Part shown: positions 1 through 64,000 of the stretch, piece by piece
Layout: the number at the start of each line of letters is the position of its first letter
Position numbering within the stretch: position 1 is the first letter of the stretch
Assembly (NCBI RefSeq): GCF_009931435.1
Contig: NZ_CP043414.1
Source of the DNA: Escherichia coli
GTDB taxonomy: Bacteria > Pseudomonadota > Gammaproteobacteria > Enterobacterales > Enterobacteriaceae
Direction: 5' to 3' (one strand)
DNA: 64,000 bases
Position numbers and translations under genes: made by a program
Notes under the pieces: model-generated
The model's database searches: none
The model's input: only the letters and a program-made list of their open reading frames with translations
What the model was told of the DNA's origin: nothing

Positions 1-185
<185 letters not shown>

Positions 186-201
186 TTACAGGCGTTAGAT
201 T

Positions 202-225
202 TACATACATTTGTGAATGTATGTA
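202..225. promoter_or_regulatory. AcrR operator, 24-bp palindrome in the acrR/acrAB divergent promoter region
   Basis: tacatacatttgtgaatgtatgta is a perfect inverted repeat between the acrR and acrA starts; matches the known AcrR binding site. Confidence 0.8.
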
Positions 226-314
226 CCATAGCACGACGATAATATAAACGCAGCAATGGGTTTATTAACTTTTGACCATTGACCAATTTGAAATCGGACA
301 CTCGAGGTTTACAT

Positions 315-1508
315 ATGAACAAAAACAGAGGGTTTACGCCTCTGGCGGTCGTTCTGATGCTCTCAGGCAGCTTAGCCCTAACAGGATGTGACGACAAACA
401 GGCCCAACAAGGTGGCCAGCAGATGCCCGCCGTTGGCGTAGTTACAGTCAAAACTGAACCTCTGCAGATCACAACCGAGCTTCCGGGTCGCACCAGTGCC
501 TACCGGATCGCAGAAGTTCGTCCTCAAGTTAGCGGGATTATCCTGAAGCGTAATTTCAAAGAAGGTAGCGACATCGAAGCAGGTGTCTCTCTCTATCAGA
601 TTGATCCTGCGACCTATCAGGCGACATACGACAGTGCGAAAGGCGATTTAGCGAAAGCCCAGGCTGCAGCCAATATCGCGCAATTGACGGTGAATCGTTA
701 TCAGAAACTGCTGGGTACGCAGTACATCAGTAAGCAAGAGTACGATCAGGCTCTGGCTGATGCGCAACAGGCGAATGCCGCGGTAACTGCGGCGAAAGCT
801 GCCGTTGAAACTGCGCGTATCAATCTGGCTTACACCAAAGTCACCTCTCCAATTAGCGGCCGCATTGGTAAGTCAAACGTGACGGAAGGTGCCCTGGTGC
901 AAAACGGTCAGGCGACTGCGCTGGCAACCGTGCAGCAACTTGATCCGATCTACGTTGATGTGACTCAGTCCAGCAACGACTTCCTGCGCCTGAAACAGGA
1001 ACTGGCAAATGGCACGCTGAAACAAGAGAACGGCAAAGCCAAAGTGTCGCTGATCACCAGTGACGGCATTAAGTTCCCACAGGACGGTACGCTGGAGTTC
1101 TCTGACGTTACTGTCGATCAGACCACCGGGTCTATCACCCTACGCGCTATCTTCCCGAACCCGGATCACACTCTGCTGCCGGGTATGTTCGTGCGCGCAC
1201 GTCTGGAAGAAGGGCTTAATCCAAACGCCATTTTAGTCCCGCAACAAGGTGTAACCCGTACGCCGCGTGGCGATGCTACCGTACTGGTGGTAGGCGCGGA
1301 TGACAAAGTGGAAACCCGTCCGATCGTTGCAAGCCAGGCTATTGGCGATAAGTGGCTGGTGACAGAAGGTCTGAAAGCAGGCGATCGCGTAGTAATAAGT
1401 GGGCTGCAGAAAGTGCGTCCTGGTGTCCAGGTAAAAGCACAAGAAGTTACCGCTGATAATAACCAGCAAGCCGCAAGCGGTACTCAGCCTGAACAGTCCA
1501 AGTCTTAA
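315..1508 (+). CDS. acrA: Multidrug efflux RND periplasmic adaptor lipoprotein AcrA (397 aa)
   Basis: ORF 279..1508 trimmed to ATG 315 (MNKNRGFTPLAVVLMLSGSLALTGC lipoprotein signal); immediately upstream of acrB. Confidence 0.97.
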   Translation: MNKNRGFTPLAVVLMLSGSLALTGCDDKQAQQGGQQMPAVGVVTVKTEPLQITTELPGRTSAYRIAEVRPQVSGIILKRNFKEGSDIEAGVSLYQIDPATYQATYDSAKGDLAKAQAAANIAQLTVNRYQKLLGTQYISKQEYDQALADAQQANAAVTAAKAAVETARINLAYTKVTSPISGRIGKSNVTEGALVQNGQATALATVQQLDPIYVDVTQSSNDFLRLKQELANGTLKQENGKAKVSLITSDGIKFPQDGTLEFSDVTVDQTTGSITLRAIFPNPDHTLLPGMFVRARLEEGLNPNAILVPQQGVTRTPRGDATVLVVGADDKVETRPIVASQAIGDKWLVTEGLKAGDRVVISGLQKVRPGVQVKAQEVTADNNQQAASGTQPEQSKS

Positions 1509-1527
1509 CTTAAACAGGAGCCGTTAA

Positions 1528-4680
<3,153 letters not shown>

Positions 4681-4698
4681 TACAACGTGTAATCACTA

Positions 4699-4722
4699 AG
4701 GCCGCGCAAGCGGCCTTTTTTA
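4699..4722 (+). terminator. Rho-independent terminator after acrB
   Basis: GC hairpin ggccgc-gcaa-gcggcc followed by tttttt directly after the acrB stop. Confidence 0.7.
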
Positions 4723-5226
4723 GATGCATAACCTACGAGTTGAATGGGGAACTGAACAATCAACTCAGAATCTCATATGAAAACCAGTATTAACTTCGCA
4801 TAAAATTCATAAAAAATACTGATTGTTAGTTAATTTATATTAAGCAGGGCTAATAGATTTAATAATCCATAATCATTTAGAGGCTTTTCTTAATTATTTG
4901 CGGTAATTCTTTATTCATTCCTCGGTTATTACGACATATTCAGAGCATTCCTGGTATTAGTGTGACCAATTTCATCAGGCGATAATCTTGAAATGTTATG
5001 AACAGTTCGAGCAAACTGCTTTTACCTGCAGCGGGTTGGTGCTAGTATGAAAAAATGAGTCCTATCCCGCTTCCTTCCTATTTGTAATTTTTCGTAATAA
5101 TGCGATGAAAACCTGCAAAGAGTGGCTTATAGTTAAGCTAACAAACGAGAGGGCAAGTCCAGGTCAGTAAGTTTTTTCCATCCCGAAAGGTGTCCGTTAG
5201 TTCAACCGCTAAGAAGGGGACGCGTT

Positions 5227-5601
5227 ATGGATGAATACTCACCCAAAAGACATGATATCGCACAGCTTAAGTTTCTCTGTGAAACCCTGTATCATGATTG
5301 CCTTGCAAACCTTGAAGAAAGCAACCATGGCTGGGTTAACGACCCAACCTCGGCGATCAACCTCCAGTTGAATGAACTGATTGAGCATATTGCGACCTTC
5401 GCACTTAATTACAAAATTAAGTATAATGAAGACAATAAGCTCATTGAGCAGATCGACGAATATCTGGATGACACCTTTATGTTGTTCAGTAGTTATGGTA
5501 TTAATATGCAGGATCTTCAAAAATGGCGGAAGTCAGGTAATCGACTATTCCGTTGTTTTGTCAATGCGACGAAAGAGAATCCTGCGAGTTTATCTTGTTA
5601 G
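5227..5601 (+). CDS. tomB: Hha toxicity modulator TomB (YbaJ), 124 aa
   Basis: [29 protein letters not shown]..., directly upstream of hha. Confidence 0.95.
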
Positions 5602-5626
5602 AATTATTACAACCATGGGTAGAAGT

Positions 5627-5845
5627 ATGTCCGAAAAACCTTTAACGAAAACCGATTATTTAATGCGTTTGCGTCGTTGCCAGACAATTGACACGCTGGA
5701 GCGTGTTATCGAGAAAAATAAATACGAATTATCAGATAATGAACTGGCGGTATTTTACTCAGCCGCAGATCACCGCCTCGCCGAATTGACTATGAATAAA
5801 CTGTACGACAAGATCCCTTCCTCAGTATGGAAATTTATTCGCTAA
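5627..5845 (+). CDS. hha: Hemolysin expression-modulating protein Hha (72 aa)
   Basis: Internal ATG at 5627 of ORF 5381..5845 gives [72 protein letters not shown]. Confidence 0.95.
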
Positions 5846-6016
5846 TAAATAATTGGCTTTCGGAGCTATAACCAGCTGTTTATTAAGAATTTTATACTTT
5901 ATCGCCATGAAGGCGCACCCTATGTGATCTTCATCACACAGACGTAATGGGAACGTTCTCTTCACTGACTTTTCGTCTTACTGTGTTGCCGCATTTTCAG
6001 CAACCGGAGGTCAGTA

Positions 6017-6568
6017 ATGAGCACAGAAAAAGAAAAGATGATTGCTGGTGAGTTGTATCGCTCGGCAGATGAGACGTTATCTCGCGATCGCCTGCGCGCT
6101 CGTCAGCTTATTCACCGATACAATCATTCCCTGGCGGAAGAGGAAACATTACGCCAGCAAATTCTCGCTGAATTATTCGGTCAGGTGACAGAGGCTTATA
6201 TTGAGCCAACGTTTCGCTGTGACTATGGCTATAACATTTTTCTCGGCAATAATTTTTTCGCCAACTTCGATTGCGTGATGCTTGATGTCTGCCCTATTCG
6301 CATCGGTGATAACTGTATGTTAGCGCCAGGTGTTCATATCTACACGGCAACACATCCCATCGACCCTGTAGCACGTAATAGCGGTGTTGAACTGGGGAAA
6401 CCCGTCACCATCGGTAATAACGTCTGGATTGGCGGACGCGCAGTCATTAACCCTGGTGTGACCATTGGTGATAACGTCGTGGTAGCCTCAGGTGCAGTTG
6501 TCACAAAAGATGTCCCGGACAATGTTGTCGTGGGCGGTAATCCAGCCAGAATCATTAAAAAATTGTAA
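6017..6568 (+). CDS. maa: Maltose O-acetyltransferase (hexapeptide-repeat acyltransferase), 183 aa
   Basis: [24 protein letters not shown]... with left-handed beta-helix hexapeptide repeats ([27 protein letters not shown]). Confidence 0.95.
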
Positions 6569-6683
6569 CCTGTTTTTCGCAACTGTTATGCAAAATCGTG
6601 GCAAATCTGTTACTTTCCCTCTACTATTCCCACGTTAAAATAGGGTGTTCCCTGGAAAGTTGCAGATACCACGAAGGCAAACG

Positions 6684-7154
6684 ATGACCGAAATACAACG
6701 CCTGCTGACCGAAACGATTGAGTCTCTGAATACCCGCGAAAAACGCGACAACAAACCCCGCTTTAGTATCAGTTTTATCCGTAAACATCCGGGGCTGTTT
6801 ATCGGTATGTACGTTGCTTTTTTTGCCACCCTGGCGGTGATGTTGCAGTCCGAAACGCTGTCAGGCTCTGTCTGGCTACTGGTTGTATTATTTATCCTGC
6901 TTAATGGTTTCTTCTTTTTCGATGTCTACCCACGCTACCGCTATGAAGATATCGACGTGCTTGATTTCCGCGTTTGCTATAACGGCGAATGGTACAACAC
7001 GCGCTTTGTACCTGCCGCGCTGGTTGAAGCCATCTTGAACTCTCCGCGTGTCGCGGATGTTCATAAAGAACAACTGCAAAAAATGATCGTCCGTAAAGGT
7101 GAACTGTCTTTTTACGATATTTTTACCCTCGCTCGCGCCGAATCAACATCTTAA
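6684..7154 (+). CDS. ylaC: Inner membrane protein YlaC (DUF1449)
   Basis: ORF trimmed to ATG 6684 ([27 protein letters not shown]...); two hydrophobic segments; K-12 synteny. Confidence 0.85.
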
Positions 7155-7317
7155 GTTAGGATTACATACCAGGCGTAAAGCTCTACGCCTGGTCAAATGA
7201 CAACGATCGTTTCCACCCATCGCTTCATGAAATACCAGCTCTACCTCCTTATCTCCTGCCAGCCTTTTTCCACAATCAGATATACTTTCCCTACACTGTG
7301 TTAATAAGGATATGCTG

Positions 7318-8868
7318 GTGAGAACACGACATCTGGTCAGCCTGATTTCGGGAGTACTGATTCTTTCAGTATTACTGCCTGTCGGCTTAAGCATCTGGCT
7401 GGCCCATCAGCAAGTACAAACATCGTTTATTGAAGAGCTGAATACTTATTCCTCCCGCGTCGCTATTCGGGCCAATAAGGTGGCGATACAAGGGAAAGAT
7501 GCTCTGCAGGAGCTGGAAAGGTGGCAAGGTGCGGCCTGTAGCGCAGCCCATCTCATGAAAATGCGTCGGGTATCTTACAGTTATCGCTATATTCAGGAAG
7601 TGGTCTATATCGATAACAACGTTCCCCAGTGTTCGTCTCTGGAGCATGAAAGCCCACCCGATGCCTTCCCCGAGCCAGGTAAAATTTCGAAAGATGGTTA
7701 TCGGGTCTGGTTAACATCGCATAACGATTTAGGCATTATCCGTTACATGGTCGCTATAGGAACGGCACATTATGTCGTCATGATCGACCCCGCTTCCTTT
7801 ATTGATGTCATTCCCTATAGCTCATGGCAAATTGATGCCGCCATTATTGGCAATGCCCATAATGTTGTCATAACCAGCAGCGATGAAATTGCTCAGGGAA
7901 TTATTACCAGGCTACAAAAAACACCCGGTGAGCATATCGAAAATAATGGAATTATTTACGATATCCAGCCCTTCCCGGAGATGAATATTTCGATCATCAC
8001 CTGGGCTTCAACGAAAATGTTGCAGAAAGGCTGGCATCGGCAAGTCTTTATTTGGTTACCGCTCGGGTTGGTGATTGGCCTGCTGGCAGCGATGTTTGTG
8101 CTGCGTATTTTGCGCCGTATCCAGTCACCGCATCATCGGCTGCAGGATGCTATCGAAAATCGTGATATTTGCGTGCACTATCAGCCGATTGTCTCCTTAG
8201 CCAATGGAAAAATTGTCGGTGCTGAGGCACTGGCGCGCTGGCCGCAGACAGACGGTAGTTGGTTGTCACCAGATAGTTTTATTCCGCTGGCACAGCAAAC
8301 GGGGCTTTCTGAGCCGTTGACGCTACTGATTATAAAAAGTGTCTTTGAAGATATGGGCGACTGGCTGCGTCAGCATCCGCAGCAGCATATTTCGATCAAT
8401 CTTGAATCCACCGTGCTCACCTCGGAAAAAATCCCGCAATTGCTGCGTGAAATGATCAATCACTATCAGGTTAATCCCAGACAGATCGCGCTTGAACTCA
8501 CTGAACGCGAGTTTGCCGATCCGAAAACCAGCGCCCCGATAATTTCTCGCTACCGGGAGGCGGGCCATGAAATTTATCTCGATGATTTTGGTACGGGGTA
8601 TTCAAGTTTAAGCTATTTACAGGATCTGGATGTCGACATTCTGAAGATCGATAAATCTTTCGTTGATGCGCTGGAATATAAAAATGTCACGCCACATATC
8701 ATCGAAATGGCAAAAACACTGAAACTGAAAATGGTAGCGGAGGGAATCGAAACCAGTAAACAAGAAGAGTGGCTACGCCAGCATGGCGTGCACTACGGCC
8801 AGGGCTGGCTCTATAGCAAGGCATTACCGAAAGAGGATTTCTTACGCTGGGCCGAGCAACATTTGTGA
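7318..8868 (+). CDS. pdeB: c-di-GMP phosphodiesterase PdeB (YlaB), CSS-motif sensor plus EAL domain
   Basis: ORF 7312..8868; EAL-domain signatures (EALARW, DDFGTGYSSLSYL, KIDKSFV); start could be ATG 7312 or in-frame GTG 7318. Confidence 0.88.
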   Translation: MRTRHLVSLISGVLILSVLLPVGLSIWLAHQQVQTSFIEELNTYSSRVAIRANKVAIQGKDALQELERWQGAACSAAHLMKMRRVSYSYRYIQEVVYIDNNVPQCSSLEHESPPDAFPEPGKISKDGYRVWLTSHNDLGIIRYMVAIGTAHYVVMIDPASFIDVIPYSSWQIDAAIIGNAHNVVITSSDEIAQGIITRLQKTPGEHIENNGIIYDIQPFPEMNISIITWASTKMLQKGWHRQVFIWLPLGLVIGLLAAMFVLRILRRIQSPHHRLQDAIENRDICVHYQPIVSLANGKIVGAEALARWPQTDGSWLSPDSFIPLAQQTGLSEPLTLLIIKSVFEDMGDWLRQHPQQHISINLESTVLTSEKIPQLLREMINHYQVNPRQIALELTEREFADPKTSAPIISRYREAGHEIYLDDFGTGYSSLSYLQDLDVDILKIDKSFVDALEYKNVTPHIIEMAKTLKLKMVAEGIETSKQEEWLRQHGVHYGQGWLYSKALPKEDFLRWAEQHL

Positions 8869-8909
8869 ATTTTTGGGCTGACGGCACGCCGCACAGCCCG
8901 TCACGCTAC

Positions 8910-9263
8910 CTATTCGTCGATGATTGACTCGAATCCGCCATAGATCATTCGCTTGCCATCAAACGGCATGGACTCGCCGAACTCCTTCATCCGTGGGTCC
9001 GACATCATCTTTTGATTAGCAGCGTCGCGGACCTCTTTTGAAGGGTATTCAATCCAGCTAAAGACAACCTCTTCATTCTCTTCCGCTTTCACCGCCATAC
9101 GAAAATCGGTCACTTTGCCATCCGGTACATCGCTGGCCCAGCATTCGACAATACGAAGCGCGCCAAACTCTTTAAACAATGGCGCGGCCTTAGCGGCCAT
9201 TTCCCGATAGGCATCCTTTTTATCGGCAGGAACGGCAACCACAAAACCATCAACATACTTCAT
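8910..9263 (-). CDS. ybaA: DUF1428-family protein YbaA (117 aa)
   Basis: ORF MKYVDGFVVAVPADKKDAYREMAAKAAPLFKEFGALRIVECWASD... Confidence 0.9.
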   Translation of the reverse strand: MKYVDGFVVAVPADKKDAYREMAAKAAPLFKEFGALRIVECWASDVPDGKVTDFRMAVKAEENEEVVFSWIEYPSKEVRDAANQKMMSDPRMKEFGESMPFDGKRMIYGGFESIIDE

Positions 9264-9373
9264 CAGACATACCTCCGAAGCGTACTGCGCAGCCAGACAA
9301 TTCTTGCGACGTCAGTTGTGGTTAAAGTTTAGCCATGTTGGGATTTTTTGACGAAACGGGGGGAGGCAGAAAT

Positions 9374-9487
9374 GGGTGGGGGCCCTGCCAGCTACATCCC
9401 GGCACACACGTCATCTGCCTTGGCTGCTTCCTTCCGGACCTGACCTGGTAAACAGAGTAGCGTTGCGGGAGAACCAACAGAGCCCCC
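9374..9487 (-). ncRNA. ffs: 4.5S RNA (signal recognition particle RNA), 114 nt
   Basis: Minus strand reads GGGGGCTCTGTTGGTTCTCCCGCAACGCTACTCTGTTTACCAGGTCAGGTCCGGAAGGAAGCAGCCAAGGCAGATGACGTGTGTGCCGGGATGTAGCTGGCAGGGCCCCCACCC, the recalled E. coli 4.5S RNA sequence; expected between ybaA and atl. Confidence 0.92.
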
Positions 9488-9563
9488 ATTGAGAGCGTTG
9501 AGAACCAACGCGCAGGCGCATTATCACTGCTGCCCCGGCTAATTGCAACCCATTGCGTGCCAG

Positions 9564-9953
9564 ATGCTGGTTTCTTGCGCAATGCGGCTTCACTCGGGCG
9601 TTTTTCCAGATTATGCTGAAAAATTACCTCAGGAAGAAAAGATGGAAAAAGAAGATTCATTTCCCCAACGCGTCTGGCAAATCGTAGCCGCTATTCCCGA
9701 AGGCTATGTCACCACTTACGGTGATGTGGCGAAACTGGCGGGCTCGCCCCGCGCCGCGCGCCAGGTGGGTGGTGTGTTAAAGCGTCTCCCGGAAGGCAGC
9801 ACCTTGCCCTGGCATCGGGTGGTTAATCGCCACGGCACCATTTCGCTAACCGGACCGGATTTACAGCGTCAGCGACAGGCATTACTGGCAGAAGGTGTGA
9901 TGGTGTCAGGAAGAGGGCAAATCGACTTGCAGCGTTATCGCTGGAACTACTAA
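9564..9953 (+). CDS. atl: Alkyltransferase-like DNA-binding protein Atl (YbaZ), 129 aa
   Basis: ORF 9543..9953 trimmed to internal ATG (MLVSCAMRLHSGVFPDYAEKL...); MGMT-like DNA-binding domain motif (VTTYGDVAKLAGSPRAARQVG ... PWHRVVN). Confidence 0.85.
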   Translation: MLVSCAMRLHSGVFPDYAEKLPQEEKMEKEDSFPQRVWQIVAAIPEGYVTTYGDVAKLAGSPRAARQVGGVLKRLPEGSTLPWHRVVNRHGTISLTGPDLQRQRQALLAEGVMVSGRGQIDLQRYRWNY

Positions 9954-9976
9954 CCCTCTCCGGGCGGAGAGGGTTA
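9952..9976. terminator. Hairpin between convergent atl and ybaY (probable bidirectional terminator)
   Basis: Inverted repeat aaccctctccg / cggagagggtt around a short loop directly after the atl stop. Confidence 0.5.
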
Positions 9977-9983
9977 ACTTCGC

Positions 9984-10556
9984 TTAATATTGCGTAGGAG
10001 CTGGAACTGCCGAAGACGGATTCACCTGGGTTGGTGAAGTTGATGGTACGGTAGTCGTTGCGCCCCCGCTGGCCTGAACCGGCACGGCGGTTTGCTGCAC
10101 CGGCACCAATGTCAGGTCAGCTTTAGTTCCGCCCTGGTTGATCACCGGCTGAACGGTATCGGTAATAAATACCAGTTTGTCATTCACGGTAATCGCCGCA
10201 CTCAACAGAATACGCGCGTTCGGCTGAACATCTGCCGGGTTAAATGGCAGAACAAAGCTGAATGGTGACTGTTTGCCTTCGGTACGCACCGCTTTCTGCG
10301 CCAGTACTTTTGACGGTGCATCGGCTAACGACGCGTCAGAAAGTGTCACGGTCAGCACGGCATCAGGCGGCAGTGCGACTTTCTGACGGATCCAGACGGT
10401 ACCGGAAACATTCGGTTGCTGGATAGCAGGTTGCTGTGTTGCTGAAATAGAGGTATTTGCAGCCGGTGCTGGCGTCTGAATATCCGCGCTTTTATCTGCG
10501 CAAGCCGCCAACGCAATCGCAACCGCTAAACCACTGACCATGTGCACGAGTTTCAT
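9984..10556 (-). CDS. ybaY: Outer membrane lipoprotein YbaY (190 aa)
   Basis: ORF MKLVHMVSGLAVAIALAACADKSADIQ... with lipobox LAAC. Confidence 0.9.
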   Translation of the reverse strand: MKLVHMVSGLAVAIALAACADKSADIQTPAPAANTSISATQQPAIQQPNVSGTVWIRQKVALPPDAVLTVTLSDASLADAPSKVLAQKAVRTEGKQSPFSFVLPFNPADVQPNARILLSAAITVNDKLVFITDTVQPVINQGGTKADLTLVPVQQTAVPVQASGGATTTVPSTSPTQVNPSSAVPAPTQY

Positions 10557-10773
10557 TCACTTCTCCTTATTATCAATGCACCAGCGGGCTAACTTTCCTC
10601 GCCGGAAGAGTGGTTAACAAAATAGTAACGTCAACAAGTGTGGCACACATCACGCATTTCTGCCTGTAATTGGCTAGTAATTCAGACTATTGCACCCATC
10701 GGACCAGTGGCAAATTTGCGTTATACTCAACTCACTTTGGCTTGCTGCGGCAGCTTTGTTACTGGAGAGTTAT

Positions 10774-11634
10774 ATGAGTCAGGCGCTAAAAAATTTACTG
10801 ACATTGTTAAATCTGGAAAAAATTGAGGAAGGACTCTTTCGCGGCCAGAGTGAAGATTTAGGTTTACGCCAGGTGTTTGGCGGCCAGGTCGTGGGTCAGG
10901 CCTTGTATGCTGCAAAAGAGACCGTCCCTGAAGAGCGGCTGGTACATTCGTTTCACAGCTACTTTCTTCGCCCAGGCGACAGTAAGAAGCCGATTATTTA
11001 TGATGTCGAAACGCTGCGTGACGGTAACAGCTTCAGCGCCCGCCGGGTTGCTGCTATTCAAAACGGTAAACCGATTTTCTATATGACAGCCTCTTTCCAG
11101 GCTCCGGAAGCGGGTTTCGAACATCAAAAAACAATGCCGTCCGCGCCAGCGCCTGATGGCCTGCCTTCGGAAACGCAAATCGCCCAATCGCTGGCGCACC
11201 TGCTGCCGCCAGTGCTGAAAGATAAATTCATCTGCGATCGTCCGCTGGAAGTCCGTCCGGTGGAGTTTCATAACCCACTGAAAGGACATGTCGCAGAACC
11301 ACATCGTCAGGTGTGGATCCGCGCAAATGGTAGCGTACCGGATGATCTGCGCGTTCATCAGTATCTGCTCGGTTACGCTTCTGACCTTAATTTCCTGCCG
11401 GTAGCTTTACAGCCGCACGGCATCGGTTTTCTCGAACCAGGGATTCAGATAGCAACCATCGACCATTCCATGTGGTTCCATCGCCCGTTTAATTTGAATG
11501 AATGGCTGCTGTATAGCGTGGAGAGCACCTCGGCGTCCAGCGCACGCGGCTTTGTGCGCGGTGAGTTTTATACCCAGGACGGCGTGCTGGTTGCCTCGAC
11601 CGTTCAGGAAGGGGTAATGCGTAATCACAATTAA
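10774..11634 (+). CDS. tesB: Acyl-CoA thioesterase II (286 aa)
   Basis: ORF 10690..11634 trimmed to ATG 10774 ([44 protein letters not shown]...). Confidence 0.95.
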
Positions 11635-11672
11635 AAAAACAGCCGGAGGTGAAAACCGTCCGGCTGTTTTTT
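11634..11672. terminator. Bidirectional rho-independent terminator between tesB and amtB
   Basis: aaaaaaa-cagccgga-(11 nt loop)-tccggctg-tttttt, flanked by A-run and T-run. Confidence 0.7.
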
Positions 11673-11682
11673 GCAGTGCTTA

Positions 11683-12969
11683 TTACGCGTTATAGGCATT
11701 TTCACCGTGGCTGTTGACGTCCAGCCCTTCTCGTTCCTGCTCTTCCGGTACACGCAGACCAACCGTCAGATCCGCCAGTTTGTAGCCGATAAAAGCCACC
11801 ACACCAGACCAGACAATCGTAATGGCAATACTTTCCAGCTGTACCAGCAGCTGATGCCCCATCGTCACACCTTCGGCAAAACCCACTCCGCCCAGCGAAC
11901 TGGCGGCAAAAATCCCAGTCATGATACAGCCGACAATGCCACAAACGCCGTGCACACCGAAGACATCGCAGGGATCATCCACCCGCAGCAAGCGTTTGAG
12001 CATGGTAACGCCCCACAAGCCCGCCAGACCAGCGACTACGCCGATAATCAACGCGCCGCCAACACCAATGTAGCCACAGGCTGGCGTCACGCCGACCAGA
12101 CCGGCAATCGCGCCAGAACACGCCCCCAGCAGTGAAGGCTTACCGCGCAGCGCCCATTCACCGAAGATCCAGCCAAGAATTGCCGCCGCCGTTGCGACCA
12201 CAGTATTCACAAATGCCAGTGCTGCGATTTCATTCGCCATGCCCGCTGACCCGGCATTAAAGCCAAACCAACCGATATAGAGAATGGCAGTCCCGGTGAA
12301 GACCATCGGCAGGTTGTGCGGTTTAAACGCCTCTTTGCCGAAGCCCACGCGTTTGCCAATTAGATATGCGCCCACCAGACCTGCAATAGCGGCGTTAATG
12401 TGCACCACCGTGCCACCCGCAAAATCCAGCGCACCGTGAGAAGCCAGCAAACCGCCGCCCCAGACCATATGCGCAATCGGAATGTAAGAAAGCGTCAGCC
12501 ACACCACCACGAAAATCAGCACAGCTGAGAAGCGGATCCGTTCCGCCAGTGCCCCGACGATCAAGCCGACGGTAATGCAGGCAAACGATCCCTGAAACGC
12601 CACGTGGATATACTGATAAATGCTGCCCATCACCGCCGTCAGTTCGATGTTTTTCAGCATCAACCAGTTAATGTTACCGAAGAAGTTGTTGCCCTCACCA
12701 AACGCCAGCGAGTAGCCGTAAACCACCCAGAGAATGCAGACCAGAGCAAACGTCACCGTCACCTGCGTCAGCATCGACAGCACGTTTTTGCCGCGAATTA
12801 ACCCACCGTAAAACAGGGCAATCCCCGGAATAGTCATAAACAGCACCAGCGCAGTACAAATCATCATAAACGCATTGTCGGCTTTATCGGCCACCGCAGG
12901 TGCAGCCATTACCAGTCCCGGCAGCATCGCCAGTGAAGCAAGCCCAGTTTTTATCGTCGCTATCTTCAT
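11683..12969 (-). CDS. amtB: Ammonium channel AmtB (428 aa)
   Basis: ORF MKIATIKTGLASLAMLPGLVMAAPAVADKADNAFMMICTALVLFMTIPGIALFYGG...; downstream of glnK. Confidence 0.97.
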   Translation of the reverse strand: MKIATIKTGLASLAMLPGLVMAAPAVADKADNAFMMICTALVLFMTIPGIALFYGGLIRGKNVLSMLTQVTVTFALVCILWVVYGYSLAFGEGNNFFGNINWLMLKNIELTAVMGSIYQYIHVAFQGSFACITVGLIVGALAERIRFSAVLIFVVVWLTLSYIPIAHMVWGGGLLASHGALDFAGGTVVHINAAIAGLVGAYLIGKRVGFGKEAFKPHNLPMVFTGTAILYIGWFGFNAGSAGMANEIAALAFVNTVVATAAAILGWIFGEWALRGKPSLLGACSGAIAGLVGVTPACGYIGVGGALIIGVVAGLAGLWGVTMLKRLLRVDDPCDVFGVHGVCGIVGCIMTGIFAASSLGGVGFAEGVTMGHQLLVQLESIAITIVWSGVVAFIGYKLADLTVGLRVPEEQEREGLDVNSHGENAYNA

Positions 12970-12998
12970 TTTTCGTTCCTGTTGCTGTGTGCCAGAGA

Positions 12999-13337
12999 TT
13001 ACAGCGCCGCTTCGTCGGCTTCGCCGGTACGAATACGAATGACGCGTTGCAATTCAGCGACGAAGATTTTGCCGTCGCCAATTTTTCCGGTGTAAGCCGC
13101 CTTGCTGACGATATCGATCACTTCATCGAGTTGGTCATCAGCAATCGCCACATCAATTTTTACTTTTGGCAGAAAGTTGACGCTGTATTCCGCCCCCCGG
13201 TACAGCTCGGCATGCCCTTTCTGACGCCCGAAACCTTTCACTTCGGTGACGGTCAGGCCCTGAATACCAATGGAAGATAACGCTTCACGAACGTCTTCCA
13301 GCTTGAATGGTTTGATTATCACGGTCACCAGCTTCAT
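12999..13337 (-). CDS. glnK: Nitrogen regulatory protein PII-2, GlnK (112 aa)
   Basis: Internal ATG of ORF 12999..13475 gives MKLVTVIIKPFKLEDVREALSSIGIQGLTVTEVKGFGRQKGHAELYRGAEY... Confidence 0.97.
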   Translation of the reverse strand: MKLVTVIIKPFKLEDVREALSSIGIQGLTVTEVKGFGRQKGHAELYRGAEYSVNFLPKVKIDVAIADDQLDEVIDIVSKAAYTGKIGDGKIFVAELQRVIRIRTGEADEAAL

Positions 13338-13388
13338 AGATCCCCTCCGGTCAGAATTCGGTAATGGTTCTGCTACACAAATAAGGTA

Positions 13389-13406
13389 TTGCAAGCGGTG
13401 TGCCAG
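13389..13406 (-). promoter_or_regulatory. sigma54 (-24/-12) promoter of glnK-amtB
   Basis: Minus strand reads cTGGCACaccgcTTGCAa (TGGCAC-N5-TTGCA) about 50 nt upstream of the glnK ATG; NtrC-like GCAC-N7-GTGC palindromes further upstream at 13459..13503. Confidence 0.7.
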
Positions 13407-13517
13407 AAATGAAAAACGAGAAAGAGAGCAGGAAGTTAAGAAGATTGAAAACAAAAACGCACTATGACAGTGCACAGTGCGTTACATTTTTGCACCAACG
13501 ATGAAATATTGCGCTAT

Positions 13518-17064
<3,547 letters not shown>

Positions 17065-17093
17065 GCGTAGTGTCCTGACCTGATTCTGGATAT

Positions 17094-17552
17094 TTATTCG
17101 ATGGGTAAAGAAGTGGTGTATTTAATCTGTTCCATCGCGAAGCTGGAAGTGACGTCCGACAGCCCCGGCACGCTGTTTACCAGACGCTTATAAAACTCGT
17201 CGTAGCGTTTCATATCGGCAACCTGGACGCGCATCAGATAATCGTATTCCCCGGCCATGCGCCAGAACCCCAGCACTTCTGGCATTTCAGTAACCACCGT
17301 CACAAAGCGGCAATACCATTCGCTGCTGTGATGTTGCGTTTTTATCAGCACAAAGGCGGTCAGACCGAGGCCAATTTTTTCCGGGTCCAACAGGGCGACT
17401 TTGCCGATAAGGATACCGTCATCCTCCAACCGTTTCAGTCGCTTCCAGCAAGGCGTGGTTGTCAGATTAACGGCTTCAGCCAATGCCTGCAAAGAGAGGG
17501 TGCAATCCTGCTGTAGTAAGGCCAGCAGCTTACGGTCAATTTTATCTAACAT
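17094..17552 (-). CDS. decR: Lrp/AsnC-family transcriptional regulator DecR (YbaO), 152 aa
   Basis: ORF 17094..17660 trimmed to ATG at 17552 ([48 protein letters not shown]...). Confidence 0.9.
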
Positions 17553-17663
17553 AACCCTTCCACAGAGAAATTTTTTCTCTTTTAATTCTATTTTAAAGGT
17601 GAAATCGCGACAATTTATTCTGTGCGGTTTAAACACCACGGCACAAAATGACAAATTCAACGC

Positions 17664-17687
17664 AAAAAAAACCGGGCAATTGCCCGG
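17664..17687 (-). terminator. Rho-independent terminator after cof
   Basis: Palindrome ccgggcaattgcccgg with a T-run on the minus strand (aaaaaaaa on plus), just downstream of the cof stop. Confidence 0.6.
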
Positions 17688-17704
17688 TGCTGGAAGGGAT
17701 CTCG

Positions 17705-18523
17705 TTATTCGGGGGAATAAGGTAGATGTGGATAGTCCAGCCAGTGTGTCAAATAGTGAGAGACAGCCTGATTTCGGCAGTGTCCAATCACCGGTAAATG
17801 AGGGAGCTCCGCGCGCAGTTGCGGCATCGCATTGCCCATAATAAAGCCGCTACCGACGCTGCCTAACATTTCGCGATCGTTCATCGCATCACCAAAGGCC
17901 ATGCAATCGCGCAACGATAAACCTAAATGTTGGGTCAGCACCGTCAATGCAGCGCCTTTATTGCAGCCCACCGGGAGCACTTCGAGGCAATCAGTCGCGG
18001 AAAAACACAAATGTGCACGCTCGCCTAATGCTTCGTGTAGTTGGATCTGCAAGCGTGTAAGATCGTCGTGATCGCCACAGAAGCAGATCTTGGTGACGCG
18101 ATCGAGTGGCATTTTTTTAACATCGATTATCTGATAACGAAAACCGCTATAGACAAATGCCTGCAACAACGCAGGGATCTCTTTTCCGGTAAACCAACCA
18201 TCGTCATTGAAAATATGCATGCTAGCTCGGGTATCCCATTGCTGATACAGCACCAGCTCTGCCACATCCGCAGGTAAATCATCACGATGTAAAAGTTCAC
18301 CTTCCAGAGAATGCACGCGCGTTCCGTTGCCGGTAATCAAATACGCATCCAGCGATAGCGCCCCGAGAATATGCTGCATCTCCAGCGCATGACGACCTGT
18401 GGCGAAAGTGAGGGTAATGTCGCGTTCACGCAGTCGTGCCAAAGTAGAGAGTGTTTTCTCACCTAAATGATGGTCAGGCATCAATAAAGTGCCGTCCATA
18501 TCAAATGCTGCCAGACGAGCCAT
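17705..18523 (-). CDS. cof: HAD-superfamily HMP-PP phosphatase Cof (272 aa)
   Basis: ORF 17705..18535; start taken at [14 protein letters not shown] (HAD motif I DxDGT); the ATG 12 nt upstream is an alternative. Confidence 0.9.
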
Positions 18524-18622
18524 TTCTTTCTCCACTCTGTGACACGGTTAATAGCGATTGAGTATCACCTGATATATACGGAAGTAATAGTGAATAGTTA
18601 AATAATATTGTTCCGGGTTTAT

Positions 18623-20323
18623 ATGCGACTGCTCAACCGTCTTAACCAGTATCAACGTCTGTGGCAACCTTCCGCCGGAAAGCCGCAAACCGTCACCGTC
18701 AGCGAACTGGCCGAACGCTGTTTTTGCAGCGAACGCCATGTTCGTACGCTGTTACGCCAGGCACAGGAGGCGGGATGGCTGGAGTGGCAGGCGCAGTCAG
18801 GACGCGGAAAGCGCGGTCAACTACGCTTTCTGGTCACGCCAGAATCGCTACGCAATGCGATGATGGAACAGGCGCTGGAAACCGGAAAGCAGCAAGATGT
18901 GCTGGAGCTGGCGCAACTGGCCCCAGGTGAGCTGCGGACCCTGTTACAGCCGTTTATGGGCGGACAATGGCAAAACGATACGCCCACGTTGCGTATTCCC
19001 TACTATCGCCCGCTCGAACCGCTACAACCGGGCTTTTTGCCCGGCCGTGCCGAGCAGCATCTCGCCGGACAGATATTTTCCGGCCTGACCCGCTTCGATA
19101 ATAATACCCAGCGCCCGATTGGTGATTTAGCGCATCACTGGGAAACCTCTGCTGACGGGTTACGCTGGGACTTTTATCTTCGTTCAACCCTACACTGGCA
19201 TAACGGCGATGCAGTAAAAGCCTCACACTTACACCAGCGGTTATTGATGCTGTTACAACTGCCAGCACTGGGTCAATTATTTATTAGCGTGAAGCGTATT
19301 GAAGTCACCCATCCGCAGTGTCTGACCTTCTTTTTACATCGCCCCGATCACTGGCTTGCGCACCGGCTGGCGAGCTACTGCAGCCATCTGGCGCATCCGC
19401 AATTCCCCCTGATCGGCACTGGTCCTTTTCGCTTAACACAATTCACAGCGGAACTGGTGCGCCTGGAGAGCCATGATTATTACCATTTGCGTCATCCGCT
19501 GCTTAAAGCGGTTGAGTACTGGATAACTCCGCCGCTTTTCGAAAAAGATTTGGGAACCAGTTGTCGGCATCCCGTGCAAATCACCATCGGCAAACCGGAG
19601 GAGCTGCAACGCGTCAGCCAGGTCAGTAGCGGCATCAGTTTAGGTTTTTGCTATTTAACGTTGTGCAAAAGTCCCCGACTGTCCCTCTGGCAGGCGCGAA
19701 AAGTGATCTCCATTATTCATCAATCCGGTTTATTACAAACGTTAGAAGTCGGAGAAAACCTGATCACCGCCAGTCATGCATTACTGCCTGGCTGGACTAT
19801 TCCACAATGGCAAGTACCGGATGAAGTCAAACTACCGAAAACCTTGACGCTGGTTTATCACCTACCGATAGAACTTCATACCATGGCAGAACGCCTACAG
19901 GCGACACTGGCAGCGGAAGGCTGTGAACTCACGATTATTTTTCATAACGCAAAAAACTGGGACGACACGACCCTACTAGCACACGCAGACCTCATGATGG
20001 GCGACAGGTTAATTGGCGAAGCACCGGAATATACCCTGGAGCAATGGCTGCGTTGCGATCCACTGTGGCCACATGTTTTCGACGCTCCAGCATATGCACA
20101 TTTGCAATCGACACTGGACGCGGTGCAAGTAATGCCTGATGAGGAAAACCGATTTAATGCCCTGAAAGCGGTTTTTAGCCAGTTAATGGCAGATGCGACG
20201 CTGACGCCGCTGTTCAACTATCACTATCGCATTAGCGCCCCTCCCGGCGTGAACGGTGTGCGGCTGACACCGCGAGGCTGGTTTGAATTTACCGAAGCCT
20301 GGCTTCCCGCGCCGTCGCAATGA
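18623..20323 (+). CDS. ybaE: Uncharacterised SgrR-like / solute-binding-domain protein YbaE (about 566 aa)
   Basis: ORF 18608..20323 (MRLLNRLNQYQRLWQPSAGKPQTVTVSELAERCFCSERHVRTLLRQAQEAGWLEWQ...); start ATG 18608 or 18623. Confidence 0.85.
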   Translation: MRLLNRLNQYQRLWQPSAGKPQTVTVSELAERCFCSERHVRTLLRQAQEAGWLEWQAQSGRGKRGQLRFLVTPESLRNAMMEQALETGKQQDVLELAQLAPGELRTLLQPFMGGQWQNDTPTLRIPYYRPLEPLQPGFLPGRAEQHLAGQIFSGLTRFDNNTQRPIGDLAHHWETSADGLRWDFYLRSTLHWHNGDAVKASHLHQRLLMLLQLPALGQLFISVKRIEVTHPQCLTFFLHRPDHWLAHRLASYCSHLAHPQFPLIGTGPFRLTQFTAELVRLESHDYYHLRHPLLKAVEYWITPPLFEKDLGTSCRHPVQITIGKPEELQRVSQVSSGISLGFCYLTLCKSPRLSLWQARKVISIIHQSGLLQTLEVGENLITASHALLPGWTIPQWQVPDEVKLPKTLTLVYHLPIELHTMAERLQATLAAEGCELTIIFHNAKNWDDTTLLAHADLMMGDRLIGEAPEYTLEQWLRCDPLWPHVFDAPAYAHLQSTLDAVQVMPDEENRFNALKAVFSQLMADATLTPLFNYHYRISAPPGVNGVRLTPRGWFEFTEAWLPAPSQ

Positions 20324-20387
20324 ATAGCTGGTCCGGGTTAATCGCAGGCGTTACCATAACGCTTTTATTGTTCAAGCAGGATTATCT

Positions 20388-21083
20388 ATGAAACGTGCTG
20401 TCGTTGTGTTCAGTGGAGGCCAGGATTCCACCACCTGTCTGGTGCAGGCATTACAACAATATGATGAAGTCCATTGCGTGACGTTCGATTACGGTCAGCG
20501 ACATCGCGCAGAAATCGACGTGGCACGCGAACTGGCGCTGAAACTGGGGGCACGCGCGCATAAGGTTCTTGATGTAACGCTGCTCAACGAACTGGCGGTC
20601 AGTAGCCTGACACGTGACAGCATTCCGGTGCCTGATTATGAACCTGAAGCTGATGGCATCCCGAATACGTTTGTCCCTGGGCGTAATATTTTGTTCCTGA
20701 CACTGGCGGCAATATATGCGTATCAGGTAAAAGCAGAAGCCGTAATTACCGGCGTCTGCGAAACGGATTTCTCCGGTTACCCGGATTGCCGCGATGAGTT
20801 TGTGAAAGCACTAAACCATGCCGTCAGTTTAGGCATGGCGAAAGATATTCGTTTTGAAACGCCGCTGATGTGGATTGATAAAGCGGAAACCTGGGCGCTG
20901 GCTGATTATTACGGCAAACTAGATTTAGTCCGTAACGAAACGTTGACCTGCTATAACGGCATTAAAGGCGACGGTTGCGGTCATTGTGCGGCGTGTAATT
21001 TACGCTCCAACGGTTTGCATCATTATCTGGCCGATAAACCGACGGTGATGGCAGCGATGAAGCAGAAAACCGGGTTGAAGTAA
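20388..21083 (+). CDS. queC: 7-cyano-7-deazaguanine synthase QueC (231 aa)
   Basis: [42 protein letters not shown] (PP-loop SGGxDS) with C-terminal Cys cluster. Confidence 0.97.
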
Positions 21084-21097
21084 TTATTCCGGGTGTC

Positions 21098-21122
21098 GCC
21101 GGATGCGGCTTGAGCATCCGGC
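21098..21122. repeat. REP-like palindromic element between queC and fadM
   Basis: gccggatgcggcttgagcatccggc imperfect palindrome of the REP type. Confidence 0.5.
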
Positions 21123-21134
21123 ACCACAAAACGT

Positions 21135-21533
21135 TTACTTAACCATCTGCTCCAGCTTTTCGCGCAATTCCCCTTCCAGAGCTAATGCTTTCTGCGTTTT
21201 AAGATCAATACAAACAAACGTAATAAGCGCATCCGCGACCACCTGCCCTTCCGGCTCCAGTGTAATGACCTGGCTTAAGATGCCGCTTTTACCGTTTAAT
21301 TGCTGCAACTGACTGGTAATGGTTAACAGGTCGCTTAATACCGCCGGGCGACGATAGTTAATATTGATATTGACCACGACGAAGGCGATGTTATGGGCCG
21401 TCATCCACTGAAAACTGTCGCTATTTTCCAACCCATCCCAGCGGGCTTCTTCGAGAAACTCAAGGTAGCGGGCGTTGTTTACGTGCTGGTAAACGTCGAG
21501 ATGATATCCACGAACTTTGATTTGTGTTTGCAT
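21135..21533 (-). CDS. fadM: Long-chain acyl-CoA thioesterase FadM (132 aa)
   Basis: ORF MQTQIKVRGYHLDVYQHVNNARYLEFLEEARWDGLE... (hotdog fold). Confidence 0.95.
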   Translation of the reverse strand: MQTQIKVRGYHLDVYQHVNNARYLEFLEEARWDGLENSDSFQWMTAHNIAFVVVNININYRRPAVLSDLLTITSQLQQLNGKSGILSQVITLEPEGQVVADALITFVCIDLKTQKALALEGELREKLEQMVK

Positions 21534-21586
21534 AGCGCAATAACCTTACGTTGTTGTTATAAGAACTGTTATAAGTACAGAGGTCA

Positions 21587-21618
<32 letters not shown>

Positions 21619-21619
21619 T

Positions 21620-22052
<433 letters not shown>

Positions 22053-22066
22053 ACAGTGAAAACAGG

Positions 22067-24032
<1,966 letters not shown>

Positions 24033-24223
24033 GGTGTAACAACACTCCGCTGTAGATGACTGTGTACCTCACGCAACGTATCGATGCGCGCAAAGGCCTA
24101 TTGTGACAAGAAACGGGGGCAATTGTCAGCCCACAAGACGCAGAAAGTCACCGAATACAAATAAAAAAGGCACATCAGTAGATGCGCCCTTGAACTTCGT
24201 CACACCCCCACTGGGGACAACGC

Positions 24224-24496
24224 TTAGTTTACCGCGTCTTTCAGTGCTTTACCTGCACGGAAGCTCGGTACTTTAGCGGCAGCGATGGTGATCTCTTTAC
24301 CGGTCTGCGGGTTGCGGCCAGTACGGGCAGCACGCTCTTTAACGGCAAAAGTACCAAAACCTACCAGTGCTACATCATCCCCTTCTTTCAGAGATTCAGT
24401 TACGGAAGCAATAATAGCATCTAACGCACGGCCAGCCGCAGCTTTAGAGATATCAGCCCCTGCAGCAATCTTGTCGATCAATTGAGATTTATTCAC
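24224..24496 (-). CDS. hupB: DNA-binding protein HU-beta (90 aa)
   Basis: [93 protein letters not shown]. Confidence 0.97.
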
Positions 24497-24635
24497 TCTT
24501 CTCTTCCTCTTTATAATTTATATCGCACTTGAATCCTTCAAGGTACGAACGCGCAGCAGTTATATCAGGCCAGCCATCCCCTTACAACACCCCTTAATAA
24601 GGGCAAGCCCAATCCGCCATCTAACTTAGCGAGAC

Positions 24636-24680
24636 AAAAAAAGGCTGGCAAGTCCGAATTAGCCTGCCAGCCCTGTTTTT
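24636..24680 (-). terminator. Rho-independent terminator after lon (bidirectional hairpin)
   Basis: aaaaaaa-ggctggca-(14 nt)-tgccagcc-ctgttttt directly downstream of the lon stop. Confidence 0.7.
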
Positions 24681-24704
24681 ATTAGTGCATTTTGCGCGAG
24701 GTCA

Positions 24705-27059
24705 CTATTTTGCAGTCACAACCTGCATGCCAGACGGTTCATTTTGCAGCGCCAGAGTCAGAACTTCCTCAATGCGTTTCACAGGATGAATGTCCAGATC
24801 AGCAATTACGTTGTCAGGAATCTCTTCCAGATCGCGTTTATTTTCGAACGGAATTAACACTGTTTTAATCCCGCCGCGATGCGCTGCCAGTAGTTTTTCT
24901 TTCAAACCACCGATCGGCAGTACCTGACCACGCAGAGTGATCTCACCGGTCATTGCCACATCGGCACGAACCGGGTTACCGGTCAGGCAAGAAACCAGCG
25001 CGGTGCACATAGCAATACCGGCACTCGGACCATCTTTTGGCGTCGCACCTTCAGGTACGTGGACGTGGATGTCGCGTTTTTCGTAAAAATCAGGGTTGAT
25101 CCCCAGTTTTTCCGCACGCGCACGAACCACCGTTAACGCCGCCTGAATGGACTCCTGCATCACTTCGCCGAGCGAACCGGTATAGGTCAGTTTGCCTTTA
25201 CCCGGAACGCACGCGGTTTCAATGGTAAGTAAGTCACCGCCCACTTCCGTCCACGCCAGACCGGTTACCTGACCGACACGGTTTTCGTTATCCGCGCGTC
25301 CATAGTCGAAACGCTGAACACCGAGGTAGTCATGCAGGTTATCGCCGTTAATTTCGATATGTTTTAATGACTTATCGAGCAGTAACTGCTTAACCGCTTT
25401 GCGGCACAGTTTGGAGATTTCACGTTCCAGACCACGTACGCCCGCCTCACGGGTGTAGTAACGAATAATGCCGATAATGGCGCTATCGTCGACGGTCAGC
25501 TCACCTTTTTTCAGTGCATTACGTTCAATCTGCTTTGGCAGCAGGTGACGTTTGGCGATGTTCAGTTTTTCATCTTCGGTATAACCGGAGAGGCGAATCA
25601 CTTCCATACGGTCCAGCAGTGGTGCCGGAATGTTCATGGAGTTTGACGTCGCGACAAACATCACGTCGCTGAGATCGTAATCCACTTCCAGGTAGTGGTC
25701 GCTGAACGCTACGTTCTGCTCTGGATCCAGCACTTCAAGCAGTGCGGAAGCCGGATCGCCACGCATGTCAGAAGACATTTTGTCGATCTCATCGAGCAGG
25801 AACAGCGGGTTTTTCACGCCCACTTTCGCCATTTTCTGGATCAGTTTACCCGGCATAGAACCGATGTAAGTACGGCGGTGACCACGGATTTCCGCTTCGT
25901 CACGCACGCCGCCCAGCGCCATACGAACATATTTACGTCCGGTAGCTTTGGCGATGGACTGACCAAGAGAAGTTTTACCTACCCCCGGCGGCCCAACCAG
26001 GCAGAGGATCGGCCCCTTGATTTTGTTGACACGGCTTTGAACCGCAAGATACTCAAGGATACGATCTTTAACGCGCTCCAGACCATAATGGTCGGTATCA
26101 AGGATTTCTTGCGCCTGACGCAGGTCTTTTTTGACCTTGCTACGCGCATTCCACGGCACCTGCACCATCCAGTCGATATAACCACGCACCACGGTCGCTT
26201 CTGCCGACATCGGAGACATCATTTTCAGCTTCTGCAACTCTGCTTCCGCTTTCTCTTTTGCCTCTTTCGGCATTTTCGCCGCGTCGATTTTGCGCTTCAG
26301 GGCTTCGTTTTCGTCCGGTGCATCGTCCATTTCGCCGAGTTCTTTCTGAATAGCTTTCATTTGCTCGTTCAGATAGTACTCACGCTGGGATTTTTCCATC
26401 TGCTTTTTAACGCGGTTGCGAATGCGTTTCTCAACCTGCAGCAGATCGATTTCCGATTCCATCATCGCCATCAGATATTCCAGACGTTCGTTGACGTCGG
26501 ACATCTCCAGAACAGACTGTTTGTCAGCGAGTTTCAGCGGCATATGCGCAGCAATGGTATCCGCCAGACGCGCCGGATCGTCGATGCTGTTCAGCGACGT
26601 CAGCACTTCTGGTGGGATTTTTTTGTTCAGCTTGATATAACCTTCAAACTGGCTGATTGCGGTGCGCACCAGCACTTCCTGTTCCCGCTCATCAATGGTC
26701 GGCGACTCCAGATACTCCGCCTTCGCAGAAAAGTGTTCGCCATTGTCAGAGAGCGCAGAAATACGCGCGCGCTGTAACCCCTCGACCAGCACTTTGACGG
26801 TGCCGTCAGGCAGTTTCAGCATCTGCAATATAGAGGCCACGGTCCCGACGGTGAAAAGATCGTTTACACCCGGCTCATCCGTTGAAGCTTCTTTCTGCGC
26901 GACCAGCATAATTTTTTTATCATGGTCCATCGCCGCTTCCAGACAACGGATAGATTTTTCCCGCCCGACAAATAAGGGGATGACCATGTGCGGATAAACC
27001 ACCACATCGCGCAGCGGCAATACGGGGATTTCAATGCGTTCAGAACGCTCAGGATTCAT
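24705..27059 (-). CDS. lon: ATP-dependent Lon protease (784 aa)
   Basis: ORF 24705..27104 trimmed to ATG at 27059 ([44 protein letters not shown]...); Walker [10 protein letters not shown]. Confidence 0.97.
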
Positions 27060-27142
27060 AGAGCTCTCTCTTAGTTTAATTTCCGCCAGGTAATCAGATG
27101 ACACGACTGTGCTTCACGCCATCTATTAACATGTACGTCAGT

Positions 27143-27170
27143 ATATGGGGATGTTTCCCCCACATTCAAC
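27143..27170 (-). promoter_or_regulatory. sigma32 heat-shock promoter of lon
   Basis: Minus strand reads TTGAAT-gtgggggaaacat-CCCCATAT, matching the sigma32 -35/-10 consensus (cTTGAAa / CCCCATnT), about 85 nt upstream of the lon ATG. Confidence 0.7.
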
Positions 27171-27189
27171 GCCGAGAATAGAGGAAAAA

Positions 27190-27222
27190 TTAAAGGGGAG
27201 ATAAAATCCCCCCTTTTTGGTT
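27190..27222 (-). terminator. Rho-independent terminator after clpX
   Basis: Minus strand gggggga-ttttatc-tcccc followed by tttaattttt, just downstream of the clpX stop. Confidence 0.6.
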
Positions 27223-27246
27223 AACTAATTGTGTGGAAATGGTTAA

Positions 27247-28521
27247 TTATTCACCAGATGCCTGCTGAGCTTCCGGCTTGCCATAAATCAGCAACGGTTT
27301 GCTTTGGCCATCAATTACCGACTCGTCGATAACCACTTTTTCGACATCTTCCATGGACGGCAGATCATACATGGTATCGAGCAGTGCGGCTTCTACGATG
27401 GAACGCAGGCCACGGGCACCGGTTTTACGCGCCATCGCTTTCTTAGCGATAGCATCCAGCGCCTCGTCACGGAATTCCAGATCCACGCCTTCCAGATTAA
27501 ACAGCGCCTGATACTGCTTGGTCAGGGCGTTTTTCGGCTCTTTGAGGATCTGAATCAGAGCTTCTTCGCTCAGTTCATTCAACGTTGCGACAACCGGCAG
27601 ACGACCAATGAACTCAGGGATCAGACCAAACTTGATCAGATCTTCCGGTTCAACCTGCGCCAGCAGCTCGCCTTCACTTGCTTTGTCAGATTTCGCTTTT
27701 ACCGTCGCGCCAAAACCAATGCCGGAGCCTGTTTCTACACGATGGGAAATCACTTTATCCAGACCGGCAAACGCACCGCCACAGATAAACAGGATCTTAG
27801 AGGTATCAACCTGCAAGAATTCCTGCTGCGGATGTTTACGCCCACCTTGCGGTGGAACAGCAGCTACCGTACCTTCGATCAGTTTCAACAGTGCCTGCTG
27901 TACGCCTTCACCGGAAACGTCTCGGGTAATGGACGGGTTGTCTGACTTACGAGAAATCTTGTCGATTTCATCGATGTAGACAATCCCGCGCTGCGCTTTC
28001 TGTACGTCGTAATCGCACTTTTGCAACAGCTTCTGAATGATGTTTTCAACGTCTTCGCCCACATAACCGGCTTCGGTCAGCGTGGTTGCATCGGCCATGG
28101 TGAACGGGACGTCCAGCAGGCGCGCCAGCGTTTCGGCCAGCAGCGTTTTACCGGAACCGGTCGGACCGATCAGCAGAATGTTACTTTTGCCCAACTCGAC
28201 ACCATTGCTGGTATCGCCGTTGCGCAGACGTTTGTAGTGGTTGTATACCGCGACCGCCAGCACTTTTTTCGCCTGTTCCTGACCGATAACGTAATCGTCC
28301 AGGTGGTTGCGAATTTCATGCGGCGTCGGTAGCGCACTGCGTTCACGATGCGGTGCAACTTCTTTAATCTCTTCGCGAATGATGTCGTTACATAAATCAA
28401 CACATTCGTCGCAGATATACACGGATGGACCGGCAATCAGCTTGCGCACTTCATGCTGGCTTTTGCCGCAAAAAGAGCAATACAGCAATTTGCCTGAGCC
28501 ATCTTTGCGTTTATCTGTCAT
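27247..28521 (-). CDS. clpX: ATP-dependent Clp protease ATP-binding subunit ClpX (424 aa)
   Basis: [51 protein letters not shown] (zinc-binding domain) plus Walker A GPTGSGKT. Confidence 0.98.
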
Positions 28522-28647
28522 GGGTCAAAACCTCTTCTTTGTTCTTTGTGCCGCACACGACGACGCAAATGCCATTCTCAGGCGCAAGCCGCTTTATAGC
28601 GTTGTGCCGCCCTGGATAAGTATAGCGGCACAGTTGCGCCTCTGGCA

Positions 28648-29271
28648 TCAATTACGATGGGTCAGAATCGAATCGACCAGACCGTATTCCACCGCTTCAG
28701 GGGCGGAAAGGAAGCGATCGCGTTCGGTGTCACGTTCAATCTGTTCTAATGATTGACCCGTATGAAGCGCCATAAGTTCATTCATACGCCCTTTAACTTT
28801 CAGAATTTCACGGGCATGAATTTCGATATCGGTCGCCTGGCCCTGGTAGCCGCCCAACGGCTGGTGAATCATCACGCGCGAATTCGGCAGGCAGAAACGT
28901 TTACCTTTTGCCCCGGCGGTCAGCAAGAAAGCGCCCATCGAGGCCGCCTGGCCCATGCAGATGGTGCTGACATCAGGCTTGATAAACTGCATGGTGTCAT
29001 AGATAGACATCCCGGCAGTGATCACCCCGCCTGGGGAGTTAATGTACAGATAGATATCTTTTTCTGGGTTTTCTGCTTCCAGGAACAGCATCTGCGCCAC
29101 AATCAGGTTAGCCATGTGGTCTTCAACCTGGCCAGTCAGAAAAATGACGCGTTCCTTAAGTAGACGAGAATAGATATCAAAAGAGCGCTCACCACGTGAG
29201 GTCTGTTCAATGACCATCGGCACCAGCGCCATATGGGGTGCAAAGTTATCTCGTTCGCCGCTGTATGACAT
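28648..29271 (-). CDS. clpP: ATP-dependent Clp protease proteolytic subunit ClpP (207 aa)
   Basis: [50 protein letters not shown]... Confidence 0.98.
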
Positions 29272-29451
29272 TTCCGTCTCCTGGATAAAATTGAAAAAAC
29301 CTGCTGTACCGATTGTAACCTTATGGACGGATTATCAGCTAGTCCCTGTGTTATGGGTACGGCATCACCATATTTCAAGCATAACAATCTTTTGTTGTTA
29401 CGCTAACACCGAAAGAGGCTTTTCGCACGGTTCCATGCAAAATTCATGACA

Positions 29452-29488
29452 AAAAAAAGCCCACCACCTGGCGGTGACGGGCCTTTGT
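29452..29488 (-). terminator. Probable terminator after tig
   Basis: GC-rich imperfect hairpin (gcccaccacctggcggtgacgggc) followed by a T-run on the minus strand (aaaaaaaa on plus). Confidence 0.45.
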
Positions 29489-29516
29489 GCGAATTTAGCG
29501 CGTTATGCTGCGTAAA

Positions 29517-30824
<1,308 letters not shown>

Positions 30825-31158
30825 TCAAAAAATCACAGTGCTCGGTCAACTCTTACCCCGCAAGCACAGGTTGTTGGCTTCGCGGAACCGGGATGTTCTT
30901 ATAATCAATCACATTCCCTGTTACCAGAATCATCCCGAAAGCATTCAAATAGGACGCGGCATTATAGCGGCATCACTTTTATGAGTCGAGAACGGTTATT
31001 GCGCGCTGTCGCGTATTTTTTCACAATTCCCGGGCAATTTTCGTCTGAATGCTGGGCAAAAAGCGCAAAATCCAGACAAAACAAAACGGCCCGCAGGCCG
31101 TTTTTCATAAAATCTTTAGCAACATACTGGAAAAGCGCCGACAGTTGCAAATGCGTTT

Positions 31159-31476
31159 TTACGCGATGCTTCCTGCTCCACGACAGGGAGGAGAGGCAAA
31201 GACGGTGTCCTGCAACCCTTCCCACTCCTTAATAGTGTAAGTATGCAGAGCCAGCGCATGAACGGTAGTAGAGAGTTCCTCCGCTAAAGTACTGTAAATC
31301 ATTCGATGACGATTCAGAAAACGTTCACCCGTAAAACGATCGCTGACCAGCACAACTTTAAAATGGCTTTCAGAGCCGGCTGGGACATTGTGACGATAGC
31401 TTTCATCCACTACTTCGAGGAATACGGGTTGGAACGCCGCCCTTAATTTTTCTTCTATCCGCTCACGTATCATCAT
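31159..31476 (-). CDS. bolA: Stress/morphogene transcriptional regulator BolA (105 aa)
   Basis: ORF 31159..31509 trimmed to internal Met ([48 protein letters not shown]...). Confidence 0.93.
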
Positions 31477-31780
31477 GAAATATCTCCTCCGACAACGCTG
31501 AGATGTCATCCATCCCTTTAAATACTAGCCGCTTTTACCGTTTCCATTGCAGCTTAACAACAAATATTTAGGTTTCGTCCTGGTTTTTCCGTCAAGCGTA
31601 TGAAGTTTACTGATTTAAAGATTGAAACACAGGCCTCGCATCAGCGTTTCTTTTACCAGGGGCGATTATTTCGTCAACATGATGAATTTACATGCCTTAC
31701 CCACTTCCCCTCGCCGTTGGCAATGTTATGATGGCGGGAATTTTTACCAAACACGCTTAAGAGTCTCTGAGAGCCCGAAC

Positions 31781-32359
31781 ATGTTCAAAAAAATCCTCTT
31801 CCCGTTAGTTGCTCTGTTTATGCTTGCAGGATGCGCAAAACCGCCAACAACTATTGAAGTTTCACCGACGATAACACTGCCACAGCAGGATCCAAGCCTG
31901 ATGGGCGTCACCGTAAGCATTAATGGTGCCGATCAGCGTACCGATCAGGCGCTGGCAAAAGTCACCCGCGATAATCAAATCGTTACCCTGACTGCCTCCC
32001 GCGATCTGCGTTTCCTGCTGCAAGAAGTGCTGGAAAAACAGATGACCGCGCGTGGTTACATGGTTGGTCCGAATGGCCCGGTTAATCTGCAAATCATCGT
32101 TAGCCAACTGTATGCTGACGTGTCCCAGGGCAACGTGCGCTATAACATCGCCACCAAAGCGGATATCGCTATCATCGCTACCGCGCAGAATGGCAACAAA
32201 ATGACCAAAAACTATCGTGCCAGCTACAACGTTGAAGGTGCGTTCCAGGCCTCCAACAAAAATATCGCCGATGCGGTTAACAGTGTGCTGACCGATACCA
32301 TCGCTGATATGTCTCAGGACACCAGCATCCACGAATTCATCAAGCAGAACGCGCGTTAA
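31781..32359 (+). CDS. yajG: Lipoprotein YajG (192 aa)
   Basis: ORF 31622..32359 trimmed to ATG 31781 (MFKKILFPLVALFMLAGCAKPP, lipobox LAGC). Confidence 0.9.
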   Translation: MFKKILFPLVALFMLAGCAKPPTTIEVSPTITLPQQDPSLMGVTVSINGADQRTDQALAKVTRDNQIVTLTASRDLRFLLQEVLEKQMTARGYMVGPNGPVNLQIIVSQLYADVSQGNVRYNIATKADIAIIATAQNGNKMTKNYRASYNVEGAFQASNKNIADAVNSVLTDTIADMSQDTSIHEFIKQNAR

Positions 32360-32402
32360 TTTCTGCCCTCTGGCCCGGTGCAAGCCGGGCCTGTAGACGC
32401 CC

Positions 32403-33878
32403 ATGTCCAGTCAATATTTACGTATTTTTCAACAGCCACGTTCAGCCATATTGCTGATTCTGGGTTTTGCTTCCGGGCTACCGCTCGCCCTGACATCCGG
32501 CACCTTACAGGCCTGGATGACGGTCGAGAATATCGATCTTAAAACCATTGGTTTCTTCTCTCTGGTAGGCCAGGCTTACGTTTTTAAATTCCTCTGGTCA
32601 CCGCTGATGGATCGCTACACGCCCCCATTTTTCGGGCGGCGGCGCGGTTGGTTGCTCGCCACACAAATCCTGTTATTAGTCGCCATTGCGGCGATGGGTT
32701 TTCTCGAACCAGGCACCCAGCTCCGCTGGATGGCGGCACTGGCGGTGGTGATCGCTTTTTGCTCTGCCTCCCAGGATATTGTCTTCGATGCGTGGAAAAC
32801 CGATGTGCTCCCGGCAGAAGAGCGTGGTGCGGGCGCGGCAATCAGCGTGCTGGGTTACCGTTTAGGGATGCTGGTTTCCGGCGGCTTAGCCCTGTGGCTG
32901 GCAGATAAATGGCTGGGCTGGCAGGGCATGTACTGGTTGATGGCGGCGCTGTTGATCCCCTGTATTATCGCGACGTTACTTGCACCAGAACCAACCGACA
33001 CCGTTCCTGTGCCCAAAACGCTGGAACAAGCGGTTGTTGCACCTCTGCGCGATTTCTTTGGTCGCAATAATGCCTGGCTTATTTTGCTTCTTATCGTGCT
33101 GTATAAGCTGGGCGACGCATTCGCCATGAGCCTGACAACCACGTTTTTGATTCGCGGCGTCGGGTTTGATGCAGGTGAAGTAGGCGTGGTTAACAAAACG
33201 CTTGGCTTACTGGCGACCATTGTTGGCGCATTGTACGGTGGGATTTTGATGCAGCGCCTGTCACTGTTCCGGGCGCTGCTGATTTTCGGTATTTTACAAG
33301 GTGCGTCTAACGCCGGTTACTGGCTGCTGTCGATTACTGATAAGCATCTCTACAGCATGGGCGCAGCCGTCTTTTTCGAAAACCTCTGTGGCGGGATGGG
33401 TACATCAGCCTTTGTCGCGCTGTTAATGACGCTGTGTAATAAGTCATTTTCCGCTACTCAATTTGCCCTGCTCTCAGCGCTTTCTGCTGTAGGGCGAGTT
33501 TATGTCGGCCCCGTGGCGGGTTGGTTTGTTGAAGCACACGGCTGGTCGACATTCTATCTGTTCTCCGTCGCCGCTGCCGTACCAGGGCTTTTTTTGCTGC
33601 TGGTTTGTCGCCAGACGCTTGAATATACACGAGTAAATGACAACTTTATCTCCCGTACCGAATATCCGGCAGGTTATGCCTTTGCCATGTGGACATTGGC
33701 GGCGGGCGTCAGCCTGTTGGCCGTGTGGTTACTGCTGTTGACGATGGACGCGCTGGATTTGACGCACTTCTCTTTCCTGCCTGCGCTGCTGGAAGTCGGG
33801 GTTTTAGTCGCCCTTTCTGGTGTCGTGCTTGGTGGTTTACTGGATTATCTGGCGCTACGAAAAACGCATCTGACGTAA
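32403..33878 (+). CDS. ampG: Muropeptide (anhydromuropeptide) MFS permease AmpG (491 aa)
   Basis: ORF MSSQYLRIFQQPRSAILLILGFASGLPLALTSGTLQAWMTVENIDLKTIGFFSL... Confidence 0.97.
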   Translation: MSSQYLRIFQQPRSAILLILGFASGLPLALTSGTLQAWMTVENIDLKTIGFFSLVGQAYVFKFLWSPLMDRYTPPFFGRRRGWLLATQILLLVAIAAMGFLEPGTQLRWMAALAVVIAFCSASQDIVFDAWKTDVLPAEERGAGAAISVLGYRLGMLVSGGLALWLADKWLGWQGMYWLMAALLIPCIIATLLAPEPTDTVPVPKTLEQAVVAPLRDFFGRNNAWLILLLIVLYKLGDAFAMSLTTTFLIRGVGFDAGEVGVVNKTLGLLATIVGALYGGILMQRLSLFRALLIFGILQGASNAGYWLLSITDKHLYSMGAAVFFENLCGGMGTSAFVALLMTLCNKSFSATQFALLSALSAVGRVYVGPVAGWFVEAHGWSTFYLFSVAAAVPGLFLLLVCRQTLEYTRVNDNFISRTEYPAGYAFAMWTLAAGVSLLAVWLLLLTMDALDLTHFSFLPALLEVGVLVALSGVVLGGLLDYLALRKTHLT

Positions 33879-33889
33879 TCTGTAAATAT

Positions 33890-33934
33890 TATTTAGCCGT
33901 AGTAATCACTCGCCGTAATTATTACGGCTAAATA
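33890..33934. repeat. Inverted repeat / hairpin downstream of ampG
   Basis: tatttagccgta ... tacggctaaata, 12-bp perfect arms around a 21-nt spacer; no clear T-run. Confidence 0.4.
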
Positions 33935-34337
33935 AACATCAGCATCGCTTATTAATATTTGTTCTTTTGTGCGGCTTAGCGTCTGGAAATTATTGACGCC
34001 ATTTATGAATTCTATTTTTCTTACACGATTCAGCTAATGAGTCTTTATTTTCTCACTACCCAGTTGTCACCTTAATGATAATTATTTGTTAAATAATTGT
34101 TTTATTTTGTATTGGTTATACCAATTGCCCGCCCAAACTCCTTCTGCACTCCCCTTTCGTTATAACGCCCTTTTGCAACAGCTTCTTAAAATCAACTTGA
34201 TATGTTTTGCAACATATGTGACCTAATAGCCAAATCCAAGTAACAGGAATTTAATCATGTTTACAGTAATGTAACCTTCCCGTAAAATGCCCACACACTT
34301 TAAACGCCACCAGATCCCGTGGAATTGAGGTCGTTAA

Positions 34338-35285
<948 letters not shown>

Positions 35286-35294
35286 AGGGGTTGA

Positions 35295-38231
<2,937 letters not shown>

Positions 38232-38242
38232 GAGCGGCGGTT

Positions 38243-39133
38243 ATGATGTTTAAGCAATACCTGCAAGTAACGAAACCAGGCATCATCTTTGGCAACCTGA
38301 TCTCGGTGATTGGGGGATTCCTGCTGGCCTCAAAGGGCAGCATTGATTATCCCCTGTTTATCTACACGCTGGTTGGGGTGTCACTGGTTGTGGCGTCGGG
38401 TTGTGTGTTTAACAACTACATCGACAGGGATATCGACAGAAAGATGGAAAGGACGAAGAATCGGGTGCTGGTTAAGGGCCTGATCTCTCCTGCTGTCTCG
38501 CTGGTGTACGCCACCTTGCTGGGTATTGCTGGCTTTATGCTGCTGTGGTTTGGCGCGAATCCGCTGGCCTGCTGGCTGGGGGTGATGGGCTTTGTGGTTT
38601 ATGTCGGCGTCTACAGCCTGTACATGAAACGCCACTCGGTCTACGGCACGTTGATTGGTTCGCTCTCTGGCGCTGCGCCGCCGGTGATCGGCTACTGTGC
38701 GGTAACCGGCGAGTTCGATAGCGGCGCAGCGATCCTGCTGGCTATCTTCAGCCTGTGGCAGATGCCTCACTCTTATGCCATCGCAATTTTCCGCTTTAAG
38801 GATTATCAGGCGGCAAACATTCCGGTACTGCCAGTGGTGAAAGGCATTTCGGTAGCGAAAAACCACATTACGCTGTATATCATCGCCTTTGCCGTTGCCA
38901 CGCTGATGCTCTCTCTTGGCGGTTACGCTGGGTATAAATATCTGGTGGTCGCCGCGGCGGTTAGCGTCTGGTGGTTAGGTATGGCGCTGCGTGGTTATAA
39001 AGTTGCTGATGATCGAATCTGGGCACGCAAGCTGTTCGGCTTCTCGATCATCGCCATCACTGCCCTCTCGGTAATGATGTCCGTTGATTTTATGGTGCCG
39101 GACTCGCATACGCTGCTGGCTGCTGTGTGGTAA
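38243..39133 (+). CDS. cyoE: Heme O synthase (protoheme IX farnesyltransferase) CyoE (296 aa)
   Basis: ORF 38198..39133 trimmed to [32 protein letters not shown]... Confidence 0.93.
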
Positions 39134-39145
39134 CACAACCTCTCT

Positions 39146-39176
39146 ATAAAAAAGGTGCTACGGCACCTTTTTTATT
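39146..39176 (+). terminator. Rho-independent terminator of the cyo operon
   Basis: aaaaaaggtgc-tacg-gcacc-ttttttatt directly after the cyoE stop. Confidence 0.75.
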
Positions 39177-39212
39177 GTCTGAGAACAGAGATACGGCTAA
39201 TAACCGTATCTC

Positions 39213-39241
39213 TTGACAGAGTGAGTATATGCACATAAATT
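39213..39241 (+). promoter_or_regulatory. Putative sigma70 promoter of the antitoxin-toxin operon
   Basis: TTGACA-N17-TAAATT about 75 nt upstream of the antitoxin ATG, immediately preceded by a 9-bp inverted repeat (gagatacgg-N7-ccgtatctc, 39188..39212). Confidence 0.4.
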
Positions 39242-39317
39242 AATCATTCGGTTGATAGCCGTATTATGCATGAGATCGACTCCCTACGATTTCATTCAGT
39301 TAATCAAAGAGGTCATA

Positions 39318-39629
39318 ATGCCTGGAAAAACAGTCGCTCTACCCGATATCGATAAAACGCTGAAAAATGCGCGGGTTGAACTCAAAACCAGTCCCGACGC
39401 CAAAAACAAACTTCGTGAAGCTGCGCAAGCCGTTGGGGTAGATTTAAGCGCTTTTATTTTGAGCGCAGCTATGGAACGCGCCGAAAGTGTGCTTGATAAC
39501 CAACGTCGCCGTGAGCTTTCGAATCAAAGCTGGGAACTGATGAACCAACTCATCGCTGAACCTGCTCAACCGACGCTCGCCCTCAAGGCGTTAATGAAAA
39601 GGAAAAACAGCGATGGTCGACAAGCATGA
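39318..39629 (+). CDS. Putative type II antitoxin, DUF1778 family (TacA/AtaR-like ribbon-helix-helix), 103 aa
   Basis: ATG 39318 preceded by RBS aaagagg; product MPGKTVALPDIDKTLKNARVELKTSPDAKNKLREAAQAVGVDLSAFILSAAMERAESVLDNQRRRELSNQSWELMNQLIAEPAQP... has the size and pattern of DUF1778 antitoxins; 17-nt overlap with the downstream GNAT gene. Confidence 0.75.
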   Translation: MPGKTVALPDIDKTLKNARVELKTSPDAKNKLREAAQAVGVDLSAFILSAAMERAESVLDNQRRRELSNQSWELMNQLIAEPAQPTLALKALMKRKNSDGRQA

Positions 39630-40155
39630 AGAGATTACTCTGCCCATAGTCCTCTCCTGTAATTATCAGTCTGATATTACTTATCCTGGGCAAAAACAGT
39701 TTGATTGCGGTAACCCTGTTATCGATAAATTTGTACGCGCATCGCTAAAGAAAAGTGTGCGTAATAGCGACTGTGCTGCTAAAGCACTTATTGACAGACA
39801 AAGTGGTGAACTGATTGGCATCTGTACTTTTACGGCATATTCGCTGGAAAAACAACGCGTTTCTGGCGTCCTTCAGGGTTCACAACCTTCAGAGATTGGT
39901 GTTGTCAGATTAGTCATGTTAGGGGTAGCGCGGAAATATCAAAAGCGGGGCTTTGGTCAGGACCTACTATGTGATTTTTTTGAACATGTAAAAATAATTC
40001 ACCGGGCATTACCAATTAAAGGGGTTTATCTTGATGCTGACCCTGCCGCCATTAACTTTTATACTCGTCTCGGCTTTGTTCAGCTTTCAGCGAGGCCCAA
40101 TGTTTTCGGTGCTGTACCGATGTTTTTAGCGATTCAGCATATTCTCGCGGCTTAG
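39613..40155 (+). CDS. Putative GNAT-fold acetyltransferase toxin (TacT/AtaT/ItaT-like), 180 aa
   Basis: MVDKHEEITLP...FDCG...RLVMLGVARKYQKRGFGQDLL...INFYTRLGF carries the GNAT acetyl-CoA motif (R/Q-x-x-G-x-G/A); start overlaps the antitoxin stop, typical of translationally coupled TA pairs. Confidence 0.75.
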   Translation: MVDKHEEITLPIVLSCNYQSDITYPGQKQFDCGNPVIDKFVRASLKKSVRNSDCAAKALIDRQSGELIGICTFTAYSLEKQRVSGVLQGSQPSEIGVVRLVMLGVARKYQKRGFGQDLLCDFFEHVKIIHRALPIKGVYLDADPAAINFYTRLGFVQLSARPNVFGAVPMFLAIQHILAA

Positions 40156-40210
40156 ATTATTATCGCCTCCGGCCATGGCAAGTTTTGCCTCAGCCGGGGA
40201 CTGAGCAGCG

Positions 40211-41146
40211 TTACCACTTTTGTTCAATTGCCCCCGCTTTCATCAGGTCCACATCCTTGCCTTTAATGGTTGCCGTTGCGGCAACCATTGTGGTCCTTAT
40301 TGCTGCACAAGATTTTCGTTCAAATTCCGGTTTATAAAGAATAAGCAACGAATTACTGGTAAATGAATCAAGCCGGTAATCTGTAAAGTTAATATCCAGT
40401 CGGTTTAAGCCGAAAGGTGCAAAGCCGACCGTTTGAATAGTTTCCTTACCTGACGGACTCTTGATGTTGTACGTAACACGAAGATTGGCCACTTCGCCTA
40501 ATTTATTGGTTTTGGCAAAGAGGCTATCCATGCAGGAAAAACCTTTATCTAAAAAATTATCCCGCATTCCAGAACGGGTAATCGTGATCACAGGTAACGT
40601 ATCGTCAACCGTTTTTCTGTCAATCATATCTTTTCGACAGGTGGCCATAAAGTCTTCCGGACCAGTATAAATGTGAACACCCTTATCAAGATATTCTTTC
40701 GCTTTACTACAATCCACCTCGACATACTGACCATTGGCGTACATCATGCCCAACCTGGACCATGCTAAATTCACACCGCGTTGCGTAGCCTGATTAAATA
40801 ACGCATACGCTTTGGCATAATCCACCCGCACCTGTTCACCTTCGTAGTAGATATCCCCCAGCGCTAACGGAGCTTCTTCATCACCTTGTTTAGCGGCTAA
40901 CTCGAACCATTTAATGGCTTCCTGAACGTTGGGTTTGGTATCGTAGCGGGGCTGATAATATTCCCAGCCTAACAGGCTTTGCGCGTCGACATCCCCCGAC
41001 TCAGCCATTTTATACAGTGTCCTTATCACATCGGGGGCAGGCTTTTCACTGTATATGCTGTCATACAATTCATGCGCTTTCTCGCTTGCCAGTGAACCTT
41101 GTGAGGCAATTAATAAAATAGCCAATAAACTCTTTTCATTTAACAT
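40211..41146 (-). CDS. Secreted Sel1-like repeat (SLR/TPR-like) protein with an unassigned C-terminal domain, 311 aa
   Basis: N-terminal Sec signal peptide (MLNEKSLLAILLIASQGSLA|SE); Sel1 repeats (LGWEYYQ..., LGDIYYEGEQVRVDYAKAYALFNQATQRG, LGMMYANGQYVEVDCSKAKEYLDKG); C-terminal 160 aa unrecognised; convergent with the TA operon. Confidence 0.75.
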   Translation of the reverse strand: MLNEKSLLAILLIASQGSLASEKAHELYDSIYSEKPAPDVIRTLYKMAESGDVDAQSLLGWEYYQPRYDTKPNVQEAIKWFELAAKQGDEEAPLALGDIYYEGEQVRVDYAKAYALFNQATQRGVNLAWSRLGMMYANGQYVEVDCSKAKEYLDKGVHIYTGPEDFMATCRKDMIDRKTVDDTLPVITITRSGMRDNFLDKGFSCMDSLFAKTNKLGEVANLRVTYNIKSPSGKETIQTVGFAPFGLNRLDINFTDYRLDSFTSNSLLILYKPEFERKSCAAIRTTMVAATATIKGKDVDLMKAGAIEQKW

Positions 41147-41562
41147 AAATAACCTTTATGCATCCATCACTATATTTTTCAATAAACCTAACCACCAAAC
41201 ATCCACTTCATGAATAAATACACAGCCATAACAACCTCAGGTAATAAGTAAACATTTAAGCTGAAGCAGAATAACCAGCACCTCCAACACCTCTATTTAT
41301 TGCGATAAAATAACACCATCCTTTAATAAAAAATCACACGCTCATCAACAAATCCGAAAATAATATCATTCGTGGCAGGATAAAATCAGGCGAGCTTTTC
41401 ATTTGTTATATTTAACGCACAAAGTATTAATGGCAAGAATACGAGGGAAGCGCATGCCTGACGTAAAAATCACGCTCTTATGTAATATTTACTCATTAAC
41501 ACTCTGTTTACCCAACATGCGCTCCGCACTACACTATGTGGGCAATTTTTTAAGAGGTGGTA

Positions 41563-42927
41563 ATGAACGATTATAAAATGACGCCAGGTGAGCGGCGCGC
41601 GACCTGGGGTTTAGGGACCGTATTTTCATTGCGCATGCTGGGCATGTTTATGGTACTGCCGGTTCTAACTACGTACGGTATGGCACTGCAAGGTGCCAGT
41701 GAAGCATTAATCGGTATTGCCATTGGTATTTATGGCCTGACTCAGGCCGTTTTTCAGATTCCGTTTGGCCTGCTCTCAGACCGTATTGGTCGCAAACCAT
41801 TAATTGTCGGCGGGCTGGCGGTGTTTGCTGCCGGTAGTGTTATCGCTGCGCTTTCCGACTCAATCTGGGGAATTATTCTGGGCCGGGCGTTACAAGGTTC
41901 TGGAGCGATTGCCGCTGCCGTTATGGCGCTACTTTCTGATCTCACGCGCGAACAAAACCGCACCAAAGCGATGGCGTTTATCGGCGTGAGTTTTGGCATT
42001 ACCTTCGCCATTGCGATGGTACTTGGCCCTATCATCACTCACAAACTTGGACTGCACGCGCTGTTCTGGATGATCGCTATTCTGGCAACGACCGGTATTG
42101 CGTTGACCATTTGGGTTGTGCCCAACAGCAGCACGCACGTACTTAATCGTGAGTCCGGAATGGTGAAAGGCAGTTTCAGCAAAGTGCTGGCAGAACCGCG
42201 ACTGCTGAAACTCAACTTCGGCATTATGTGTCTGCACATGCTGCTGATGTCGACGTTTGTTGCCCTGCCCGGACAGTTGGCTGATGCGGGGTTCCCGGCG
42301 GCTGAGCACTGGAAGGTCTATCTGGCGACGATGTTAATCGCCTTTGGCTCGGTTGTGCCTTTCATTATCTACGCGGAAGTTAAGCGCAAAATGAAGCAAG
42401 TCTTTGTCTTCTGCGTCGGGCTGATCGTGGTTGCGGAAATTGTGTTGTGGAACGCACAAACGCAGTTCTGGCAACTGGTGGTCGGCGTGCAGCTTTTCTT
42501 TGTGGCGTTTAATTTGATGGAAGCCCTCCTCCCCTCGCTTATCAGTAAAGAGTCGCCAGCCGGTTACAAAGGTACGGCGATGGGCGTTTACTCCACCAGC
42601 CAGTTTCTTGGCGTGGCCATTGGCGGTTCGCTGGGTGGCTGGATTGACGGCATGTTTGACGGTCAGGGCGTATTTCTCGCTGGCGCAATGCTGGCCGCTG
42701 TGTGGCTGGCTGTCGCCAGTACCATGAAAGAACCGCCGTATGTAAGCAGTTTGCGCATTGAAATCCCATCGGACATTGCCGCAAACGAGGCGTTAAAAGT
42801 GCGTTTGCTGGAAACTGCGGGTGTCAAAGAAGTGTTGATTGCAGAAGAAGAACATTCGGCTTACGTGAAAATCGACAGCAAAGTGACGAATCGCTTTGAA
42901 GTTGAACAGGCAATTCGTCAGGCATAA
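41563..42927 (+). CDS. yajR: MFS transporter YajR (454 aa)
   Basis: ORF 41557..42927 trimmed to ATG 41563 (MNDYKMTPGERRATWGLGTVFSLRMLGMFMVLPVLTTYG...); RBS aagagg. Confidence 0.93.
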   Translation: MNDYKMTPGERRATWGLGTVFSLRMLGMFMVLPVLTTYGMALQGASEALIGIAIGIYGLTQAVFQIPFGLLSDRIGRKPLIVGGLAVFAAGSVIAALSDSIWGIILGRALQGSGAIAAAVMALLSDLTREQNRTKAMAFIGVSFGITFAIAMVLGPIITHKLGLHALFWMIAILATTGIALTIWVVPNSSTHVLNRESGMVKGSFSKVLAEPRLLKLNFGIMCLHMLLMSTFVALPGQLADAGFPAAEHWKVYLATMLIAFGSVVPFIIYAEVKRKMKQVFVFCVGLIVVAEIVLWNAQTQFWQLVVGVQLFFVAFNLMEALLPSLISKESPAGYKGTAMGVYSTSQFLGVAIGGSLGGWIDGMFDGQGVFLAGAMLAAVWLAVASTMKEPPYVSSLRIEIPSDIAANEALKVRLLETAGVKEVLIAEEEHSAYVKIDSKVTNRFEVEQAIRQA

Positions 42928-42964
42928 AAAACGAGGCGAATTGCCTGTTGCGCTACGCTTTTCA

Positions 42965-43040
42965 GGCCTACAAAGTTCCTGAGTGACAAATCTTTGTAGG
43001 CCAAATCAGGCGTTCATGCCGCATCTGACATGAACAAAGC
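42965..43040. repeat. REP-like palindromic element between yajR and yajQ
   Basis: ggcctacaaag ... ctttgtaggcc, 11-bp inverted arms, followed by the REP-like motif gccgcatctgacatg. Confidence 0.5.
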
Positions 43041-43054
43041 GCAGGTTGTCGCGA

Positions 43055-43546
43055 TTAATCGCGGAAGTTTTTGAACTGGAACGGCTGACCCAGATCGCCA
43101 CCACGTACCATCGCCATGACAGCCTGCAAATCATCACGAGATTTGCCCGTCACACGGATCTCATCGCCCTGAATTTGCGCCTGCACTTTCAGTTTGCTGT
43201 CTTTGATCATCTTGACGATTTTCTTCTGGGTCGCGCTTTCAATGCCCTGTTTCAGTTTCGCTTCCACAAACCAGGTTTTACCGCTATGAACGATATTTTC
43301 CGGTACATCCAGCGAACTGCCTTCAATGCCGCGCTTCAGTAGCTTGGCACGCAGAATATCCAGCAACTGATTGACCTGGAAGTCGGACTCGCTCAACACT
43401 TTGATGGTTTTGCTGGCGTCGTTCAGCTCAAATGAGGCTTCAACGTTACGGAAGTCAAAACGGGACTCCACTTCGCGGCTCGCGTTATCGACCGCGTTTC
43501 GTGCTTCCTGAAGATCAACTTCAGAGACAATATCGAAAGATGGCAT
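43055..43546 (-). CDS. yajQ: Nucleotide-binding protein YajQ (UPF0234), 163 aa
   Basis: ORF 43055..43714 trimmed to ATG at 43546 ([35 protein letters not shown]...). Confidence 0.93.
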
Positions 43547-43623
43547 CTTTTCCTCTCCCTTCATTTTTGATGCGAAGCATAATACCTGCAAAGTTAAATA
43601 ACCGACAGTCCTGCACCAGGACG

Positions 43624-43671
43624 TATCCCTTAATTGTGCATAGTCGCAACAGCATGCACAATTAAGGGATA
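43624..43671. repeat. Perfect 18-bp inverted repeat with 12-nt spacer in the yajQ/panE divergent intergenic region
   Basis: tatcccttaattgtgcat-agtcgcaacagc-atgcacaattaagggata; the arms are exact reverse complements. Confidence 0.85.
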
Positions 43672-43713
43672 GCCTTATTGAACACCCGGAGTGGTTGCGG
43701 GTGAGGAGGAACA

Positions 43714-45178
<1,465 letters not shown>

Positions 45179-45180
45179 TG

Positions 45181-45220
45181 TCAGATGCGGCAAACGTCGC
45201 ATCTGACCAGATGCGACGTC
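45181..45220. repeat. REP-like palindrome between yajL and thiI
   Basis: tcagatgcg-gcaaac-gtcgcatctga followed by ccagatgcgacgtc. Confidence 0.5.
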
Positions 45221-45231
45221 ACAACCACAAA

Positions 45232-46680
45232 TTACGGACGATACACCTTCACATTGTTAAAGCCCTGCTCGCGCAGATAGAGCGCCTGCAGGCGGCTCAT
45301 CACCCCGCGCTCACACCACAACAGCCAGGTTTTGTTCTGGTCGAGATCGCCAAATTTGGTGCTCAGTTTATAGAACGGCAGAGAAACCACGTCGATACCT
45401 TCAACTCTCAGCGGCTTATCTTCTTGTTCATCAACAGAACGGATATCGAGGATCACGTCGTTCGGGCCGAAGCCGTTGACGGTTTCCACTTCCACCACTT
45501 CCTGCTCGGTCTGCTGAGCGATTTCGCGGATATCAACGTTATTCGCTTCCTCAACCACTTTATCGAGAATGCTGAAGTCGAACTTCTCTTCTTCCGCTTC
45601 AATCTTCGATTTAACCGCTTTCACCGTCGGGCTTTTGGAGATAACACCGCAGTATTCCGGCATGGTGCGGGCAAAATCTTCGGTGCCAATCTGGCGAGCC
45701 AGGTTGATGATGTGCTCTTTGTCGTAAGAGATCAGCGGACGCAGGATCAGCGTATCGGAGACGTTATCAATCAGGCGCAGGTTGGTTAGCGTCTGGCTGG
45801 ACACCTGTCCCAGCGCTTCGCCGGTGACGAGCGCCTGTACGCCGTAACGTTCAGCCACTTTAGACGCGGCACGCACCATCATACGTTTGAGAATTACGCC
45901 CATCTGACCGTCGTCGATTTTCTCGAGAATTTCACCGACGACCGGCTCAAAGTTAATGGCGACAAAACGCACGCGGTGGGAGCTACCAAAACGGTTCCAC
46001 AGATAATGCGCCACCTGACGAACACCAATTTCATGCGCCGCGCCGCCGAGATTAAAGAAGCAGTAATGCACGCGGCAGCCGCGACGCATCAACATATAAC
46101 TGGAAACACCGGAGTCGAAACCACCGGAAATAAGCGACAGCACATCTTCCTGGGTGCCGATTGGGAATCCGCCAATACCTTCGTAACGACCTTTAATCAG
46201 CAGGAGACGATCGTCTTCAACTTCCAGATGGACAGTCACATCCGGATTGGTCAGCTTCACGCGCGCGGATTCAATATGCTGATTTAAACCGCCGCCGACG
46301 TAACGTTCCACATCAATCGAGCTAAACTCATGTTTACCACGGCGCTTCACGCGTACGCAGAAGGTTTTACCTTCCAGCTGATCGCGATACTGAACCAACG
46401 CTTTCTCAAAAATATCGTGCATGTCGGTAAACGGCACGTCTTCGACTTCGAGAATATGGTGGATACCCGGAATACGGGTCAGGGCGTCGCGAATAGCCAG
46501 ACGCTGGCTTTCATCTTTTGCGCGAACTTCGATGTTATCCCAGTGGCGGACGACAGCGAGTGTCTCATCATAGTGCTTTAAAACGTTACGAATGTTCCCG
46601 GTAAGGATTTTTATAAAGCGCAAGCGCACAGATTGGCTTTTGATGGTGATTTCCGGGAACAATTTAATGATAAACTTCAT
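45232..46680 (-). CDS. thiI: tRNA 4-thiouridine synthase / thiazole biosynthesis sulfur carrier ThiI (482 aa)
   Basis: [38 protein letters not shown]...; C-terminal rhodanese domain. Confidence 0.97.
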
Positions 46681-46885
46681 GGCGGCAATGGTTCGTTGGC
46701 AAGTCTTAAGCGACTTGTATAGGGAAAAATACAGCAGCCCACACCTGCGGCTGCATCCAGGCGCGGAAGTATACCACTAACATCGCTTTGCTGCGCACAT
46801 CACCTTACCATTGCGCGTTATTTGCTATTTGCCCTGAGTCCGTTACCATGACGGGGCGAAAAATATTGAGAGTCAGACATTCATT

Positions 46886-47128
46886 ATGCCGAAGAAAAAT
46901 GAGGCGCCCGCCAGCTTTGAAAAGGCGCTGAGCGAGCTGGAACAGATTGTAACCCGTCTGGAAAGTGGCGACCTGCCGCTGGAAGAGGCGCTGAACGAGT
47001 TCGAACGTGGCGTGCAGCTGGCACGTCAGGGGCAGGCCAAATTACAACAAGCCGAACAGCGCGTACAAATTCTGCTGTCTGACAATGAAGACGCCTCTTT
47101 AACTCCTTTTACACCGGACAATGAGTAA
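46886..47128 (+). CDS. xseB: Exodeoxyribonuclease VII small subunit XseB (80 aa)
   Basis: [67 protein letters not shown]... Confidence 0.97.
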
Positions 47129-48027
47129 TGGACTTTCCGCAGCAACTCGAAGCCTGCGTTAAGCAGGCCAACCAGGCGCTGAGCCGTTTTATTGCCCCAC
47201 TGCCCTTTCAGAACACTCCCGTGGTCGAAACCATGCAGTATGGCGCATTATTAGGTGGTAAGCGCCTGCGACCGTTCCTGGTTTATGCCACCGGCCATAT
47301 GTTCGGCGTTAGCACAAACACGCTGGACGCACCCGCTGCCGCCGTGGAGTGTATCCACGCGTATTCATTAATTCATGATGATTTACCGGCAATGGATGAT
47401 GACGATCTGCGTCGCGGTTTGCCGACCTGCCATGTGAAGTTTGGCGAAGCAAACGCGATTCTCGCTGGCGACGCTTTACAAACGCTGGCGTTCTCGATTT
47501 TAAGTGATGCCGATATGCCGGAAGTGTCGGATCGCGACAGAATTTCGATGATTTCTGAACTGGCGAGCGCCAGCGGTATTGGCGGAATGTGCGGTGGTCA
47601 GGCATTAGATTTAGATGCGGAAGGCAAACACGTACCTCTGGACGCACTCGAGCGTATTCATCGCCATAAAACCGGCGCATTAATTCGCGCCGCCGTTCGT
47701 CTTGGTGCATTAAGCGCCGGAGATAAAGGACGTCGTGCTCTGCCAATTCTCGACAAGTACGCAGAGAGCATCGGCCTTGCCTTCCAGGTTCAGGATGACA
47801 TCCTGGATGTGGTGGGAGATACTGCAACGTTGGGTAAACGCCAGGGTGCCGACCAGCAACTTGGTAAAAGTACCTACCCTGCACTTCTGGGTCTTGAGCA
47901 AGCCCGGAAGAAAGCCCAGGATCTGATCGACGATGCCCGCCAGTCGCTAAAACAACTGGCTGAACAGTCACTCGATACCTCGGCACTGGAAGCGCTAGCG
48001 GACTACATCATCCAGCGTAATAAATAA
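47128..48027 (+). CDS. ispA: Farnesyl diphosphate synthase IspA (299 aa)
   Basis: [34 protein letters not shown]... with the two aspartate-rich motifs (LIHDDLPAMDDDDLRRG; FQVQDDILD); TAATG overlap with xseB. Confidence 0.97.
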   Translation: MDFPQQLEACVKQANQALSRFIAPLPFQNTPVVETMQYGALLGGKRLRPFLVYATGHMFGVSTNTLDAPAAAVECIHAYSLIHDDLPAMDDDDLRRGLPTCHVKFGEANAILAGDALQTLAFSILSDADMPEVSDRDRISMISELASASGIGGMCGGQALDLDAEGKHVPLDALERIHRHKTGALIRAAVRLGALSAGDKGRRALPILDKYAESIGLAFQVQDDILDVVGDTATLGKRQGADQQLGKSTYPALLGLEQARKKAQDLIDDARQSLKQLAEQSLDTSALEALADYIIQRNK

Positions 48028-48051
48028 ACAATAAGTATTAATAGGCCCCTG

Positions 48052-49914
48052 ATGAGTTTTGATATTGCCAAATACCCGACCCTGGCACTGGTCGACTCCA
48101 CCCAGGAGTTACGACTGTTGCCAAAAGAGAGTTTACCGAAACTCTGCGACGAACTGCGCCGCTATTTACTCGACAGCGTGAGCCGTTCCAGCGGGCACTT
48201 CGCCTCCGGGCTGGGCACGGTCGAGCTGACCGTAGCGCTGCACTACGTCTATAACACCCCGTTTGACCAATTGATTTGGGATGTGGGGCATCAGGCTTAT
48301 CCGCATAAAATTTTGACCGGACGCCGCGACAAAATAGGCACCATCCGTCAAAAAGGCGGCCTGCACCCGTTCCCGTGGCGCGGCGAAAGTGAATATGACG
48401 TGTTAAGCGTCGGGCATTCATCAACCTCTATCAGTGCCGGAATTGGTATTGCGGTTGCTGCCGAGAAAGAAGGCAAAAATCGCCGCACCGTCTGTGTTAT
48501 AGGCGATGGCGCGATTACTGCTGGCATGGCGTTTGAAGCGATGAATCACGCGGGCGACATCCGCCCGGACATGCTGGTTATTCTCAACGACAACGAAATG
48601 TCGATTTCCGAAAATGTTGGCGCGCTCAACAACCATCTGGCGCAGCTGCTTTCCGGCAAGCTTTACTCTTCACTGCGCGAGGGCGGGAAAAAAGTATTCT
48701 CCGGCGTTCCGCCCATTAAAGAGCTGCTCAAACGTACCGAAGAACATATTAAAGGCATGGTAGTACCAGGCACGCTGTTTGAAGAGCTGGGCTTTAACTA
48801 CATCGGCCCGGTTGACGGTCACGATGTGCTGGGGCTTATCACCACGCTTAAGAACATGCGCGACCTGAAAGGCCCGCAGTTCCTGCATATCATGACCAAA
48901 AAAGGTCGTGGTTACGAACCGGCAGAAAAAGATCCAATCACCTTCCACGCCGTGCCTAAATTTGACCCCTCCAGCGGTTGCCTGCCGAAAAGCAGCGGCG
49001 GCCTGCCAAGCTATTCAAAAATTTTTGGCGACTGGTTGTGCGAAACCGCAGCAAAAGACAACAAGCTGATGGCGATTACCCCGGCGATGCGCGAAGGTTC
49101 AGGCATGGTCGAGTTTTCACGTAAATTCCCGGATCGCTACTTCGACGTGGCAATCGCCGAGCAACACGCAGTGACCTTTGCTGCGGGTCTGGCGATTGGT
49201 GGCTACAAACCGATCGTGGCAATTTATTCCACTTTCCTGCAACGTGCCTATGATCAGGTGCTGCATGACGTGGCGATTCAAAAGCTCCCGGTCCTGTTCG
49301 CCATCGACCGCGCGGGCATTGTTGGTGCTGACGGTCAAACCCACCAGGGCGCTTTTGATCTCTCATACCTGCGCTGCATTCCGGAAATGGTCATTATGAC
49401 CCCGAGCGATGAAAACGAATGTCGCCAGATGCTCTATACCGGCTATCACTATAACGATGGCCCGTCAGCGGTGCGCTATCCGCGCGGCAACGCCGTTGGC
49501 GTTGAACTGACGCCACTGGAAAAACTGCCAATTGGCAAAGGCATTGTGAAGCGTCGTGGCGAGAAACTGGCGATCCTCAACTTTGGTACGCTGATGCCGG
49601 AAGCAGCGAAAGTCGCAGAATCGCTGAACGCTACGCTGGTCGATATGCGTTTTGTGAAGCCGCTTGATGAAGCGTTAATTCTGGAAATGGCCGCCAGCCA
49701 CGAGGCGCTGATCACCATTGAAGAAAACGCCATTATGGGCGGCGCAGGCAGCGGCGTGAACGAAGTGCTGATGGCCCATCGTAAACCAGTACCCGTGCTG
49801 AATATTGGCCTGCCGGACTTCTTTATTCCACAAGGAACGCAGGAAGAAATGCGCGCTGAACTCGGCCTCGATGCCGCCGGTATGGAAGCCAAAATCAAAA
49901 CCTGGCTGGCATAA
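48052..49914 (+). CDS. dxs: 1-deoxy-D-xylulose-5-phosphate synthase Dxs (620 aa)
   Basis: [58 protein letters not shown]... Confidence 0.98.
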
Positions 49915-49921
49915 TCCCTAC

Positions 49922-50078
49922 TCCACTCCTGCTATGCTTAAGAAATTATTCATAGACTCTAAATAATTCGAGTTGCAGGAAGGCGGCAAACGAGTGAAGC
50001 CCCAGGAGCTTACATAAGTAAGTGACTGGGGTGAACGAATGCAGCCGCAGCACATGCAACTTGAAGTATGACGAGTAT
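49922..50078. repeat. ERIC / IRU element between dxs and yajO
   Basis: Contains gtgaagccccaggagcttacat-aagtaagtgactggggtgaacg, matching the ERIC1R and ERIC2 consensus cores; boundaries approximate. Confidence 0.6.
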
Positions 50079-50093
50079 GGCAGGAGTGGCAGC

Positions 50094-51068
50094 ATGCAAT
50101 ACAACCCCTTAGGAAAAACCGACCTTCGCATTTCCCGACTTTGCCTCGGCTGTATGACCTTTGGTGAGCCGGATCGCGGTAATCACGCATGGACACTGCC
50201 CGAAGAGAGCAGCCGTCCCATCATTAAACGCGCGCTGGAAGGCGGCATAAATTTCTTTGATACCGCCAATAGTTATTCTGACGGCAGCAGCGAAGAGATC
50301 GTCGGTCGTGCACTGCGGGACTTTGCCCGTCGTGAAGACGTGGTCGTTGCAACTAAAGTGTTCCATCACGTTGGTGATTTGCCGGAAGGATTATCCCGTG
50401 CGCAAATTTTGCGCTCTATTGACGACAGCTTGCGACGTCTCGGCATGGATTATGTCGATATCCTGCAAATTCATCGCTGGGATTACAACACGCCGATCGA
50501 AGACACGCTGGAAGCCCTGAACGATGTGGTAAAATCCGGGAAAGCGCGTTATATCGGCGCGTCATCCATGCACGCCTCGCAGTTTGCTCAGGCGCTGGAA
50601 CTGCAAAAACAGCACGGCTGGGCGCAGTTTGTCAGTATGCAGGATCACTACAATCTGATTTATCGCGAAGAAGAACGAGAGATGCTGCCGCTGTGTTATC
50701 AGGAAGGCGTGGCGGTGATTCCGTGGAGTCCGCTGGCGCGGGGACGTCTGACGCGTCCGTGGGGAGAAACCACCGCGCGGCTGGTGTCGGATGAAGTGGG
50801 GAAAAATCTCTACCAAGAAAGCGATGAAAATGACGCGCAGATCGCAGAACGGTTAACAGGCGTCAGTGAAGAACTGGGGGCAACGCGAGCACAAGTCGCG
50901 CTGGCATGGTTGTTGAGCAAACCTGGCATTGCCGCACCAATTATCGGTACATCGCGGGAAGAACAACTTGATGAATTGCTGAACGCGGTGGATATCACCT
51001 TGAAGCCGGAACAGATTGCTGAACTGGAAACGCCGTATAAACCGCATCCGGTCGTAGGATTTAAATAG
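50094..51068 (+). CDS. yajO: Aldo-keto reductase family oxidoreductase YajO (324 aa)
   Basis: ORF 50022..51068 trimmed to ATG 50094 (MQYNPLGKTDLRISRLCLGCMTFGEPDRGNHAWTLPEE...). Confidence 0.93.
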   Translation: MQYNPLGKTDLRISRLCLGCMTFGEPDRGNHAWTLPEESSRPIIKRALEGGINFFDTANSYSDGSSEEIVGRALRDFARREDVVVATKVFHHVGDLPEGLSRAQILRSIDDSLRRLGMDYVDILQIHRWDYNTPIEDTLEALNDVVKSGKARYIGASSMHASQFAQALELQKQHGWAQFVSMQDHYNLIYREEEREMLPLCYQEGVAVIPWSPLARGRLTRPWGETTARLVSDEVGKNLYQESDENDAQIAERLTGVSEELGATRAQVALAWLLSKPGIAAPIIGTSREEQLDELLNAVDITLKPEQIAELETPYKPHPVVGFK

Positions 51069-51076
51069 GAATCCAG

Positions 51077-51109
51077 GCCTGATGAGACGTGACAAGCGTC
51101 ACATCAGGC
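51077..51109. repeat. REP-like palindrome between yajO and pgpA
   Basis: gcctgatgagacgtgacaagcgtcacatcaggc imperfect palindrome. Confidence 0.45.
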
Positions 51110-51121
51110 ATCGGTGCACAG

Positions 51122-51640
51122 CTACGACAGAATACCCAGCGGCCAGTGATGACCAATAAAGTACAGGATGCCTGCGGAAATCACCCCGGCGACGATATCA
51201 TCTATCATGATCCCCATGCCGCCATGCACATTGCGATCAAACCAGCGGATCGGCCACGGTTTCCACATATCCAGAATACGGAAAATCACAAACCCGGCGG
51301 CGACCCACTGCCAGTCATTGGTCGGCAATGCCATGAGCGTGATCCACATGCCGATAAATTCGTCCCAGACAATGCTGCCGTGATCATGCACGCCCATATC
51401 TTTTGCGGTCTGATGACAAAGATAGACGCCAATACAGATCCCCAGCATGACTACCAGTGAATAGAGCTGCCAGGGCAAAAAGGTCATCAGATACCAGAAC
51501 GGAATCGCCGCCAGCGACCCCATCGTGCCTGGAACAATTGGGCTTAATCCACTACCAAATCCAACAGCAAGCAGATGCCACGGATTACTCAGCTTAAGGC
51601 GACTTTTCGCGACATCTTTATGGCGTGGCAAAATGGTCAT
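51122..51640 (-). CDS. pgpA: Phosphatidylglycerophosphatase A PgpA (172 aa)
   Basis: ORF 51122..51676 trimmed to ATG at 51640 ([16 protein letters not shown]...); membrane protein. Confidence 0.93.
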
Positions 51641-52595
51641 ATCCTTTCCAGTCAAATGTGACAGGTTCGCCGTCACGAATAAAACAAAGCCCTTCGATAT
51701 CGGCAGTCATTTGCCCGATACAGGTAAACGGTACGCCCAGATGTCCGAGAGCCACATCCAGCGCGCCACGGTTAAGCTCTGGCACAGTGAAACACAACTC
51801 GTAATCTTCACCGCCAGAGAGCGCCCAGCGCAGCGCCTGTTCCGGCTCAACATGGCGAGAAAGCGCATCAGAAAACGGCAGCAATGCCAGGTCAATACGT
51901 GCGCCGCAGTCGCTGGCTTTCACGATATGCCCGAGATCAGAAATCAGACCGTCAGAGAGATCGATAGCTGAATTTGCCAGATCACGCAAAGCCTGTCCCT
52001 GTAAAATACGCGGCGACGGACGGAGATGACGTTTGATCAAGTAGTCCGCATCTTTAGCATCGGCAACCTGCAAACGGTTTTGCAATATCGCCAGCCCGGC
52101 GGCGCTATCGCCCGGTGTACCGGTCACATAGATCCAGTCACCCGGTTTCGCCCCAGAGCGCGTTAAGGCTCGTCCCATCGGAACAAAGCCGTGGATACCC
52201 AACGTCATTGATAATGGCCCACGCGTGGTATCGCCGCCAATAAGTTGCATATCGTAATAATTGAGAAGATCAAACAAACTGTCGCTGAAGGACTCAAGCC
52301 ACGCTTCATCGACGTCCGGTAAGGTTAATGCCAGCGTTAGCCAGGCCGGATCGGCCCCCATCGCTGCCAGATCGCTTAGGTTCACCGCCAGTGCTTTATA
52401 CGCCAGATCCGCAGGATCGATATCAGGGAGGAAATGGTTGCCCGCCACCAGCGTATCAGTGCTGATCGCCAGGGTCTGTTTCTCGGGGATATTGAGAAGT
52501 GCGCAATCGTCGCCAATGCCCAGTTCGACATCAAGACGAGAACTTCTTACACGGTCAAAATAACGGGCAATCAGGGAGAACTCGCCACATGCCAT
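51618..52595 (-). CDS. thiL: Thiamine-monophosphate kinase ThiL (325 aa)
   Basis: [38 protein letters not shown]...; 23-nt overlap with the pgpA start. Confidence 0.95.
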
Positions 52596-52672
52596 ACGTT
52601 ATGCCTCAGCAGGTAAAAAAGAAAAGGCCGGCGATCGCGGAACGGTCTTCCGTGAATCTACCGGCCTGGATA

Positions 52673-53092
52673 TCACTTTTTGTTAGGGCGAATCACAGGT
52701 GCTGCTTTATCGAGTACGCCGTTGACGAACTTATGGCTGTCTTCTGCGCCGAACGATTTTGCCAGTTCGATCGCTTCGTTAATGGCCACTTTGTATGGCA
52801 CATCGCTACGTTTAGACAGCTCGTACAGCGCAATGCGCAGTACAGCTTTTTCTACCTGGCCCAGTTCTTCCAGCAGGCGGGACAGGTATGGCTTCATCAG
52901 TCCGTCGAGGTATGCGGTGTTAGTCGCCACCCCGGCCAGCAGCTCACGGAAGTACAGGACGTCAACATCTTTTACATCCTGTTCAGCCAGGAACTGGTAT
53001 TCAACATCAGCGATGTCGTTCTGGGACAACTGCCAGGAGTAGAGCGCCTGGACGGCACACTCACGAGCGCGGCGACGAGCAGCAGGTTTCAC
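52673..53092 (-). CDS. nusB: Transcription antitermination factor NusB (139 aa)
   Basis: [47 protein letters not shown]... Confidence 0.97.
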
Positions 53093-53111
53093 GGATTTCC
53101 CCTTACTAATT

Positions 53112-53582
53112 TCAGGCCTTGATGGCTTTCAATACATTAATCATTTCAAGCGCGGTCAGTGCAGCTTCTGCACCTTTGTTGCCAGCTTTGGTGCCAGCAC
53201 GTTCGATCGCTTGTTCAATGCTTTCAGTGGTCAGAACACCAAAAGCAACCGGAATTTCGCTGTCCTGGGCAACATGCGCCAGGCCGTTGCTTGCACCACC
53301 AGCGACATATTCAAAGTGGGCAGTGCCACCACGAATAACCGTACCCAGCGCAATCACCGCGTCATATTTACCGGTTTTAGCCAGTGCACCCGCCGCCAGC
53401 GGCAGCTCATAGGCACCAGGCACCCAAACAACGGTAATGTTTTCATCTTTTACCTGACCGATACGTTTCAGTGCGTCAATTGCACCTTCCAGCAGGCTGT
53501 CATTGATAAAGTTGTTGAAACGCGCGATGGTGATGGCGACGCGAGCGTCCGGGGTAGCAACGTTAGCTTCAATAATGTTCAT
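53112..53582 (-). CDS. ribE: 6,7-dimethyl-8-ribityllumazine synthase RibE/RibH (156 aa)
   Basis: ORF 53112..53678 trimmed to ATG at 53582 ([40 protein letters not shown]...). Confidence 0.95.
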
Positions 53583-53670
53583 TTTCTTCCTTCGGGTTCG
53601 AGTATGGCCCCGCAGGGGGGCGGATTTTAGCATAATATTTCGTGCGCTGCTTCCCTTTCGAGCCGGGAGA

Positions 53671-54774
53671 TCATGCACCCACTAAATGCAGGCAAACATC
53701 CGGGCCTACATGACGTATCTCTTTGAATTTAAATTGGGGGGCGTCGGCTAATTTCTCAAGTCCTGGCAGCGTGCATAATCCACGGGCGTCGTTGCCTAAT
53801 AGTTTAGGTGCGATATAGACAATCAGCTCATCAACTAAACCAGCCTGTAGCAATGCGCCAGCGAGCGTTGGCCCAGCTTCCACCCAGATGCTATTAATCT
53901 GCTGTTTACCCAGTTGCATCATCAATACAACCAGATCCAGATGACCTTTATGCTCTGGAATCAGCAAGGTTCGCACCGTTTCCGGCCACTCGCGAGAATC
54001 TTCCTGCGTACGCGCGAACCAGGTTTCGCCAGACTGCTGCACAATACGGTGTTCCGGCGTCACGCGATTTTGGCTATCAATCACAATACGTACTGGCTGG
54101 CGGAGATTTTGTTGCGGATAGAGCGCCTGAGTTTGTTCATCCAGTTCAGACCAACGCACCGTTAAGGCTGGATCGTCCGCCATGACTGTTGCGCTGCTGG
54201 TTAAAATGGCATGACTTTGCGCACGCAGACGTTGTACATCGCGTCGCGCCTGAGGAGACGTGATCCACTGGCTCTCACCGCTCGCCATCGCCGTGCGACC
54301 ATCAAGCGACGCGCCAAGTTTTAACTGGATATAAGGAAAGCCGGTGCGCATGCGCTTGAGAAAGCCTTTATTCAATTGCTCGGCTTCACTCATCATCAGG
54401 CCGTGGCTGACGTCAATGCCAGCCTGTTGCAAACGATAAAGTCCACGCCCAGCGACCTGCGGGTTAGGATCCTGCATCGCGGCAACCACGCGCGTGACAC
54501 CCGCAGCAATCAACGCATCGCAACATGGCGGCGTACGACCATGATGGCTACAGGGTTCGAGTGTGACATACGCCGTTGCGCCTTTGGCTTTTTCGCCGGC
54601 CATGCGCAACGCGTGTACCTCGGCATGCGGTTCACCCGCTCGTTGATGGTAACCTTCACCGACAATTTCGCCATCTTTGACAATGACGCACCCGACATTC
54701 GGGTTGGGATGCGTGGTAAAACGTCCTCGTTGCGCCAGCTTTAGCGCCCGCGCCATGTAATACTCGTCCTGCAC
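53671..54774 (-). CDS. ribD: Bifunctional riboflavin biosynthesis deaminase/reductase RibD (367 aa)
   Basis: [59 protein letters not shown] (CMP/dCMP deaminase zinc motif). Confidence 0.97.
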
Positions 54775-54777
54775 GGC

Positions 54778-55263
<486 letters not shown>

Positions 55264-55377
55264 TTACCCTGAACTGACGATACAACAAAGGCGCAACGCT
55301 TTTGAGATAAAGGATCGATGCTTTCGCTGCTTTTACCCTCTACCATTAGGCTAATTGCGACGAGAAAGGGACGACCT

Positions 55378-55917
55378 ATGAATACTAACGTTTTTCGACT
55401 GCTCCTGCTGGGAAGCCTGTTCAGCCTTAGCGCCTGTGTGCAGCAAAGCGAAGTGCGACAGATGAAACACAGCGTCAGCACACTGAACCAGGAGATGACG
55501 CAACTCAATAAAGAAACGGTCAAAATCACTCAGCAAAACAGGCTGAATGCAAAATCCAGCAGTGGGGTTTACCTTCTGCCTGGAGCGAAAACACCAGCAA
55601 GACTGGAAAGCCAGATCGGTACTTTACGTATGTCGCTGGTGAATATTACGCCTGATACAGATGGCACCACCCTGACGCTACGTATTCAGGGCGAGTCGAA
55701 TGATCCCTTGCCCGCATTCAGCGGAACTGTTGAATATGGACAAATTCAGGGAACAATAGACAACTTTCAGGAAATCAATGTGCAGAATCAATTGATTAAC
55801 GCCCCTGCCAGCGTCCTCGCCCCCAGCGATGTTGATATTCCGTTACAGTTAAAGGGTATTTCTGTGGATCAGTTAGGCTTTGTACGTATCCACGACATTC
55901 AACCTGTTATGCAGTAA
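55378..55917 (+). CDS. yajI: Lipoprotein YajI (179 aa)
   Basis: ORF 55318..55917 trimmed to ATG 55378 (MNTNVFRLLLLGSLFSLSACVQQSEV, lipobox LSAC). Confidence 0.9.
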   Translation: MNTNVFRLLLLGSLFSLSACVQQSEVRQMKHSVSTLNQEMTQLNKETVKITQQNRLNAKSSSGVYLLPGAKTPARLESQIGTLRMSLVNITPDTDGTTLTLRIQGESNDPLPAFSGTVEYGQIQGTIDNFQEINVQNQLINAPASVLAPSDVDIPLQLKGISVDQLGFVRIHDIQPVMQ

Positions 55918-56214
55918 ACGTATCGCGGGGCGTTTTGTGCGTCCCGCAACATCTTTCCCCGTCATTTTGTTACTCTGCTTACATCACCCAGATTGATAGT
56001 AAAAGTTTGCAACAAGGGTGAAAGTCAGTACAATCCCCGCCCGAATGTGTGTAAACGTGAACGCAATCGATTACGTAAATGATAGAACTGTGAAACGAAA
56101 CATATTTTTGTGAGCAATGATTTTTATAATAGGCTCCTCTGTATACGAAATATTTAGAAACGCAATTTGCGCCTTTTTCACTCCCGCAAGGGATTTTCAA
56201 ACAGTGGCATACAT

Positions 56215-57099
56215 ATGAAAAAAACATTACTGGCAGCCGGTGCGGTACTGGCGCTCTCTTCGTCTTTTACTGTCAACGCAGCTGAAAACGACAAACCGCA
56301 GTATCTTTCCGACTGGTGGCACCAGAGCGTTAACGTTGTCGGAAGCTATCACACCCGTTTCGGACCGCAGATCCGCAACGATACCTACCTTGAGTACGAA
56401 GCATTCGCTAAAAAAGACTGGTTCGACTTCTATGGGTATGCGGATGCGCCGGTATTCTTCGGCGGTAACTCCGATGCAAAAGGTATCTGGAACCACGGTT
56501 CCCCGCTGTTTATGGAAATCGAACCACGTTTCTCCATCGACAAGCTGACCAATACTGACCTTAGCTTTGGTCCGTTCAAAGAGTGGTACTTCGCGAACAA
56601 CTACATTTACGACATGGGTCGTAATAAAGATGGTCGCCAGAGCACCTGGTACATGGGTCTGGGTACCGATATCGATACTGGCCTGCCGATGAGCCTGTCC
56701 ATGAACGTGTATGCAAAATACCAGTGGCAGAACTATGGCGCAGCGAACGAAAACGAGTGGGACGGTTACCGTTTCAAAATTAAATACTTTGTGCCGATTA
56801 CCGATCTGTGGGGTGGTCAGCTGAGCTACATCGGCTTCACCAACTTCGACTGGGGTTCCGATTTAGGGGATGACAGCGGTAACGCAATCAACGGTATTAA
56901 GACCCGTACCAATAACTCCATCGCTTCCAGCCATATTCTGGCTCTGAACTACGATCACTGGCACTACTCTGTCGTAGCTCGTTACTGGCACGACGGTGGT
57001 CAGTGGAACGACGATGCAGAACTGAACTTCGGCAACGGCAACTTCAACGTTCGCTCTACCGGCTGGGGTGGCTACCTGGTAGTAGGTTACAACTTCTGA
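56215..57099 (+). CDS. tsx: Nucleoside-specific outer membrane channel Tsx (294 aa)
   Basis: ORF 56167..57099 trimmed to ATG 56215 ([46 protein letters not shown]...), C-terminal ...GYNF. Confidence 0.97.
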
Positions 57100-57106
57100 T
57101 GAATGA

Positions 57107-57134
57107 AATGCCGGATCTTGTATCCGGCATTTCA
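57107..57134 (+). terminator. Hairpin directly after tsx (probable terminator)
   Basis: aaatgccggat-cttgt-atccggcattt perfect hairpin just after the tsx stop; weak T-run. Confidence 0.55.
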
Positions 57135-57310
<176 letters not shown>

Positions 57311-57316
57311 TTTTTA

Positions 57317-57664
57317 TCACTTCTTCTTATTCATCATCGCTTTTAAATCAGCGAATGGGTTGTACTTCGCTTCACCGACATCTTTCTGCGCATCTTCCCC
57401 TGCGATAACGGTCGTACCATACTGATCCGCTTCGGTATATTTCGAATGCTCATGATCGTGGCAATAGAGACACAACAATTCCCAGTTACTGCCATCTTCC
57501 GGGTTATTAGTATGGTCGTGATCGATATGGTGAACGGTAAGTTCACGCAGATTGGAGTAGACAAACTCGCGGGAGCAGCGTCCACACACCCACGGATAGA
57601 TTTTTAATGCTTTTTCGCGATAGCCGCTTTCTAACCGCGCATAATTTTTTGGGATGATAGCCAT
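57317..57664 (-). CDS. yajD: HNH nuclease-family protein YajD (115 aa)
   Basis: ORF MAIIPKNYARLESGYREKALKIYPWVCGRCSREFVYSNLRELTVHHIDHDHTNNPEDGSNWELLCLYCHDHEH. Confidence 0.93.
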   Translation of the reverse strand: MAIIPKNYARLESGYREKALKIYPWVCGRCSREFVYSNLRELTVHHIDHDHTNNPEDGSNWELLCLYCHDHEHSKYTEADQYGTTVIAGEDAQKDVGEAKYNPFADLKAMMNKKK

Positions 57665-57740
57665 GAGAAGTTACCTGGATGAAATGTAGGGTTAGGCGCA
57701 GTTTCCCAAGATGCGAGGGTTTTCGCAATCACCTTACATC

Positions 57741-57773
57741 AAAAAAAATCCCGATCTTCTGACCGGGATTTTC
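57741..57773 (-). terminator. Rho-independent terminator of the yajC-secDF operon
   Basis: Minus strand aaatcccggtcagaagatcgggatttttttt just downstream of the secF stop. Confidence 0.65.
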
Positions 57774-57792
57774 AACATCAGCTGAAACTTGA

Positions 57793-58764
57793 TTAAGGCA
57801 GAATTGACGGCTGATCCGCCCCTTCTTTTTCCACTTTCTGCTGCAGCATGTGTTCGCGCTTCATACCCAGTTTCAGAGCCAGCGCCGATGCTACGTAGAT
57901 GGAAGATGCAGTACCGATGGAAACACCGATAAGCATGGTCAGCGAGAAGCCTTCCAGTACCGGACCACCGAAGAGGTACAGCATCAGGATAACCATCAAG
58001 GTAGTACCGGATGTGATCAAGGTACGGTGCAGCGTCTGGGTCAAGGACACGTTAAAGATTTCGTAAGGCGTACCGCGACGGATCTTGCGGAAGTTTTCAC
58101 GAATACGGTCCGATACCACGATACTGTCGTTAAGCGAGTAACCGATAACCGACATCAACGATGCCACAATGGTCAGGTCAATCTCGATATGGAATAACGA
58201 CAAAATACCCAGCGTAATGATAACGTCGTGCGCCAGCGCAATAACAACCCCTGCCGCCAGTCGCCACTCAAAGCGGAAACCAACGTACACGAGGATAGAC
58301 AGCAGCGCTGCCATCAGCGCCATCGCACCGGTTTGCGCAAGGTCTGCCCCCACGCTCGGACCGACGAACTCAATACGCTTCACTGCCGCATTCTGATTGG
58401 TGGATTCGTTAATCACCTTCAGAACCTGGCTGCCCAGCACCTGACCGCCGGTTTCGCCTTCAGCAGGCGGCATACGGACCATGATGTCGTGGCTGCTACC
58501 AAAGTTTTGCAGCATCGGCTCTTCAAAGCCCGCTTTCTGCAATGCATCACGCATCACATCGATTTCAGCCGGTTTTTCGAGCGTAATTTCGATAACCGTA
58601 CCACCGGTGAAATCCAGCCCCCAGTTAAAGCCGCGCACGCCCATAATAACGATAGCGGCGATTAACAGCAGACCAGAGATGCCGAAAGCCCAGTAGTCCC
58701 AGCGCATAAAGTCATAGACTTTACGGCCGTGGTTTAGTTGTTCAACAGTATATTCCTGTGCCAC
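57793..58764 (-). CDS. secF: Protein translocase subunit SecF (323 aa, GTG start)
   Basis: ORF 57793..58809; start taken at the in-frame GTG at 58764 ([32 protein letters not shown]...). Confidence 0.93.
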
Positions 58765-58774
58765 ATCGCACTCC

Positions 58775-60622
58775 TCAGATTGACAGCTTCTTGACGCGCT
58801 TGCCGCCATATAGCAGGTTTACGATGGCACGCGTACCGACAATCGCGGTAAACATCGACGTCGCCACACCGATACCGGTAGTAATCGCGAACCCTTTAAT
58901 TGCCCCGGTACCCACTGCGTACAGGATGATGACTTTAATCAGCGTGGTGATGTTCGCATCGAAGATGGAACTGAACGCGCCACGATAACCTTCATCAATT
59001 GCCTGCTGAACAGTACGCCCGTTGCTTAACTCTTCTTTAATACGTTCGTTGATCAGTACGTTCGCATCGACCGCCACCGCAAGGGTTAAGACGATACCCG
59101 CGATACCCGGCATACTCAGCGTTGCGCCTGGCAACAGCGACATAATGCCGACGATCAAGATCAAGTTGGCAATCAGAGCACTGGTCGCAATCAGACCAAA
59201 CTTCTTATAGAAGATGATCATAAACAGAATAGAAACCAGCAGACCGGCAAGGCAAGCCTCCAGCCCCTGTTCAATGTTCTGCATACCCAGAGTCGGGCCA
59301 ATGGTACGTTCTTCAACAATCTGAATTGGCGCGATCAACGCACCGGCACGCAGCAAAAGTGAAAGCTGACGGGCTTCGTTCGGGTTGTTAATACCGGTGA
59401 TACGGAAGCTGTTACCCAGACGAGACTGGATGTTAGCGATGTTAATCACCTCTTCCTGTTTCACCAGAACCGCACGACCGTTAGCATCTTTCTTGCCGCT
59501 GTCTTTGTACTCCACAAACAGGGTCGCCATCGGTTTGCCGATGTTGTCCTTGGTGAAGTTAGACATGATGTTGCCACCAGCGCTATCGAGCGAGATGTTA
59601 ACCTGCGGCTGGTTGTATTCGTCCTGGCTGGAAGTGGAGTCGGTGATATGGTCACCGGTCAGAATTACGCGTTTGTACAGCACAACAGGCTGACCTTCGC
59701 GGGTCTGTTTCACTTCAGAGTCGCCCGGTACGCGTCCAGACGCAGCAGCGGCCTGGTCAACGTTGGTGTTTACCAGACGGAATTCCAACGTTGCCGTTGC
59801 ACCCAGAATCTCTTTCGCTCGTGCGGTGTCCTGGATACCAGGCAGCTCAACAACGATACGGTCAGCACCCTGACGCTGAACCACCGGCTCCGCCACGCCA
59901 AGCTGGTTTACACGGTTACGCAGGATGTTGATGTTCTGTTGCACCGCATATTCACGCGCTTCACTCAGGCGAGCATCGCTCATTACCGCACGCAGCTGGT
60001 TGCTGCCCTGGCTACTAATCACCAGGTCCGGATGACGCTTGCTCAGATACGCAATGGCTTCATCACGAGCTTTAGCATCGCGGAAAGTGATGCTCAGGCC
60101 GTAGTTGTTTTCTTTACGAACGATGGTATACGGGATGCCCTTTTCGCGCAGGTCGCTGCGCAGGCTATCGATGTTTTGTTCCTGGAGTTTGCCAAGCGCG
60201 GTGTCCATATCCACTTCCATCAGGAAGTGAACGCCGCCACGCAGGTCAAGGCCGAGCTTCATCGGCTCAGCGTGAATAGCTGCCAGCCAGCGCGGCGTTG
60301 CCGGGGCAAGGTTAAGCGCCACGACGTATTTGTCACCCATAACGCCCATTAATGCTTCACGAGCGCGCAGTTGGGTGTCAGTGGAGTCGAAGCGCGCAAG
60401 AATAGCGCCCTCTTCCAGTGCCACAGACTTAGCAGTTATTTTTTCTTCTTGTAACGTTTTCTGGACCTGGATCAGCGTTTGCTCACTGGCGGCGACTCCG
60501 CGCGCGCCAGTGATCTGAACAGCCGGATCCTCACCAAACAGGTTGGGAAGTGCATACAGCAGACCGATGACAATCACCACGATCAGCATGACATACTTCC
60601 ACAAAGGATAACGGTTTAACAC
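58775..60622 (-). CDS. secD: Protein translocase subunit SecD (615 aa)
   Basis: [45 protein letters not shown]... Confidence 0.98.
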
Positions 60623-60649
60623 GGCAATTCCCTTAGGGAAAAATTTTAA

Positions 60650-60982
60650 TTACAGCGCCTTCATGGTGCCTTTCGGCAGAACGGCAGCTACGAAGTCACG
60701 TTTAATAACTACTTCAGTGGTGTCATTCAGCGCGATAGCAATGTAGCCGTTTTCCGCTACTTTGGTTACGCGACCGACCAGGCCACCGTTCGTCAGAACT
60801 TCATCACCTTTGGCAATGGAGTCCATCAGCTTTTTGTGTTCTTTGGTGCGCTTCTGCTGTGGACGCAGGATCATGAAATAGAAAATCAGACCGAATACCA
60901 CCAGCATCAAAATCAAAGACATCGGGCTACCTTGCGCCGGTGCACCCGTTGCCGCTACCGCATCAGAAATAAAAAAGCTCAT
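60650..60982 (-). CDS. yajC: Sec translocon accessory subunit YajC (110 aa)
   Basis: ORF 60650..61012 trimmed to ATG at 60982 (MSFFISDAVAATGAPAQGSPMSLILMLVVFGLIFYFMILRPQQKR...). Confidence 0.95.
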   Translation of the reverse strand: MSFFISDAVAATGAPAQGSPMSLILMLVVFGLIFYFMILRPQQKRTKEHKKLMDSIAKGDEVLTNGGLVGRVTKVAENGYIAIALNDTTEVVIKRDFVAAVLPKGTMKAL

Positions 60983-61004
60983 TAAATTTCCCTCATTATT
61001 AATA

Positions 61005-62147
<1,143 letters not shown>

Positions 62148-62186
62148 TCAGAAAAACAGTCCAACGTTTAAACCAGCGCCGCGGAA

Positions 62187-63257
62187 TTACTCCCCGACGC
62201 GCTCATTAATTGCCTGCGGATTGTACGTGATAAACATCGCATCACCGTAACTAAAAAAGCGATATTTCTCTTCTACCGCCGCTTTATAGGCGTTCATAGT
62301 GTGTTGATAGCCGGCAAAGGCCGAAACCAGCATAATCAGCGTCGATTCAGGAAGGTGGAAGTTCGTCACCAGCGCATCGACCACTTTGTACTGGAAGCCC
62401 GGATAGATAAAGATTTGGGTATCGTCAAAGAACGGTTCAATGAGATCGTTTTTCGCCGCCTGGGCCGCGCTTTCCAGCGAACGTACCGAGGTGGTGCCAA
62501 CCGCAATCACCCGATTGCCGCGCGCTTTTGCTGCCAGTACCGCGTCTACCACATCCTGCGGCACTTCAGCGTATTCTGAGTGCATGATGTGATCTTCAAT
62601 GGTGTCGACGCGCACCGGCTGGAAAGTACCCGCACCAACGTGCAGAGTTACGAACGCCATCTCCACGCCTTTGGCGCGCAATTTTTCCAGCAAAGGTTCG
62701 TCAAAATGCAGCCCGGCAGTCGGGGCCGCTACCGCGCCCGGTTTTTCACTATAAACTGTTTGATAAAGTTCGCGGTCTGCATCTTCGTCCGGACGGTCGA
62801 TGTACGGCGGCAGCGGCATGTGGCCGATGCTGTTGAGGATATCCAATACTGAACGCTCATCATTAAATTCGACTTCAAACAGTGCGCCGTGGCGAGCGGT
62901 CATTGTTGCGTTGATACTTTCGTCATCGCCCAGCAGCAGCTCTGCGCCCGGTTTTGGCGCTTTCGAGGCGCGAATATGCGCAAGAATGCGTTTGTCGTCG
63001 AGCATACGCTCAACCAGCACTTCAATCTTGCCGCCGCTGGCTTTACGCCCAAACAGGCGCGCCGGGATCACGCGGGTATTATTAAAAACCAGAAGATCGC
63101 CGGGGTTGAGCTTATCGAGTAAATCGGTGAAAGTACCGTGCGTCAGCGCGCCCGTCGGCCCGTCCAGCGACAGTAAACGACAGCTACTGCGTTCAGGCAT
63201 TGGATAGTGGGCAATCAGGGATTCGGGTAATTCAAAGGAGAAATCGGTAACGCGCAT
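62187..63257 (-). CDS. queA: S-adenosylmethionine:tRNA ribosyltransferase-isomerase QueA (356 aa)
   Basis: [50 protein letters not shown]... Confidence 0.98.
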
Positions 63258-63349
63258 GACACTGACTCAGACTAAAATAAGAGGCGGGTAGTCTAGTGCC
63301 GGGGCGCTCTCCCTGCAACCTTTACCCCCCTTTGGATAGAATATAATCG

Positions 63350-63931
63350 ATGAATTTTTTAGCTCACCTGCATCTAGCCCATCTCGCGGAAAGTTCGCTT
63401 TCCGGTAATTTACTGGCTGATTTCGTACGCGGAAATCCTGAAGAAAATTTTCCGCCCGACGTCGTGGCTGGCATTCATATGCATCGCCGTATCGACGTAC
63501 TGACCGATAATCTGCCGGAAGTCCGCGAAGCAAGGGAGTGGTTTCGTCGTGAAACCCGCCGCGTTGCGCCTATTACGCTGGATGTCATGTGGGATCACTT
63601 TCTTTCACGCCACTGGTCGCAGCTATCACCGGACTTTCCGCTACAGGAATTTACCTGTTATGCCCGTGAGCAAGTGATGACTATTCTTCCAGACTCACCG
63701 CCACGCTTTATCAATCTGAACAACTACTTATGGTCTGAGCAATGGCTGGTTCGCTATCGCGATATGGATTTCATCCAGAACGTGTTAAACGGCATGGCAA
63801 GCCGTCGCCCACGTCTGGATGCCCTGCGTGACTCCTGGTACGATTTAGACACCCATTACGACGCCCTGGAAACCCGCTTCTGGCAGTTTTATCCGCGGAT
63901 GATGGCGCAGGCGTCACGCAAGGCGTTATAA
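63350..63931 (+). CDS. acpH: Acyl carrier protein phosphodiesterase AcpH (YajB), 193 aa
   Basis: [56 protein letters not shown]... Confidence 0.95.
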
Positions 63932-63935
63932 GAGG

Positions 63936-64000
63936 TTAATTCATCCACACCGTAGCCGAAATGGCAGACAAAGCCAGAATCCCGTCCGTCAGTTGCCCAT
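63936..64000 (-). CDS. malZ: 3' end of a convergent gene running off the window end; by K-12 synteny probably malZ (maltodextrin glucosidase)
   Basis: Minus-strand frame reads ...GQLTDGILALSAISATVWMN then stop at 63936..63938; only 21 codons visible, so identity rests on gene order alone. Confidence 0.45.
   Translation of the reverse strand, partial: GQLTDGILALSAISATVWMN

Follow-up and report, generated by a model that had tools for sequence, protein, structure and literature searches.

The type I operators of TetR-family repressors, such as tetO and QacR IR1, are intergenic palindromes that lie where a TetR-family gene and an efflux operon diverge, and they combine promoter overlap with repression that is relieved by a ligand. 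The acrAB operator of E. coli appears to be organized likewise, but its half-site sequence is specific to AcrR and EnvR. The dimer of dimers that has been proposed on this 24-bp site is presumably closer to QacR than to TetR. The operator controls how strongly AcrAB-TolC, the principal multidrug efflux pump of E. coli, is expressed at the basal level, and mutations in the operator or in acrR increase efflux and thereby contribute to clinical resistance.

In their passages on the acrAB promoter, PMC9769551 and PMC10597343 quote an exact 24-mer as the experimentally defined AcrR site and give Su, Rutherford and Yu (2007) as the origin of the K-12 site. One of the two describes there a geometry of two 10-bp inverted repeats with a 4-bp spacer; AcrR is suggested to act as a dimer of dimers, with one repeat per monomer of a dimer. 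Using EMSA and in vivo reporters, the same group showed that ethidium bromide and polyamines stop AcrR from binding the acrAB promoter, resulting in induction. The EMSA that established AcrR binding to this promoter used the K-12 sequence, which is identical to the one described here. In Yersinia, the AcrR motif is reported to span -52 to -29 relative to the acrR ATG and to overlap the -35 of acrAB.

An AcrR operator between acrR and acrA

We analyzed a 64-kb stretch of E. coli DNA (hereafter, the window), which carries the first part of acrR on its minus strand, followed by the divergent genes acrA and acrB (Table 1). A preliminary description of this DNA had noted a near-perfect 24-bp inverted repeat at positions 202-225, between the divergent acrR and acrA starts, and had equated it with the known AcrR binding site. 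All of this held. The sequence at these positions is exactly TACATACATTTGTGAATGTATGTA, with 20 of its 24 positions palindromic and the centre as the non-palindromic part; it sits between the acrR ATG (173..171, minus strand) and the acrA ATG (315, plus strand); and it agrees with the published AcrR site at 24/24 positions (PMC9769551, PMC10597343). A repeat finder delimited two arms of 10 nt (202-211 and 216-225) that are 100% complementary and flank TGTG, in agreement with the published repeat-spacer-repeat geometry. The whole element spans -29 to -52 relative to the acrR ATG.

Judging from sequence, we hold it almost certain that AcrR, a TetR-family repressor, has its operator at 202-225, within the divergent acrR/acrAB control region of the E. 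coli chromosome, and our analyses of the window and of its homologues returned no evidence contradicting this reading. The operator was already known and is wild-type here, so that the value of the result is one of negative annotation rather than of discovery.

The 24-mer is present as a single copy in the window when up to 3 mismatches are allowed (0/100 shuffles). For a 4-nt loop, a random 64 kb should hold about 0.1 perfect inverted repeats with arms of 10 nt. With loops of 0-10 nt, the window holds about 9 perfect inverted repeats with 10-nt arms, versus about 0.7 expected per random 64 kb, and the others, where compared with the K-12 gene map, are intergenic or lie at gene ends.

Table 1. 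Features of the acrR-acrAB control region and flanking genes (positions in the window; conservation values are means over 68 distinct acrR-acrA intergenic sequences)
Feature	Position	Strand	Description	Basis
acrR, 5' part	1..173	-	codons 1-57, TetR-type DNA-binding domain	translation, Pfam, RefSeq annotation of the K-12 counterpart
marbox	155..173	-	predicted MarA/SoxS/Rob site ATGGCACGAAAAACCAAAC, overlapping acrR codons 1-7	pattern match
Spacer towards acrR	174..199			conservation 63%
Putative acrAB promoter	200..229	+	sigma-70-like: TTTACA (200-205), 18-nt spacer, TACCAT (224-229)	consensus scan alone, 9/12 matches
AcrR operator	202..225	.	24 bp, TACATACATTTGTGAATGTATGTA	published site, repeat finder, K-12 identity
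Left half-site	202..211	.	TACATACATT, overlapping the acrAB -35-like hexamer	conservation 99.6%
Centre	212..215	.	TGTG, 4 bp, varies among species and inside E. coli	conservation 71%, 11 variants
Right half-site	216..225	.	AATGTATGTA, overlapping the acrAB -10-like hexamer	conservation 94%
Candidate acrR promoter	239..268	-	TTAATA (268-263), then TATATT (246-241) or TATTAT (244-239)	consensus scan alone, weak
acrA	315..1508	+	periplasmic adaptor, first gene of the repressed operon	ORF and annotation
acrB	1531..4680	+	RND transporter, second gene of the repressed operon	ORF and annotation

Variation of the control region among E. coli genomes

We then compared the region with K-12 MG1655 and with 5,426 complete E. 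coli genomes. The alignment with K-12 that the preliminary description had called for revealed no difference across the 141-bp acrR-acrA intergenic region (174-314), operator included. The 24 bp, their intergenic context, the flanking genes and all distances are those of the K-12 AcrR operator, and the site is without difference although the host strain is 2-4% divergent over the window. Positions 1-420 carry two differences from K-12, at 113 and 144, both synonymous changes within acrR (codons L21 and Q10, respectively). At L21, CTA in K-12 reads TTA here.

A 420-bp query found the region in 5,423 of the 5,426 genomes, with flanks always annotated as acrR and acrA. The 48-bp core around the operator (190-237) is identical in 5,283/5,426 genomes by megablast and has 1-2 mismatches in a further 116. 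This count of 5,399 genomes excludes variants of the dyad centre, which megablast misses with the 48-bp core because no 28-nt exact word remains. A separate query with TATG at the centre matched 20/5,426 genomes exactly, and 7/5,426 were matched by neither 48-mer. Carriers of TATG include close relatives of the window's lineage (MFDS1022581, E200086 and Z0117EC0005); the window itself has TGTG, as in K-12. These TATG/TGTG alternatives, together with the right-arm variants described below, might tune the affinity of AcrR or EnvR and so set a lineage-specific basal efflux, a proposal to which we give little chance.

The lineage of the window is uncommon among complete genomes. Identity to K-12 ranges from 96.1 to 97.8% along its length, and identity of at least 99% over the first 5 kb is reached by only 8 of the 5,426 complete genomes, with a maximum of 99.4% in strain 2017-02-2CC. 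Positions 1-420 have no exact full-length match in any complete E. coli genome, identity peaking at 99.8%; in 2017-02-2CC, the one 99.8% genome that we aligned, position 113 is the sole difference.

Conservation across Enterobacterales

Orthologous loci were sampled independently of the operator, by searching for the first seven acrR codons with third positions left free (ATGGCNCGNAARACNAARCA) in one genome per species. The search returned 120 stretches, 75 of them coding for a protein with 45% or more identity to AcrR. All but one of these 75 loci have a divergent acrA homologue with its start about 141 nt distant, the exception being a locus truncated at 187 nt, and the other 74 loci yielded 68 distinct acrR-acrA intergenic sequences on which conservation was computed. 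In almost every locus, the best operator match lies 27-29 nt (about 28) from the acrR ATG.

The Salmonella and Yersinia acrAB palindromes have the same 24-bp architecture and the same placement relative to acrR and acrA. Across these and other Enterobacterales the arms are shared, whereas the centre differs by genus (e.g., TATG, CATG or CGCG). The left arm, which doubles as the -35-like element, is nearly constant across genera, while the right arm drifts in some: position 221 changes from A to T in 18/68 sequences, and position 216 from A to T or G in 20/68. Some Enterobacterales lineages carry T at 216 and at 221, unlike the window. The partner columns of both positions are invariant, and each change costs complementarity, leaving pair 206-221 unpaired in 18/68 sequences and pair 211-216 unpaired in 17/68, with G-T wobble in 3 more. 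Compensatory changes between the arms were absent from all 68 distinct sequences. Conserved arms, a drifting centre and spacer and the lack of compensation together form the footprint expected when a protein reads a pair of half-sites, not that of an RNA hairpin, and we interpret the conservation pattern accordingly.

Predicted promoter elements and the marbox

A consensus scan predicted a sigma-70-like acrAB promoter whose hexamers overlap the operator, with the left arm on the -35-like element and the right arm on the -10-like element (Table 1). Within these hexamers, T201, T202, A203, C204, A205, T224, A225, A228 and T229 are 99-100% conserved across genera. The same approach yielded a weak candidate promoter for acrR on the opposite strand, the -35-like part of which is poorly conserved across genera. 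Further towards acrA, two blocks of its leader (247-263 and 276-311) are fairly well conserved across Enterobacterales; they include a GGA (296-298) and the Shine-Dalgarno sequence GAGG (304-307).

The control region also appears to extend into the acrR coding sequence. As the degenerate marbox consensus we take AYnGCACnnWnnRYYAAAY, with the site lying upstream of the activated promoter's -35. The pattern AYNGCACNNWNNRYYAAAY matches exactly at a single place in the window, minus-strand positions 155-173, versus 0.03 expected. The marbox has been published as lying in the first 20 nt of acrR. A set of 73 distinct sequences from Enterobacterales shows 99-100% invariance at the third positions of acrR codons 2, 3, 4 and 6 (GCA, CGA, AAA and AAA) and exclusively ACC or ACT at codon 5, the third positions of codons 2-6 having been free in the search pattern. 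As a control, codons 9, 12, 20, 28 and 38, which encode invariant residues, are near-random at the third position (0.29-0.49). We read acrR codons 1-7 as dual coding, with a constraint at the DNA level beyond that of the protein and a clean marbox footprint.

Alternative explanations for the palindrome

A palindrome may also be conserved for reasons other than repressor binding. It might act as a hairpin of the acrR 5' leader RNA, or as a DNA cruciform, to control stability, termination or translation; either strand can indeed fold into a stem of 10 bp closed by a 4-nt loop (about -9.1 kcal/mol; z = -3.0 to -3.3 versus shuffles). Such a folding energy is, however, expected by construction for any palindromic operator, and the 68 distinct sequences hold 0 compensatory substitutions, with 216 and 221 changing opposite invariant partners, which makes this reading extremely improbable. 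The stem has G-C pairs at only 2/10 positions, it lacks a T-run, and the site is not among the terminator-like sites of our scan; with a stem so poor in G+C and no covariation, we discarded an intrinsic terminator or regulatory RNA hairpin as a candidate. An Rfam scan of the whole window gave no match in the acrR-acrA control region. The near-invariance might instead be due to the acrAB -35 and -10 hexamers alone, the symmetry being incidental, since the outer end of each arm is shared with one of these hexamers, TTTACA or TACCAT. The spacer of a sigma-70 promoter is under little sequence constraint, yet near-invariance runs here through the promoter spacer at 206-211 and 217-223, and variation is confined to 4-5 nt at the dyad centre. 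A near-invariant spacer with a variable dyad centre is what two half-sites predict, and we rejected conservation by the promoter alone, which retains next to no plausibility.

EnvR (AcrS), a TetR-family paralogue encoded beside acrEF, has been reported to bind the acrAB promoter of E. coli more tightly than AcrR does; in Salmonella, mutation of the 24-bp palindrome was published to abolish EnvR binding, and a review states that AcrR and EnvR share one binding site. The palindrome could on these grounds be mainly an EnvR operator. We regard this as very unlikely, because these reports make EnvR an additional user of the operator and not a replacement for AcrR, whose binding is itself published by EMSA; moreover, envR expression is reported to be negligible in laboratory conditions, and the constant spacing of about 28 nt to acrR in 74 loci ties the operator to the neighboring regulator. 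Assignment of the site to AcrR thus remains our preferred reading.

Proposed regulation of acrAB and acrR

In the mechanism that we propose, the helix-turn-helix domain of AcrR would read each 10-bp arm as a half-site. Since the arms overlap the -35-like and -10-like hexamers, bound AcrR is predicted from this geometry to occlude the acrAB promoter and to block access of RNA polymerase, in agreement with general accounts of TetR-family repressors and with the -35 overlap published for Yersinia. Since the operator also precedes the acrR start codon by 29-52 nt, autoregulation is likely as well, and acrR transcription would most probably be limited too, in keeping with the AcrR literature. Binding of a ligand such as ethidium bromide or a polyamine to AcrR would release it from the DNA and allow acrAB to be expressed, while MarA, SoxS or Rob at the marbox (155-173) could provide the positive input.

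Flanking genes

The minus-strand acrR ORF begins at 173 and leaves the window after 57 of its 215 residues, the remaining ~158 (58-215) lying outside. The 57 residues match Pfam TetR_N (E = 2e-18) and equal those of K-12 AcrR, including L34 and R45. No insertion interrupts codons 1-57, positions 1-173 being colinear with K-12, which bears out the earlier remark that no insertion sequence is visible in this part of acrR. The nearest complete genome, from a different strain, encodes the K-12 AcrR protein (WP_000101737.1). By sequence, we see wild-type versions of the operator, the marbox, the promoter-like elements and the AcrR DNA-binding domain, and no sign of derepressed efflux is visible within the window, which covers acrR codons 1-57.

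Differences from K-12 are more numerous in the repressed operon, with 31 nucleotides in acrA and 45 in acrB. At the protein level, these genes carry A390T in AcrA and A494T and H596N in AcrB.

Other features of the window

Relative to K-12, the window carries a 2.3-kb insert at 39174-41483, between cyoE and yajR. Its ORFs encode a DUF1778/TacA-type antitoxin (~39318-39629, plus strand), a GNAT acetyltransferase resembling a toxin (39613-40155, plus strand) and a tetratricopeptide-repeat protein (40211-41146, minus strand), and they are annotated likewise in RefSeq genomes. A 2.9-kb query spanning the insert matched about 1,366 of the 5,426 complete E. coli genomes over at least 80% of its length.

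Two RNA genes scored above the Rfam gathering score, both at the positions expected for E. coli: the sRNA sraA between clpX and lon (27131-27226, plus strand; 106.7 bits) and the small SRP RNA ffs (9383-9479, minus strand; 65.8 bits). Between tsx and yajD, the window has about 38 bases more than K-12 (57272-57311), which break the BLAST alignment, and a perfect inverted repeat lies nearby at 57105-57133; the extra bases may represent variation in a repetitive extragenic element.

Follow-up and report, generated by a model that had tools for sequence, protein, structure and literature searches.

The minus strand of positions 9374..9487 of the window (the whole 64,000-nucleotide stretch of E. 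coli DNA analyzed here) is almost certainly ffs, the single chromosomal gene for the 114-nt 4.5S RNA of the signal recognition particle (SRP); it is an already known gene in a known allele, and offers nothing new. The complete mature RNA, read on the minus strand from 9487 to 9374, is GGGGGCUCUGUUGGUUCUCCCGCAACGCUACUCUGUUUACCAGGUCAGGUCCGGAAGGAAGCAGCCAAGGCAGAUGACGUGUGUGCCGGGAUGUAGCUGGCAGGGCCCCCACCC, which starts with GGGGGCUCUG and ends with GGGCCCCCACCC. When the whole window was scanned with Rfam 15 at gathering thresholds two matches were returned, one of which, to RF00169 (Bacteria_small_SRP), lies at 9479..9383 on the minus strand, spans model positions 1-97 of 97, and scores 65.8 bits (E = 2.6e-12) against a gathering score of 40 bits; it is the sole SRP RNA match within the 64-kb window. 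In megablast searches the 114 nt match exactly one place per genome in 5,424 of 5,426 complete E. coli genomes, and every match among those listed is annotated 'ffs: signal recognition particle sRNA small type'. The E value of the RF00169 match, together with 114/114 identity to annotated E. coli ffs, places the agreement far beyond chance.

These results bear out a sequence-only reading that had placed ffs on this strand and at this site and had named an RF00169 covariance-model scan and a BLASTN comparison with E. coli ffs as checks: the scan returns its match where the gene was claimed, the comparison finds identity to annotated ffs over the full length in 136 genomes, and the position between ybaA and atl agrees as well. 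The description of the RNA in that reading as "base for base" that of E. coli holds for those 136 genomes but not for K-12 MG1655, to which 113 of the 114 positions are identical. Coordinates of the features discussed below are collected in Table 1.

Table 1. Features at and around ffs (positions are those of the window).
Feature	Position	Strand	Basis
Mature 4.5S RNA (ffs), 114 nt	9374..9487	-	114/114 identity to annotated ffs; MFE hairpin
Rfam Bacteria_small_SRP span, 97 positions	9383..9479	-	RF00169; RefSeq/PGAP SRP_RNA features of equal extent
Candidate sigma-70 promoter: -35 TTGCAA 9548..9543, 17-nt spacer, -10 GATAAT 9525..9520	9520..9548	-	Consensus scan
5' leader of precursor, removed by RNase P according to the K-12 literature	9488..9513	-	Putative start for the source strain
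Apical 'domain IV' core CAGGUCCGGAAGGAAGCAGCC, RNA nt 46-66	9422..9442	-	Exact 21-mer conservation
Variable RNA position 80: U in the window, C in K-12	9408	-	Alignment to K-12
ybaA (DUF1428), downstream neighbour	8910..9263	-	Pfam PF07237, E 2.3e-48
atl/ybaZ (alkyltransferase-like, MGMT DNA-binding domain), divergent upstream neighbour	9564..9953	+	Pfam PF01035, E 3.9e-27
112-aa ORF over ffs, artefact	9322..9660	-	No Pfam, no RefSeq CDS, broken in relatives
60-aa ORF over ffs, artefact	9411..9593	-	No Pfam, no RefSeq CDS, broken in relatives

The gene order tesB, ybaY, atl, ffs, ybaA, pdeB is the same as in K-12 (five RefSeq E. coli annotations), and comparison with K-12 MG1655 ffs shows the same locus, length, neighbours, promoter hexamers, leader, whole Ffh-binding apical region and tetraloop; the two differ by U rather than C at position 80 of the mature RNA and by four flank substitutions in 9200..9700 (at 9686, 9587, 9554 and 9360). 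The mature RNAs of SE15, O25b:H4-ST131 and 134 other complete genomes, all with U80, are identical to that of the window, and the SE15 flanks differ from it at only 2 of 501 positions (9360 and 9240). At greater distance, the 4.5S RNAs of Citrobacter werkmanii, Providencia vermicola, Photorhabdus cinerea and Yersinia artesiana share the hairpin architecture, apical core, UCAAU/GG junction at the 5' processing site and promoter footprint, but carry lower-stem substitutions, many of them compensatory, and have a leader hairpin of different sequence. The start of the divergent neighbour atl/ybaZ, annotated in RefSeq as 'MGMT family protein' (312 nt), is ambiguous, the alternatives being a 129-aa form starting at 9564 and the 103-aa form of RefSeq/PGAP starting at 9642; the ybaA-atl gap of 300 bp described previously is thus correct for the 129-aa start (9264..9563) but not for the 103-aa start, which gives a gap of 378 bp.

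Only one promoter-like site was found by a consensus scan of 9200..9700, the minus-strand TTGCAA/GATAAT pair listed in Table 1. Alignment across six enterobacterial genera shows that TTGC[AT][AT], GATAAT(G) and the UCAAU/GG junction are fixed and that the bases between them vary. RNA-seq 5' ends of K-12 ffs lie mainly at -26, with minor ends near -127 and -153 (PMC5499578, where earlier leader lengths of 22-24 nt are also cited), and E. coli RNase P cuts the 4.5S precursor (PMC5499578; PMC7049720). Position -26 corresponds to 9513 in the window, seven bases past the -10 hexamer, and the position of the candidate promoter fits the -26 start reported in K-12 (PMC5499578). The 129-aa start of atl at 9564 leaves a distance of only 16 bp to the -35 hexamer of ffs, and the minor K-12 starts at -127 and -153 (PMC5499578) would map to 9614 and 9640, within 9564..9642 on the strand opposite to atl.

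The leader contains a hairpin of 6 bp (GCGUUG/CAACGC, 9511..9495, -8.0 kcal/mol, z -5.4), which is followed by CUCUCAAU and then by the cleavage site. In Providencia, Photorhabdus and Yersinia a leader hairpin of unrelated sequence occupies the same place; across the six enterobacterial genera it is the position of this hairpin and not its sequence that is kept, with the conserved UCAAU right before the RNase P site. The 10-nt sequence GTTGGTTCTC is present as a direct repeat, with one copy in the leader (9509..9500) and the other in the mature RNA (nt 10-19). At the other end of the gene the RNA reads …ACCC, then AUUUCU, and the consensus scan of 9200..9700 shows no canonical intrinsic terminator immediately after ffs; the sequence alone thus does not account for how the 3' end forms. 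A terminator-like match at 9496..9482 on the minus strand was rejected, as it straddles the leader/mature junction and is the one such match found where 0.6 are expected by chance.

The 4.5S RNA is calculated to fold as a single long hairpin that leaves four bases (ACCC) unpaired at the 3' end, with a minimum free energy (MFE) of -55.1 kcal/mol. Its apical core (nt 46-66) is identical to that of K-12 and contains the GGAA tetraloop at nt 53-56 (9435..9432); the tetraloop stretch quoted in the sequence-only reading, AGGUCCGGAAGGAAGCAGCC, is present as RNA nt 47-66, at 9441..9422. When searched in one genome per species, the apical 21-mer CAGGTCCGGAAGGAAGCAGCC matches exactly at no fewer than 120 loci, which span Alpha-, Beta- and Gammaproteobacteria, Actinomycetota, Bacillota and others. 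This core comprises the region bound by the Ffh M domain and the tetraloop contact of FtsY (PMC4737761, PMC5454536).

Covariation was evaluated in an alignment of the window with 13 gammaproteobacterial hairpins (n = 14), onto which the MFE structure of the window was projected. For the 42 pairs, 94.1% of cells are standard-paired, a value to be read with the facts that the projected structure came from one of the aligned sequences, the window itself, and that the apical helices are bound to be invariant, the sequences having been collected with a motif from that region. Both sides have changed in 15 of the 42 pairs. None of 500 shuffles matches the observed value in four of five measures, and 2 of 500 do so for further pair types; with the 3' partner displaced by 1-3 columns, pairing falls to 37-54%. 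The single extended hairpin is supported by these compensatory changes, as judged from the alignment. Two SRP-RNA apical motifs are found ~12 kb apart on one scaffold of Stutzerimonas urumqiensis, and two in Alkalilacustris brevis (at 3095 and 4696, 1.6 kb apart), the second of which has a divergent 5' arm; these paired motifs may reflect duplication or decay of SRP RNA genes.

The function proposed for the gene follows from its likeness to K-12, from which we infer that ffs is also expressed and processed in the source strain; the start site, RNase P processing, protein binding and targeting cycle given here are accordingly those of the literature or are extrapolated from it. Transcription would start ~26 nt upstream of the mature RNA from the sigma-70 promoter, and the short 5' leader would be removed by RNase P to yield the 114-nt 4.5S RNA, which would then fold into one long hairpin. 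The apical part, with its internal loops and GGAA tetraloop, would bind the Ffh M domain to form the SRP. In the published descriptions the affinity of 4.5S RNA for the Ffh M domain is very high, the SRP attaches to ribosomes on which a signal sequence is displayed, and FtsY contacts the tetraloop first (PMC4737761, PMC5454536). Here too the tetraloop would help to recruit the receptor FtsY, after which the Ffh-FtsY GTPase dimer would relocate to the hairpin's distal part; there GTP hydrolysis would be triggered and the nascent chain passed to SecYEG. Ffh binding, FtsY-dependent GTPase activation and protein targeting are all expected on the strength of 113/114 identity to the K-12 RNA that has been studied.

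Position 80 is the sole difference in the mature RNA from K-12, for which the RefSeq MG1655 ffs locus was used as reference. Alleles were counted with 55-mer queries centred on this position, so that a mismatch at the centre left no seed of 28 nt; of the 5,426 complete E. coli genomes 136 have U80, SE15 and O25b:H4-ST131 strains among them, and 5,288 have C80, which together account for all 5,424 matched genomes. The partner of position 80 is G27 (9461), so that a G-C pair in K-12 becomes a G-U wobble here. Over the 14 gammaproteobacterial hairpins pair 27:80 is A-U in five (Citrobacter, Yersinia, two Vibrio and Rheinheimera), G-U in five (the window, Providencia, Photorhabdus and two Pseudomonas), and G-C in four (E. 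albertii, one Pseudomonas, Stutzerimonas and one MAG). Because all three pairings occur across these RNAs, G27-U80 is normal variation, and it appears from the alignment to be an ordinary intermediate of a covarying pair (G-C to G-U to A-U); C80U is thus a tidy example of this path at its intermediate step, and leaves knowledge of the SRP unchanged.

The wobble belongs to a 4-bp helix (25-28/79-82) that directly adjoins the bulged bases, which we take to be G83 and C86/C87, in the distal hairpin region, the docking place of the Ffh-FtsY GTPase dimer. It could be imagined that G27-U80 slightly alters the flexibility of the distal site, and hence the timing of GTP hydrolysis, so that U80, instead of being neutral, would be a natural tuning allele; this we consider very unlikely, and if true such tuning would concern the carriers of U80, 2.5% of E. 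coli genomes. Another reading, that C80U has disabled the gene and that the window holds a decayed or non-functional copy, is less probable still, to the point of being negligible. It can draw on the one-base departure from the K-12 reference in a helix beside the distal part of the hairpin, but the copy lies at the canonical locus and is the only SRP RNA match in the window, E. coli carry exactly one copy, and cells are described as needing 4.5S RNA in order to survive (PMC5499578). Moreover, the allele is common to 136 complete genomes, the same G-U pair occurs naturally in Providencia, Photorhabdus and two Pseudomonas with A-U in its place elsewhere, and the MFE shape is unaltered by C80U, at -55.1 kcal/mol for U80 versus -57.0 kcal/mol for C80.

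Equally little credence is given to the idea that a same-strand ORF of 112 or 60 aa is a real coding gene, one lying over the RNA gene or standing in its place. Both ORFs exist on the minus strand where they had been noted, and both are open, with start codons, in the window, K-12 and SE15. However, no Pfam family was found in either, and no CDS lies over ffs in the five RefSeq E. coli annotations examined. The frames are, moreover, truncated or closed in relatives that retain the RNA hairpin: the 112-aa frame is shortened to 59 aa in E. albertii and in Providencia, Photorhabdus, Yersinia and Vibrio has a stop no later than nt 31 of ffs, and the 60-aa frame is without a start codon in Citrobacter werkmanii and closed in Yersinia and Vibrio. 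Variation at the locus obeys base-pairing rules and not codon rules. The earlier view of both ORFs as artefacts is thereby upheld, and both arise from a GC-rich, stop-poor RNA gene. In the six-frame ORF track two meaningless ORFs mask an essential non-coding RNA gene, and the ybaA-atl intergenic region would appear empty or wrongly coding if the RNA were not called; ORF interpretation should be preceded by an RNA covariance-model pass, a point that matters for annotation quality only.

The window, taken over 1..62000, is collinear with the core chromosome of E. coli, its genes leading from acrAB by way of pdeB, ffs, tesB, lon and clpX to secD and dxs. The closest complete E. coli genomes are 98.5-99.5% identical over larger stretches of it; among all 5,426, the top identity is at most 99.5% over 8 kb, and at most 99.2% and 98.8% over two 25-kb pieces. 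The window thus belongs to a lineage with no close representative among these genomes. Two genomes among the best-matching, 24A16CRGN010 and 2020CK-00188, carry C80, and the ffs flanks are closest to those of SE15, which has U80; since these two best-matching genomes have C80 and the window U80, allele and genomic background are not simply co-inherited. Taken together, these comparisons suggest a mosaic or poorly sampled lineage.

A mobile element beside ffs was considered and rejected. Several of the closest genomes, e.g. E. coli Z0117EC0005, have an IS200/IS605 tnpA between tesB and amtB, and this gene is absent from the tesB-amtB spacer of the window near 11700. ARAGORN found no tRNA or tmRNA gene in the window (1..64000). 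The second Rfam match is the sraA sRNA (RF02029) at 27131..27226 on the plus strand, full length and with 106.7 bits against a threshold of 56, which by synteny sits in the lon-clpX region. Finally, 37001..62000 holds sequence that is repeated within each E. coli genome at a median of 36 places (megablast); these are presumably intergenic repeats of the REP/BIME type.

Follow-up and report, generated by a model that had tools for sequence, protein, structure and literature searches.

The spacer between the co-oriented genes mdlB and glnK in Escherichia coli raises the question of which signals it carries in the strain analyzed here, and how they are fitted together between the end of one operon and the start of the next. 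The original prediction, made from the sequence of this strain, described a sigma54 promoter with NtrC-type enhancer sites upstream of glnK-amtB. We examined this reading within the window, that is, the whole 64-kb stretch of DNA that was analyzed, and compared the spacer with its counterparts in K-12 and in other Enterobacteriaceae.

Genomic context of the mdlB-glnK spacer

On the minus strand, the genes follow the order mdlA-mdlB-glnK-amtB, with tesB convergent, and K-12 shares the order mdlB-glnK-amtB-tesB with this strain. The locus is delimited by the following features:

13518–13520, minus strand: mdlB stop codon TGA (open reading frame list and RefSeq annotation of the matching region)
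mdlB stop to glnK ATG, all minus strand: mdlB-glnK spacer, 180 bp
13342–13348, minus strand: Shine-Dalgarno sequence of glnK, GGAGGGG, with GGAG invariant in an alignment of 11 sequences
12999–13337, minus strand: glnK coding sequence (PII-2, 112 aa), with the ATG at 13337, which is the K-12 start
11683–12969, minus strand: amtB coding sequence (428 aa)

Because GlnK is identical to its K-12 counterpart in 112 of 112 residues and AmtB in 427 of 428 (the sole substitution is T244M), the glnK-amtB operon is intact at the sequence level. The original prediction had read this intactness from the promoter; the claim holds by virtue of the identity of the two proteins to K-12, but a promoter alone is insufficient to show it. 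In the open reading frame list, glnK is stretched to a GTG at 13475 (158 aa; 12999–13475, minus strand), through the promoter, and over-extended GlnK entries of 141–193 aa occur in several database records; these long versions are start-codon mis-calls. A search of 12900–13700 yielded no sigma70-like promoter, and an Rfam search of 12900–13800 returned no family match at E ≤ 1.

Of 5426 complete E. coli genomes, 5423 carry the 131-nt core with an identity of at least 95%. Among the 5423 complete genomes of E. coli that match over the wider region 12950–13750, 5417 are 95–99% identical to this strain, and just 6 match at 99% or above (99.1% in the best case, strain 2017-02-2CC); the window appears to derive from an Escherichia lineage that has been sampled only thinly. 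Aligned with MG1655, a 261-nt region shows 97% mean column identity and zero internal indels, and six substitutions separate this strain from K-12 across the spacer and leader. Two of these are in the T-run that follows the hairpin described below (TTTTTGTTTT here vs TTTTCATTTT in K-12), one is in the loop DNA (CAATCTT here vs CAAACTT in K-12), and two are in the proximal CT-rich block that includes the predicted transcription start (CCTTATTT here vs CCTTCTTC in K-12). The comparison with the K-12 promoter, which the original prediction had suggested as a check, was favorable: the core promoter and both enhancer motifs, namely the strong palindrome and the upstream half-site, are identical to those of MG1655, and the Shine-Dalgarno sequence and the spacing are likewise those of K-12 glnKp.

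The sigma54 core promoter

Upstream of glnK, the promoter signals are as follows:

13390–13406, minus strand: sigma54 core promoter CTGGCACACCGCTTGCA (exact consensus and identity to the K-12 ChIP-seq site OS03)
13405–13400, minus strand: −24 element TGGCAC
13394–13390, minus strand: −12 element TTGCA
13379, minus strand: predicted transcription start (geometry rule of PMC4591121)

The original prediction placed a TGGCAC-N5-TTGCA element on the minus strand about 50 nt upstream of the glnK ATG, and this is what we find: TGGCACACCGCTTGCA at 13405–13390 (minus strand) has zero mismatches to the consensus, its GG and GC doublets lie one helical turn apart, and the distance from the A of TTGCA to the ATG at 13337 is 53 nt. 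The core promoter is intergenic, co-oriented with glnK and located a short distance upstream of it. The exact motif occurs once in the 64-kb window vs 0.09 occurrences expected by chance, and with one mismatch allowed, 1 match was found in the window vs 1.97 expected. The geometry rule puts the predicted start 19 bp past the motif centre, which leaves 42 nt before the ATG; the base there is T, as against C in K-12. We found no experimentally mapped glnK start in the accessible literature, and the status of the glnK promoter in EcoCyc in 2015 was 'predicted' (PMC4591121).

A weight-matrix scan had also been proposed along with the original prediction. We trained a sigma54 matrix on 41 other intergenic ChIP-seq sites (PMC4591121) and scanned both strands, with a divided outcome: the glnK site, at 16.4 bits, exceeds the training median of 15.7 and ranks third in the window, but the best matrix score in random 64-kb sequences is 15.95 ± 1.6 bits. 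Because the glnK site falls inside these chance maxima, the matrix score is not used alone as evidence. Two plus-strand sites score comparably, CTGGCATTATTAATGCT at 21808–21824 (16.55 bits) and ATGGCGCGATTACTGCT at 48506–48522 (16.24 bits), and both are absent from the high-stringency ChIP-seq tables in the main text of PMC4591121. Elsewhere in the window, TTGTCATGAATTTTGCA at 29436–29452 (minus strand) is identical to the K-12 sigma54 ChIP-seq site OS02 upstream of clpP, and TTGGCGCGTTTCCTGCG at 132–148 (plus strand) is one base off the intragenic acrR sigma54 site IA05.

The strong NtrC site

Two GCAC-N7-GTGC palindromes had been put forward as enhancer sites, 60–110 bp further upstream. Both quoted strings are present on the plus strand, at 13458–13481 and 13491–13503, and lie 53–76 and 86–98 bp upstream of the 5′ end of the −24 element, so that the placement was roughly right. 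The first contains a true inverted repeat (GCAC-N7-GTGC at 13459–13473), whereas the second is a half-site only. The former corresponds to this feature:

13458–13474, minus strand, centre 13466: strong NtrC (NRI) site TGCACTGTCATAGTGCG, a 17-bp inverted repeat

The centre of the strong site is at about −87 relative to the predicted start at 13379, which, like the centre of the upstream half-site element at about −120, falls in the range of roughly 80–150 bp before a sigma54 start that is typical of NtrC enhancers. With respect to the strict consensus TGCACC-N5-GGTGCA, TGCACTGTCATAGTGCG has 3 mismatches, and at no high-information position does it depart from the NtrC motif GCaCcaaaAtgGtGC that was derived by ChIP-exo in E. 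coli (PMC9853098). By themselves, the motif counts do not exceed chance: GCAC-N7-GTGC was found twice in the window vs 1.87 expected, and a search of the window with the strict consensus at 3 mismatches returned 34 matches vs 34.5 expected, which is uninformative. The significance lies in the combination. For a GCAC-N7-GTGC repeat at most 150 bp upstream of an exact sigma54 consensus, the expectation is about 1.87 × 150 / 64000 = 0.004, and the motifs are convincing because an exact consensus, a nearby inverted repeat and an orientation before an Ntr gene combine. The motif pair gains further support from where it lies relative to glnK, from being identical in K-12 and from its conservation across species. 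No better NtrC-like site was found in the mdlB-glnK spacer. The DNA between the enhancer and the promoter contains no match to the IHF motif WATCAANNNNTTR with two or fewer mismatches, and IHF-assisted looping was rejected given that the loop DNA has no IHF-like site.

Published evidence from K-12 and related strains

In K-12, sigma54 ChIP-seq has identified CTGGCACACCGCTTGCA as a bound site (OS03), for which transcription is predicted to begin 42 nt ahead of glnK (PMC4591121). In a list of known sigma54 promoters, that of glnK spans −68 to −51 relative to the ATG; deletion of rpoN in K-12 brings glnK down 18.8-fold (PMC2831329). With regard to NtrC, peak 1 of the ChIP-seq data is glnK-amtB (39.7-fold), and glnK mRNA is lost upon deletion of glnG (PMC4066584). 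In genomic SELEX (gSELEX), RpoN holoenzyme and NtrC each gave a peak within the mdlB/glnK spacer (PMC8743547). Transcription of glnK depends on NtrC~P and has been treated in the field as a pure read-out of NtrC~P activity (PMC3870243). The glnK promoter of Salmonella, TGGCACATCCTTTGCAAT, rises from 1.1 to 1778 Miller units on nitrogen limitation, a change of ~1600-fold (PMC3844500). The evidence on NtrC comes from K-12 and NCM3722, at a resolution coarser than single sites. In particular, the NtrC ChIP-seq interval of Brown et al. spans ATG−81 to ATG−1, about 40 bp downstream of the palindrome (ATG−137 to ATG−121), an offset that is within ChIP-seq resolution and provides no site-level proof.

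These data bear on the possibility that the motifs are chance matches devoid of a regulatory role in this strain. Such a view could appeal to the matrix score of 16.4 bits, within the random maxima, and to the comparable hits at 21808–21824 and 48506–48522 that do not appear in the main-text high-stringency tables. However, the expectation for the exact consensus is as low as 0.09, the position, orientation and cross-genus conservation all fit, and the sequence is identical to the K-12 sequence bound in experiments; the K-12 data effectively refute the chance explanation, to which we assign a negligible probability. We consider it very likely that the stretch corresponds to glnKp, from which the glnK-amtB operon is transcribed in nitrogen starvation. 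The reading of the stretch as a sigma54 promoter with an NtrC enhancer is upheld by its identity to a K-12 sequence for which sigma54 ChIP-seq, rpoN and NtrC data exist.

Conservation and spacing across Enterobacteriaceae

A degenerate scan of genome contigs for the N-terminus of glnK, with a pattern that demanded Ile-Ile at residues 7–8, recovered 10 loci, and further species were added by protein look-up. Spacers were gathered from E. albertii, E. whittamii, other Escherichia, Enterobacter sp. RIT418, K. pneumoniae, a Cedecea-like group (L018–L024), a BIT-l23-like group (L014–L017) and L021. The alignment comprised 11 Enterobacteriaceae sequences from at least six lineages, with a mean identity of 58%. 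The sole spacer blocks invariant in all 11 sequences are TGCAC-N7-GTGC (TGCAC...T.GTGC), TGGCA...TTGC and GGAG, that is, parts of the strong NtrC site, the core promoter and the Shine-Dalgarno sequence. The −24/−12 element is also present in Phaseolibacter, Orbus and Leminorella, and K. pneumoniae has a perfect TGCACC-N5-GGTGCA at the position of the strong site.

The distance from the centre of the strong site to TGGCA varies among the lineages:

Escherichia: 61 bp
Enterobacter RIT418: 82 bp
Klebsiella, Cedecea-like and BIT-l23-like: 103–105 bp
L021: 58 bp
Escherichia sp. E1V33 (L010), which has an insertion: 206 bp

The series of 61, 82 and 103–105 bp suggests steps of about two helical turns, a reading that is only suggestive because L021 and E1V33 fall outside the series. 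In E1V33, a GC-rich, internally palindromic repeat element of ~145 bp is inserted right after AGTGCGT; the U-tract of the hairpin is gone, and the enhancer is now 206 bp from the −24 element. This insertion amounts to a natural test of the tolerance for enhancer distance.

A putative second NtrC site

The second of the two enhancer motifs is located further upstream:

13491–13507, minus strand, centre 13499, about −120: putative weak second NtrC site ATTTCATCGTTGGTGCA

On the plus strand, tgcaccaacgatg (13491–13503) contains a single good half-site rather than an inverted repeat. Its consensus-like half is TTGGTGCA at 13498–13491 (minus strand), whereas its partner, ATTTCA, agrees with the consensus at 1 of 6 positions. 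In four lineages (Escherichia, Enterobacter RIT418, K. pneumoniae and L021), TGGTGCAAAA (13497–13488 in the present strain) is found at an exact 16-nt gap from the strong site, or 33 bp centre-to-centre. The Cedecea-like group has TGCACCGGACTGGCTAT, which is differently oriented and presents a consensus left half at a centre spacing of 32 bp; sites I and II of glnAp2 are also 32 bp apart (PMC5159524). Because the spacing of the half-site is conserved and a 32-bp spacing is seen both in the Cedecea-like group and in glnAp2, the enhancer probably consists of one strong and one weak NtrC site. We infer NtrC occupancy of the second site from this spacing, and the start site at 13379 from promoter geometry.

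Alternatively, there could be a single NtrC site, with TGGTGCAAAA kept for another role, such as an A-tract partner of the terminator U-tract. The poor match of the left half of the second element and the differently oriented TGCACCGGACTGGCTAT that takes its place in the Cedecea-like group are compatible with this explanation, and AAAAUG pairs with the U-tract in the MFE fold. Nevertheless, the part that is conserved at the exact 16-nt gap in four lineages includes GGTGCA, which extends beyond the A-run; the consensus left half of the Cedecea-like group sits at precisely the spacing of the glnAp2 sites; and natural NtrC enhancers have been described as tandem sites (Levy et al., bioRxiv 10.1101/086108). 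We consider the single-site explanation rather unlikely, albeit by no means far-fetched, and favor an enhancer of one strong and one weak site.

In Enterobacter RIT418 (L011), K. pneumoniae (L013) and the BIT-l23-like group, a left half-site of the NtrC type shares bases with the mdlB stop (TGATGCACC/T...); at the same position, E. coli has TGAATAGCGCA.

A terminator-like hairpin over the strong NtrC site

The strong NtrC site coincides with a structure that is apparent at the RNA level:

13447–13483, minus strand: terminator-like hairpin with U-tract (terminator scan and fold)
13483–13456, minus strand: hairpin DNA AACGCACTGTGCACTGTCATAGTGCGTT, with the T-run TTTGTTTT next

The hairpin reads AACGCACUGUG-CACUGU-CAUAGUGCGUU (13483–13456), followed by UUUGUUUUC, and lies 35 nt past the mdlB stop. 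The terminator scan shows a stem of 11 bp, 5 of them G-C pairs, capped by a 6-nt loop and succeeded by the U-tract UUUGUUUU; the fold of 13520–13440 has an MFE of −20.1 kcal/mol and a z-score of −2.07. The hairpin and the T-run are kept in Escherichia, Enterobacter, Klebsiella, L021 and the Cedecea-like group, with predicted energies of −14 to −21 kcal/mol. On the strength of the scan and the predicted folds, the hairpin is probably the intrinsic terminator of mdlA-mdlB. The Term-seq supplements that were searched contain no mention of mdlB or glnK. As in ordinary Rho-independent terminators, a stem-loop and a U-tract follow a stop codon; the difference is that, here, the loop and the 3′ arm are also occupied, on the DNA, by a transcription factor site, namely the strong NtrC site.

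Covariation across the stem is of limited use. In an alignment of 8 distinct sequences, pairing is kept in 98.8% of cells; one pair shows a double-sided change (U-A to C-G) and four show wobble-compatible single changes, and 11 of 500 shuffles were equal or better. This signal is weak and confounded because any arm able to pair with one half of the NtrC site will inevitably look like the other half. The BIT-l23-like group is a natural control and a better argument than covariation: in these sequences, the mdlB stop is succeeded by a GC-rich hairpin of its own with TTTTC, and both the extra 5′ arm and the T-run are missing from the NtrC site.

This control is pertinent to a further alternative, under which the palindrome at 13456–13483 is merely the mdlA-mdlB terminator, its likeness to an NtrC site is incidental, and NtrC acts from elsewhere. 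The hairpin and U-tract 35 nt past the mdlB stop are indeed clear, the structure is conserved in five lineages, and GCAC-N7-GTGC occurs in the window at the chance rate. However, the BIT-l23-like sequences keep TGCACC/T-ATAAT-GGTGC without a T-run and with the terminator hairpin elsewhere; TGCAC-N7-GTGC is invariant in 11 of 11 sequences while the rest of the spacer varies; the perfect TGCACC-N5-GGTGCA of K. pneumoniae is in the same place; and the spacer is without any better NtrC-like site. A terminator devoid of an NtrC function is thus very improbable, and the preferred reading is that the strong NtrC site and the terminator of mdlAB probably form one merged element in E. coli.

A stronger version of this reading is that the strong NtrC site has been deliberately built into the mdlB terminator, such that the same 28 bp would serve as an RNA hairpin that ends mdlAB transcription and as the DNA enhancer of the following operon, with the overlap ancestral to Escherichia, Enterobacter, Klebsiella and the Cedecea-like group and split in at least one lineage, the BIT-l23-like group. 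We put this forward tentatively, as a possibility that we regard as somewhat doubtful. If it is true, bound NtrC~P and incoming mdlB transcription could affect each other, through a roadblock or through clearance of the enhancer, and the site-promoter distances of 61, 82 and 103–105 bp would reflect a helical-phase constraint.

CT-rich segments and predicted translational insulation

Two CT-rich segments lie downstream of the enhancer:

13418–13435, minus strand, between the enhancer and the −24 element: distal CT-rich block CTTCCTGCTCTCTTTCTC, a candidate anti-Shine-Dalgarno insulator against mdlB read-through
13379–13386, minus strand: proximal CT-rich motif, CCTTCTTC in K-12 and CCTTATTT in this strain

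When transcribed from upstream, glnKp has been reported to silence translation of the downstream gene via CT-rich anti-Shine-Dalgarno segments, and mutations in a 7-nt block centred at −4 relieved this insulation most in K-12 constructs (Levy et al., bioRxiv 10.1101/086108). The insulator effect was discovered in glnKp. Compared to the published case, the distal CT block is identical here, but the proximal 7-nt block, the most important one, is altered (C to A at 13382 and C to T at 13379), and the predicted pairing moves to the distal block. Specifically, in the predicted fold of the K-12 RNA, the Shine-Dalgarno sequence pairs with the proximal CCUUCUUC, whereas, in this strain, the proximal block reads CCUUAUUU and the predicted partner of the Shine-Dalgarno sequence is the distal CUCUCUUUCUC. 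The predicted probability that GGAGGGG is unpaired is 0.67–0.69 in the sigma54-initiated leader (0.69 in this strain) vs 0.01–0.04 in the read-through RNA (0.04 in this strain). In agreement with the published model, the CT-rich segments are predicted, from these folds, to mask the ribosome-binding site of glnK only in read-through RNA. Among other Escherichia, the proximal block reads CCTTTTTC in L004 and CCTTCTTT in L008. The changes in the proximal block constitute a natural test of the published insulator model.

Discussion

The picture that emerges is that of an element that is already known, being a known element in a well-studied organism, and that is intact and ordinary apart from an NtrC site inside an apparent upstream stop signal.

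In mechanistic terms, following what is established for NtrC/sigma54 systems, sigma54-RNA polymerase would wait as a closed, inactive complex on TGGCAC-N5-TTGCA (13405–13390, minus strand). Upon exhaustion of nitrogen, NtrB would phosphorylate NtrC, and dimers of NtrC~P would bind TGCACTGTCATAGTGCG at about −87 and, cooperatively, the weaker element of the half-site type 33 bp upstream, at about −120. NtrC~P would then form an ATPase ring that reaches the polymerase by looping out the T/CT-rich spacer of ~60 bp, and ATP hydrolysis by this ring would open the promoter. A start near 13379 would yield an mRNA with a 42-nt leader in which the ribosome-binding site is free. Against co-oriented transcription from mdlB, the promoter would be protected by two layers, the hairpin/U-tract terminator and the CT-rich segments.

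The arrangement resembles that of glnAp2, which likewise combines a −24/−12 promoter with NtrC~P bound at two sites about three helical turns apart. The two promoters differ in several respects. The sites of glnAp2 are at −140 and −108 (PMC5159524), whereas those of glnKp, at about −120 and −87, are nearer to the promoter. Furthermore, glnAp2 has two strong sites and three low-affinity 'governor' sites, as opposed to one strong and one weak site in glnKp, and overlaps the sigma70 promoter glnAp1, in contrast to glnKp, where no sigma70-like promoter accompanies the sigma54 promoter. Atkinson and colleagues reportedly observed, in 2002, that glnK requires more NtrC~P than glnA.

Taken together, the results mainly confirm the annotation of a canonical switch that responds to nitrogen starvation and controls the signal protein GlnK and the ammonium channel AmtB. 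Given that this switch is intact, the Ntr response of the strain should resemble that of K-12. The spacer packs a probable terminator, an enhancer and candidate translational insulators into ~130 bp between co-oriented operons and, as such, is a compact example of how a tightly silent sigma54 promoter may be kept free of upstream read-through.

Follow-up and report, generated by a model that had tools for sequence, protein, structure and literature searches.

The sigma-32 heat-shock promoter of lon in a 64-kb stretch of the Escherichia coli chromosome and its likely basal use by sigma-70

For lon, the gene of protease La, Gayda et al. (J Bacteriol, 1985) and Chin et al. (J Biol Chem, 1988) reportedly determined the promoter sequence and compared it to heat-shock promoters. 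The promoter is also said, after saiSree et al. (2001), to contain a hot spot for IS186 that is the basis of the lon deficiency of E. coli B. Another work (PMC3045373) described how IS186 inserted spontaneously and repeatedly into one and the same site of the lon promoter, in one orientation or the other, and a study on Dickeya that summarises older literature (citing Goff 1984) states that lon of E. coli is sigma-32 dependent and rises with heat. The consensus of sigma-32 promoters is quoted in the literature as TNtCNCcCTTGAA and CCCCATtTa, the second part also as CCCCATWT. The reference sigma-32 promoter, for which the structure of the open complex is available, is dnaK P1, with the sequence CCCCCTTGAAGACGTGGTTTACGACCCCATTTAGTAG and with CTTGAA at -35 to -30.

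We analysed a 64-kb stretch of E. coli DNA (hereafter, the window), in which a canonical sigma-32 promoter of lon had been predicted on the minus strand. Read directly, the minus strand from 27170 to 27143 is GTTGAATGTGGGGGAAACATCCCCATAT, that is G-TTGAAT-13 nt-CCCCATAT, in the context ...TATTCTCGGC GTTGAATGTG GGGGAAACAT CCCCATATAC TGACGTACAT G... The coordinates (27143-27170) and the description as a sigma-32-like TTGAAT-13 nt-CCCCATAT given in the original prediction are therefore exact, and its distance of about 85 nt to the lon ATG was measured by us as 84 nt, from the 3′ end of the -10 element to the A of the start codon (27059). The parts of the promoter are the following:

27164 to 27169, minus strand: -35 element TTGAAT, by direct reading (sigma-32 core TTGAA at 27165-27169)
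27151 to 27163, minus strand: spacer GTGGGGGAAACAT of 13 nt, by direct reading
27143 to 27150, minus strand: -10 element CCCCATAT (sigma-32 consensus CCCCATWT)
27140 to 27151, minus strand: conserved block TCCCCATATAcT, extending the -10 element (about 2 bits per column)
27140 to 27145, minus strand: sigma-70-type -10 hexamer TATACT, overlapping the -10 element, 18 nt downstream of TTGAAT
27147 to 27161, minus strand: IS186 target GGGGGAAACATCCCC, GGGGG-AAACAT-CCCC, formed by part of the spacer and the CCCC of the -10 element

Compared with the consensus, the -10 element at 27150-27143 matches CCCCATWT in 8 of 8 positions, and GTTGAA at 27170-27165 matches CTTGAA in 5 of 6, the first base being G and not C. 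The distance between TTGAA and CCCCAT is 14 nt, as in dnaK P1 (CTTGAA-N13-CCCCATTTA), with which lon shares both the TTGAA-N14-CCCCAT spacing and the C-rich extended -10 element. The lon promoter differs from dnaK P1 in the G before TTGAA, in having CCCCATATA where dnaK P1 has CCCCATTTA, and in a better sigma-70-type hexamer (TATACT). The word canonical is slightly generous, since G precedes TTGAA in the -35 element where the consensus (CTTGAA) has C.

The genes on the minus strand from 22161 to 30815 are tig, clpP, clpX, lon, hupB and ppiD, in the same order as in E. coli K-12; their names were derived from the sizes of the open reading frames and from the RefSeq annotation of the matching region. 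Between 27232 and 26800 the window does not differ from the K-12 chromosome at any base (100% identity), and the 7 SNPs that separate it from K-12 are all in the 3′ end of clpX or in the first bases past the clpX stop codon, none of them in the promoter. The 651 bases around the element (26800-27450) are 98.5-99.1% identical to more than 5400 complete E. coli genomes; the strain of the window is not K-12, since the best E. coli match over these 651 bases is only 99.1%. Over the 131 bp of the promoter region, 5420 E. coli records reach an identity of 99% or more. With respect to the promoter described for K-12 (the capR/lon heat-shock promoter), that of the window shows no difference at all: the published 51-nt upstream sequences match it exactly and the start codon is as in RefSeq. 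Elsewhere in the window, a bacterial small SRP RNA (4.5S RNA, ffs; RF00169, 65.8 bits) was found at 9383-9479 on the minus strand, as expected for this chromosomal region.

The published start-site and ChIP data used below were obtained for the identical K-12 sequence and not for the strain of the window. K-12 coordinates were converted into those of the window through the lon ATG (458112 corresponds to 27059), which gives the following feature:

A 27134 (K-12 458037) or A 27132 (K-12 458039), minus strand: lon transcription start, from published K-12 mapping

Precisely, Kim et al. 2012 (PMC3415461, supplement) placed the lon start at 458039, with a 5′UTR of 73 nt and the upstream sequence TCTATTCTCGGCGTTGAATGTGGGGGAAACATCCCCATATACTGACGTACA, and Cho et al. 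2014 (PMC3923258, Tables S4/S6) placed it at 458037, with 1744 reads, and recorded it in stationary phase, with glutamine and under heat shock. For this same 458037 start the ChIP-chip data of the latter study report binding as 'DH', i.e. sigma-70 and sigma-32, and also 'DH' for binding plus motif. A start at the same relative position, behind TTGAATGTGTGGAATACATCCCCATATACT, was mapped for lon of K. pneumoniae (PMC3415461 supplement). Counted from the last T of CCCCATAT, the starts 27134 and 27132 come 9 and 11 nt further downstream, respectively; the geometry at the level of single bases is not settled, because the two published starts are 2 nt apart and their distance to the -10 block exceeds that of dnaK P1 by 1-3 nt. 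Two minor starts of the lon unit are also listed by Cho et al. 2014 (PMC3923258), at K-12 457701 and 457517 with 166 and 82 reads; they correspond to about 27470 and about 27654 on the minus strand of the window, inside the clpX CDS, where both sigma-32 and sigma-70 bind.

Conservation was evaluated in one genome per species. The loci were chosen by a degenerate coding pattern for 13 residues of the Lon N-terminus, hence blindly with respect to the promoter, and 117 of them had at least 260 nt of upstream sequence; they span Escherichia, Salmonella, Klebsiella, Yersinia, Serratia, Pantoea, Erwinia, Dickeya, Photorhabdus, Providencia, Edwardsiella and other Enterobacterales. A perfect TTGAA-N14-CCCCAT was found 100-240 nt upstream of the lon ATG in 116 of the 117 loci, and in these 116 the T following TTGAA was invariant as well; the base preceding TTGAA was G in E. 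coli and A in other genera. The length of the spacer did not vary, and 53 distinct spacer sequences were counted. In TTGAATG and TCCCCATATAcT each column held about 2 bits of information, compared with 0.1-0.6 bits for columns of the spacer and the leader. This pattern is the footprint of a promoter, because two invariant blocks stand at a fixed distance on either side of a freely varying spacer. The only exception was the locus of Enterobacter sp. R1(2018), where the similarity ends about 50 nt before the ATG and the sequence further upstream is unrelated; this suggests an insertion or a rearrangement between the promoter and lon. The unrelated stretch, within the 260 nt upstream of that lon, contains GC-rich palindromes.

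Could the element be a chance match to a short consensus? With both strands of the 64-kb window counted, there is one exact TTGAA-N14-CCCCAT where 0.03 would be expected (3 of 100 shuffles gave one match), and it remains the sole match when the spacer is loosened to 12-16 nt, against 0.23 expected. What speaks for chance is that the relaxed pattern is not enriched, with 2 matches to the core with one mismatch in the window against 0.96 expected, so that only the perfect match is informative. The decisive evidence is of another kind, namely the conservation in 116 of 117 orthologous loci together with the start site and the ChIP signal published for the identical K-12 sequence. These refute a fortuitous match, to which we assign a practically nil probability. 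A more substantial alternative is an essentially housekeeping promoter read by sigma-70 (TTGAAT, a spacer of 18 nt and TATACT), in which the resemblance to sigma-32 promoters would be secondary. In a consensus scan (TTGACA, 16-18 nt, TATAAT) TTGAAT-18-TATACT has 9 of 12 matches; A2 and T6 of the hexamer are invariant across Enterobacterales; sigma-70 is bound at the lon start site, and the start at 27132 is 7 nt past the hexamer. The CCCC run and the T preceding it would, however, be of no use in a sigma-70 promoter with an 18-nt spacer, and both are invariant in 116 loci; moreover, sigma-32 is bound too, the start was recorded under heat shock and lon is stated to be sigma-32 dependent. We thus rejected a pure sigma-70 promoter, given the invariant CCCC run, and consider it very unlikely; use by both sigma-32 and sigma-70 is more likely than use by sigma-70 alone. 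Likewise the promoter is not exclusively a sigma-32 one, since sigma-70 is also bound and its hexamer, which the original prediction had passed over, overlaps the -10 element. Basal transcription by sigma-70 is likely because of the invariant A2 and T6 of TATACT and of the sigma-70 ChIP call, and most likely it is this hexamer that would supply basal lon expression from the same start region. As a weaker second reading, the order-wide invariance of TATAcT beside CCCCAT may mean that an obligatory dual use by sigma-32 and sigma-70 is under selection.

The same DNA has also been described on the opposite strand: searched against Rfam, the whole window yielded a match over the full length of the family sraA, which the original prediction did not include. 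The features in question are:

27185 to 27216, minus strand: intrinsic terminator of clpX, with an 11-bp hairpin (27216-27192) followed by a T-run (27191-27185)
27131 to 27226, plus strand: sraA of Rfam (RF02029), scoring 106.7 bits where the gathering score is 56 and covering model positions 1-95

Some 15 nt separate the end of the clpX terminator from the lon -35 element downstream of it. The terminator hairpin is G/C-ended, and the terminator also scores as one on the plus strand; the G/C runs of the stem and the T-run are conserved across the order. The family RF02029 (SraA / psrA3 / t15) is the same DNA read on the strand opposite to the lon-sense promoter. Its 5′ hairpin is the 28 bp of the lon promoter in antisense: in the model, the complements of CCCCA and ACT are paired to those of the G-run in the spacer and of AAT in TTGAAT. 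The clpX terminator makes up its 3′ hairpin. One might then suppose that the sequence is conserved primarily as a plus-strand SraA gene (27131-27226), with the 28 bp kept as its 5′ stem-loop. Besides the high score of the full-length match, this is consistent with the literature, in which SraA is listed as a sRNA between clpX and lon with detection by RNA-seq reported, and in which it was scored as a fitness sRNA in a Tn-seq study of Salmonella; in a screen in E. coli its overexpression gave no phenotype. Against this supposition, among 77 distinct sequences we found no compensatory change in the 5′ hairpin, no pair having changed on both sides; every pair of this hairpin includes one invariant promoter base, and of the two inner pairs, 17-31 is open in 41 and 18-30 in 35 of the 77 sequences, i.e. 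in about half of them. Invariant blocks around a free spacer of fixed length are instead the signature of a promoter. Furthermore, the consensus scan found no sigma-70-like site upstream of 27131 on the plus strand, where conservation is low; the table of Cho et al. 2014 (PMC3923258) lists no opposite-strand start from 457701 to 460556; and sraA is not annotated in NC_000913.3 (MG1655 RefSeq). Lacking covariation, SraA was rejected as the cause of the conservation, a role that we judge extremely unlikely. In our reading the conservation of the DNA at 27131-27226 belongs to the lon promoter and to the clpX terminator. Going one step further, RF02029 might represent no independently selected sRNA at all, its hairpins would then come from reading the wrong strand of the lon sigma-32 promoter and of the clpX terminator, and the phenotypes ascribed to it would be those of the lon promoter; to this wider reading we give slightly less than an even chance.

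As regards the start codon, the promoter had been taken as support for the ATG at 27059 over the start of the longest open reading frame (24705..27104, 799 aa), which begins at an in-frame GTG (27104-27102) 15 codons upstream of that ATG. The features concerned are:

24705 to 27059, minus strand: lon CDS of 784 aa, with ATG at 27059-27057 (the RefSeq start is at the equivalent base)
27060 to 27134, minus strand: lon 5′UTR of 73-75 nt, which includes the spurious in-frame GTG at 27104
27057 to 27072, minus strand: ribosome-binding block and start codon AAGAGAGAGCTCTATG, nearly invariant across Enterobacterales

The choice of 27059 is correct and stands on other evidence, while the argument for it fails: the position of the promoter cannot choose between the two codons, because both of them lie downstream of the transcription starts (27134 and 27132) and the element is outside the coding sequence in either case. 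For the same reason the observation that had been named as contrary to the prediction, i.e. the element falling inside the lon CDS, could never occur, as the element is 39 nt outside even a CDS beginning at 27104. The true start of lon is the ATG at 27059, as shown by RefSeq, Shine-Dalgarno pairing, the conserved block, the lack of a conserved extension and the structures of Lon. In fact, the lon start annotated by RefSeq in MG1655 and in a K-12 derivative is the base that corresponds to 27059. The duplex with the anti-Shine-Dalgarno sequence has -5.3 kcal/mol before the ATG at 27059 versus -2.0 kcal/mol before the GTG at 27104, the latter value being no better than that of the median sequence window. 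No conserved upstream extension of Lon was found, the nearest upstream in-frame stop being 18 to 195 nt away, and 61 of 118 sequences have no in-frame upstream start codon. Residue 1 of the Lon chain in 6u5z (784 aa) aligns to the Met of the ATG at 27059, and the 15-residue extension that would begin at the GTG is covered by no solved Lon. The leader around this GTG has about 0.1 bit per column. We also considered a structured regulatory leader and dropped it: the fold of 27134-27040 (-22.3 kcal/mol, z = -0.69) is not unusual. The 16-nt block AAGAGAGAGCTCTATG hardly changes between Escherichia and genera such as Providencia and Edwardsiella, with the rest of the leader varying freely, and its conservation seems above what a weak Shine-Dalgarno sequence needs.

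Within the promoter, the original prediction also left out the IS186 target GGGGG-N6-CCCC. It fits what we take to be the definition of an IS186 target site, at least four G, three to seven bases of any kind and at least four C, with documented insertions (saiSree 2001). No Enterobacterales locus of the 117 other than those of the window and of E. albertii has a run of at least four G in the spacer, and a full-text literature search for the literal GGGGGAAACATCCCC returned no paper. The promoter was not contiguous in 55 of 5424 complete E. coli genomes. In the one genome inspected, NZ_CP137696, the IS186 end CATAAGCGCTAACTTAAGGG... abuts ...AAACATCCC, so that the end of the IS is inside the CCCC; the junctions read ...ATCCC joined to CATAAGCG, and ...GGGGGAAACATCCC joined to CATAAGCGCTAACTTAAGGG, the latter leading into an IS4-family (IS421/IS186) transposase gene. 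In this genome a deletion reaching entD follows the IS end. With respect to the IS186 hot spot, the promoter of the window is intact and carries no insertion.

All considered, the original identification as the sigma-32 heat-shock promoter of lon holds, given the identity to K-12, the mapped start sites, the binding of sigma-32 in vivo and the conservation across the order, and the element is almost certainly the sigma-32 (RpoH) promoter of lon, with a likely basal use by sigma-70. In the working that we propose, region 4 of sigma-32 would read TTGAA(T) at -35 and region 2 would read the C-rich extended -10 element CCCCATAT across the fixed spacer of 13 nt. Transcription would then proceed from A 27134 (or 27132) through a leader of 73-75 nt into lon from the ATG at 27059, and an increase of sigma-32, upon heat or stress by misfolded proteins, would raise lon transcription. 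TATACT, 18 nt from TTGAAT, would provide basal lon expression through sigma-70 from the same start region. The share of transcripts made by each holoenzyme is what we infer here; the sequence, its identity to K-12, the starts, the occupancy and the conservation come from the data presented above or cited.

The lon heat-shock promoter is real, ordinary and long known, and the known picture of lon regulation is unchanged: a heat-shock promoter of its own precedes lon, just past the clpX terminator. The annotation of lon from 27059 (784 aa), and not from the GTG at 27104 of the open reading frame, is confirmed, with the caution that where a promoter lies says nothing about which of two start codons is used if both are downstream of the transcription start. 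In our reading, every insertion in 'sraA' disrupts the lon promoter too; if the wider reading of RF02029 is true, phenotypes of sraA disruption, such as the fitness score in Salmonella Tn-seq, would really be phenotypes of the lon promoter. More generally, features lying opposite a strongly conserved promoter, as sraA does here, can inherit a conservation that is not theirs.

Follow-up and report, generated by a model that had tools for sequence, protein, structure and literature searches.

The region upstream of cyoABCDE, the operon of cytochrome bo3 ubiquinol oxidase, is an already well-studied promoter region of Escherichia coli. In K-12, three ArcA ChIP peaks have been described there, two of them at predicted sites, 'cyoA1' and 'cyoA3', and a third, 'cyoA2', at a place that lacks an ArcA box (Park et al. 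2013). A PdhR box for cyoA has been reported as AATTGGTataACCAATg (Anzai et al. 2020, PMC7660256). Both ArcA and PdhR repress this promoter. The operon is also under Cra regulation (PMC5888115), and a passage of PMC8831704 that cites Guest et al. 2017 refers to CpxR binding sites in the cyo promoter region. We analysed the corresponding region in a stretch of 64,000 nucleotides of E. coli DNA (NZ_CP043414.1), called here the window. Judged by sequence identity with the mapped K-12 sites, about 33950-34337 is the known cyoABCDE control region. The remainder of the spacer between ampG and cyoA carries a long inverted repeat. We favour, with a probability of about 0.7, a two-part organization of the spacer, in which the cyoABCDE control region is preceded by a hairpin at the 3' end of the ampG mRNA.

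The genes on both sides are those named in a preliminary description of this DNA, AmpG and CyoA being 99.4% and 99.7% identical to the K-12 proteins (tblastn). What had been described as some 460 bp of AT-rich non-coding DNA with several A/T tracts measures exactly 459 bp; its GC content is 35.5%, that of the flanking genes 51.9%. Of the 459-nt windows in the 64 kb, 0.24% are equally AT-rich, and runs of at least 8 nt made of A and T only occur at 21.8 per kb in the spacer and 2.6 per kb elsewhere, which is about eight times denser. Small ORFs in the spacer reach just 20-46 aa and have weak start codons; a spacer-encoded small protein was considered and rejected, conservation taking the form of discrete blocks and not of ORF-shaped stretches. 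The spacer is about 96% identical to that of K-12, with about 20 substitutions, and there is no difference from position 34228 to the cyoA ATG. An 801-nt query across the spacer matched 5424 of the 5426 complete E. coli genomes compared, with 95-99% identity and in every case between ampG and cyoA. K-12 coordinates (v3) equal 485948 minus the window position, and papers based on U00096.2 need +776; the offset was verified by placing the published PdhR box and ArcA sites on their sequences.

Table 1. Features of the ampG-cyoA locus, in window coordinates (positions such as -180 are relative to the cyo transcription start).
Feature	Position	Strand	Details and basis
ampG CDS (muropeptide MFS permease)	32403..33878	+	491 aa; ORF list, annotation in matching E. 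coli records
AT-rich ampG/cyoA spacer, 459 bp	33879..34337	.	K-12 NC_000913.3 451611..452069, same length
Stem-loop	33889..33935	+	arms 33889-33909 / 33915-33935, 5-nt loop; 21-nt arms, 90% complementarity
Footprint block, hairpin core	33897-33925		62-spacer alignment
Conserved block ATATTTGTTCTTTTGTGCGG	33955..33974	.	62-spacer footprint
Conserved block TGGAAATTATTG	33984..33995	.	footprint; 11/14 to IclR box consensus, P 0.05 vs shuffles, a lead only
Cra-like site TCTTACACGATTCAGC	34019..34034	.	13/16 to GCTGAAWCGWTTCAGC; about -270; 0/200 shuffles as good
Upstream ArcA site, four direct repeats	34064..34106	+	-231..-189; 'cyoA3' of Park et al. 2013 except for 2 substitutions
Footprint block, ArcA/Fur region	34076-34092		62-spacer alignment
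PdhR box ATTGGTTATACCAAT	34111..34125	.	12/12 to ATTGGTnnnACCAAT; about -180
Footprint block, PdhR box	34111-34128		62-spacer alignment
C-rich, G-poor sense-strand tract	34120..34179	+	25 C / 6 G in 60 nt; rut-like by composition (inference only)
Footprint block TTTCGTTATAACG	34156-34166		62-spacer alignment
Perfect palindrome CGTTATAACG	34158..34167	.	about -134; deeply conserved; K-12 has TGTTATAACG
Footprint block	34209-34222		62-spacer alignment
Promoter-proximal ArcA site, three direct repeats	34257..34288	-	-38..-7, over the -35 and -10 hexamers; identical to 'cyoA1', Park et al. 2013
Sigma-70 core promoter cyoAp	34260..34288	+	-35 TTTACA 34260-34265, 17-nt spacer, -10 TAAAAT 34283-34288, 10/12 (promoter scan, single site)
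cyoA 5' UTR, 43 nt	34295..34337	+	TSS placed at A34295; Shine-Dalgarno GAGG 34327-34330
cyoA CDS (cytochrome bo3 ubiquinol oxidase subunit II)	34338..35285	+	315 aa; ORF list, annotated records

The preliminary description expected sites for several global regulators upstream of cyoA, and both published ArcA sites and the PdhR box stand at the expected places, with a good Cra-like match and a sigma-70 promoter besides (Table 1). The transcription start, which we place at about A34295 by working back from the site positions relative to the TSS in Park et al. 2013, would leave a 43-nt leader. By coordinate mapping, the ArcA ChIP peaks of the two predicted sites fall inside these sites, the ChIP-seq peak of the upstream one lying at 34093, and the box-less 'cyoA2' peak falls at about 34172. 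The upstream ArcA site also scores 11/12 and 10/12 in a consensus scan, and the coordinate given by Anzai et al. 2020 for the PdhR box maps to 34118. Within the Cra-like site, the core CGATTCAGC (34026-34034) is conserved in the footprint described below. A CpxR-like consensus match (9/10) overlaps the -35 hexamer. In the same simple consensus scans, which are not PWMs, FNR and CRP reach 7/10 each, the level of chance, and a weak Fur-like match (13/19, P 0.23) at 34071-34089 overlaps the upstream ArcA site. Further downstream, the Term-seq supplement of Adams et al. 2021 lists 3' ends at K-12 451530/451528 in two conditions, corresponding to window 34418-34420, 80 nt into cyoA; lying about 123 nt from the cyo TSS, they could reflect premature termination or processing.

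To follow the spacer beyond E. coli, 80 loci from other Enterobacteriaceae were collected with an AmpG query, of which 70 have cyoA after ampG within the DNA compared. Their spacers mostly measure 450-480 bp, with 35-42% GC. Once aligned, 62 of them display discrete, deeply conserved blocks amid sequence saturated with change (Table 1). Conserved blocks alternating with saturated stretches indicate a densely packed, conserved regulatory region, as the preliminary description had supposed. The segment 34240-34337, that is the core promoter and the whole leader, is nearly invariant in the 62 spacers and largely so in Erwinia and Pantoea too, and the cyoAp hexamers are unchanged across genera. 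Conservation there exceeds what synonymous sites would show, which suggests that the leader is constrained beyond its Shine-Dalgarno sequence.

Three of the deeply conserved elements have no assigned regulator: the blocks 33955-33974 and 33984-33995, which sit 300-340 bp upstream of the cyo TSS, and the palindrome CGTTATAACG at 34158. In addition, an exact 10-nt direct repeat, TTTTGCAACA, occurs at 34171-34180 and 34205-34214 with a spacing of 34 bp, each copy containing the palindrome TTGCAA; the second copy (34205-34214) is kept across genera, and this repeat too has no assigned factor. One E. coli strain of the comparison, the chicken-meat isolate EC529 (NZ_AP039439.1), carries the IS30-like element ISApl1 within its spacer (2018-2992 of that locus, about window 34088). 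The insertion falls approximately at the upstream ArcA/Fur site and should uncouple cyo from the distal regulatory sites.

We turn now to the inverted repeat next to ampG. It had been described as a perfect repeat of 12 bp at 33890..33934; its arms tatttagccgta (33890-33901) and tacggctaaata (33923-33934) are perfectly complementary indeed, and the perfect repeat really extends to 13 bp (33889-33901 / 33923-33935) within a stem of about 20 pairs, which includes one G.U pair (33902/33922) and one C/A mismatch (33907/33917). The stem-loop starts 10 nt beyond the ampG stop codon. As RNA, the plus strand has a folding energy of -23.3 kcal/mol, where shuffles average -6.7 (z -7.6, 0/200), and the minus strand one of -25.3 kcal/mol (z -5.9). 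The hairpin is single-copy: blastn against the 5426 E. coli genomes matches this locus alone, and the two hits per genome probably arise because a palindrome matches on either strand. A search of 33500-34700 against Rfam 15, with E values up to 10, gave no match at gathering score; three sub-threshold matches to miRNA precursors on the hairpin (15-16 bits, E 1.9-7.8) are noise. The literature search returned nothing relevant on the hairpin sequence. An alternative small hairpin, GCCGTAAT-T-ATTACGGC (33912-33928), was rejected, being specific to E. coli and not conserved in other genera.

AT-rich sequence is prone to short palindromes, and neither the literature search nor the Term-seq lists gave a direct experimental sign of function, so that the repeat could be thought a functionless product of chance. 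This is extremely improbable: among 1000 dinucleotide-preserving shuffles of the spacer, none contains a perfect inverted repeat of at least 13 bp, and the maximum, 12, is reached three times. Moreover the element is conserved across genera amid spacer positions saturated with change, and it shows compensatory changes. Conservation and covariation together effectively refute such an origin.

The repeat accompanies the spacer in the 5424 E. coli genomes. Of 73 Enterobacteriaceae spacers, 56 contain its core, CCGTTGTAATCAC-N4-CGTAATTATAACGG, with at most 8 of the 27 positions mismatched, including those of Salmonella, Citrobacter, Klebsiella, Raoultella, Enterobacter, Kluyvera, Yokenella and Trabulsiella; shuffled spacers almost never beat 9 mismatches. 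Thus neither of the two findings that could have spoken against the preliminary description, a spacer devoid of recognizable regulator sites or a repeat lost in relatives, was obtained. In the 56 orthologues, 76.4% of the cells of the 21-pair helix are paired, where shuffles give 69.1%; covariation scores 0.194 in the alignment and 0.099 in shuffles, none of 500 being as high, and 12 of the 21 pairs have changed on both sides. When the partner is shifted by 1-3 columns, pairing falls to 30-53%. The sequence thus forms a selected hairpin. Compensatory changes lie mostly in the outer stem, and in the inner stem E. coli shows a T-A to A-T swap relative to other genera. The inner 13 bp of each arm are otherwise almost invariant and the loop is free to vary; the G.U pair is fixed in 50 of the 56 orthologues and the C/A mismatch is found in 31.

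Nearly invariant arms around 4-5 central nucleotides that vary freely are also the pattern of an operator. The palindrome would then act as double-stranded DNA, and its two half-sites of 13 bp (CCGTTrTAATyAC), some 390 bp ahead of the cyo TSS, would bind a dimeric or tetrameric factor; in a variant of this proposal, looping with the CGTTATAACG palindrome at about -134 may regulate cyo or ampG. The 8-mer CGTTATAA is indeed common to the CGTTATAACG palindrome and to the right arm that the hairpin has in other genera, and in many of these the two copies keep a spacing of about 240 bp. The CGTTATAACG palindrome also adjoins the box-less ArcA ChIP peak at about 34172. We nevertheless consider an operator rather unlikely. 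The outer stem changes between genera yet stays complementary, which an operator does not need; these compensatory changes imply selection for base pairing, and therefore favour a folded single strand over a duplex operator. The three ArcA ChIP peaks all lie away from the hairpin. Among 16 consensus motifs scanned (ArcA, FNR, CRP, Fur, Cra, PdhR, CpxR, IclR, TyrR and others), only a chance-level TyrR match (9/12, P 0.48) touches the left arm, and the best CpxR and ArcA matches fall outside the stem. The GTAAT repeats of the stem were also read as sites of CpxR, TyrR, ArcA or HexR type, and this was rejected: their spacing is 13 bp, not 10 or 11. Finally, the hairpin and the -134 palindrome do not strictly co-occur, Klebsiella/Raoultella-type loci carrying the hairpin only.

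The distribution of the hairpin relative to the two genes bears on the same choice. Wherever no insertion intervenes, it begins 1-25 nt past the ampG stop. It is missing behind ampG in the four loci (L057, L067, L079 and L082) in which this gene lacks cyoA as its downstream neighbour, a loss that an operator for cyo would explain; in two of these (L057 and L067), canonical terminators follow ampG instead. On the other side, in Cronobacter sakazakii (locus L088, 1981-2500) a divergent gene of the HSP70 family lies upstream of cyoA, so that the ampG-cyoA adjacency is broken, and the hairpin is absent although the proximal cyo control region is retained, which argues against an operator. The same holds for Erwinia amylovora and Pantoea, where ampG and cyoA are adjacent and strong hairpins of unrelated sequence (-26.5 and -19.6 kcal/mol), without U-tract, occur at the same place, within about 30 nt of ampG. 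Phytobacter has another unrelated hairpin after ampG. Since unrelated hairpins recur after ampG, the feature seems to be a structural one whose sequence can be replaced, as expected of an element of the transcript end. This recurrence is the strongest argument for placing the hairpin at the end of the ampG transcript.

Some loci carry insertions between the ampG stop and the hairpin core, which leave the hairpin on the distal side. These loci are L009 and L026 (spacer of 725 bp), L013 (592 bp), and L044 and L076 (520 bp). By eye, the insertions of the first three look like ERIC/IRU repeats, e.g. GGGAATCCCCAGGAGCTTAC, and those of L044 and L076 are GC-rich palindromic sequence.

An RNA hairpin at the ampG 3' end would have to act on the ampG sense strand, that is the plus strand of the window. 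The plus-strand fold is more stable in 37 of 56 orthologues (mean -18.1 against -15.7 kcal/mol, Wilcoxon p 0.004, the sequences being related). Wobble pairs possible on the plus strand only number 107 against 69 on the minus strand only, or 57 against 38 without two nearly fixed positions. This asymmetry modestly favours the ampG sense strand, the sequences not being independent.

Alternatively, the hairpin might act on the minus strand or on both strands, where it would stop weak transcripts, antisense or divergent, initiated close to the cyo core promoter, and so shield ampG from them. Two weak K-12 plus-strand TSSs obtained by Cappable-seq (Ettwiller et al. 2016, PMC4782308) map to the minus strand of the window at 34250 and 34241. 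Divergent initiation at cyoAp, whose -35/-10 pair is nearly symmetrical, could account for them; their signals, 1.6-2.0, are just above threshold. Gordon et al. 2017 report a low-count RNase III-dependent RNA end at K-12 451896 (window 34052), under the label 'intergenic cyoA-ampG'. Such an end implies some transcription of the spacer and at least occasional duplex RNA from it, and hints at pairing of sense and antisense RNA. In this window the minus strand folds no less stably than the plus strand, and an A-run of at least 4 upstream of the hairpin, a U-run on the minus strand, is found in 18 of 57 orthologues, against 6 of 57 with a T-run of at least 4 within 12 nt downstream. Most orthologues nevertheless lack the minus-strand U-run too, and the A-richness upstream is due in part to the stop codon region. 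The plus strand folds better in most orthologues, and the unrelated hairpins that follow ampG in Erwinia, Pantoea and Phytobacter suggest a role linked to that gene; an antisense role is in our opinion unlikely.

We therefore return to the hairpin as a structure of the ampG transcript end. The preliminary description proposed that the repeat could be the ampG terminator or an operator. Of these, an RNA hairpin at the transcript end is favoured over the operator; the canonical intrinsic terminator is not retained. An intrinsic-terminator scan returned 0 sites, the stem is followed by AACATCAGCATC, which contains no U-tract, and the Term-seq lists of Adams et al. 2021 contain no 3' end between K-12 451530 and 452393, hence none at the hairpin. 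These two positions are consecutive minus-strand entries of the lists, the first in cyoA and the second in ampG. The absence of an entry is a weak negative, because ampG is weakly expressed and the lists keep only dominant ends; the SMRT-Cappable-seq data have no ampG entry either. The missing U-tract and the missing Term-seq end nonetheless indicate that the hairpin is not a canonical intrinsic terminator.

The entry at K-12 452393 (window about 33555) is a very abundant 3' end inside ampG, 324 nt upstream of its stop codon. It defines an ORF-internal small RNA, 'ampG int', which was seen by northern blot and reported in Hfq RIL-seq chimeras with CyaR (Adams et al. 2021).

On these grounds the hairpin is best read as an RNA stem-loop at the ampG 3' end, serving as terminator, insulator or stabiliser. 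We suppose that the yajG-ampG mRNA ends with the transcript of 33889..33935, folded into a stem-loop of about 20 pairs, which most likely defines or protects the 3' end of that mRNA and would limit read-through towards the cyo promoter. RNA polymerase is probably not released by classical intrinsic termination, since the U-tract is missing. Release might instead depend on Rho, which would load further downstream on untranslated C-rich RNA, exonucleases then trimming the transcript back to the hairpin; the composition of the tract at 34120-34179 would allow such loading on read-through RNA. The strand, the terminating or insulating role and the involvement of Rho are, all three, what we infer.

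The invariance of the inner stem is not required by a purely structural stem. A stem with a fixed G.U pair and a C/A mismatch, present only where ampG and cyoA are adjacent and with CGTTATAA recurring elsewhere in the spacer, has led us to consider a specific recognition element, either a site bound by protein on DNA or RNA or a processing site for a double-strand RNase. We regard it as doubtful; if true, such an element could couple read-through from ampG, or a regulator, to cytochrome bo expression in Enterobacteriaceae.

How does this locus compare with known systems? The cyo part can be set directly against K-12 cyoAp, as the preliminary description suggested: locus, 459-bp length, ArcA sites, PdhR box, -35 and -10 hexamers and leader are the same. 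Among the substitutions that distinguish the window, 2 fall within the upstream ArcA site, one gives the -134 palindrome its perfect symmetry, and one renders the left arm of the hairpin fully Watson-Crick, where a C-to-T change in K-12 gives a G.U pair. With palindromic operators of dimeric factors the hairpin shares two conserved inverted 13-bp half-sites and a variable centre. It differs from them by a covarying flanking stem, by having no known factor or ChIP peak and by its distance of about 390 bp from the nearest mapped TSS.

Like intrinsic terminators, the ampG element is a stable stem-loop located 10 nt past the stop codon of an operon's last gene, with a promoter of the same direction after it. 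Unlike them, it has no U-tract and no mapped 3' end, and its long stem, of about 20 pairs, is AT-rich, only about 5 of the pairs being G-C. Terminator-prediction programs miss it because it lacks the U-tract, and it is a good example of a conserved 3' stem-loop of this kind that shows covariation. The protective stem-loops at the processed 3' ends of Rho-terminated transcripts (Dar and Sorek 2018, PMC6061677) differ from it in that they do not require the sequence conservation seen in the inner stem of the ampG hairpin. With these stem-loops the ampG element shares, in a likeness drawn from sequence features, a hairpin without U-tract placed after the coding region and, as in that Rho class, followed by untranslated C-rich, G-poor RNA.

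Follow-up and report, generated by a model that had tools for sequence, protein, structure and literature searches.

The 2.3 kb of DNA that separates cyoE from yajR in this E. coli window (the whole 64,000-nucleotide stretch analysed) and that K-12 lacks is, in our judgement, probably the chromosomal itaRT toxin-antitoxin locus together with an independently transcribed Sel1-repeat neighbour, both part of the occupied allele at a cyoE/yajR junction that has long existed in two states. The initial annotation had described it as an acquired accessory islet with a possible joint function. Its account of the gene content, an overlapping DUF1778 (TacA)/GNAT pair plus a convergent Sel1 gene with a signal peptide, agrees with the Pfam matches and coordinates (Table 1).

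The window is collinear with K-12 from acrA to malZ, at about 97% identity. This figure led us to reject a source other than E. coli, which flanks just ~92% identical had raised; the lower value arises because the cyoE-3' and yajR segments are locally divergent. Aligned by megablast with K-12 423,500-487,000, the whole window falls into three collinear blocks (1-39173, 41484-57272 and 57311-64000). The sole large indel is 39174-41483, so that K-12 order does hold elsewhere, as first noted. The distance between the cyoE stop (39133) and the yajR ATG (41563) is 2429 bp, versus 148 bp in K-12 MG1655, and the extra DNA is therefore real. Homology to K-12 stops at 39176, directly past the T-run of the cyoE terminator. 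It returns weakly from ~41456 (~70% identity) and clearly from 41484, with ~25 bp in K-12 in place of 39177 to ~41455-41483. Of the bounds first proposed for the islet, 39177-41562, the start is exact, while the end takes in some 80-105 bp of yajR promoter/5' region that is present, in diverged form, in K-12.

Table 1. Features of the cyoE-yajR interval (window coordinates).
Feature	Position	Strand	Basis or detail
Hairpin and T-run of the intrinsic terminator of cyoE (cyoABCDE), anchoring the variable segment on its left	39146..39175	+	perfect 13-nt inverted repeat I8; K-12 alignment breaks here
Segment absent from K-12, 2.3 kb; occupied allele of the two-state cyoE/yajR polymorphism	39177..41483 (right edge fuzzy, ~41455-41483)		K-12 alignment, genome counts, 43.2% GC
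itaRT promoter region with two bracketing palindromes	39187..39264	+	promoter scan, inverted repeats I3 and I10
itaR, antitoxin, 103 aa; ribbon-helix-helix N-terminus and TacA/DUF1778 domain	39318..39629	+	Pfam, PDB matches
itaT, GNAT toxin, 180 aa; aminoacyl-tRNA alpha-amine acetyltransferase by identity with published ItaT	39613..40155	+	PDB 7BYY, Pfam GNAT
GC-rich hairpin in the 55-bp gap of the convergent itaT and Sel1 genes	40167..40199		fold -24.3 kcal/mol, z = -2.26; neither strand has a T-run
Sel1-repeat gene, predicted exported protein, 311 aa	40211..41146	-	convergent to itaT
Signal peptide of the Sel1 protein (aa 1-21)	41084-41146	-	
Three Sel1 repeats (aa 54-155)	40682-40987	-	Pfam PF08238
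C-terminal IrmA-like beta-sandwich of the Sel1 protein (aa 186-311)	40214-40591	-	predicted structure
AT-rich divergent intergenic region, Sel1 gene to yajR	41147..41562		416 bp, 35.8% GC

At the yajR end, the AT-rich non-coding stretch had been estimated well, at about 410 bp. Its Sel1-proximal part is hypervariable between alleles, and the final ~95 bp are the conserved promoter/5' region of yajR. Against the common E. coli allele, 41148-41543 is just 62-73% identical, and Rfam has no match within this intergenic region. All occupied loci, whatever the genus, keep the motif upstream of yajR, and K-12 stands apart: the K-12-type empty allele has a distinctive yajR upstream sequence, CTAAAAAATCCGCATGTTTACCCCATTCGTTTGCC. 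Given that its ~95 bp upstream of yajR are anomalously divergent, the K-12 empty allele did not arise simply by clean excision of the block from an ECOR29-type allele.

In terms of distribution, 1365-1369 of the 5426 complete E. coli genomes have the three-gene block between cyoE and yajR. BL21(DE3) is included, with an identical layout (cyoE-itaR-itaT-TPR-yajR). A contiguous K-12-type empty site, one uniform allele, is present in 4053 of the 5426. The junction is a two-state polymorphism, occupied versus empty and probably old, and K-12 is empty together with about three quarters of E. coli.

As for base composition, the segment has 43.2% GC versus 51.4% elsewhere in the window (z = -3.55 relative to all other intervals of 2307 bp), and GC3 is 0.37-0.45 in its genes versus 0.59-0.69 in the flanking ones. 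It is thus AT-richer than the core, as the initial annotation saw, and shows the atypical base composition used as a criterion for mobile genomic islands. A GC content of 43% and these GC3 values are those expected of foreign DNA, so acquisition did occur at some point; we argue only that the block is old. The same composition speaks for a recent accessory islet, that is, foreign DNA that entered some E. coli lineages just past the cyo terminator, the empty site of K-12 being ancestral. So do the 4053 genomes without the block and the flanking coding sequences, which are 99.5-100% identical up to the junctions between occupied (ECOR29) and empty (K-12) alleles. We nevertheless regard a recent insertion as quite unlikely, since the usual marks of mobility are absent, the yajR upstream motif sets K-12 apart from the occupied loci, and other genera share the arrangement.

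Absence of mobility signs had been noted at the outset, and it stands: the ORF list contains no integrase or transposase in the segment, no tRNA gene was detected there, and the repeat search and junction sequences give no boundary direct repeats or target-site duplications, merely weak AT-rich chance matches away from the boundaries. No genuine plasmid copy of the block was found, the "plasmid" matches being records of 1.2-4.8 Mb, i.e. mislabelled chromosomes. No genuine phage copy was found either, the "phage" matches being unannotated host-DNA fragments of 2-6.5 kb. In every match listed, the genome has the block at a single position, in the cyoE-yajR interval, and at no other chromosomal site. 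The sole Rfam match is a sub-threshold STnc50 overlapping the cyo terminator (23.5 bits versus a gathering score of 55).

Evidence against a recent insertion comes from Pseudocitrobacter (locus L011), with the order Sel1-Sel1-itaT-itaR-cyoE (itaT 89% identical in amino acids, itaR 86%) and the same terminator junction as in the window. There the cyoE terminator hairpin is kept by compensatory changes and followed by the same ATTG(T/C)CTG. Between Escherichia and Pseudocitrobacter, dS is 0.55-2.6 for itaR and itaT versus 0.56-1.5 for the flanking cyoD, cyoE, yajR and yajQ, and is therefore core-like. Sel1-family genes are also present at the site in E. albertii, in the cryptic Escherichia sp. 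MOD1-EC7003, in Salmonella enterica, with three paralogs, and at loci L006, L008 and L023. Their neighbours at the site can be a gene for a 325-aa secreted protein (the E. albertii protein has no NCBIfam match), an M20-like gene or hok, and no remnant of any of the three was found in the islet of the window. Locus L008 has hok beside the Sel1-family gene and no itaRT, and at L006 the toxin is reduced to 79 codons next to an intact antitoxin. In the stretches read, the Sel1 genes of E. albertii, MOD1-EC7003 and Salmonella (L025) have no toxin-antitoxin module with them.

Because Pseudocitrobacter shares junction and gene order with core-like dS, and Sel1-family genes occupy the site elsewhere, the block looks like an old resident missing from K-12 and not a recent insertion; the initial annotation would have had the direction of change reversed. 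This argument about the ancestral state draws on the comparison of a handful of loci, and recombination within the conserved flanks may have carried the whole block from one genus to another. Under the two-state reading that we prefer, one or more Sel1-family genes would be long-standing residents of the cyoE/yajR site in Enterobacteriaceae. The slot beside the cyoE terminator would take variable cargo (itaRT, the 325-aa secreted protein or the M20-like gene), and in one lineage the yajR end of the site has a hok toxin gene instead.

The pair itself, initially treated as an unknown module, is ItaR/ItaT, already characterised biochemically and structurally and located at the same chromosomal site in BL21(DE3). 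The system was published for E. coli HS (EcHS_A0501) and BL21(DE3) (ECD_00377-00378), the carriers named in PMC6125619 (Wilcox et al. 2018, PMC6125619; Zhang et al. 2020, PMC7367177; PDB 7BYY). ItaR of the window matches Pfam TacA1 (PF08681, E 1.3e-17), has a NikA-like RHH and shares 97% identity with WP_001297137.1 of ECOR29/BL21. The antitoxin gene comes first, with the 17-nt overlap at 39613-39629. ItaT shares 175 of its 180 residues with PDB 7BYY. Among the five mismatches is G115D, which belongs to the crystallised chain and is reported to reduce toxicity (Zhang et al. 2020, PMC7367177); the window has G115. The ItaT sequence keeps both the catalytic Y150 and the QKRGFG motif for acetyl-CoA, and Pfam GNAT domains are recognised.

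With acetyl-CoA as donor, the published ItaT acetylates charged Ile-tRNA, and also Val- and Met-tRNA, at the alpha-amino group, which blocks translation (PMC6125619, PMC7367177). ItaR binds and neutralises ItaT, and the ItaR-ItaT complex represses its own promoter (PMC6125619). Toxicity, neutralisation, aminoacyl-tRNA acetylation and autorepression were all shown for proteins ~98% identical to those of the window. The paper describing itaRT (PMC6125619) covers neither its genomic context, nor the Sel1 neighbour, nor synteny across genera; cyoE, yajR and Sel1 are not mentioned in it.

Upstream of itaR, the promoter scan finds TTGACA-17-TAAATT at 39213-39241 (10/12 matches). Two palindromes surround it, ATACGGCTAATAACCGTAT at 39191-39209 and ATTCGGTTGATAGCCGTAT at 39246-39264. 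The -35 and the ACGG/CCGT half-sites do not change between Escherichia and Pseudocitrobacter, while the spacers do. The two palindromes are probable operators for ItaR or ItaR-ItaT, and itaRT would be repressed through these conserved ATACGG-N7-CCGTAT sites bracketing the TTGACA/TAAATT promoter.

The convergent gene is predicted to encode a Sec-exported protein in which a Sel1 solenoid is fused to an IrmA-like, disulfide-stapled beta-sandwich. The tandem Sel1 repeats (PF08238) by which SLR proteins are recognised form an alpha/alpha solenoid in the model, and a linker helix joins them to the C-terminal domain. Four cysteines are invariant (C146, C170, C205 and C280). IrmA (c1275) of uropathogenic E. 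coli is secreted, has an FNIII-like fold and reportedly binds IL-2, IL-4 and IL-10 (PMC4807369; PDB 5EK5; PF18673). In terms of sequence, the C-terminal domain has no match to PDB chains at E <= 10 and none in NCBIfam, and the IrmA profile PF18673 does not match the Sel1 protein at E <= 10. A profile of the domain scores no significant match to the IrmA sequence (probability 0.6%) or, by hhalign, to the IrmA profile (probability 4%, E 0.01). Our literature search returned no papers on this gene or its cyoE/yajR context. The protein most likely acts in the periplasm or after secretion, binding other proteins and facing the host or environment; its localisation, disulfides and any ligand are predictions from sequence and modelled structure.

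The Sel1 gene has a dN/dS of 0.20-0.38 versus 0-0.04 in the flanks, and matches E. albertii as a mosaic. By these measures purifying selection on it persists but is much relaxed, with recombination, and the gene is exchanged between Escherichia species. Positive selection was considered and rejected: no domain or 30-codon window has a clear pN/pS above 1, and the overall value is 0.2-0.38.

The linkage of the three genes is strict in E. coli: 1368 genomes have itaRT and 1369 have the Sel1 gene. Two unrelated toxin-antitoxin types also adjoin Sel1-family genes at the site: itaRT in Escherichia and Pseudocitrobacter, and hok at L008. Both observations could indicate one functional module, in anti-phage defence or effector-immunity, with the exported Sel1 protein working with ItaRT, as the initial annotation proposed. 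We find this highly improbable, since the linkage is explained by the shared 2.3-kb indel and itaRT does not accompany the Sel1 gene in E. albertii, MOD1-EC7003, Salmonella or L008. Moreover, itaRT and the Sel1 gene converge and have promoters of their own. ItaRT is self-sufficient when cloned alone (PMC6125619), and ItaT acts in the cytoplasm whereas the Sel1 protein begins with a signal peptide. The PADLOC-DB 2.0 defence models return nothing for ItaR or ItaT, and for the Sel1 protein just a trivial PtuA match (E 3e-4), with 0 passing stretches.

A separate question is how the occupied allele is maintained. The presence of two toxin-antitoxin types next to Sel1 genes in different genera, and the retention of the occupied allele across genera, would suit a role of the toxin-antitoxin genes as selfish stabilisers, an anti-deletion "addiction" that keeps a dispensable locus. 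This concerns maintenance only and is compatible with the two-state polymorphism, but we consider it unlikely: the block is lost or lacking in three quarters of E. coli, the module itself decays (the L006 toxin), and Sel1 genes are kept where no such module accompanies them.

With the toxin-antitoxin pair published and structurally solved, and the block present in BL21(DE3), the finding as first stated contains no discovery. Recognising itaRT as an old syntenic feature shared with Pseudocitrobacter argues against assuming that AT-rich chromosomal toxin-antitoxin pairs are recent, and the candidate ItaR operators are backed by a cross-genus footprint. The predicted exported family, uncharacterised so far, combines Sel1 repeats with an IrmA-like beta-sandwich at a conserved address in enterobacterial chromosomes, and is a candidate for host-factor binding. 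A bolder and, we think, unlikely proposal is that these proteins form a small undescribed exported binding family of Enterobacterales, resident at cyoE/yajR since before the split of Escherichia, Salmonella and Pseudocitrobacter. Expanded into paralog arrays in Salmonella, fast-evolving and swapped between species, they might bind host immune molecules (cytokines, immunoglobulins) like IrmA or EsiB, with itaRT or hok as locus stabilisers.

Compared with known systems, the pair shares with ItaR/ItaT of HS and BL21(DE3) the locus, the overlapping antitoxin-first operon, the chromosomal position, Y150 and G115. ItaT of the window differs from the published system by four natural substitutions (here R131, T151, R161 and V164), and ItaR differs from the common allele by three. 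TacAT of Salmonella, AtaRT of E. coli O157:H7 and KacAT of Klebsiella have the same fold and architecture as ItaRT. ItaT matches the KacT, AtaT and TacT chains in the PDB at E 1e-6 to 1e-3, a distant sequence similarity only, and ItaR, in these GNAT/DUF1778 systems, matches KacA (3.5e-11) and AtaR-like chains. In terms of published aminoacyl-tRNA specificity, ItaT prefers Ile, Val and Met, unlike TacAT, AtaRT and KacAT (PMC7367177). As for the Sel1 protein, it shares with E. coli c5321/EsiB (PDB 4BWR), Helicobacter HcpC and Legionella LpnE the PF08238 repeats, the alpha-solenoid (here modelled) and export (here predicted). It has just three repeats, followed by a C-terminal beta-sandwich which those proteins lack. 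Lastly, in IrmA one disulfide, Cys21-Cys80 of the mature protein, staples the FNIII-like beta-sandwich, and IrmA stands alone, whereas the Sel1 protein fuses its beta-sandwich to Sel1 repeats; the IrmA gene follows agn43, and the Sel1 gene lies at cyoE/yajR.

Between cyoE and yajR the window carries a block of DNA that K-12 lacks, the two genes being 148 bp apart in MG1655. Compared by megablast with K-12 423,500-487,000, the whole window forms three collinear blocks (97.8%, 96.1% and 96.7% identity), with window 39174-41483 as the sole large gap, where K-12 has approximately 28 bp. The extra DNA proposed in the initial annotation is thus real, and its three gene calls (DUF1778 antitoxin, GNAT toxin and a convergent Sel1-repeat gene with a signal peptide) were correct. 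Of the two boundaries it gave, the start holds, as K-12 homology ends at 39176, directly 3' of the T-run of the cyoE terminator. The right edge belongs around 80-105 bp further in, where K-12 homology is faint from about 41456 and becomes clear at 41484. Collinearity with K-12 is broken at one other place, 57272-57311, where about 38 bp are replaced in the yajD-tsx intergenic region (K-12 ~430,956).

Features of the cyoE-yajR interval (window positions). Genes were placed with the ORF map of the window and the RefSeq annotation of a 99.4%-identical genome.
Feature	Position	Strand	Source or remark
cyoE	end 39133		left neighbour of block
First palindrome, ATACGG-N7-CCGTAT	39191-39209		inverted-repeat search
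itaRT promoter, near-consensus TTGACA-17-TAAATT	39213-39241		promoter scan
Second palindrome, ATACGG-N7-CCGTAT	39246-39264		inverted-repeat search
103-aa gene (antitoxin)	39318-39629	+	ORF map, RefSeq annotation
180-aa gene (toxin), overlaps 103-aa gene	39613-40155	+	ORF map, RefSeq annotation
311-aa Sel1 gene, convergent	40211-41146	-	ORF map, RefSeq annotation
yajR	start 41563		right neighbour of block

The toxin is identical to E. coli ItaT (PDB 7BYY) at 175 of 180 positions (E 1e-115). Among the five differences is G115D, carried by the crystallised chain and reported to lower ItaT toxicity (structural paper, PMC7367177); the window protein retains G115, together with the QKRGFG acetyl-CoA motif and catalytic Y150. 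Pfam reports GNAT domains in the toxin. In the antitoxin it reports TacA1 (PF08681, E 1.3e-17) and an RHH-type NikA-like match; the antitoxin also matches KacA and AtaR-type chains. For itaRT of E. coli HS, toxicity, neutralisation, autorepression and acetylation of Ile-tRNA(Ile) have been shown, and BL21(DE3) has a virtually identical pair (Wilcox et al. 2018, PMC6125619). The substrates of ItaT were later widened to Val- and Met-tRNA (Zhang et al. 2020, PMC7367177). Since the gene order in BL21(DE3) is exactly cyoE-DUF1778-GNAT-TPR-yajR, the pair in the window is the published itaRT locus itself, more than a relative.

The itaRT promoter is bracketed by the two palindromes, which we take as candidate ItaR operators. 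We aligned the window with ECOR29 (an E. coli strain with the common occupied allele) and two Pseudocitrobacter-type loci. No change occurs in the half-sites, the -35 element or the RBS, whereas the sequence between the sites varies, and the cyoE terminator is preserved through compensatory changes. An Rfam match to STnc50 at 39142-39209 (-), overlapping this terminator and the first palindrome, scores 23.5 bits against a gathering score of 55 (E 0.73) and is most likely due to chance.

In terms of composition, the segment is more AT-rich than the flanking core, as first described, with 43.2% GC against 51.4% in the remaining window (z = -3.55). GC3 is 0.37-0.45 in its genes and 0.59-0.69 in the neighbouring ones, and the 416-bp spacer between the Sel1 gene and yajR has 35.8% GC. 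This low GC shows that the DNA was once foreign, though not recently. Two other stretches, 4300-6000 (near tomB/hha-acrB) and 33600-34800 (upstream of cyoA), have 39-43% GC per kb, an AT-richness equal to or above that of the islet. Both align to K-12, so low GC alone is no mark of strain-specific DNA in this window.

As for mobility, there is no integrase or transposase in the ORF map, no tRNA gene and no direct repeat at the segment boundaries, in agreement with the initial annotation. Searches of plasmid and phage records gave no evidence that the block is mobile. The "plasmid" matches (PLSDB records CP061270.1, NZ_OL790696.1 and CP099174.1) are 1.2-4.8 Mb long and evidently chromosomes or chromosome pieces. 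The "phage" matches are unannotated fragments of 2-6.5 kb; the short records OR845150.1 and OR844664.1 hold chromosomal itaRT DNA.

Of 5426 complete E. coli genomes, 1365 contain the full length of a 3-kb query across the block, the others matching the flanks only. Taken separately, itaRT is found in 1368 and the Sel1 part in 1369 of these genomes, in one copy per genome and between cyoE and yajR wherever a match was listed or inspected. With a K-12 probe, the empty junction is contiguous in 4053 of the 5426, at an identity of at least 96.6%. The cyoE/yajR site thus has two cleanly separated alleles, the occupied one in about 25% of the genomes and the empty one in about 75%.

The perfect linkage of itaRT and the Sel1 gene in E. 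coli arises because both lie inside one indel. The idea that the three genes form one functional system, such as a defence module, finds no support: the Sel1 gene and itaRT converge and each has its own promoter, four lineages have the Sel1 gene but no itaRT, cloned ItaRT works alone (PMC6125619), and PADLOC gives no meaningful match. The compartments would also differ, with a cytoplasmic toxin and a Sel1 protein predicted to be exported.

Homologs of the Sel1 protein led to loci at the same site in other taxa.

Gene content at the cyoE/yajR site in other taxa, listed in the direction yajR to cyoE (locus positions in brackets; Sel1 protein lengths in aa).
Locus	Content
E. albertii (L004)	Sel1 (311), 325-aa signal-peptide protein (6048-7025)
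Escherichia sp. MOD1-EC7003 (L010)	Sel1 (313), other ORFs, M20-peptidase-like ORF (as read from sequence)
Pseudocitrobacter MAG (L011)	Sel1 (long), Sel1 (308), itaT (89% aa), itaR (86%); yajR not found within the stretch read
Related Pseudocitrobacter-like metagenome contig (L006)	Sel1 (478), Sel1 (308), itaT remnant of 79 codons and intact itaR, an orphan antitoxin (6984-7544)
Enterobacterium (L008)	hok (2204-2359), Sel1 (481), Sel1 (497)
Salmonella enterica, several rare serovars (L025)	6-kb array (5001-11031): Sel1 (496), Sel1 (484), 326-aa signal-peptide protein (8001-8981), stand-alone 116-aa C-domain fragment, Sel1 (496)

The Salmonella array, with its three paralogs combining Sel1 repeats and a beta-sandwich, is carried by serovars Dortmund, Ceyco, Kotte, Portland and others, plus subsp. 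salamae. Its 326-aa protein is 66% identical to the E. albertii 325-aa protein, which lies between the Sel1 gene and cyoE and has no Pfam or NCBIfam match; the 90%-identity cluster of the Salmonella protein also contains Pseudocitrobacter proteins. The hok ORF in L008, MKERKAIVVALIVICITAVMAVLVTRKDLCEVRIRTQQTEVALFTTCESVK, is an intact Hok-family type I toxin between yajR and the two Sel1 genes; the window has no remnant of hok. At this site, Sel1 genes have neighbours of two unrelated toxin-antitoxin types, itaRT and hok. One explanation compatible with this is that such modules accumulate in a variable spot or stabilise it, a proposal we regard as rather unlikely.

Regarding the age of the block, dS (Nei-Gojobori) against the Pseudocitrobacter-type loci is 0.55-0.61 for itaR and 1.2-2.6 for itaT, similar to the 0.56-1.5 of the flanking cyoD, cyoE, yajR and yajQ, so the toxin-antitoxin pair is as old as its neighbours. 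The left junction (terminator, ATTG(T/C)CTG, candidate operator) is common to Escherichia and Pseudocitrobacter. Together with the Sel1 genes at this site in other taxa, these results do not support the acquired islet of the initial annotation. The most economical reading, drawn from a small number of loci, has a Sel1-family gene or array as the long-term resident of the site; the slot beside the cyo terminator would hold different cargo by lineage, and the empty state of K-12 would be derived.

About 95 bp upstream of the yajR ATG (window 41456-41562; compare locus L001 3162-3300, minus strand) are conserved in every occupied locus of Escherichia, Salmonella and Pseudocitrobacter type, with the K-12 empty allele as the outlier. 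Over the adjoining coding sequences of cyoE and yajR, K-12 shares 99.5-100% identity with the occupied ECOR29 allele. Given this outlier, the empty allele did not arise from the common occupied one by a simple, recent deletion; it may be an import, or the yajR promoter in it may have undergone remodelling.

In the window itself, the cyoE 3' half and most of yajR (38650-39176; 41563-43200) are unusually diverged, at 93-96% identity to both K-12 and ECOR29. The dS of this haplotype is 0.12 and 0.23, respectively, against 0.013 for cyoD, and the divergent haplotype therefore reaches past the indel into the flanks.

The Sel1 gene has a dN/dS of 0.20-0.38, compared with 0-0.04 in flanking genes, and no window along it has a ratio above 1. 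Its protein is 84.6% identical to the common E. coli allele (dS 0.41); the spacer upstream of the gene has 62-73% identity to that allele and itaRT 97-100%. Codons 53-270 (window 40337-40990) are almost identical to E. albertii (L004 5001-5936; pS ~0.05), whereas codons 1-52 have a pS of 0.4-0.55 and flanking core genes a dS of 0.26-0.28. This pattern implies a mosaic gene exchanged between species, with recombination inside the gene. The exact protein is on record, in a 90% cluster containing strains M863 and TW15838, which we take to be cryptic Escherichia clade I; at 95% or more, the allele occurs in only 18 of 5426 "E. coli" genomes. Membership of clade I agrees with the window being ~97% identical to K-12, and a clade I-type strain is the probable source of this DNA.

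The block has already been described as the itaRT locus; what is still of interest is the uncharacterised Sel1/IrmA-like family with its conserved address on the chromosome. As read from the sequence, the N-terminus of the Sel1 protein, MLNEKSLLAILLIASQGSLA followed by SE, is built like a Sec signal peptide, with n-, h- and c-regions; in the model, confidence is low for residues 1-20. Residues 54-155 contain three Sel1 repeats according to Pfam, and the PDB sequence matches are Sel1 proteins, c5321/EsiB being the top one. The AlphaFold model (pLDDT 85.5, 18-sequence family alignment) has a helical solenoid followed by a beta-sandwich. The family of this C-terminal domain is tiny (34 representatives at E <= 1e-3 among 1.84 billion), and Foldseek retrieves it from AFDB50 only as Sel1 fusions or fragments, from Enterobacterales and one Achromobacter entry.

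IrmA, a secreted protein of FNIII-like fold that contains one disulfide, has been reported to bind IL-2, IL-4 and IL-10 (PMC4807369). The Sel1 protein has no match to PF18673, and the profile-profile alignment with the IrmA family is not significant (probability 4%), although in this alignment both IrmA disulfide cysteines fall on the family-invariant C205 and C280. With sequence similarity not significant and the cysteines coinciding, we call the modelled C-terminal domain IrmA-like in fold and keep it outside the IrmA family.

Follow-up and report, generated by a model that had tools for sequence, protein, structure and literature searches.

Candidate ItaR operators on either side of the itaRT core promoter in Escherichia coli

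Closest described systems and the itaRT locus

As in itaRT, the promoter of kacAT in Klebsiella pneumoniae serves an operon encoding a DUF1778 antitoxin and a GNAT toxin. The KacA4KacT2 complex was co-crystallized with the DNA AAATGTACGGTTATTAACCGTACATGA (PDB 5ZGN; PMC6698736), and in the KacAT structure one ribbon-helix-helix (RHH) dimer contacts each arm of the DNA via R8, D10 and R12, while the toxins join both dimers (PMC6698736). The native kacAT promoter, TTGAGT-17-TATATT-aaatg-TACGGAAAATAACCGTA, has the same core, TACGG-N7-CCGTA, and three plasmid loci encoding KacA-like antitoxins carry one perfect core each, directly after a -10-like hexamer. The ataRT system of E. coli O157:H7 also has this core, in the sequence TGTACGGTGACATACCGTACA, located 26 nt before the ATG in the native genome sequence. 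The passages of PMC6698736 and PMC8138530 that deal with the AtaR4AtaT2-DNA complex describe a toxin that places the DNA-binding domains of the antitoxin for tight binding; our comparison with AtaRT rests on the native sequence and on reviews. We found no second full-core site in the kacAT or ataRT promoters. Gel shifts on tacAT of Salmonella enterica indicate two TacA-TacT sites, at -81 to -46 and at -46 to -6 (PMC5449658), and a two-site promoter therefore has precedent in the family. The comparison of tacAT with itaRT made here covers the number of sites. The two systems differ in that acetylation is reported for TacA (PMC5449658) and was not seen for ItaR (PMC6125619).

We also noted that two KacA-like loci on IncF plasmids contain a degenerate site, TACGTGCTRTACCCGGA, with 2 mismatches (locus L030, ~696-712; locus L031, ~705-721). 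It lies 69 bp upstream of the perfect operator and about 18 nt before a -35-like hexamer, and could be a decayed upstream operator.

The itaRT system was first described from E. coli HS (PMC6125619). A 172-bp fragment from upstream of the genes drives ~40-fold reporter expression, and in vivo it is shut down by ItaR and ItaT together, not by ItaR alone (PMC6125619). The need for ItaT as well as ItaR is consistent with a repressor that the toxin assembles, the case in AtaRT and KacAT, and the toxin requirement of AtaRT matches the failure of ItaR to repress by itself. The system, its self-repression and the family operator core are already known. In the ItaT papers (PMC6125619, PMC7367177) we found no mapped operator sites, footprints or transcription start for itaRT, and a literature search on palindromic operators of DUF1778/GNAT systems gave no match.

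We analyzed a stretch of 64,000 nucleotides from an E. coli genome (contig NZ_CP043414.1, assembly GCF_009931435.1), referred to below as the window. It encodes, on the plus strand, a TacA/DUF1778 RHH antitoxin of 103 aa (39318-39629; Pfam TacA1, 1.1e-17) and a GNAT acetyltransferase toxin of 180 aa (39613-40155), the two genes overlapping by 17 nt. The toxin is near-identical over its full length to PDB 7BYY (1.3e-115, residues 1-180), which is E. coli ItaT G115D (PMC7367177). Since the downstream gene matches ItaT, the pair is identified as itaRT. The antitoxin matches a protein of E. coli IAI39 with 100% identity. No ItaR chain was present among the PDB sequences searched; the closest PDB homologue is KacA (3.5e-11), a distant relative that differs from ItaR in having a shorter N-terminus, and AtaR is also among the nearest solved relatives. 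KacA R8, D10 and R12 align with ItaR R19, E21 and K23, one of them identical and two replaced conservatively, which makes the three ItaR residues candidates for reading bases. In IAI39 the antitoxin is annotated as a 125-aa form that starts at a TTG at 39252 (window 39252-39629), inside the second of the two sites described below. We favor a start at ATG 39318, giving 103 aa, from the N-termini of orthologues and the position of the conserved ribbon after the ribosome-binding site; a ribosome-binding sequence, AAAGAGG, is found at 39306-39312, ahead of this ATG.

Of 5,426 complete E. coli genomes, 1,371 (about a quarter) carry the itaRT locus, with cyoE as its neighbor every time. Genomes that lack itaRT retain cyoE and the terminator, followed by yajR. 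The intrinsic terminator of cyoABCDE (39146-39175, plus strand) consists of a perfect 13-bp stem (-17.2 kcal/mol, z -7.35) and lies outside the operator. A K-12-like genome has sequence in common with the window up to ttttttatt and then diverges, with the cassette junction at 39176/39177. This divergence right after 39176, together with the cassette-free genomes, indicates that the palindrome under study is part of the cassette and not of the cyo operon. The cassette is ~2.3 kb long (39177 to ~41520) and contains itaR, itaT and a Sel1-repeat gene (311 aa, 40211-41146, minus strand) between the cyoE terminator and yajR, where it stands in place of about 100 bp of K-12-type intergenic region. 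In strain FDAARGOS_1268 the Sel1/TPR gene is frameshifted. The ataRT cassette is found directly behind the livJ terminator, with its operator about 55 nt further on (locus L032, 556-590 and 645-665). Thus two unrelated GNAT-RHH cassettes are both positioned behind the terminators of well-expressed operons.

Two copies of the family core at the itaRT promoter

The inverted repeat upstream of itaR was initially annotated as two 9-bp arms, gagatacgg (39188-39196) and ccgtatctc (39204-39212), separated by ctaataa (39197-39203), and we confirmed it at these positions. The perfect arms are larger, however, at 10 bp (39187-39196 and 39204-39213), and viewed as duplex DNA the repeat finder returns a 27-bp palindrome centered on 39200, with 13-nt arms complementary at 12 of 13 positions. 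Within this palindrome, which extends over 39187-39213, the candidate upstream operator core, O1, is ATACGGCTAATAACCGTAT (39191-39209), a 19-bp ATACGG-N7-CCGTAT with 0 mismatches. O1 and the KacAT crystal DNA have the TACGG-N7-CCGTA core and an AT-rich center in common and differ in the flanking base, TGTACGG in kacAT versus ATACGG in itaRT. The 9-bp arms were rejected as the functional unit: the inner ATACGG/CCGTAT is conserved, but the outer gag/ctc is not, these 3 bp being variable within E. coli and non-complementary in orthologues.

A second copy of the core is located 55 bp downstream. The initial annotation, which suggested an operator and placed O1 correctly, had missed this copy. O2, the candidate downstream operator core ATTCGGTTGATAGCCGTAT (39246-39264), is a direct repeat of O1 with 79% identity, and in the window allele it has 1 mismatch to ATACGG-N7-CCGTAT, in the left arm. 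Allowing up to one mismatch, ATACGG-N7-CCGTAT matches twice in the 64-kb window and both matches are in the itaRT promoter; 0.13 matches are expected in 64 kb, and two or more were seen in 0 of 100 shuffles. Together the two sites occupy the region 54-127 nt upstream of the itaR ATG.

Between the two sites lies the core promoter, for which the earlier placement proved accurate: a -35 hexamer TTGACA (39213-39218), a 17-nt spacer and a -10 hexamer TAAATT (39236-39241), all on the plus strand. The consensus scan scores this promoter 10/12, and the match by itself is not significant (2 sites in the scanned region versus 2.6 expected). The hexamers hold conserved positions across orthologues, with TTGAC kept in 13 orthologue loci and TAnnnT likewise conserved, in contrast to the spacer. 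A start-site distance of the usual 7 nt puts the predicted start of transcription at about 39248 (39246-39250). The antitoxin ATG follows the -10 hexamer by 76 nt, in agreement with an earlier estimate of about 75 nt. The O1 core ends 3 nt before the -35 hexamer. The first base of O2 is 4 nt past the -10 hexamer, and O2 therefore overlies the predicted start. The position of O2 corresponds to that of the single operator of kacAT, directly after the -10 hexamer. In contrast to itaRT, where two sites bracket the promoter, kacAT has no operator upstream of its -35 hexamer, and ataRT of O157:H7 has a single full palindrome upstream of ataR.

The published reporter fragment is given as -183 to -11, with a reference point that is ambiguous in the paper (PMC6125619). 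Numbered from the ATG, the fragment corresponds to 39135-39307 and has both O1 and O2 inside it. Numbering from the predicted transcription start would sever the -10 hexamer, and a fragment of that kind is unlikely to be active.

Among six E. coli alleles the O1 core is invariant. Position 39210, in the outer arm just outside the core, is C, G or A, and of the few substitutions seen, three lie in the -35/-10 spacer. In its left arm, O2 reads ATTCGG in the window and ACACGG in FDAARGOS_1268; the common E. coli allele has ATACGG there and a perfect ATACGG-N7-CCGTAT as its O2. The hot spots of polymorphism are 39210 and 39247-39248. One of these positions, 39248, is itself the predicted start nucleotide, so that start-site choice or the strength of repression may vary among alleles.

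Conservation of the sites alongside the antitoxin gene

Scanning one genome per species yielded 25 loci that encode ItaR relatives. Both sites are found in 13 of these loci, from 10 other Enterobacterales genera (among them Pseudocitrobacter, Edaphovirga, Phytobacter, Rahnella, Buttiauxella, Trabulsiella, Chimaeribacter, Serratia and Kluyvera), and 12 further loci have one site. All 13 two-site loci keep the same order: O1, 2-4 nt, TTGAC, ~17 nt, TAnnnT, 3-10 nt and O2. In an anchored alignment, the four arms and the two hexamers come close to the maximum information content, and the -35/-10 spacer and the flanks hold almost none, such that O1, O2, -35 and -10 are the only conserved blocks in the regions upstream of ItaR orthologues. 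The motif, with up to one mismatch, is found at 35 of 6,900 upstream positions in the Enterobacterales loci, versus 1 of 68,409 positions in the rest of these loci. The sites have the clade consensus RTACGG-CTRWYAG-CCGTAY. Their N7 center, whose positions played no part in site selection, is conserved and symmetric, with T/A at +/-2 in 33 of 34 distinct sites. Outside the core, arm complementarity in the orthologues drops to about chance.

O1 and O2 are 54-60 bp apart, most often 57 bp (about 5.4 helical turns), and no turn number is fixed. This variation speaks against strict phasing and hence against an obligatory contact between complexes on the two sites; we favor independent occupancy of O1 and O2 over such contact. 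The protein is conserved in parallel: over 22 orthologues with 56-96% identity, the ItaR strand KNARVELKTS shows little or no variation, and R19, E21 and K23 are strictly invariant in all 22.

Single-site loci follow other arrangements. In 11 Xenorhabdus loci only the O1-type site is present, beside a TTGCAT -35-like hexamer, and O2 is degenerate. The single site at the Superficieibacter locus is 56 nt away from where the protein match begins. By eye, we also observed one ATACGG-N7-(C/T)CGTAY-like site directly after TTGACA at each of three Nitrospirae loci encoding ItaR relatives (42-47% identity). In at least one of them, most clearly in L025 (~1430-1470), the site apparently fills the spacer before a -10-like TATAAC; the others are L026 and L027. 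Because these distant relatives keep the site, the recognition core seems much older than the enterobacterial layout.

A separate observation concerns the leader between O2 and the ATG, which is about 200 nt long in Edaphovirga (L004, ~1290-1500), one Rahnella rivi locus (L006, ~1290-1500) and Serratia PL17 (L012, ~1300-1500), versus 20-80 nt otherwise. By eye, a short reading frame of 17-21 codons that has a ribosome-binding site of its own is seen in the long leaders (MKFTANVFNLNRFRCIF, MRNQSKALNFSRFIKLS, MSLKKIQNLNNFKGIPFTGKR); it may encode a leader peptide or a third component.

Proposed autorepression and its alternatives

The palindrome is very probably O1, the upstream member of two ItaR operators, bound as ItaT-ItaR2-ItaR2-ItaT and autorepressing itaRT. 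The operator reading first offered for the repeat is supported by the core it has in common with KacAT and ataRT, by the second copy, by conservation in orthologues and by the published repression of the upstream fragment. Both sites lie in the promoter region just ahead of the genes for a DUF1778 antitoxin and then a GNAT toxin, their TACGG-N7-CCGTA arms are, with one mismatch in O2, those of the KacAT crystal DNA, kacAT and ataRT, they are conserved along with the antitoxin gene in orthologous loci, and ItaR has RHH beta-strand residues that align with KacA R8, D10 and R12. Operator binding is proven for KacAT, whereas for itaRT we infer the binding at O1 and O2, as well as the stoichiometry, the start site and derepression at toxin excess.

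By homology with the KacAT-DNA and AtaRT-DNA complexes, each 19-bp palindrome would bind one ItaT-ItaR2-ItaR2-ItaT complex, with one ItaR RHH dimer on each arm and the toxin fixing the spacing of the dimers. If the footprint is 27 bp, as for KacAT, the complex at O1 would cover 39187-39213 and touch the -35 hexamer, and the complex at O2 would cover 39242-39268, right after the -10 hexamer, and span the start site. Complexes with these footprints would bracket the core promoter (39213-39241). Both would then exclude RNA polymerase, resulting in autorepression of itaRT. We note that O1 is upstream of the -35 hexamer, where a bound protein need not block polymerase, and since kacAT and ataRT work with one full operator, O1 could be auxiliary. 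We consider it possible, though rather doubtful, that the two hexamers clamp the core promoter, perhaps linked by toxin-toxin contacts, as a device of the ItaR clade that gives a sharper response to the toxin:antitoxin ratio than the single-operator kacAT and ataRT promoters have, or a shield against read-through from cyo.

The alternative that survives best, although improbable, is that ItaR-ItaT binds O1 mainly as a roadblock or insulator against upstream transcription, leaving O2 as the true repressing operator. The cassette does lie directly behind the terminator of a highly expressed operon, as ataRT lies behind the livJ terminator, and repression in the KacA/AtaR clade relies on one full operator, placed immediately after the -10 hexamer in kacAT. 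However, the gap of 2-4 nt between O1 and the -35 hexamer is tightly conserved, suggesting that O1 interacts with promoter recognition and is not a roadblock that works at any position, and it is the O1-type site, beside its -35-like hexamer, that the Xenorhabdus orthologues keep alone. We regard a roadblock role against cyo read-through as possible but secondary.

Still less probable is that the repeat works at the RNA level, forming a second hairpin after the cyo terminator that stops or pauses cyo read-through, the other possibility raised in the initial annotation. Folding of the transcript gives a possible stem of 10 bp around a 7-nt loop (-14.5 kcal/mol, z -4.05), located 12 nt past the cyo terminator, but no U-tract follows on the 3' side of the stem, where the next bases are CUUGACAGAG / CTTGACAGAG, and the terminator scan makes no call at the O1 hairpin. 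Nor does the site travel with cyo: cassette-free E. coli genomes have cyoE and the cyo terminator and lack the O1 sequence, and the same site occurs ahead of ItaR orthologues in unrelated genomic contexts. The pattern of conservation is also not that of an RNA stem, since the sequence itself is fixed with no compensatory changes, and the outer stem pairs are not retained across orthologues and vary within E. coli. Conservation and symmetry extend into what would be the loop, a feature that an RNA hairpin does not need. O2 forms no stable hairpin (-3.6 kcal/mol, z 0.39), and a search of Rfam gave no family above threshold, the best hit reaching 23.5 bits versus a gathering score of 55. With the U-tract missing and the site following the toxin-antitoxin genes rather than cyo, we rejected the terminator reading. 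The weakest alternative, a chance palindrome or a remnant of the insertion of the 2.3-kb island (a terminal repeat or integration site), draws on the location of the repeat just 11-15 nt from the left junction of the island but has almost no likelihood given a motif count far above chance, the second copy inside the promoter, conservation of the site with the antitoxin gene across genera and at other locations, and the lack of a matching copy at up to 2 mismatches at the right end of the island; the mobile-element remnant was rejected on the duplication within the promoter and the conservation alongside the gene.

Reading the palindrome as an ItaR operator leaves the general picture of type II toxin-antitoxin control unchanged. 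What it adds is the location and consensus of the proposed ItaR operators and the promoter-bracketing, two-site layout of the ItaR clade, with exact candidate sites at 39191-39209 and 39246-39264 and a consensus that holds across the clade. The DNA core read by KacA and AtaR is common to a much more distant branch of the family, which helps to predict cross-talk among the GNAT-RHH systems that coexist in enterobacterial genomes. Overall, the ItaR clade has two sites that bracket the promoter, kacAT and ataRT have a single site close to the start, and Xenorhabdus has a single site beside the -35 hexamer, a contrast well suited to comparing how operator number and placement tune autoregulation.

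Follow-up and report, generated by a model that had tools for sequence, protein, structure and literature searches.

The overlapping gene pair between cyoE and yajR in an Escherichia coli chromosome is very probably an intact allele of the toxin-antitoxin operon itaRT

Downstream of cyoE in the E. coli contig NZ_CP043414.1 lie two overlapping ORFs, and the question they raise is which toxin-antitoxin system, if any, they encode and whether it is intact. The window referred to throughout is the whole stretch of 64,000 nucleotides that was analysed. In RefSeq the first product carries the label 'DUF1778 domain-containing protein' and the second 'GNAT family N-acetyltransferase', with no system name attached to either. 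The original prediction, made from the sequence alone, had described the pair as TacAT/AtaRT/ItaRT-like. As a family attribution this holds, but it can now be sharpened to ItaRT itself, given 176 identical residues out of 180 in the toxin and the position of the pair at the cyoE-yajR locus. We are highly confident that this is itaRT, a type II toxin-antitoxin operon of E. coli, in an intact allelic form; the near-identity of the toxin to the solved ItaT structure makes it an allele of itaRT proper more than a relative. The module is already known, and all those defining features of ItaRT that can be judged from sequence are present. What is new is minor: a candidate operator architecture, a private variant within it and co-inheritance with a Sel1-repeat gene. 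The features of the locus are collected in the table.

Table. Features of the itaRT locus and its immediate neighbourhood (window coordinates)
Feature	Coordinates	Strand	Evidence
cyoE intrinsic terminator, left edge of the variable island	39146..39175	+	Perfect 13-bp inverted repeat followed by a T-run; BLAST
Candidate operator O1, palindrome ATACGGCTAATAACCGTAT, abutting the -35 hexamer	39191..39209	.	Inverted repeat and conservation
Putative sigma-70 promoter of itaRT (TTGACA, 17-nt spacer, TAAATT)	39213..39241	+	Consensus scan, 10/12 matches
Candidate operator O2, palindrome ATTCGGTTGATAGCCGTAT, directly downstream of the -10 hexamer	39246..39264	.	Inverted repeat and conservation
Ribosome-binding site AAAGAGG of itaR	39306..39312	+	Read from the sequence
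itaR, antitoxin, 103 aa	39318..39629	+	PF08681; KacA and AtaR matches; identity to WP_001353405.1; dN/dS
itaT, GNAT toxin, 180 aa, aminoacyl-tRNA N-acetyltransferase	39613..40155	+	7BYY; GNAT Pfam matches; residues; dN/dS
Stable GC-rich hairpin between the convergent itaT and Sel1 genes	40167..40199	.	-28.6 kcal/mol, z=-2.35
Sel1-repeat protein, 311 aa, island neighbour outside the toxin-antitoxin pair	40211..41146	-	Three Sel1 repeats (Pfam)

Both reading frames are intact according to the sequence and the ORF list. The itaR frame opens with an ATG at 39318 and closes, after 103 codons, with a TGA stop at 39627-39629; the itaT frame has its ATG at 39613 and, 180 codons later, its stop at 40153-40155. 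The two genes share the 17 nt from 39613 to 39629. The AAAGAGG motif (39306-39312) is separated from the itaR ATG by 5 nt, and a weaker AAAGGA motif within itaR (39598-39603) stands 9 nt ahead of the itaT ATG. Because the itaT start lies 17 nt inside the end of itaR, translation of the two genes is probably coupled. The order, with the antitoxin first in a bicistronic arrangement, is that of the GNAT/DUF1778 type II family (TacAT/AtaRT/KacAT). The original prediction was correct on this layout (overlapping ORFs of 103 and 180 aa, a strong ribosome-binding site and a 17-nt overlap), and every peptide segment that it quoted (SAFILSAAMERAES, QKRGFGQDLL, FDCG and YTRLGF) was found in the window proteins.

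In a search of the PDB, the window toxin matched chain A of entry 7BYY with E=1.3e-115 and 175 identical residues out of 180. This entry is E. coli ItaT with an engineered, inactivating G115D substitution (Zhang et al. 2020; PMC7367177), and residue 115 of the window protein is the wild-type G, so that the identity to wild-type ItaT inferred from 7BYY is 176/180. With the engineered D115 accounted for, four natural differences are left (R131Q, T151A, R161T and V164A). These separate natural alleles and are clustered in the C-terminal third. The next nearest solved relatives are the GNAT toxins KacT, AtaT and TacT (E=1.7e-6 to 2e-3). Pfam gave matches to PF13508, PF13673 and PF00583 (E=1.6e-7 to 8e-6), so the GNAT toxin that had been predicted, together with hits to PF13673 and PF00583, is confirmed by both Pfam and 7BYY. 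The calculated mass of ItaT is about 19.9 kDa (19.95) and that of ItaR 11.37 kDa; the values given by Wilcox et al. are 19.8 and 11.4 kDa, respectively (PMC6125619). The window ItaT is 100% identical to WP_000227787.1 of E. coli 2013C-4282, and proteins identical to the pair are annotated in strains 2013C-4282 and 2017-02-2CC.

A list of functional residues was taken from PMC7367177 and then checked in the window protein. All of those with a published mutant effect are unchanged: V36, I37, F40 and M102, which form the hydrophobic pocket proposed to read the amino-acid side chain (PMC7367177); L133, at the dimer interface; K46, K47 and K80, in the basic tRNA patch (PMC7367177); and G115 and Y150. 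The rest of the basic patch (K39, R42, R50 and R82) is likewise retained, and in total 14 of the 14 residues listed are identical. The acetyl-CoA loop, Q/RxxGxG/A, is present as QKRGFG, including G115, and the catalytic Y150 is in place.

The antitoxin was identified as a DUF1778 protein, again as predicted: the Pfam TacA1/DUF1778 model (PF08681) matches ItaR with E=1.3e-17 over model positions 1-78 of 80. The protein is laid out as an N-terminal ribbon-helix-helix followed by a C-terminal toxin-binding region (DUF1778/TacA1). A search of the PDB with ItaR found no ItaR structure; it gave full-length alignments to KacA (5ZGN, E=3.5e-11) and AtaR (6AJM, E=8.6e-9). In the alignment, the DNA-contact residues R8 and R12 of KacA correspond to R19 and K23 of ItaR. 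The window protein is 100% identical to WP_001353405.1 (E. coli 2013C-4282).

Both genes are under purifying selection, with dN/dS between 0.03 and 0.21. For itaR the values are 0.21 against E. coli SE11 and 0.12 against Pseudocitrobacter; for itaT they are 0.095 and 0.027, respectively. NCBIfam returned exclusively sub-threshold matches, generic ones for the antitoxin (MobA, RelB and TraJ) and weak ones for the toxin (MshD, PaiA and RimI); it is uninformative here because it includes no curated ItaRT model. PADLOC matched neither ItaR nor ItaT and lends no support to membership of a catalogued anti-phage defence system.

The region upstream of itaR contains the putative promoter and, bracketing it, two copies of a 19-bp palindrome with the consensus RTACGG-N7-CCGTAY. 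The core TACGG-N7-CCGTA occurs only twice in the 64-kb window, where 1.13 occurrences are expected with one mismatch allowed; this count is not significant by itself, and what speaks for the palindromes is where they lie, at the promoter, and that they are conserved across lineages. For this comparison we used loci encoding relatives of ItaT from Pseudocitrobacter (89% identity), from Serratia, Rahnella, Superficieibacter, Buttiauxella and Edaphovirga (68-70%) and from plasmids of Citrobacter freundii (77%) and Serratia marcescens (63%). In nine of the ten lineages, counting the window and E. coli SE11, RTACGG-N7-CCGTAY is found twice at a spacing of 55-61 bp, and a TTGAC hexamer separates the two copies; in Superficieibacter it is found once. 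None of these 19 sites departs from the CGG and CCG triplets. We infer that the two palindromes are candidate operators for ItaR. No operator or palindrome is mentioned by Wilcox et al. in 2018 (PMC6125619).

The distant orthologues differ from the E. coli locus in having a leader of 150-200 nt between the second palindrome and itaR. This leader includes a small ORF, 16-22 codons long, with a GGAG-like motif ahead of it (at about 3570-3640 in locus L007, about 3577-3630 in L008, about 3575-3628 in L011, 2637-2687 in L014 and 2522-2590 in L015). It is absent from the E. coli and Pseudocitrobacter loci, and the peptides show no obvious conservation. The two plasmid-borne relatives, on a 97-kb plasmid of C. 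freundii (L014, 2706-3546) and an 84-kb plasmid of S. marcescens (L015, 2643-3534), both keep the two-palindrome promoter. One of these two extrachromosomal relatives lies downstream of a RepB replication gene; the other is flanked by genes annotated as baseplate and phage tail, neighbours that make the element probably a phage-plasmid.

One base of O2 sets the window apart. Position 39248 is a T, whereas all the other 18 candidate operator sites have an A here, and this T is private to the window among 1358 E. coli genomes in which the region is present. None of these 1358 genomes is identical to the window over 39225-39300, and the best matches differ there by exactly one base; over 39140-40210, two or three base differences separate the window from its nearest relatives. 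The substitution could weaken autorepression through O2, or it could be a sequencing error.

The pair is inserted between the cyoE terminator and yajR; a BL21 derivative and SE11 have it there too, as do the closest strains. Comparison of the cyoE-yajR position in the window, the BL21 derivative and SE11 places all three at a shared chromosomal locus. In a BLAST comparison with the empty site of K-12 type, homology ends at 39173 and resumes at 41484, which defines a variable segment of approximately 2.3 kb (39174-41483). This island contains itaRT and a convergent Sel1-repeat gene and is missing from K-12. Of 5426 complete E. coli genomes, 1371 have the segment, each in a single copy, and the others lack it. 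DNA of itaRT that is at least 99% identical occurs in 102 genomes among the 5426; for the 3.6 kb from 38600 to 42200, which include the Sel1 gene and the start of yajR, the same threshold is reached in two genomes only. The locus is a mosaic, and the difference between these two counts suggests recombination inside the island. Since yajR and the Sel1 gene are 87-94% identical to those of most E. coli, an origin in an Escherichia species other than E. coli was also considered; it was rejected because the adjacent 8 kb (tig, bolA, ampG and cyoABC) match practically all complete E. coli genomes at 95-99.5% identity. Elsewhere in the window, Rfam matches at gathering level were obtained for the sraA sRNA (27131-27226, + strand) and the bacterial small SRP RNA (ffs; 9383-9479, - strand), both ordinary E. 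coli features.

The 311-aa Sel1 neighbour is annotated as a tetratricopeptide repeat protein, and its N-terminus looks like a signal peptide. Compared with SE11, the Sel1 gene is 87% identical at the nucleotide level (263 of 311 residues), whereas itaRT is far less diverged, at 97-98%; in the intergenic stretch on the yajR side, identity falls to 72%. A Pseudocitrobacter MAG (L006, 3706-7012) has the same arrangement of cyoE, itaR-itaT (86% and 89% identical in amino acids, respectively) and, convergent to these, a gene for a 308-aa Sel1-repeat protein, with another for one of 494 aa after it. This matching order indicates that the insertion site and the unit of itaRT with Sel1 are common to both genera. 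A terminator scan after itaT found no canonical intrinsic terminator: the hairpin between the convergent genes has no T-run on either side. It may nevertheless act as a transcription stop.

The original prediction had stated that the target tRNA and the activity of the toxin were unknown. For ItaRT this is out of date, as both have been published (PMC6125619, PMC7367177 and PMC9177977). Produced alone, ItaT arrests growth and blocks methionine incorporation within minutes (PMC6125619). The Y150A substitution abolishes its toxicity, co-expression of ItaR rescues growth (PMC6125619) and the two proteins co-purify in apparently stoichiometric amounts (PMC6125619). ItaT was shown to acetylate Ile-tRNAIle in vitro, and its action in vivo extends to Val- and Met-tRNA (PMC7367177). 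Ribosome profiling under ItaT revealed pauses at Ile codons, chiefly AUU and AUC (PMC9177977), and peptidyl-tRNA hydrolase counteracts the toxicity (PMC9177977), which places the block at elongation. A 172-bp fragment from upstream of the operon of E. coli HS has promoter activity (PMC6125619); it is repressed approximately 40-fold by the ItaR-ItaT complex, not by ItaR alone, and independently of acetyltransferase activity (PMC6125619).

These functional data were obtained with the HS allele, which is 98% identical to the window allele, and we infer that the latter behaves in the same way. On that basis, the sigma-70 promoter (39213-39241) would give a bicistronic itaR-itaT mRNA, from which itaR would be translated using its strong ribosome-binding site and itaT by coupling through the start codon 17 nt inside the end of itaR. 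ItaT, by orthology a dimeric GNAT enzyme, would acetylate primarily Ile-tRNAIle, and Val- and Met-tRNA as well. The blocked aminoacyl-tRNAs would be barred from elongation, leading to pausing at Ile codons and a stop in growth. ItaR would bind ItaT tightly and neutralise it. The operon would be repressed by the ItaR-ItaT complex rather than by ItaR alone, presumably through the two 19-bp palindromes that bracket the -35 and -10 hexamers, each bound by ribbon-helix-helix domains of ItaR. An extension of this scheme, which we regard as doubtful, is that the ItaRT clade uses a two-site operator in which one complex of ItaR4-ItaT2 type, or two cooperating complexes, clamps the -35 and -10 hexamers from either side, that the A-to-T change in O2 is partly derepressing in this strain and, as a separate point, that the trio of itaRT and the Sel1 gene, kept behind cyoE in both genera, is a functional unit and not a chance association.

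Several other explanations of the locus were weighed against an intact itaRT. The operon might be a remnant, its toxin inactivated or attenuated by natural substitutions, and decay is indeed frequent among chromosomal toxin-antitoxin modules, as is generally known. Such a reading would point to the four substitutions relative to characterised ItaT (131, 151, 161 and 164), all in the C-terminal third, and particularly to T151, which adjoins the catalytic Y150. However, T151 is also found in the Buttiauxella orthologue and the position varies across orthologues (A/T/V). Both frames are open, the residues shown to be important by mutagenesis are all kept and dN/dS is 0.03-0.21. Moreover, identical proteins are found in 2013C-4282 and 2017-02-2CC, and 102 genomes match the locus DNA with an identity of at least 99%. 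We consider decay or attenuation very improbable. The same differences from HS ItaT, which lie at the surface or in the C-terminal part, might instead reflect a functional pair whose toxin prefers another primary aminoacyl-tRNA, since GNAT toxins change specificity in the course of evolution (PMC9177977). The pocket (V36, I37, F40 and M102) and the basic tRNA-binding patch are unchanged, though, and 98% identity is well within the range of a single orthologue; a shifted target appears marginally less probable even than decay.

It might also be argued that the GNAT gene encodes a metabolic or protein acetyltransferase of the ordinary kind and that the ribbon-helix-helix protein is merely its transcription factor, with no toxin-antitoxin system involved. 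The generic GNAT matches in Pfam are modest (E about 1e-6 to 1e-7), and the weak sub-threshold NCBIfam matches are to RimI, PaiA and MshD. Yet the nearest solved relatives are all GNAT toxins (KacT, AtaT and TacT), and the window protein is nearly identical to a proven growth-arresting tRNA acetyltransferase that is neutralised by the product of the upstream gene. The published assays of the HS allele effectively refute this explanation, to which we attach almost no weight.

Beyond a correct annotation, this result has little significance. Naming the genes itaR and itaT does assign a known mechanism, N-acetylation of Ile-tRNAIle leading to translation arrest, to a module present in about a quarter of sequenced E. 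coli, including laboratory strains derived from BL21. In addition, the ItaR operator was left undefined in PMC6125619, and the conserved double palindrome gives its mapping a concrete starting point at little cost.

Among known systems, the closest is ItaRT of E. coli HS and BL21(DE3); the pair in BL21(DE3) was described as virtually identical by Wilcox et al. in 2018 (PMC6125619). The window shares with it the gene order, the 17-nt overlap, the lengths of 103 and 180 aa and the cyoE-yajR locus. ItaT is identical at 176 of 180 positions and ItaR at 100 of 103, and the functionally tested residues are all kept. The window ItaT has R131, T151, R161 and V164 where that of HS/BL21(DE3) has Q, A, T and A, respectively; in ItaR the differences are N-terminal, with V6, A7 and I11 in place of A, T and V. 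A further difference is the single base, T39248, by which O2 of the window stands alone.

KacA-KacT of Klebsiella pneumoniae (5ZGN; PMC6698736) and AtaR-AtaT of E. coli O157:H7 (6AJM/6GTS) have the same architecture, DUF1778 followed by GNAT, and ItaT, KacT and AtaT have in common the FDCG, Q/RxxGxG and FYxxxGF motifs. KacAT and AtaRT are autoregulated through a palindromic promoter operator, to which we liken the candidate palindromes of ItaRT. The toxins are nevertheless distant from ItaT (E about 1e-5 to 1e-6), and ItaR has an N-terminal extension of approximately 13 aa compared with KacA and AtaR. The tRNA preferences also differ (Ile, Val and Met for ItaT; Gly and others for AtaT), and the two separate palindromes around the window promoter contrast with the single palindrome across the transcription start of KacAT (PMC6698736). 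TacA-TacT of Salmonella enterica (5FVJ and 7AK8) is another member of this family, and the antitoxin model in Pfam takes its name from TacA. Like ItaT, TacT acetylates aminoacyl-tRNA and is counteracted by peptidyl-tRNA hydrolase. Its sequence similarity to ItaT is weak (E about 8e-4) and, unlike ItaT, both TacT and TacT3 are specific for Gly-tRNA in vivo (PMC9177977).

Follow-up and report, generated by a model that had tools for sequence, protein, structure and literature searches.

An accessory Escherichia coli gene between cyoE and yajR encodes a predicted exported Sel1-repeat protein whose C-terminal domain is probably related to IrmA

The stretch of E. coli DNA analysed here (the window; 64,000 nucleotides) carries between cyoE and yajR an accessory segment of 2.3 kb (39174..41483) that replaces about 28 bp of K-12, its bounds being set by a blastn comparison with the cyoE-yajR region of K-12. 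This segment holds itaR, itaT and a gene for a Sel1-repeat protein. The latter lies on the minus strand at 40211..41146, where the ORF listing gives 311 amino acids and a stop from an ATG start, exactly as the sequence-only reading had described it; an AAGG Shine-Dalgarno-like motif stands 7 nt 5' of the start. RefSeq labels the same CDS "tetratricopeptide repeat protein" (1369 of 5426 complete E. coli genomes), and the literature yielded nothing, either under the probable locus tags and accession of the gene or for Sel1 in combination with IrmA. The gene is poorer in GC (0.439) than cyoE (0.538) and yajR (0.525) and the region upstream is poorer still (0.350), which bears out the earlier remark on its composition. 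This island-specific upstream region (41147..41483; 35% GC, missing in K-12) is the presumed promoter of the Sel1 gene and is about 74% identical between two E. coli alleles; a consensus scan of its minus strand found no sigma-70-like site and is uninformative for the Sel1-gene promoter. That the region might be a remnant of the long paralogue seen in other genera was considered and rejected, tblastn and blastn having found nothing.

The Sel1 gene runs convergently to a toxin-antitoxin pair, as had been noted from the letters: the toxin gene ends at 40155 and the Sel1 gene at 40211. In the 55-bp spacer, a GC-rich hairpin (40150..40205; RNA fold -24.3 kcal/mol, z = -2.26 against shuffles) might conceivably serve as a bidirectional terminator. 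On the plus strand, the antitoxin gene (39318..39629) encodes a DUF1778/RHH protein of the RefSeq DUF1778 / TacA family with PDB matches to KacA and AtaR-type antitoxins, and overlaps by 17 nt the gene of a GNAT aminoacyl-tRNA-acetylating toxin (39613..40155), which by phmmer is essentially identical to PDB 7BYY (E 1.3e-115, residues 1-180), that is, ItaT (PMC7367177). Both genes can thus be assigned by similarity to ItaR-ItaT, a characterised type II system of E. coli HS, present in BL21(DE3) as ECD_00377/8 (PMC6125619, PMC7367177); neither ItaT paper mentions the Sel1 gene (PMC6125619, PMC7367177). ItaR-ItaT is a neighbour of the Sel1 gene and no part of its product. The linkage holds in E. 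coli and Pseudocitrobacter and is lost in other genera, and ItaRT and the Sel1 gene are therefore not functionally obligate partners. In E. coli, the pair plausibly stabilises the accessory segment.

Of 5426 complete E. coli genomes, about 1366-1369 (25%) have the segment or gene, which K-12 lacks; 1362 of the 1369 carriers have the ORF at full length. Since the gene is present in the commensal HS and in BL21(DE3), it is not pathotype-specific. Between E. coli alleles, dN/dS is 0.20 (0.11 for the Sel1 part and 0.22 for the C-terminal beta domain described below), showing that the gene is under purifying selection and hence that the ORF is more than a chance reading frame: 40211..41146 is a genuine, working accessory gene of E. 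coli. The alleles are unusually diverged, with a dS of 0.41 versus about 0.1 in the flanks.

The product is predicted to be exported via the Sec pathway. Residues 1-20 (41087..41146, minus strand) read as a signal peptide, MLNEKSLLAILLIASQGSLA preceding the predicted signal peptidase I cut and SEK following it; the n-region is basic, the core is hydrophobic (mean Kyte-Doolittle 2.35 across residues 7-16) and positions -3 to -1 read S-L-A. In the AlphaFold2 model, pLDDT stays below 50 over residues 1-19, and an equivalent N-terminus is found in all full-length homologues. These features support the cleavage after SLA proposed earlier. The signal peptide is also the most diverged part of the protein between alleles (35% identity).

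Next to it lies a Sel1 solenoid (residues 37-155; 40682..41038, minus strand). Pfam PF08238 matches three times (54-89, 95-124 and 131-155) and nowhere else, settling at three a repeat count first put at two to three, and PDB Sel1 proteins, EsiB (4BWR) among them, match residues 25-157 only. In the AlphaFold2 model, the eight helices within residues 37-178 form an N-terminal capping helix, three repeats and a closing helix, mostly at pLDDT above 90, so that the modelled region has the tandem alpha/alpha repeats and the solenoid of paired antiparallel helices that define SLR proteins (PF08238). The closing helix (166-178 in both the full-length model and that of the C-terminal part alone) sits in a segment that also provides the linker (residues 158-183; 40598..40675, minus strand). 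C146 in the solenoid and C170 in the closing helix are invariant in 14 of 14 family sequences and may form a disulfide. Other Sel1-type hits were set aside: NCBIfam MerG, AlgK and MotX reach 20-33 bits against cut-offs of 330-700, a generic Sel1 similarity only, and a PADLOC match to PtuA (E 3e-4, residues 119-158, no single stretch passing) is helical-repeat noise.

What follows is a beta domain (residues 184-311; 40214..40597, minus strand). AlphaFold2 gives pLDDT 83.7 and pTM 0.82 for the full-length protein and 83.9 and 0.79 for the C-terminal part alone, and builds the C-terminal half as a single helix (166-178) followed by eight strands (187-310), that is, as beta strands and not as further Sel1/TPR repeats. 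The 160-aa C-terminal domain of the sequence-only reading is therefore separate and cysteine-containing as claimed, but its limits shift: about 25 aa end the solenoid and about 128 aa make up the beta domain. C205 and C280 of this domain are predicted to be disulfide-bonded. All four cysteines are invariant across the family over 28-100% identity.

From the window protein itself, the beta domain is an orphan: its C-terminal 152 aa match nothing in Pfam even at E<=10, neither they nor the full-length protein match PF18673, and the PDB sequence search gives no match past residue 157. In this narrow sense, the earlier statement that the C-terminal half matched nothing recognised stands, but homologues and profiles make a relation to IrmA probable. 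IrmA is a secreted UPEC protein (c1275 of CFT073, PF18673, PDB 5EK5) that folds as an FNIII/Ig-like beta-sandwich of seven antiparallel strands, has a Cys21-Cys80 disulfide (mature numbering) called unusual for FNIII domains, and binds IL-2, IL-4 and IL-10 in vitro (PMC4807369). At E<=0.1, PF18673 matches 5 of the 22 family members, and the strongest of these matches has E 6.4e-5 (already corrected for library size) and spans 88 of the 109 model positions; the homologue P0049, unambiguously related to the window domain (E 5e-37), aligns residues 385-479 with PF18673 positions 15-102 of 109 at E 0.001. When the family is compared with the IrmA alignment, hhalign returns E 0.0015 over 85 columns with a probability of only 17-20%; the score of 26.2 is reached by 0 of 200 column-shuffled controls (12.1 +/- 2.4) and by 1 of 200 block-shuffled ones (15.7 +/- 3.1). 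Numbered on the precursor, the two cysteines of IrmA are C46 and C105, and they align with C205 and C280, which never vary within the family, the bond itself being one that we infer, and the motifs L-x-[VI]-T-L-x-L-K-[ND]-x-x-G and A-T-x-x-x-N-G-x-x-V-x-L align in the same order in the family and in IrmA. The models place 7-8 strands past residue 184 versus seven in IrmA, a comparison of strand count only. Taken together, these comparisons show a profile similarity that is weak yet reproducible across about 85-88 positions, and they make it probable that the C-terminal domain is remotely homologous to the IrmA family (PF18673, PDB 5EK5).

Alternatively, the domain could be an Ig-like sandwich unrelated to IrmA, its likeness arising from convergent strand patterns and a generic disulfide. 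Disulfides between strands B and F are common in Ig-like domains generally, which makes the cysteine coincidence less specific than it looks. The low hhalign probability, the one block shuffle that reached the real score and the missing Pfam match of the window sequence would all fit such convergence, as would searches of HMMs against sequences for the family and IrmA with shuffled decoys, which gave no clean separation and ranked a decoy first; in addition, no family member carries a precomputed PF18673 annotation. Convergence accounts less readily for the PF18673 match over 88 of 109 positions in a clear homologue, for column shuffles that never reached the real score, for cysteines and motifs that are collinear with IrmA, and for the fact that IrmA and the Sel1-fused family are both exported Enterobacteriaceae proteins. 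We thus regard an origin apart from IrmA as possible but doubtful. It concerns ancestry only and is compatible with every functional reading. Profile matches to hemocyanin structures in the PDB (E down to 4e-5) were discarded because their single stretches have E >400 and the score sums a 20-residue "FC-F-V-F" motif across the repeated units of hemocyanin; a match to the 5899-aa protein P0077 (six stretches, E 1e-3) probably reflects the same summed-repeat effect.

The distribution of the family bears on the age of the locus. A family profile search recovered the beta domain in 34 clusters among 1.84 billion, C-terminal to Sel1 repeats in every full-length member. The sequence-only reading had named, as a finding that would go against it, homologues that are ubiquitous housekeeping proteins with an established function; the homologues are not of that kind. 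Family members fill the slot between cyoE and yajR in Escherichia, Pseudocitrobacter and Salmonella, frequently in tandem arrays of 2-3 paralogues which share only 38-40% identity with each other and are accompanied by remnants and chimeric fragments; genera differ in carrying 1 to 3 copies. The contig search with a closer family alignment found two species representatives only, so the taxonomic survey is shallow. Two guessed Salmonella tags (STM0437, STM0438) showed no tie to family genes and were discarded. Horizontal acquisition had been proposed for this DNA; its accessory status, its low GC and the lack of a K-12 copy agree with that proposal, but the occupation of the same slot across genera does not. 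Because the family sits in the cyoE-yajR slot in Pseudocitrobacter and Salmonella as well, the evidence favours an old locus, reshaped by lineage-specific loss, by duplication and by allelic replacement, over a recent foreign import.

How might such a protein function? Two E. coli proteins offer the closest parallels. EsiB (c5321 of CFT073; PDB 4BWR) is built from Sel1 repeats and is the best solved match (residues 44-147, summed E 9e-45 over repeated matches); the match reflects the repeat consensus and not orthology. The 467-aa EsiB chain consists of Sel1 repeats, lacks the beta domain and is encoded at another locus. EsiB has been reported to bind secretory IgA. IrmA is likewise an exported Enterobacteriaceae protein with two cysteines that match C205/C280 by alignment, but its mature form stands alone, with about 128 aa, and dimerises by domain swapping, whereas here the domain is fused behind Sel1 repeats; moreover, irmA is OxyR-regulated and lies downstream of agn43-yeeR in pathogenicity islands, unlike the Sel1 gene in its cyoE-yajR slot.

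We favour, with modest confidence, an exported two-module binding protein, in which a Sel1 solenoid is joined to a divergent IrmA-family sandwich and the preferred ligand is a host or otherwise extracellular protein. Cleavage of the signal peptide would leave a mature protein of about 32 kDa. Its first module would be a short alpha-solenoid (cap, three repeats and closing helix) stapled by C146-C170, its second a C-terminal Ig/FNIII-like sandwich with a C205-C280 disulfide, in all likelihood a diverged branch of the IrmA family. The protein would work beyond the cytoplasm and only by binding, a protein ligand being held by the groove of the solenoid together with the sandwich: no catalytic signature is present, which makes such a role the most likely one, and a host or extracellular ligand is preferred because EsiB and IrmA are both exported from E. 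coli and bind immune proteins of the host. The gene itself belongs to an old, fast-diverging and often tandemly duplicated family of the Enterobacteriaceae cyoE-yajR slot.

A second possibility is that these are orphan or arrayed periplasmic immunity proteins against an interbacterial toxin acting in the periplasm, the slot being an array that diversifies under an arms race. Exported Sel1-repeat proteins of the Tli5b type are periplasmic immunity proteins against T6SS phospholipase D effectors; their genes adjoin the effector and are often tandemly duplicated and fast-diverging. The tandem paralogues at 38-40% identity with their remnants and chimeric fragments, the high allelic dS relative to the flanks, the export signal, the accessory status in E. 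coli and the company of an addiction module would all suit such a role. Nevertheless, no effector adjoins the family members examined, unlike in the Tli5b case (compared by description only): phospholipase effector or T6SS genes are absent from the window and from loci L001, L004, L007, L008, L012, L014, L015, L017, L020 and L022, and effector, T6SS, CDI and Rhs genes are missing in the roughly ten neighbourhoods examined. The neighbourhood survey advised earlier thus revealed no local co-occurrence of homologues with secretion systems or toxins. Furthermore, dN/dS values of 0.1-0.2 give no sign of diversifying selection, and no Sel1 immunity protein known to us ends in an Ig-like domain. Among the PDB matches of the protein, none is named as a Tli5 protein. 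An immunity function is therefore unlikely in our view, though it deserves to be kept in mind.

Somewhat harder to sustain is a periplasmic adaptor that scaffolds or regulates an endogenous envelope machine in the manner of MotX, AlgK or MerG, with the beta domain as the docking part. Purifying selection and the position beside the cyo operon and yajR, which is kept across genera, are consistent with this proposal, and the only NCBIfam similarities are to these very periplasmic Sel1 proteins, albeit far below cut-offs and due to the generic Sel1 repeat only. However, the gene is missing in 75% of E. coli genomes, K-12 included, and so cannot serve a core machine; genera carry between 1 and 3 copies; and it is divergent from yajR and convergent with the cyo-side genes, meaning that it shares an operon with neither side. 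We consider an adaptor role improbable. Last, a decaying remnant devoid of function, to which truncated copies in some lineages (e.g. a 193-aa "partial" Shigella sonnei protein with 377 member sequences) and a 116-aa remnant within the L017 array might point, is in effect ruled out by the selection acting on the copy in the window (dN/dS of 0.20 at a dS of 0.41), the ORF also being full-length in nearly all carriers and the four cysteines being kept down to 28% identity, leaving it with hardly any likelihood.

The two-module protein that we favour combines known parts, Sel1 repeats and an IrmA-like domain, in an arrangement not described before. The gene is carried by about a quarter of E. coli genomes and has relatives in Salmonella and Pseudocitrobacter, but its only label is "tetratricopeptide repeat protein". 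The cyoE-yajR interval provides a clear example of an old chromosomal slot with duplication, loss and allelic replacement, and in E. coli it adjoins the well-studied toxin-antitoxin pair ItaR-ItaT. If the IrmA-like fold is true, a rare orphan domain can be placed both in structure and in evolution, the IrmA family comprises a fusion architecture besides its small stand-alone proteins, and a concrete hypothesis follows, namely an extracytoplasmic ligand that is possibly a host immune protein. A bolder proposal, to which we give rather little credence, is that the polymorphic cyoE-yajR locus encodes diversifying Sel1-IrmA-like fusions that bind host mucosal immune proteins, as EsiB and IrmA do. 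Should host binding be borne out, the IrmA fold would be a reusable module and not a UPEC oddity, and commensal and pathogenic E. coli, Salmonella and their relatives would share an immune-modulating locus.

The gene at 40211-41146 (-) is present in the ORF listing as the sequence-only reading described it, with a product of 311 aa that RefSeq labels 'tetratricopeptide repeat protein', in an Escherichia chromosome that has cyoABCDE to its left and yajR, yajQ, panE, yajL and thiI to its right. The Sec signal peptide proposed by that reading is supported by sequence features: the N-terminus (MLNEKSLLAILLIASQGSLA followed by SEK) has a hydrophobic core of mean Kyte-Doolittle 2.35 and S-L-A at -3 to -1, residues 1-19 have pLDDT <50, and every full-length relative begins with an equivalent N-terminus. 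Its Sel1-like repeats number three by Pfam (residues 54-155), after which Pfam has no match; PDB sequence matches are confined to residues 25-157, the best being the E. coli Sel1 protein c5321/EsiB (4BWR). In the AlphaFold2 model of the full-length protein (pLDDT 83.7, pTM 0.82; 14-sequence alignment), eight helices in residues 37-178 are followed by eight beta strands in residues 187-310, and a separate model of residues 160-311 (22-sequence alignment; pLDDT 83.9) agrees. Because both models place strands after residue 187, the C-terminal half is predicted not to be more Sel1/TPR repeats, the case that would have spoken against a separate domain, but a solenoid-closing helix plus a beta domain of ~128 aa; the proposed 160-aa domain is thus distinct as claimed but shorter. 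C146, C170, C205 and C280 are invariant in the family of proteins carrying relatives of this domain (from 100% down to ~28% identity), which fits an oxidising compartment, and we infer two disulfides, C146-C170 linking the last repeat with the closing helix and C205-C280 inside the beta domain.

The beta domain is probably homologous to IrmA (PF18673), a secreted UPEC protein. The likeness lies in two cysteines and in profile similarity over 85 columns; the window domain itself matches no Pfam family, even when E<=10 is allowed. Scanned individually, 5 of 22 aligned family members match PF18673 at E<=0.1 (best 6.4e-5). In P0049, whose match to the family profile (E 5e-37) makes it clearly homologous to the window domain, residues 385-479 align with positions 15-102 of 109 (E 0.001). 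Precomputed PF18673 annotation is carried by no family member. With a 20-sequence alignment built around CFT073 IrmA (confirmed as PDB 5EK5), profile-profile comparison to the family gives E 0.0015 over 85 columns, at a probability of only 17-20%. The real score of 26.2 is reached by none of 200 column-shuffled IrmA alignments (12.1 +/- 2.4, maximum 18.8) and by 1 of 200 shuffled in 8-column blocks (15.7 +/- 3.1), and the reversed alignment scores 13.1; these controls support the match at the sequence level. Plain HMM-versus-sequence searches with decoys did not cleanly set the real sequences apart. In the profile alignment, LTITLQLKDKYG stands opposite LRVTLxLKNxxG and ATEESNGHRVSL opposite ATATINGKDVDL, and IrmA C46 and C105 pair with family C205 and C280. 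IrmA is an FNIII-like seven-strand sandwich whose Cys21-Cys80 disulfide is 'unlike other FNIII-containing proteins' (PMC4807369). These two residues are precursor C46 and C105. Ig-like domains in general, however, often have a disulfide joining strands B and F. The Ig-like beta-sandwich nature of the modelled domain is more secure than the IrmA homology.

Relative to K-12, window 39174-41483 (2.3 kb) stands in place of ~28 bp of the cyoE-yajR spacer and holds three genes: an overlapping antitoxin/toxin pair, made of a DUF1778 antitoxin gene (itaR, 39318-39629, +) and a GNAT toxin gene (itaT, 39613-40155, +), and the Sel1 gene, which is indeed convergent with the pair, as had been noted, across a 55-bp spacer. 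The toxin is essentially identical (E 1e-115) to PDB 7BYY, ItaT of E. coli HS (PMC7367177), and the pair is therefore the characterised ItaR-ItaT system, which in BL21(DE3) is ECD_00377/8 and whose physiological role is described as unknown (PMC6125619). The neighbouring Sel1 gene goes unmentioned in both papers, and a literature search by its probable locus tags and accession gave nothing. A GC-rich hairpin at the spacer (40150-40205; -24.3 kcal/mol, z = -2.3) may be a bidirectional terminator; a T-tract-based terminator scan did not call it. In Escherichia and Pseudocitrobacter, ItaRT is probably an addiction module stabilising this small segment, and we do not think that it is mechanistically coupled to the Sel1 gene, because the linkage is not universal.

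Of 5426 complete E. coli genomes, 1369 have the Sel1 gene, and in 1362 of these it is close to full length; only ~21 carry the window allele at >=90% identity, the other 1348 having an allele ~89% identical in DNA. The gene matches at 1382 places, one of them on a plasmid rather than a chromosome, with two places in a few genomes. Truncated products are frequent in some lineages (P0017, P0014, P0018), possibly as pseudogenes or contig-end fragments; one of them, a 193-aa Shigella sonnei 'SEL1-like repeat protein, partial', has 377 member sequences. CFT073 PAI-serX, the pathogenicity island that contains the agn43-yeeR-irmA cluster, encodes ~10 kb upstream of that cluster another 'SEL1-like repeat protein' (C_RS05955, 378 aa) followed by a 180-aa hypothetical protein (L010 44723-46437).

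Compared with the common allele, as carried by ETEC strain B7A, the window allele shows mosaic divergence over 40211-41483: dS is 0.41 in the Sel1 gene (dN 0.083, dN/dS 0.20) versus ~0.1 in itaT (dS 0.10, dN 0.010, dN/dS 0.10), cyoE (0.12, 0, 0) and yajQ; yajR gives 0.23, 0.002 and 0.01. Within the gene, the repeats (residues 54-157) have dS 0.37, dN 0.042 and dN/dS 0.11, and the beta domain (residues 184-311) 0.36, 0.080 and 0.22. The signal peptides of the two alleles share only 35% amino-acid identity and the upstream regions ~74% nucleotide identity. The alleles are either much older than the backbone or swapped by recombination, with a breakpoint pattern that takes in the 5' end and promoter region, which implies recombinational allelic replacement or an old balanced polymorphism. 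Given its dN/dS of 0.20 the gene is functional, and gene-wide dN/dS between these alleles gives no signal of positive selection.

The domain is rare: its profile finds only 34 clusters among 1.84 billion cluster representatives. Every full-length match (263-598 aa) begins with a signal peptide, continues with Sel1 repeats that vary in number and has the domain at the extreme C-terminus; among these matches the domain occurs neither alone nor with another fusion partner. Family members occupy the slot adjoining cyoE in further genera. A Pseudocitrobacter MAG (L014) has a 494-aa long paralogue, a 308-aa orthologue, then an ItaRT-like pair. Related metagenomic contigs carry 484 aa, a split gene (145 + 144 aa) and 308 aa with no TA pair (L007), or 494 aa, 308 aa and the antitoxin gene only (L004). 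Salmonella enterica assemblies and a Salmonella-like contig (L015, L016, L008) have 481 aa and 497 aa, with hok also in L008. NCBI assemblies L017-L019 have 496 aa, 484 aa, a 326-aa exported protein, a 116-aa short-type domain remnant and 496 aa, and their phn genes lie beside yajL, as in Salmonella. Searches of the AT-rich DNA before the window gene turned up no trace of a long paralogue. The slot shared between genera points to an old locus, with lineage-specific loss, duplication and allelic replacement, rather than a recent import. The earlier suggestion of an AT-rich gene with a still AT-richer upstream region is borne out (GC 43.9% and 35%, versus 53-54% in cyoE and yajR); that of horizontally acquired DNA stands in part, agreeing with the low GC, accessory distribution and absence from K-12, but not with an old locus held in the same slot by other genera.

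Several neighbours in these arrays deserve mention. The 326-aa protein (L017 11001-11981; also L018-L019) shows no more than a weak NTF2/SgcJ-like signal, located in the N-terminal half, and its split counterpart in L007 (7001-7978) is probably a pseudogene. The 116-aa ORF (L017 12179-12529) ends in DLLKADSVRFLDKE, as does the Salmonella 481-aa type, a sequence match that suggests recombination between paralogues. The hok/gef-family toxin gene (PF01848; L008 2204-2359, L009 312-467), between yajR and the Sel1 array of Salmonella-like contigs, gives the slot another addiction-type module, of a different kind from the TA pair. The short contig L022 carries the gene of P0054 (598 aa), which of the family members examined is the most distant. 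After this gene come a 125-aa ORF and then a 228-aa exported protein (2686-3372) with a faint signal of MORN_2 repeats, which occur in some immunity or antitoxin-like proteins.

We hypothesize that the Sel1 protein would be exported by Sec, undergo DsbA-type oxidation and then most likely act as a binding module, with one surface supplied by the Sel1 groove and another by the Ig-like domain. For each half, the characterised relative (EsiB for the repeats, IrmA for the sandwich) is an exported E. coli protein whose ligands are host immune proteins. The reported ligand of EsiB is secretory IgA. IrmA binds IL-2, IL-4 and IL-10 (PMC4807369). Because of these relatives, our leading guess, a tentative one, is that the ligand might be a host or other extracellular protein. 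Alternatively, the Sel1 proteins could be orphan or arrayed periplasmic immunity proteins, as their tandem, divergent arrays (paralogues of one array are only 38-40% identical) would suggest; however, the co-occurrence with secretion systems or toxins that this predicts was looked for and no secretion system, effector or toxin besides the TA pair and hok was found in any family neighbourhood examined, and dN/dS is low. A role as envelope adaptor fits poorly with the gene's absence from 75% of E. coli genomes and with its variable copy number. An enzyme is unsupported by PADLOC, NCBIfam and Pfam scans, which gave no catalytic motif and no enzyme-family match.

Both building blocks of this exported, putative binding protein are of known kinds and the gene was generically annotated. 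What is new is threefold: (i), a rare orphan domain is placed, with good likelihood from profile comparison, in an IrmA-like fold; (ii), the Sel1 plus IrmA-like architecture was previously undescribed; (iii), the cyoE-yajR slot is a conserved, dynamic home of the family across Enterobacteriaceae. The hypotheses on the Sel1 protein are directly testable in BL21(DE3) or HS.
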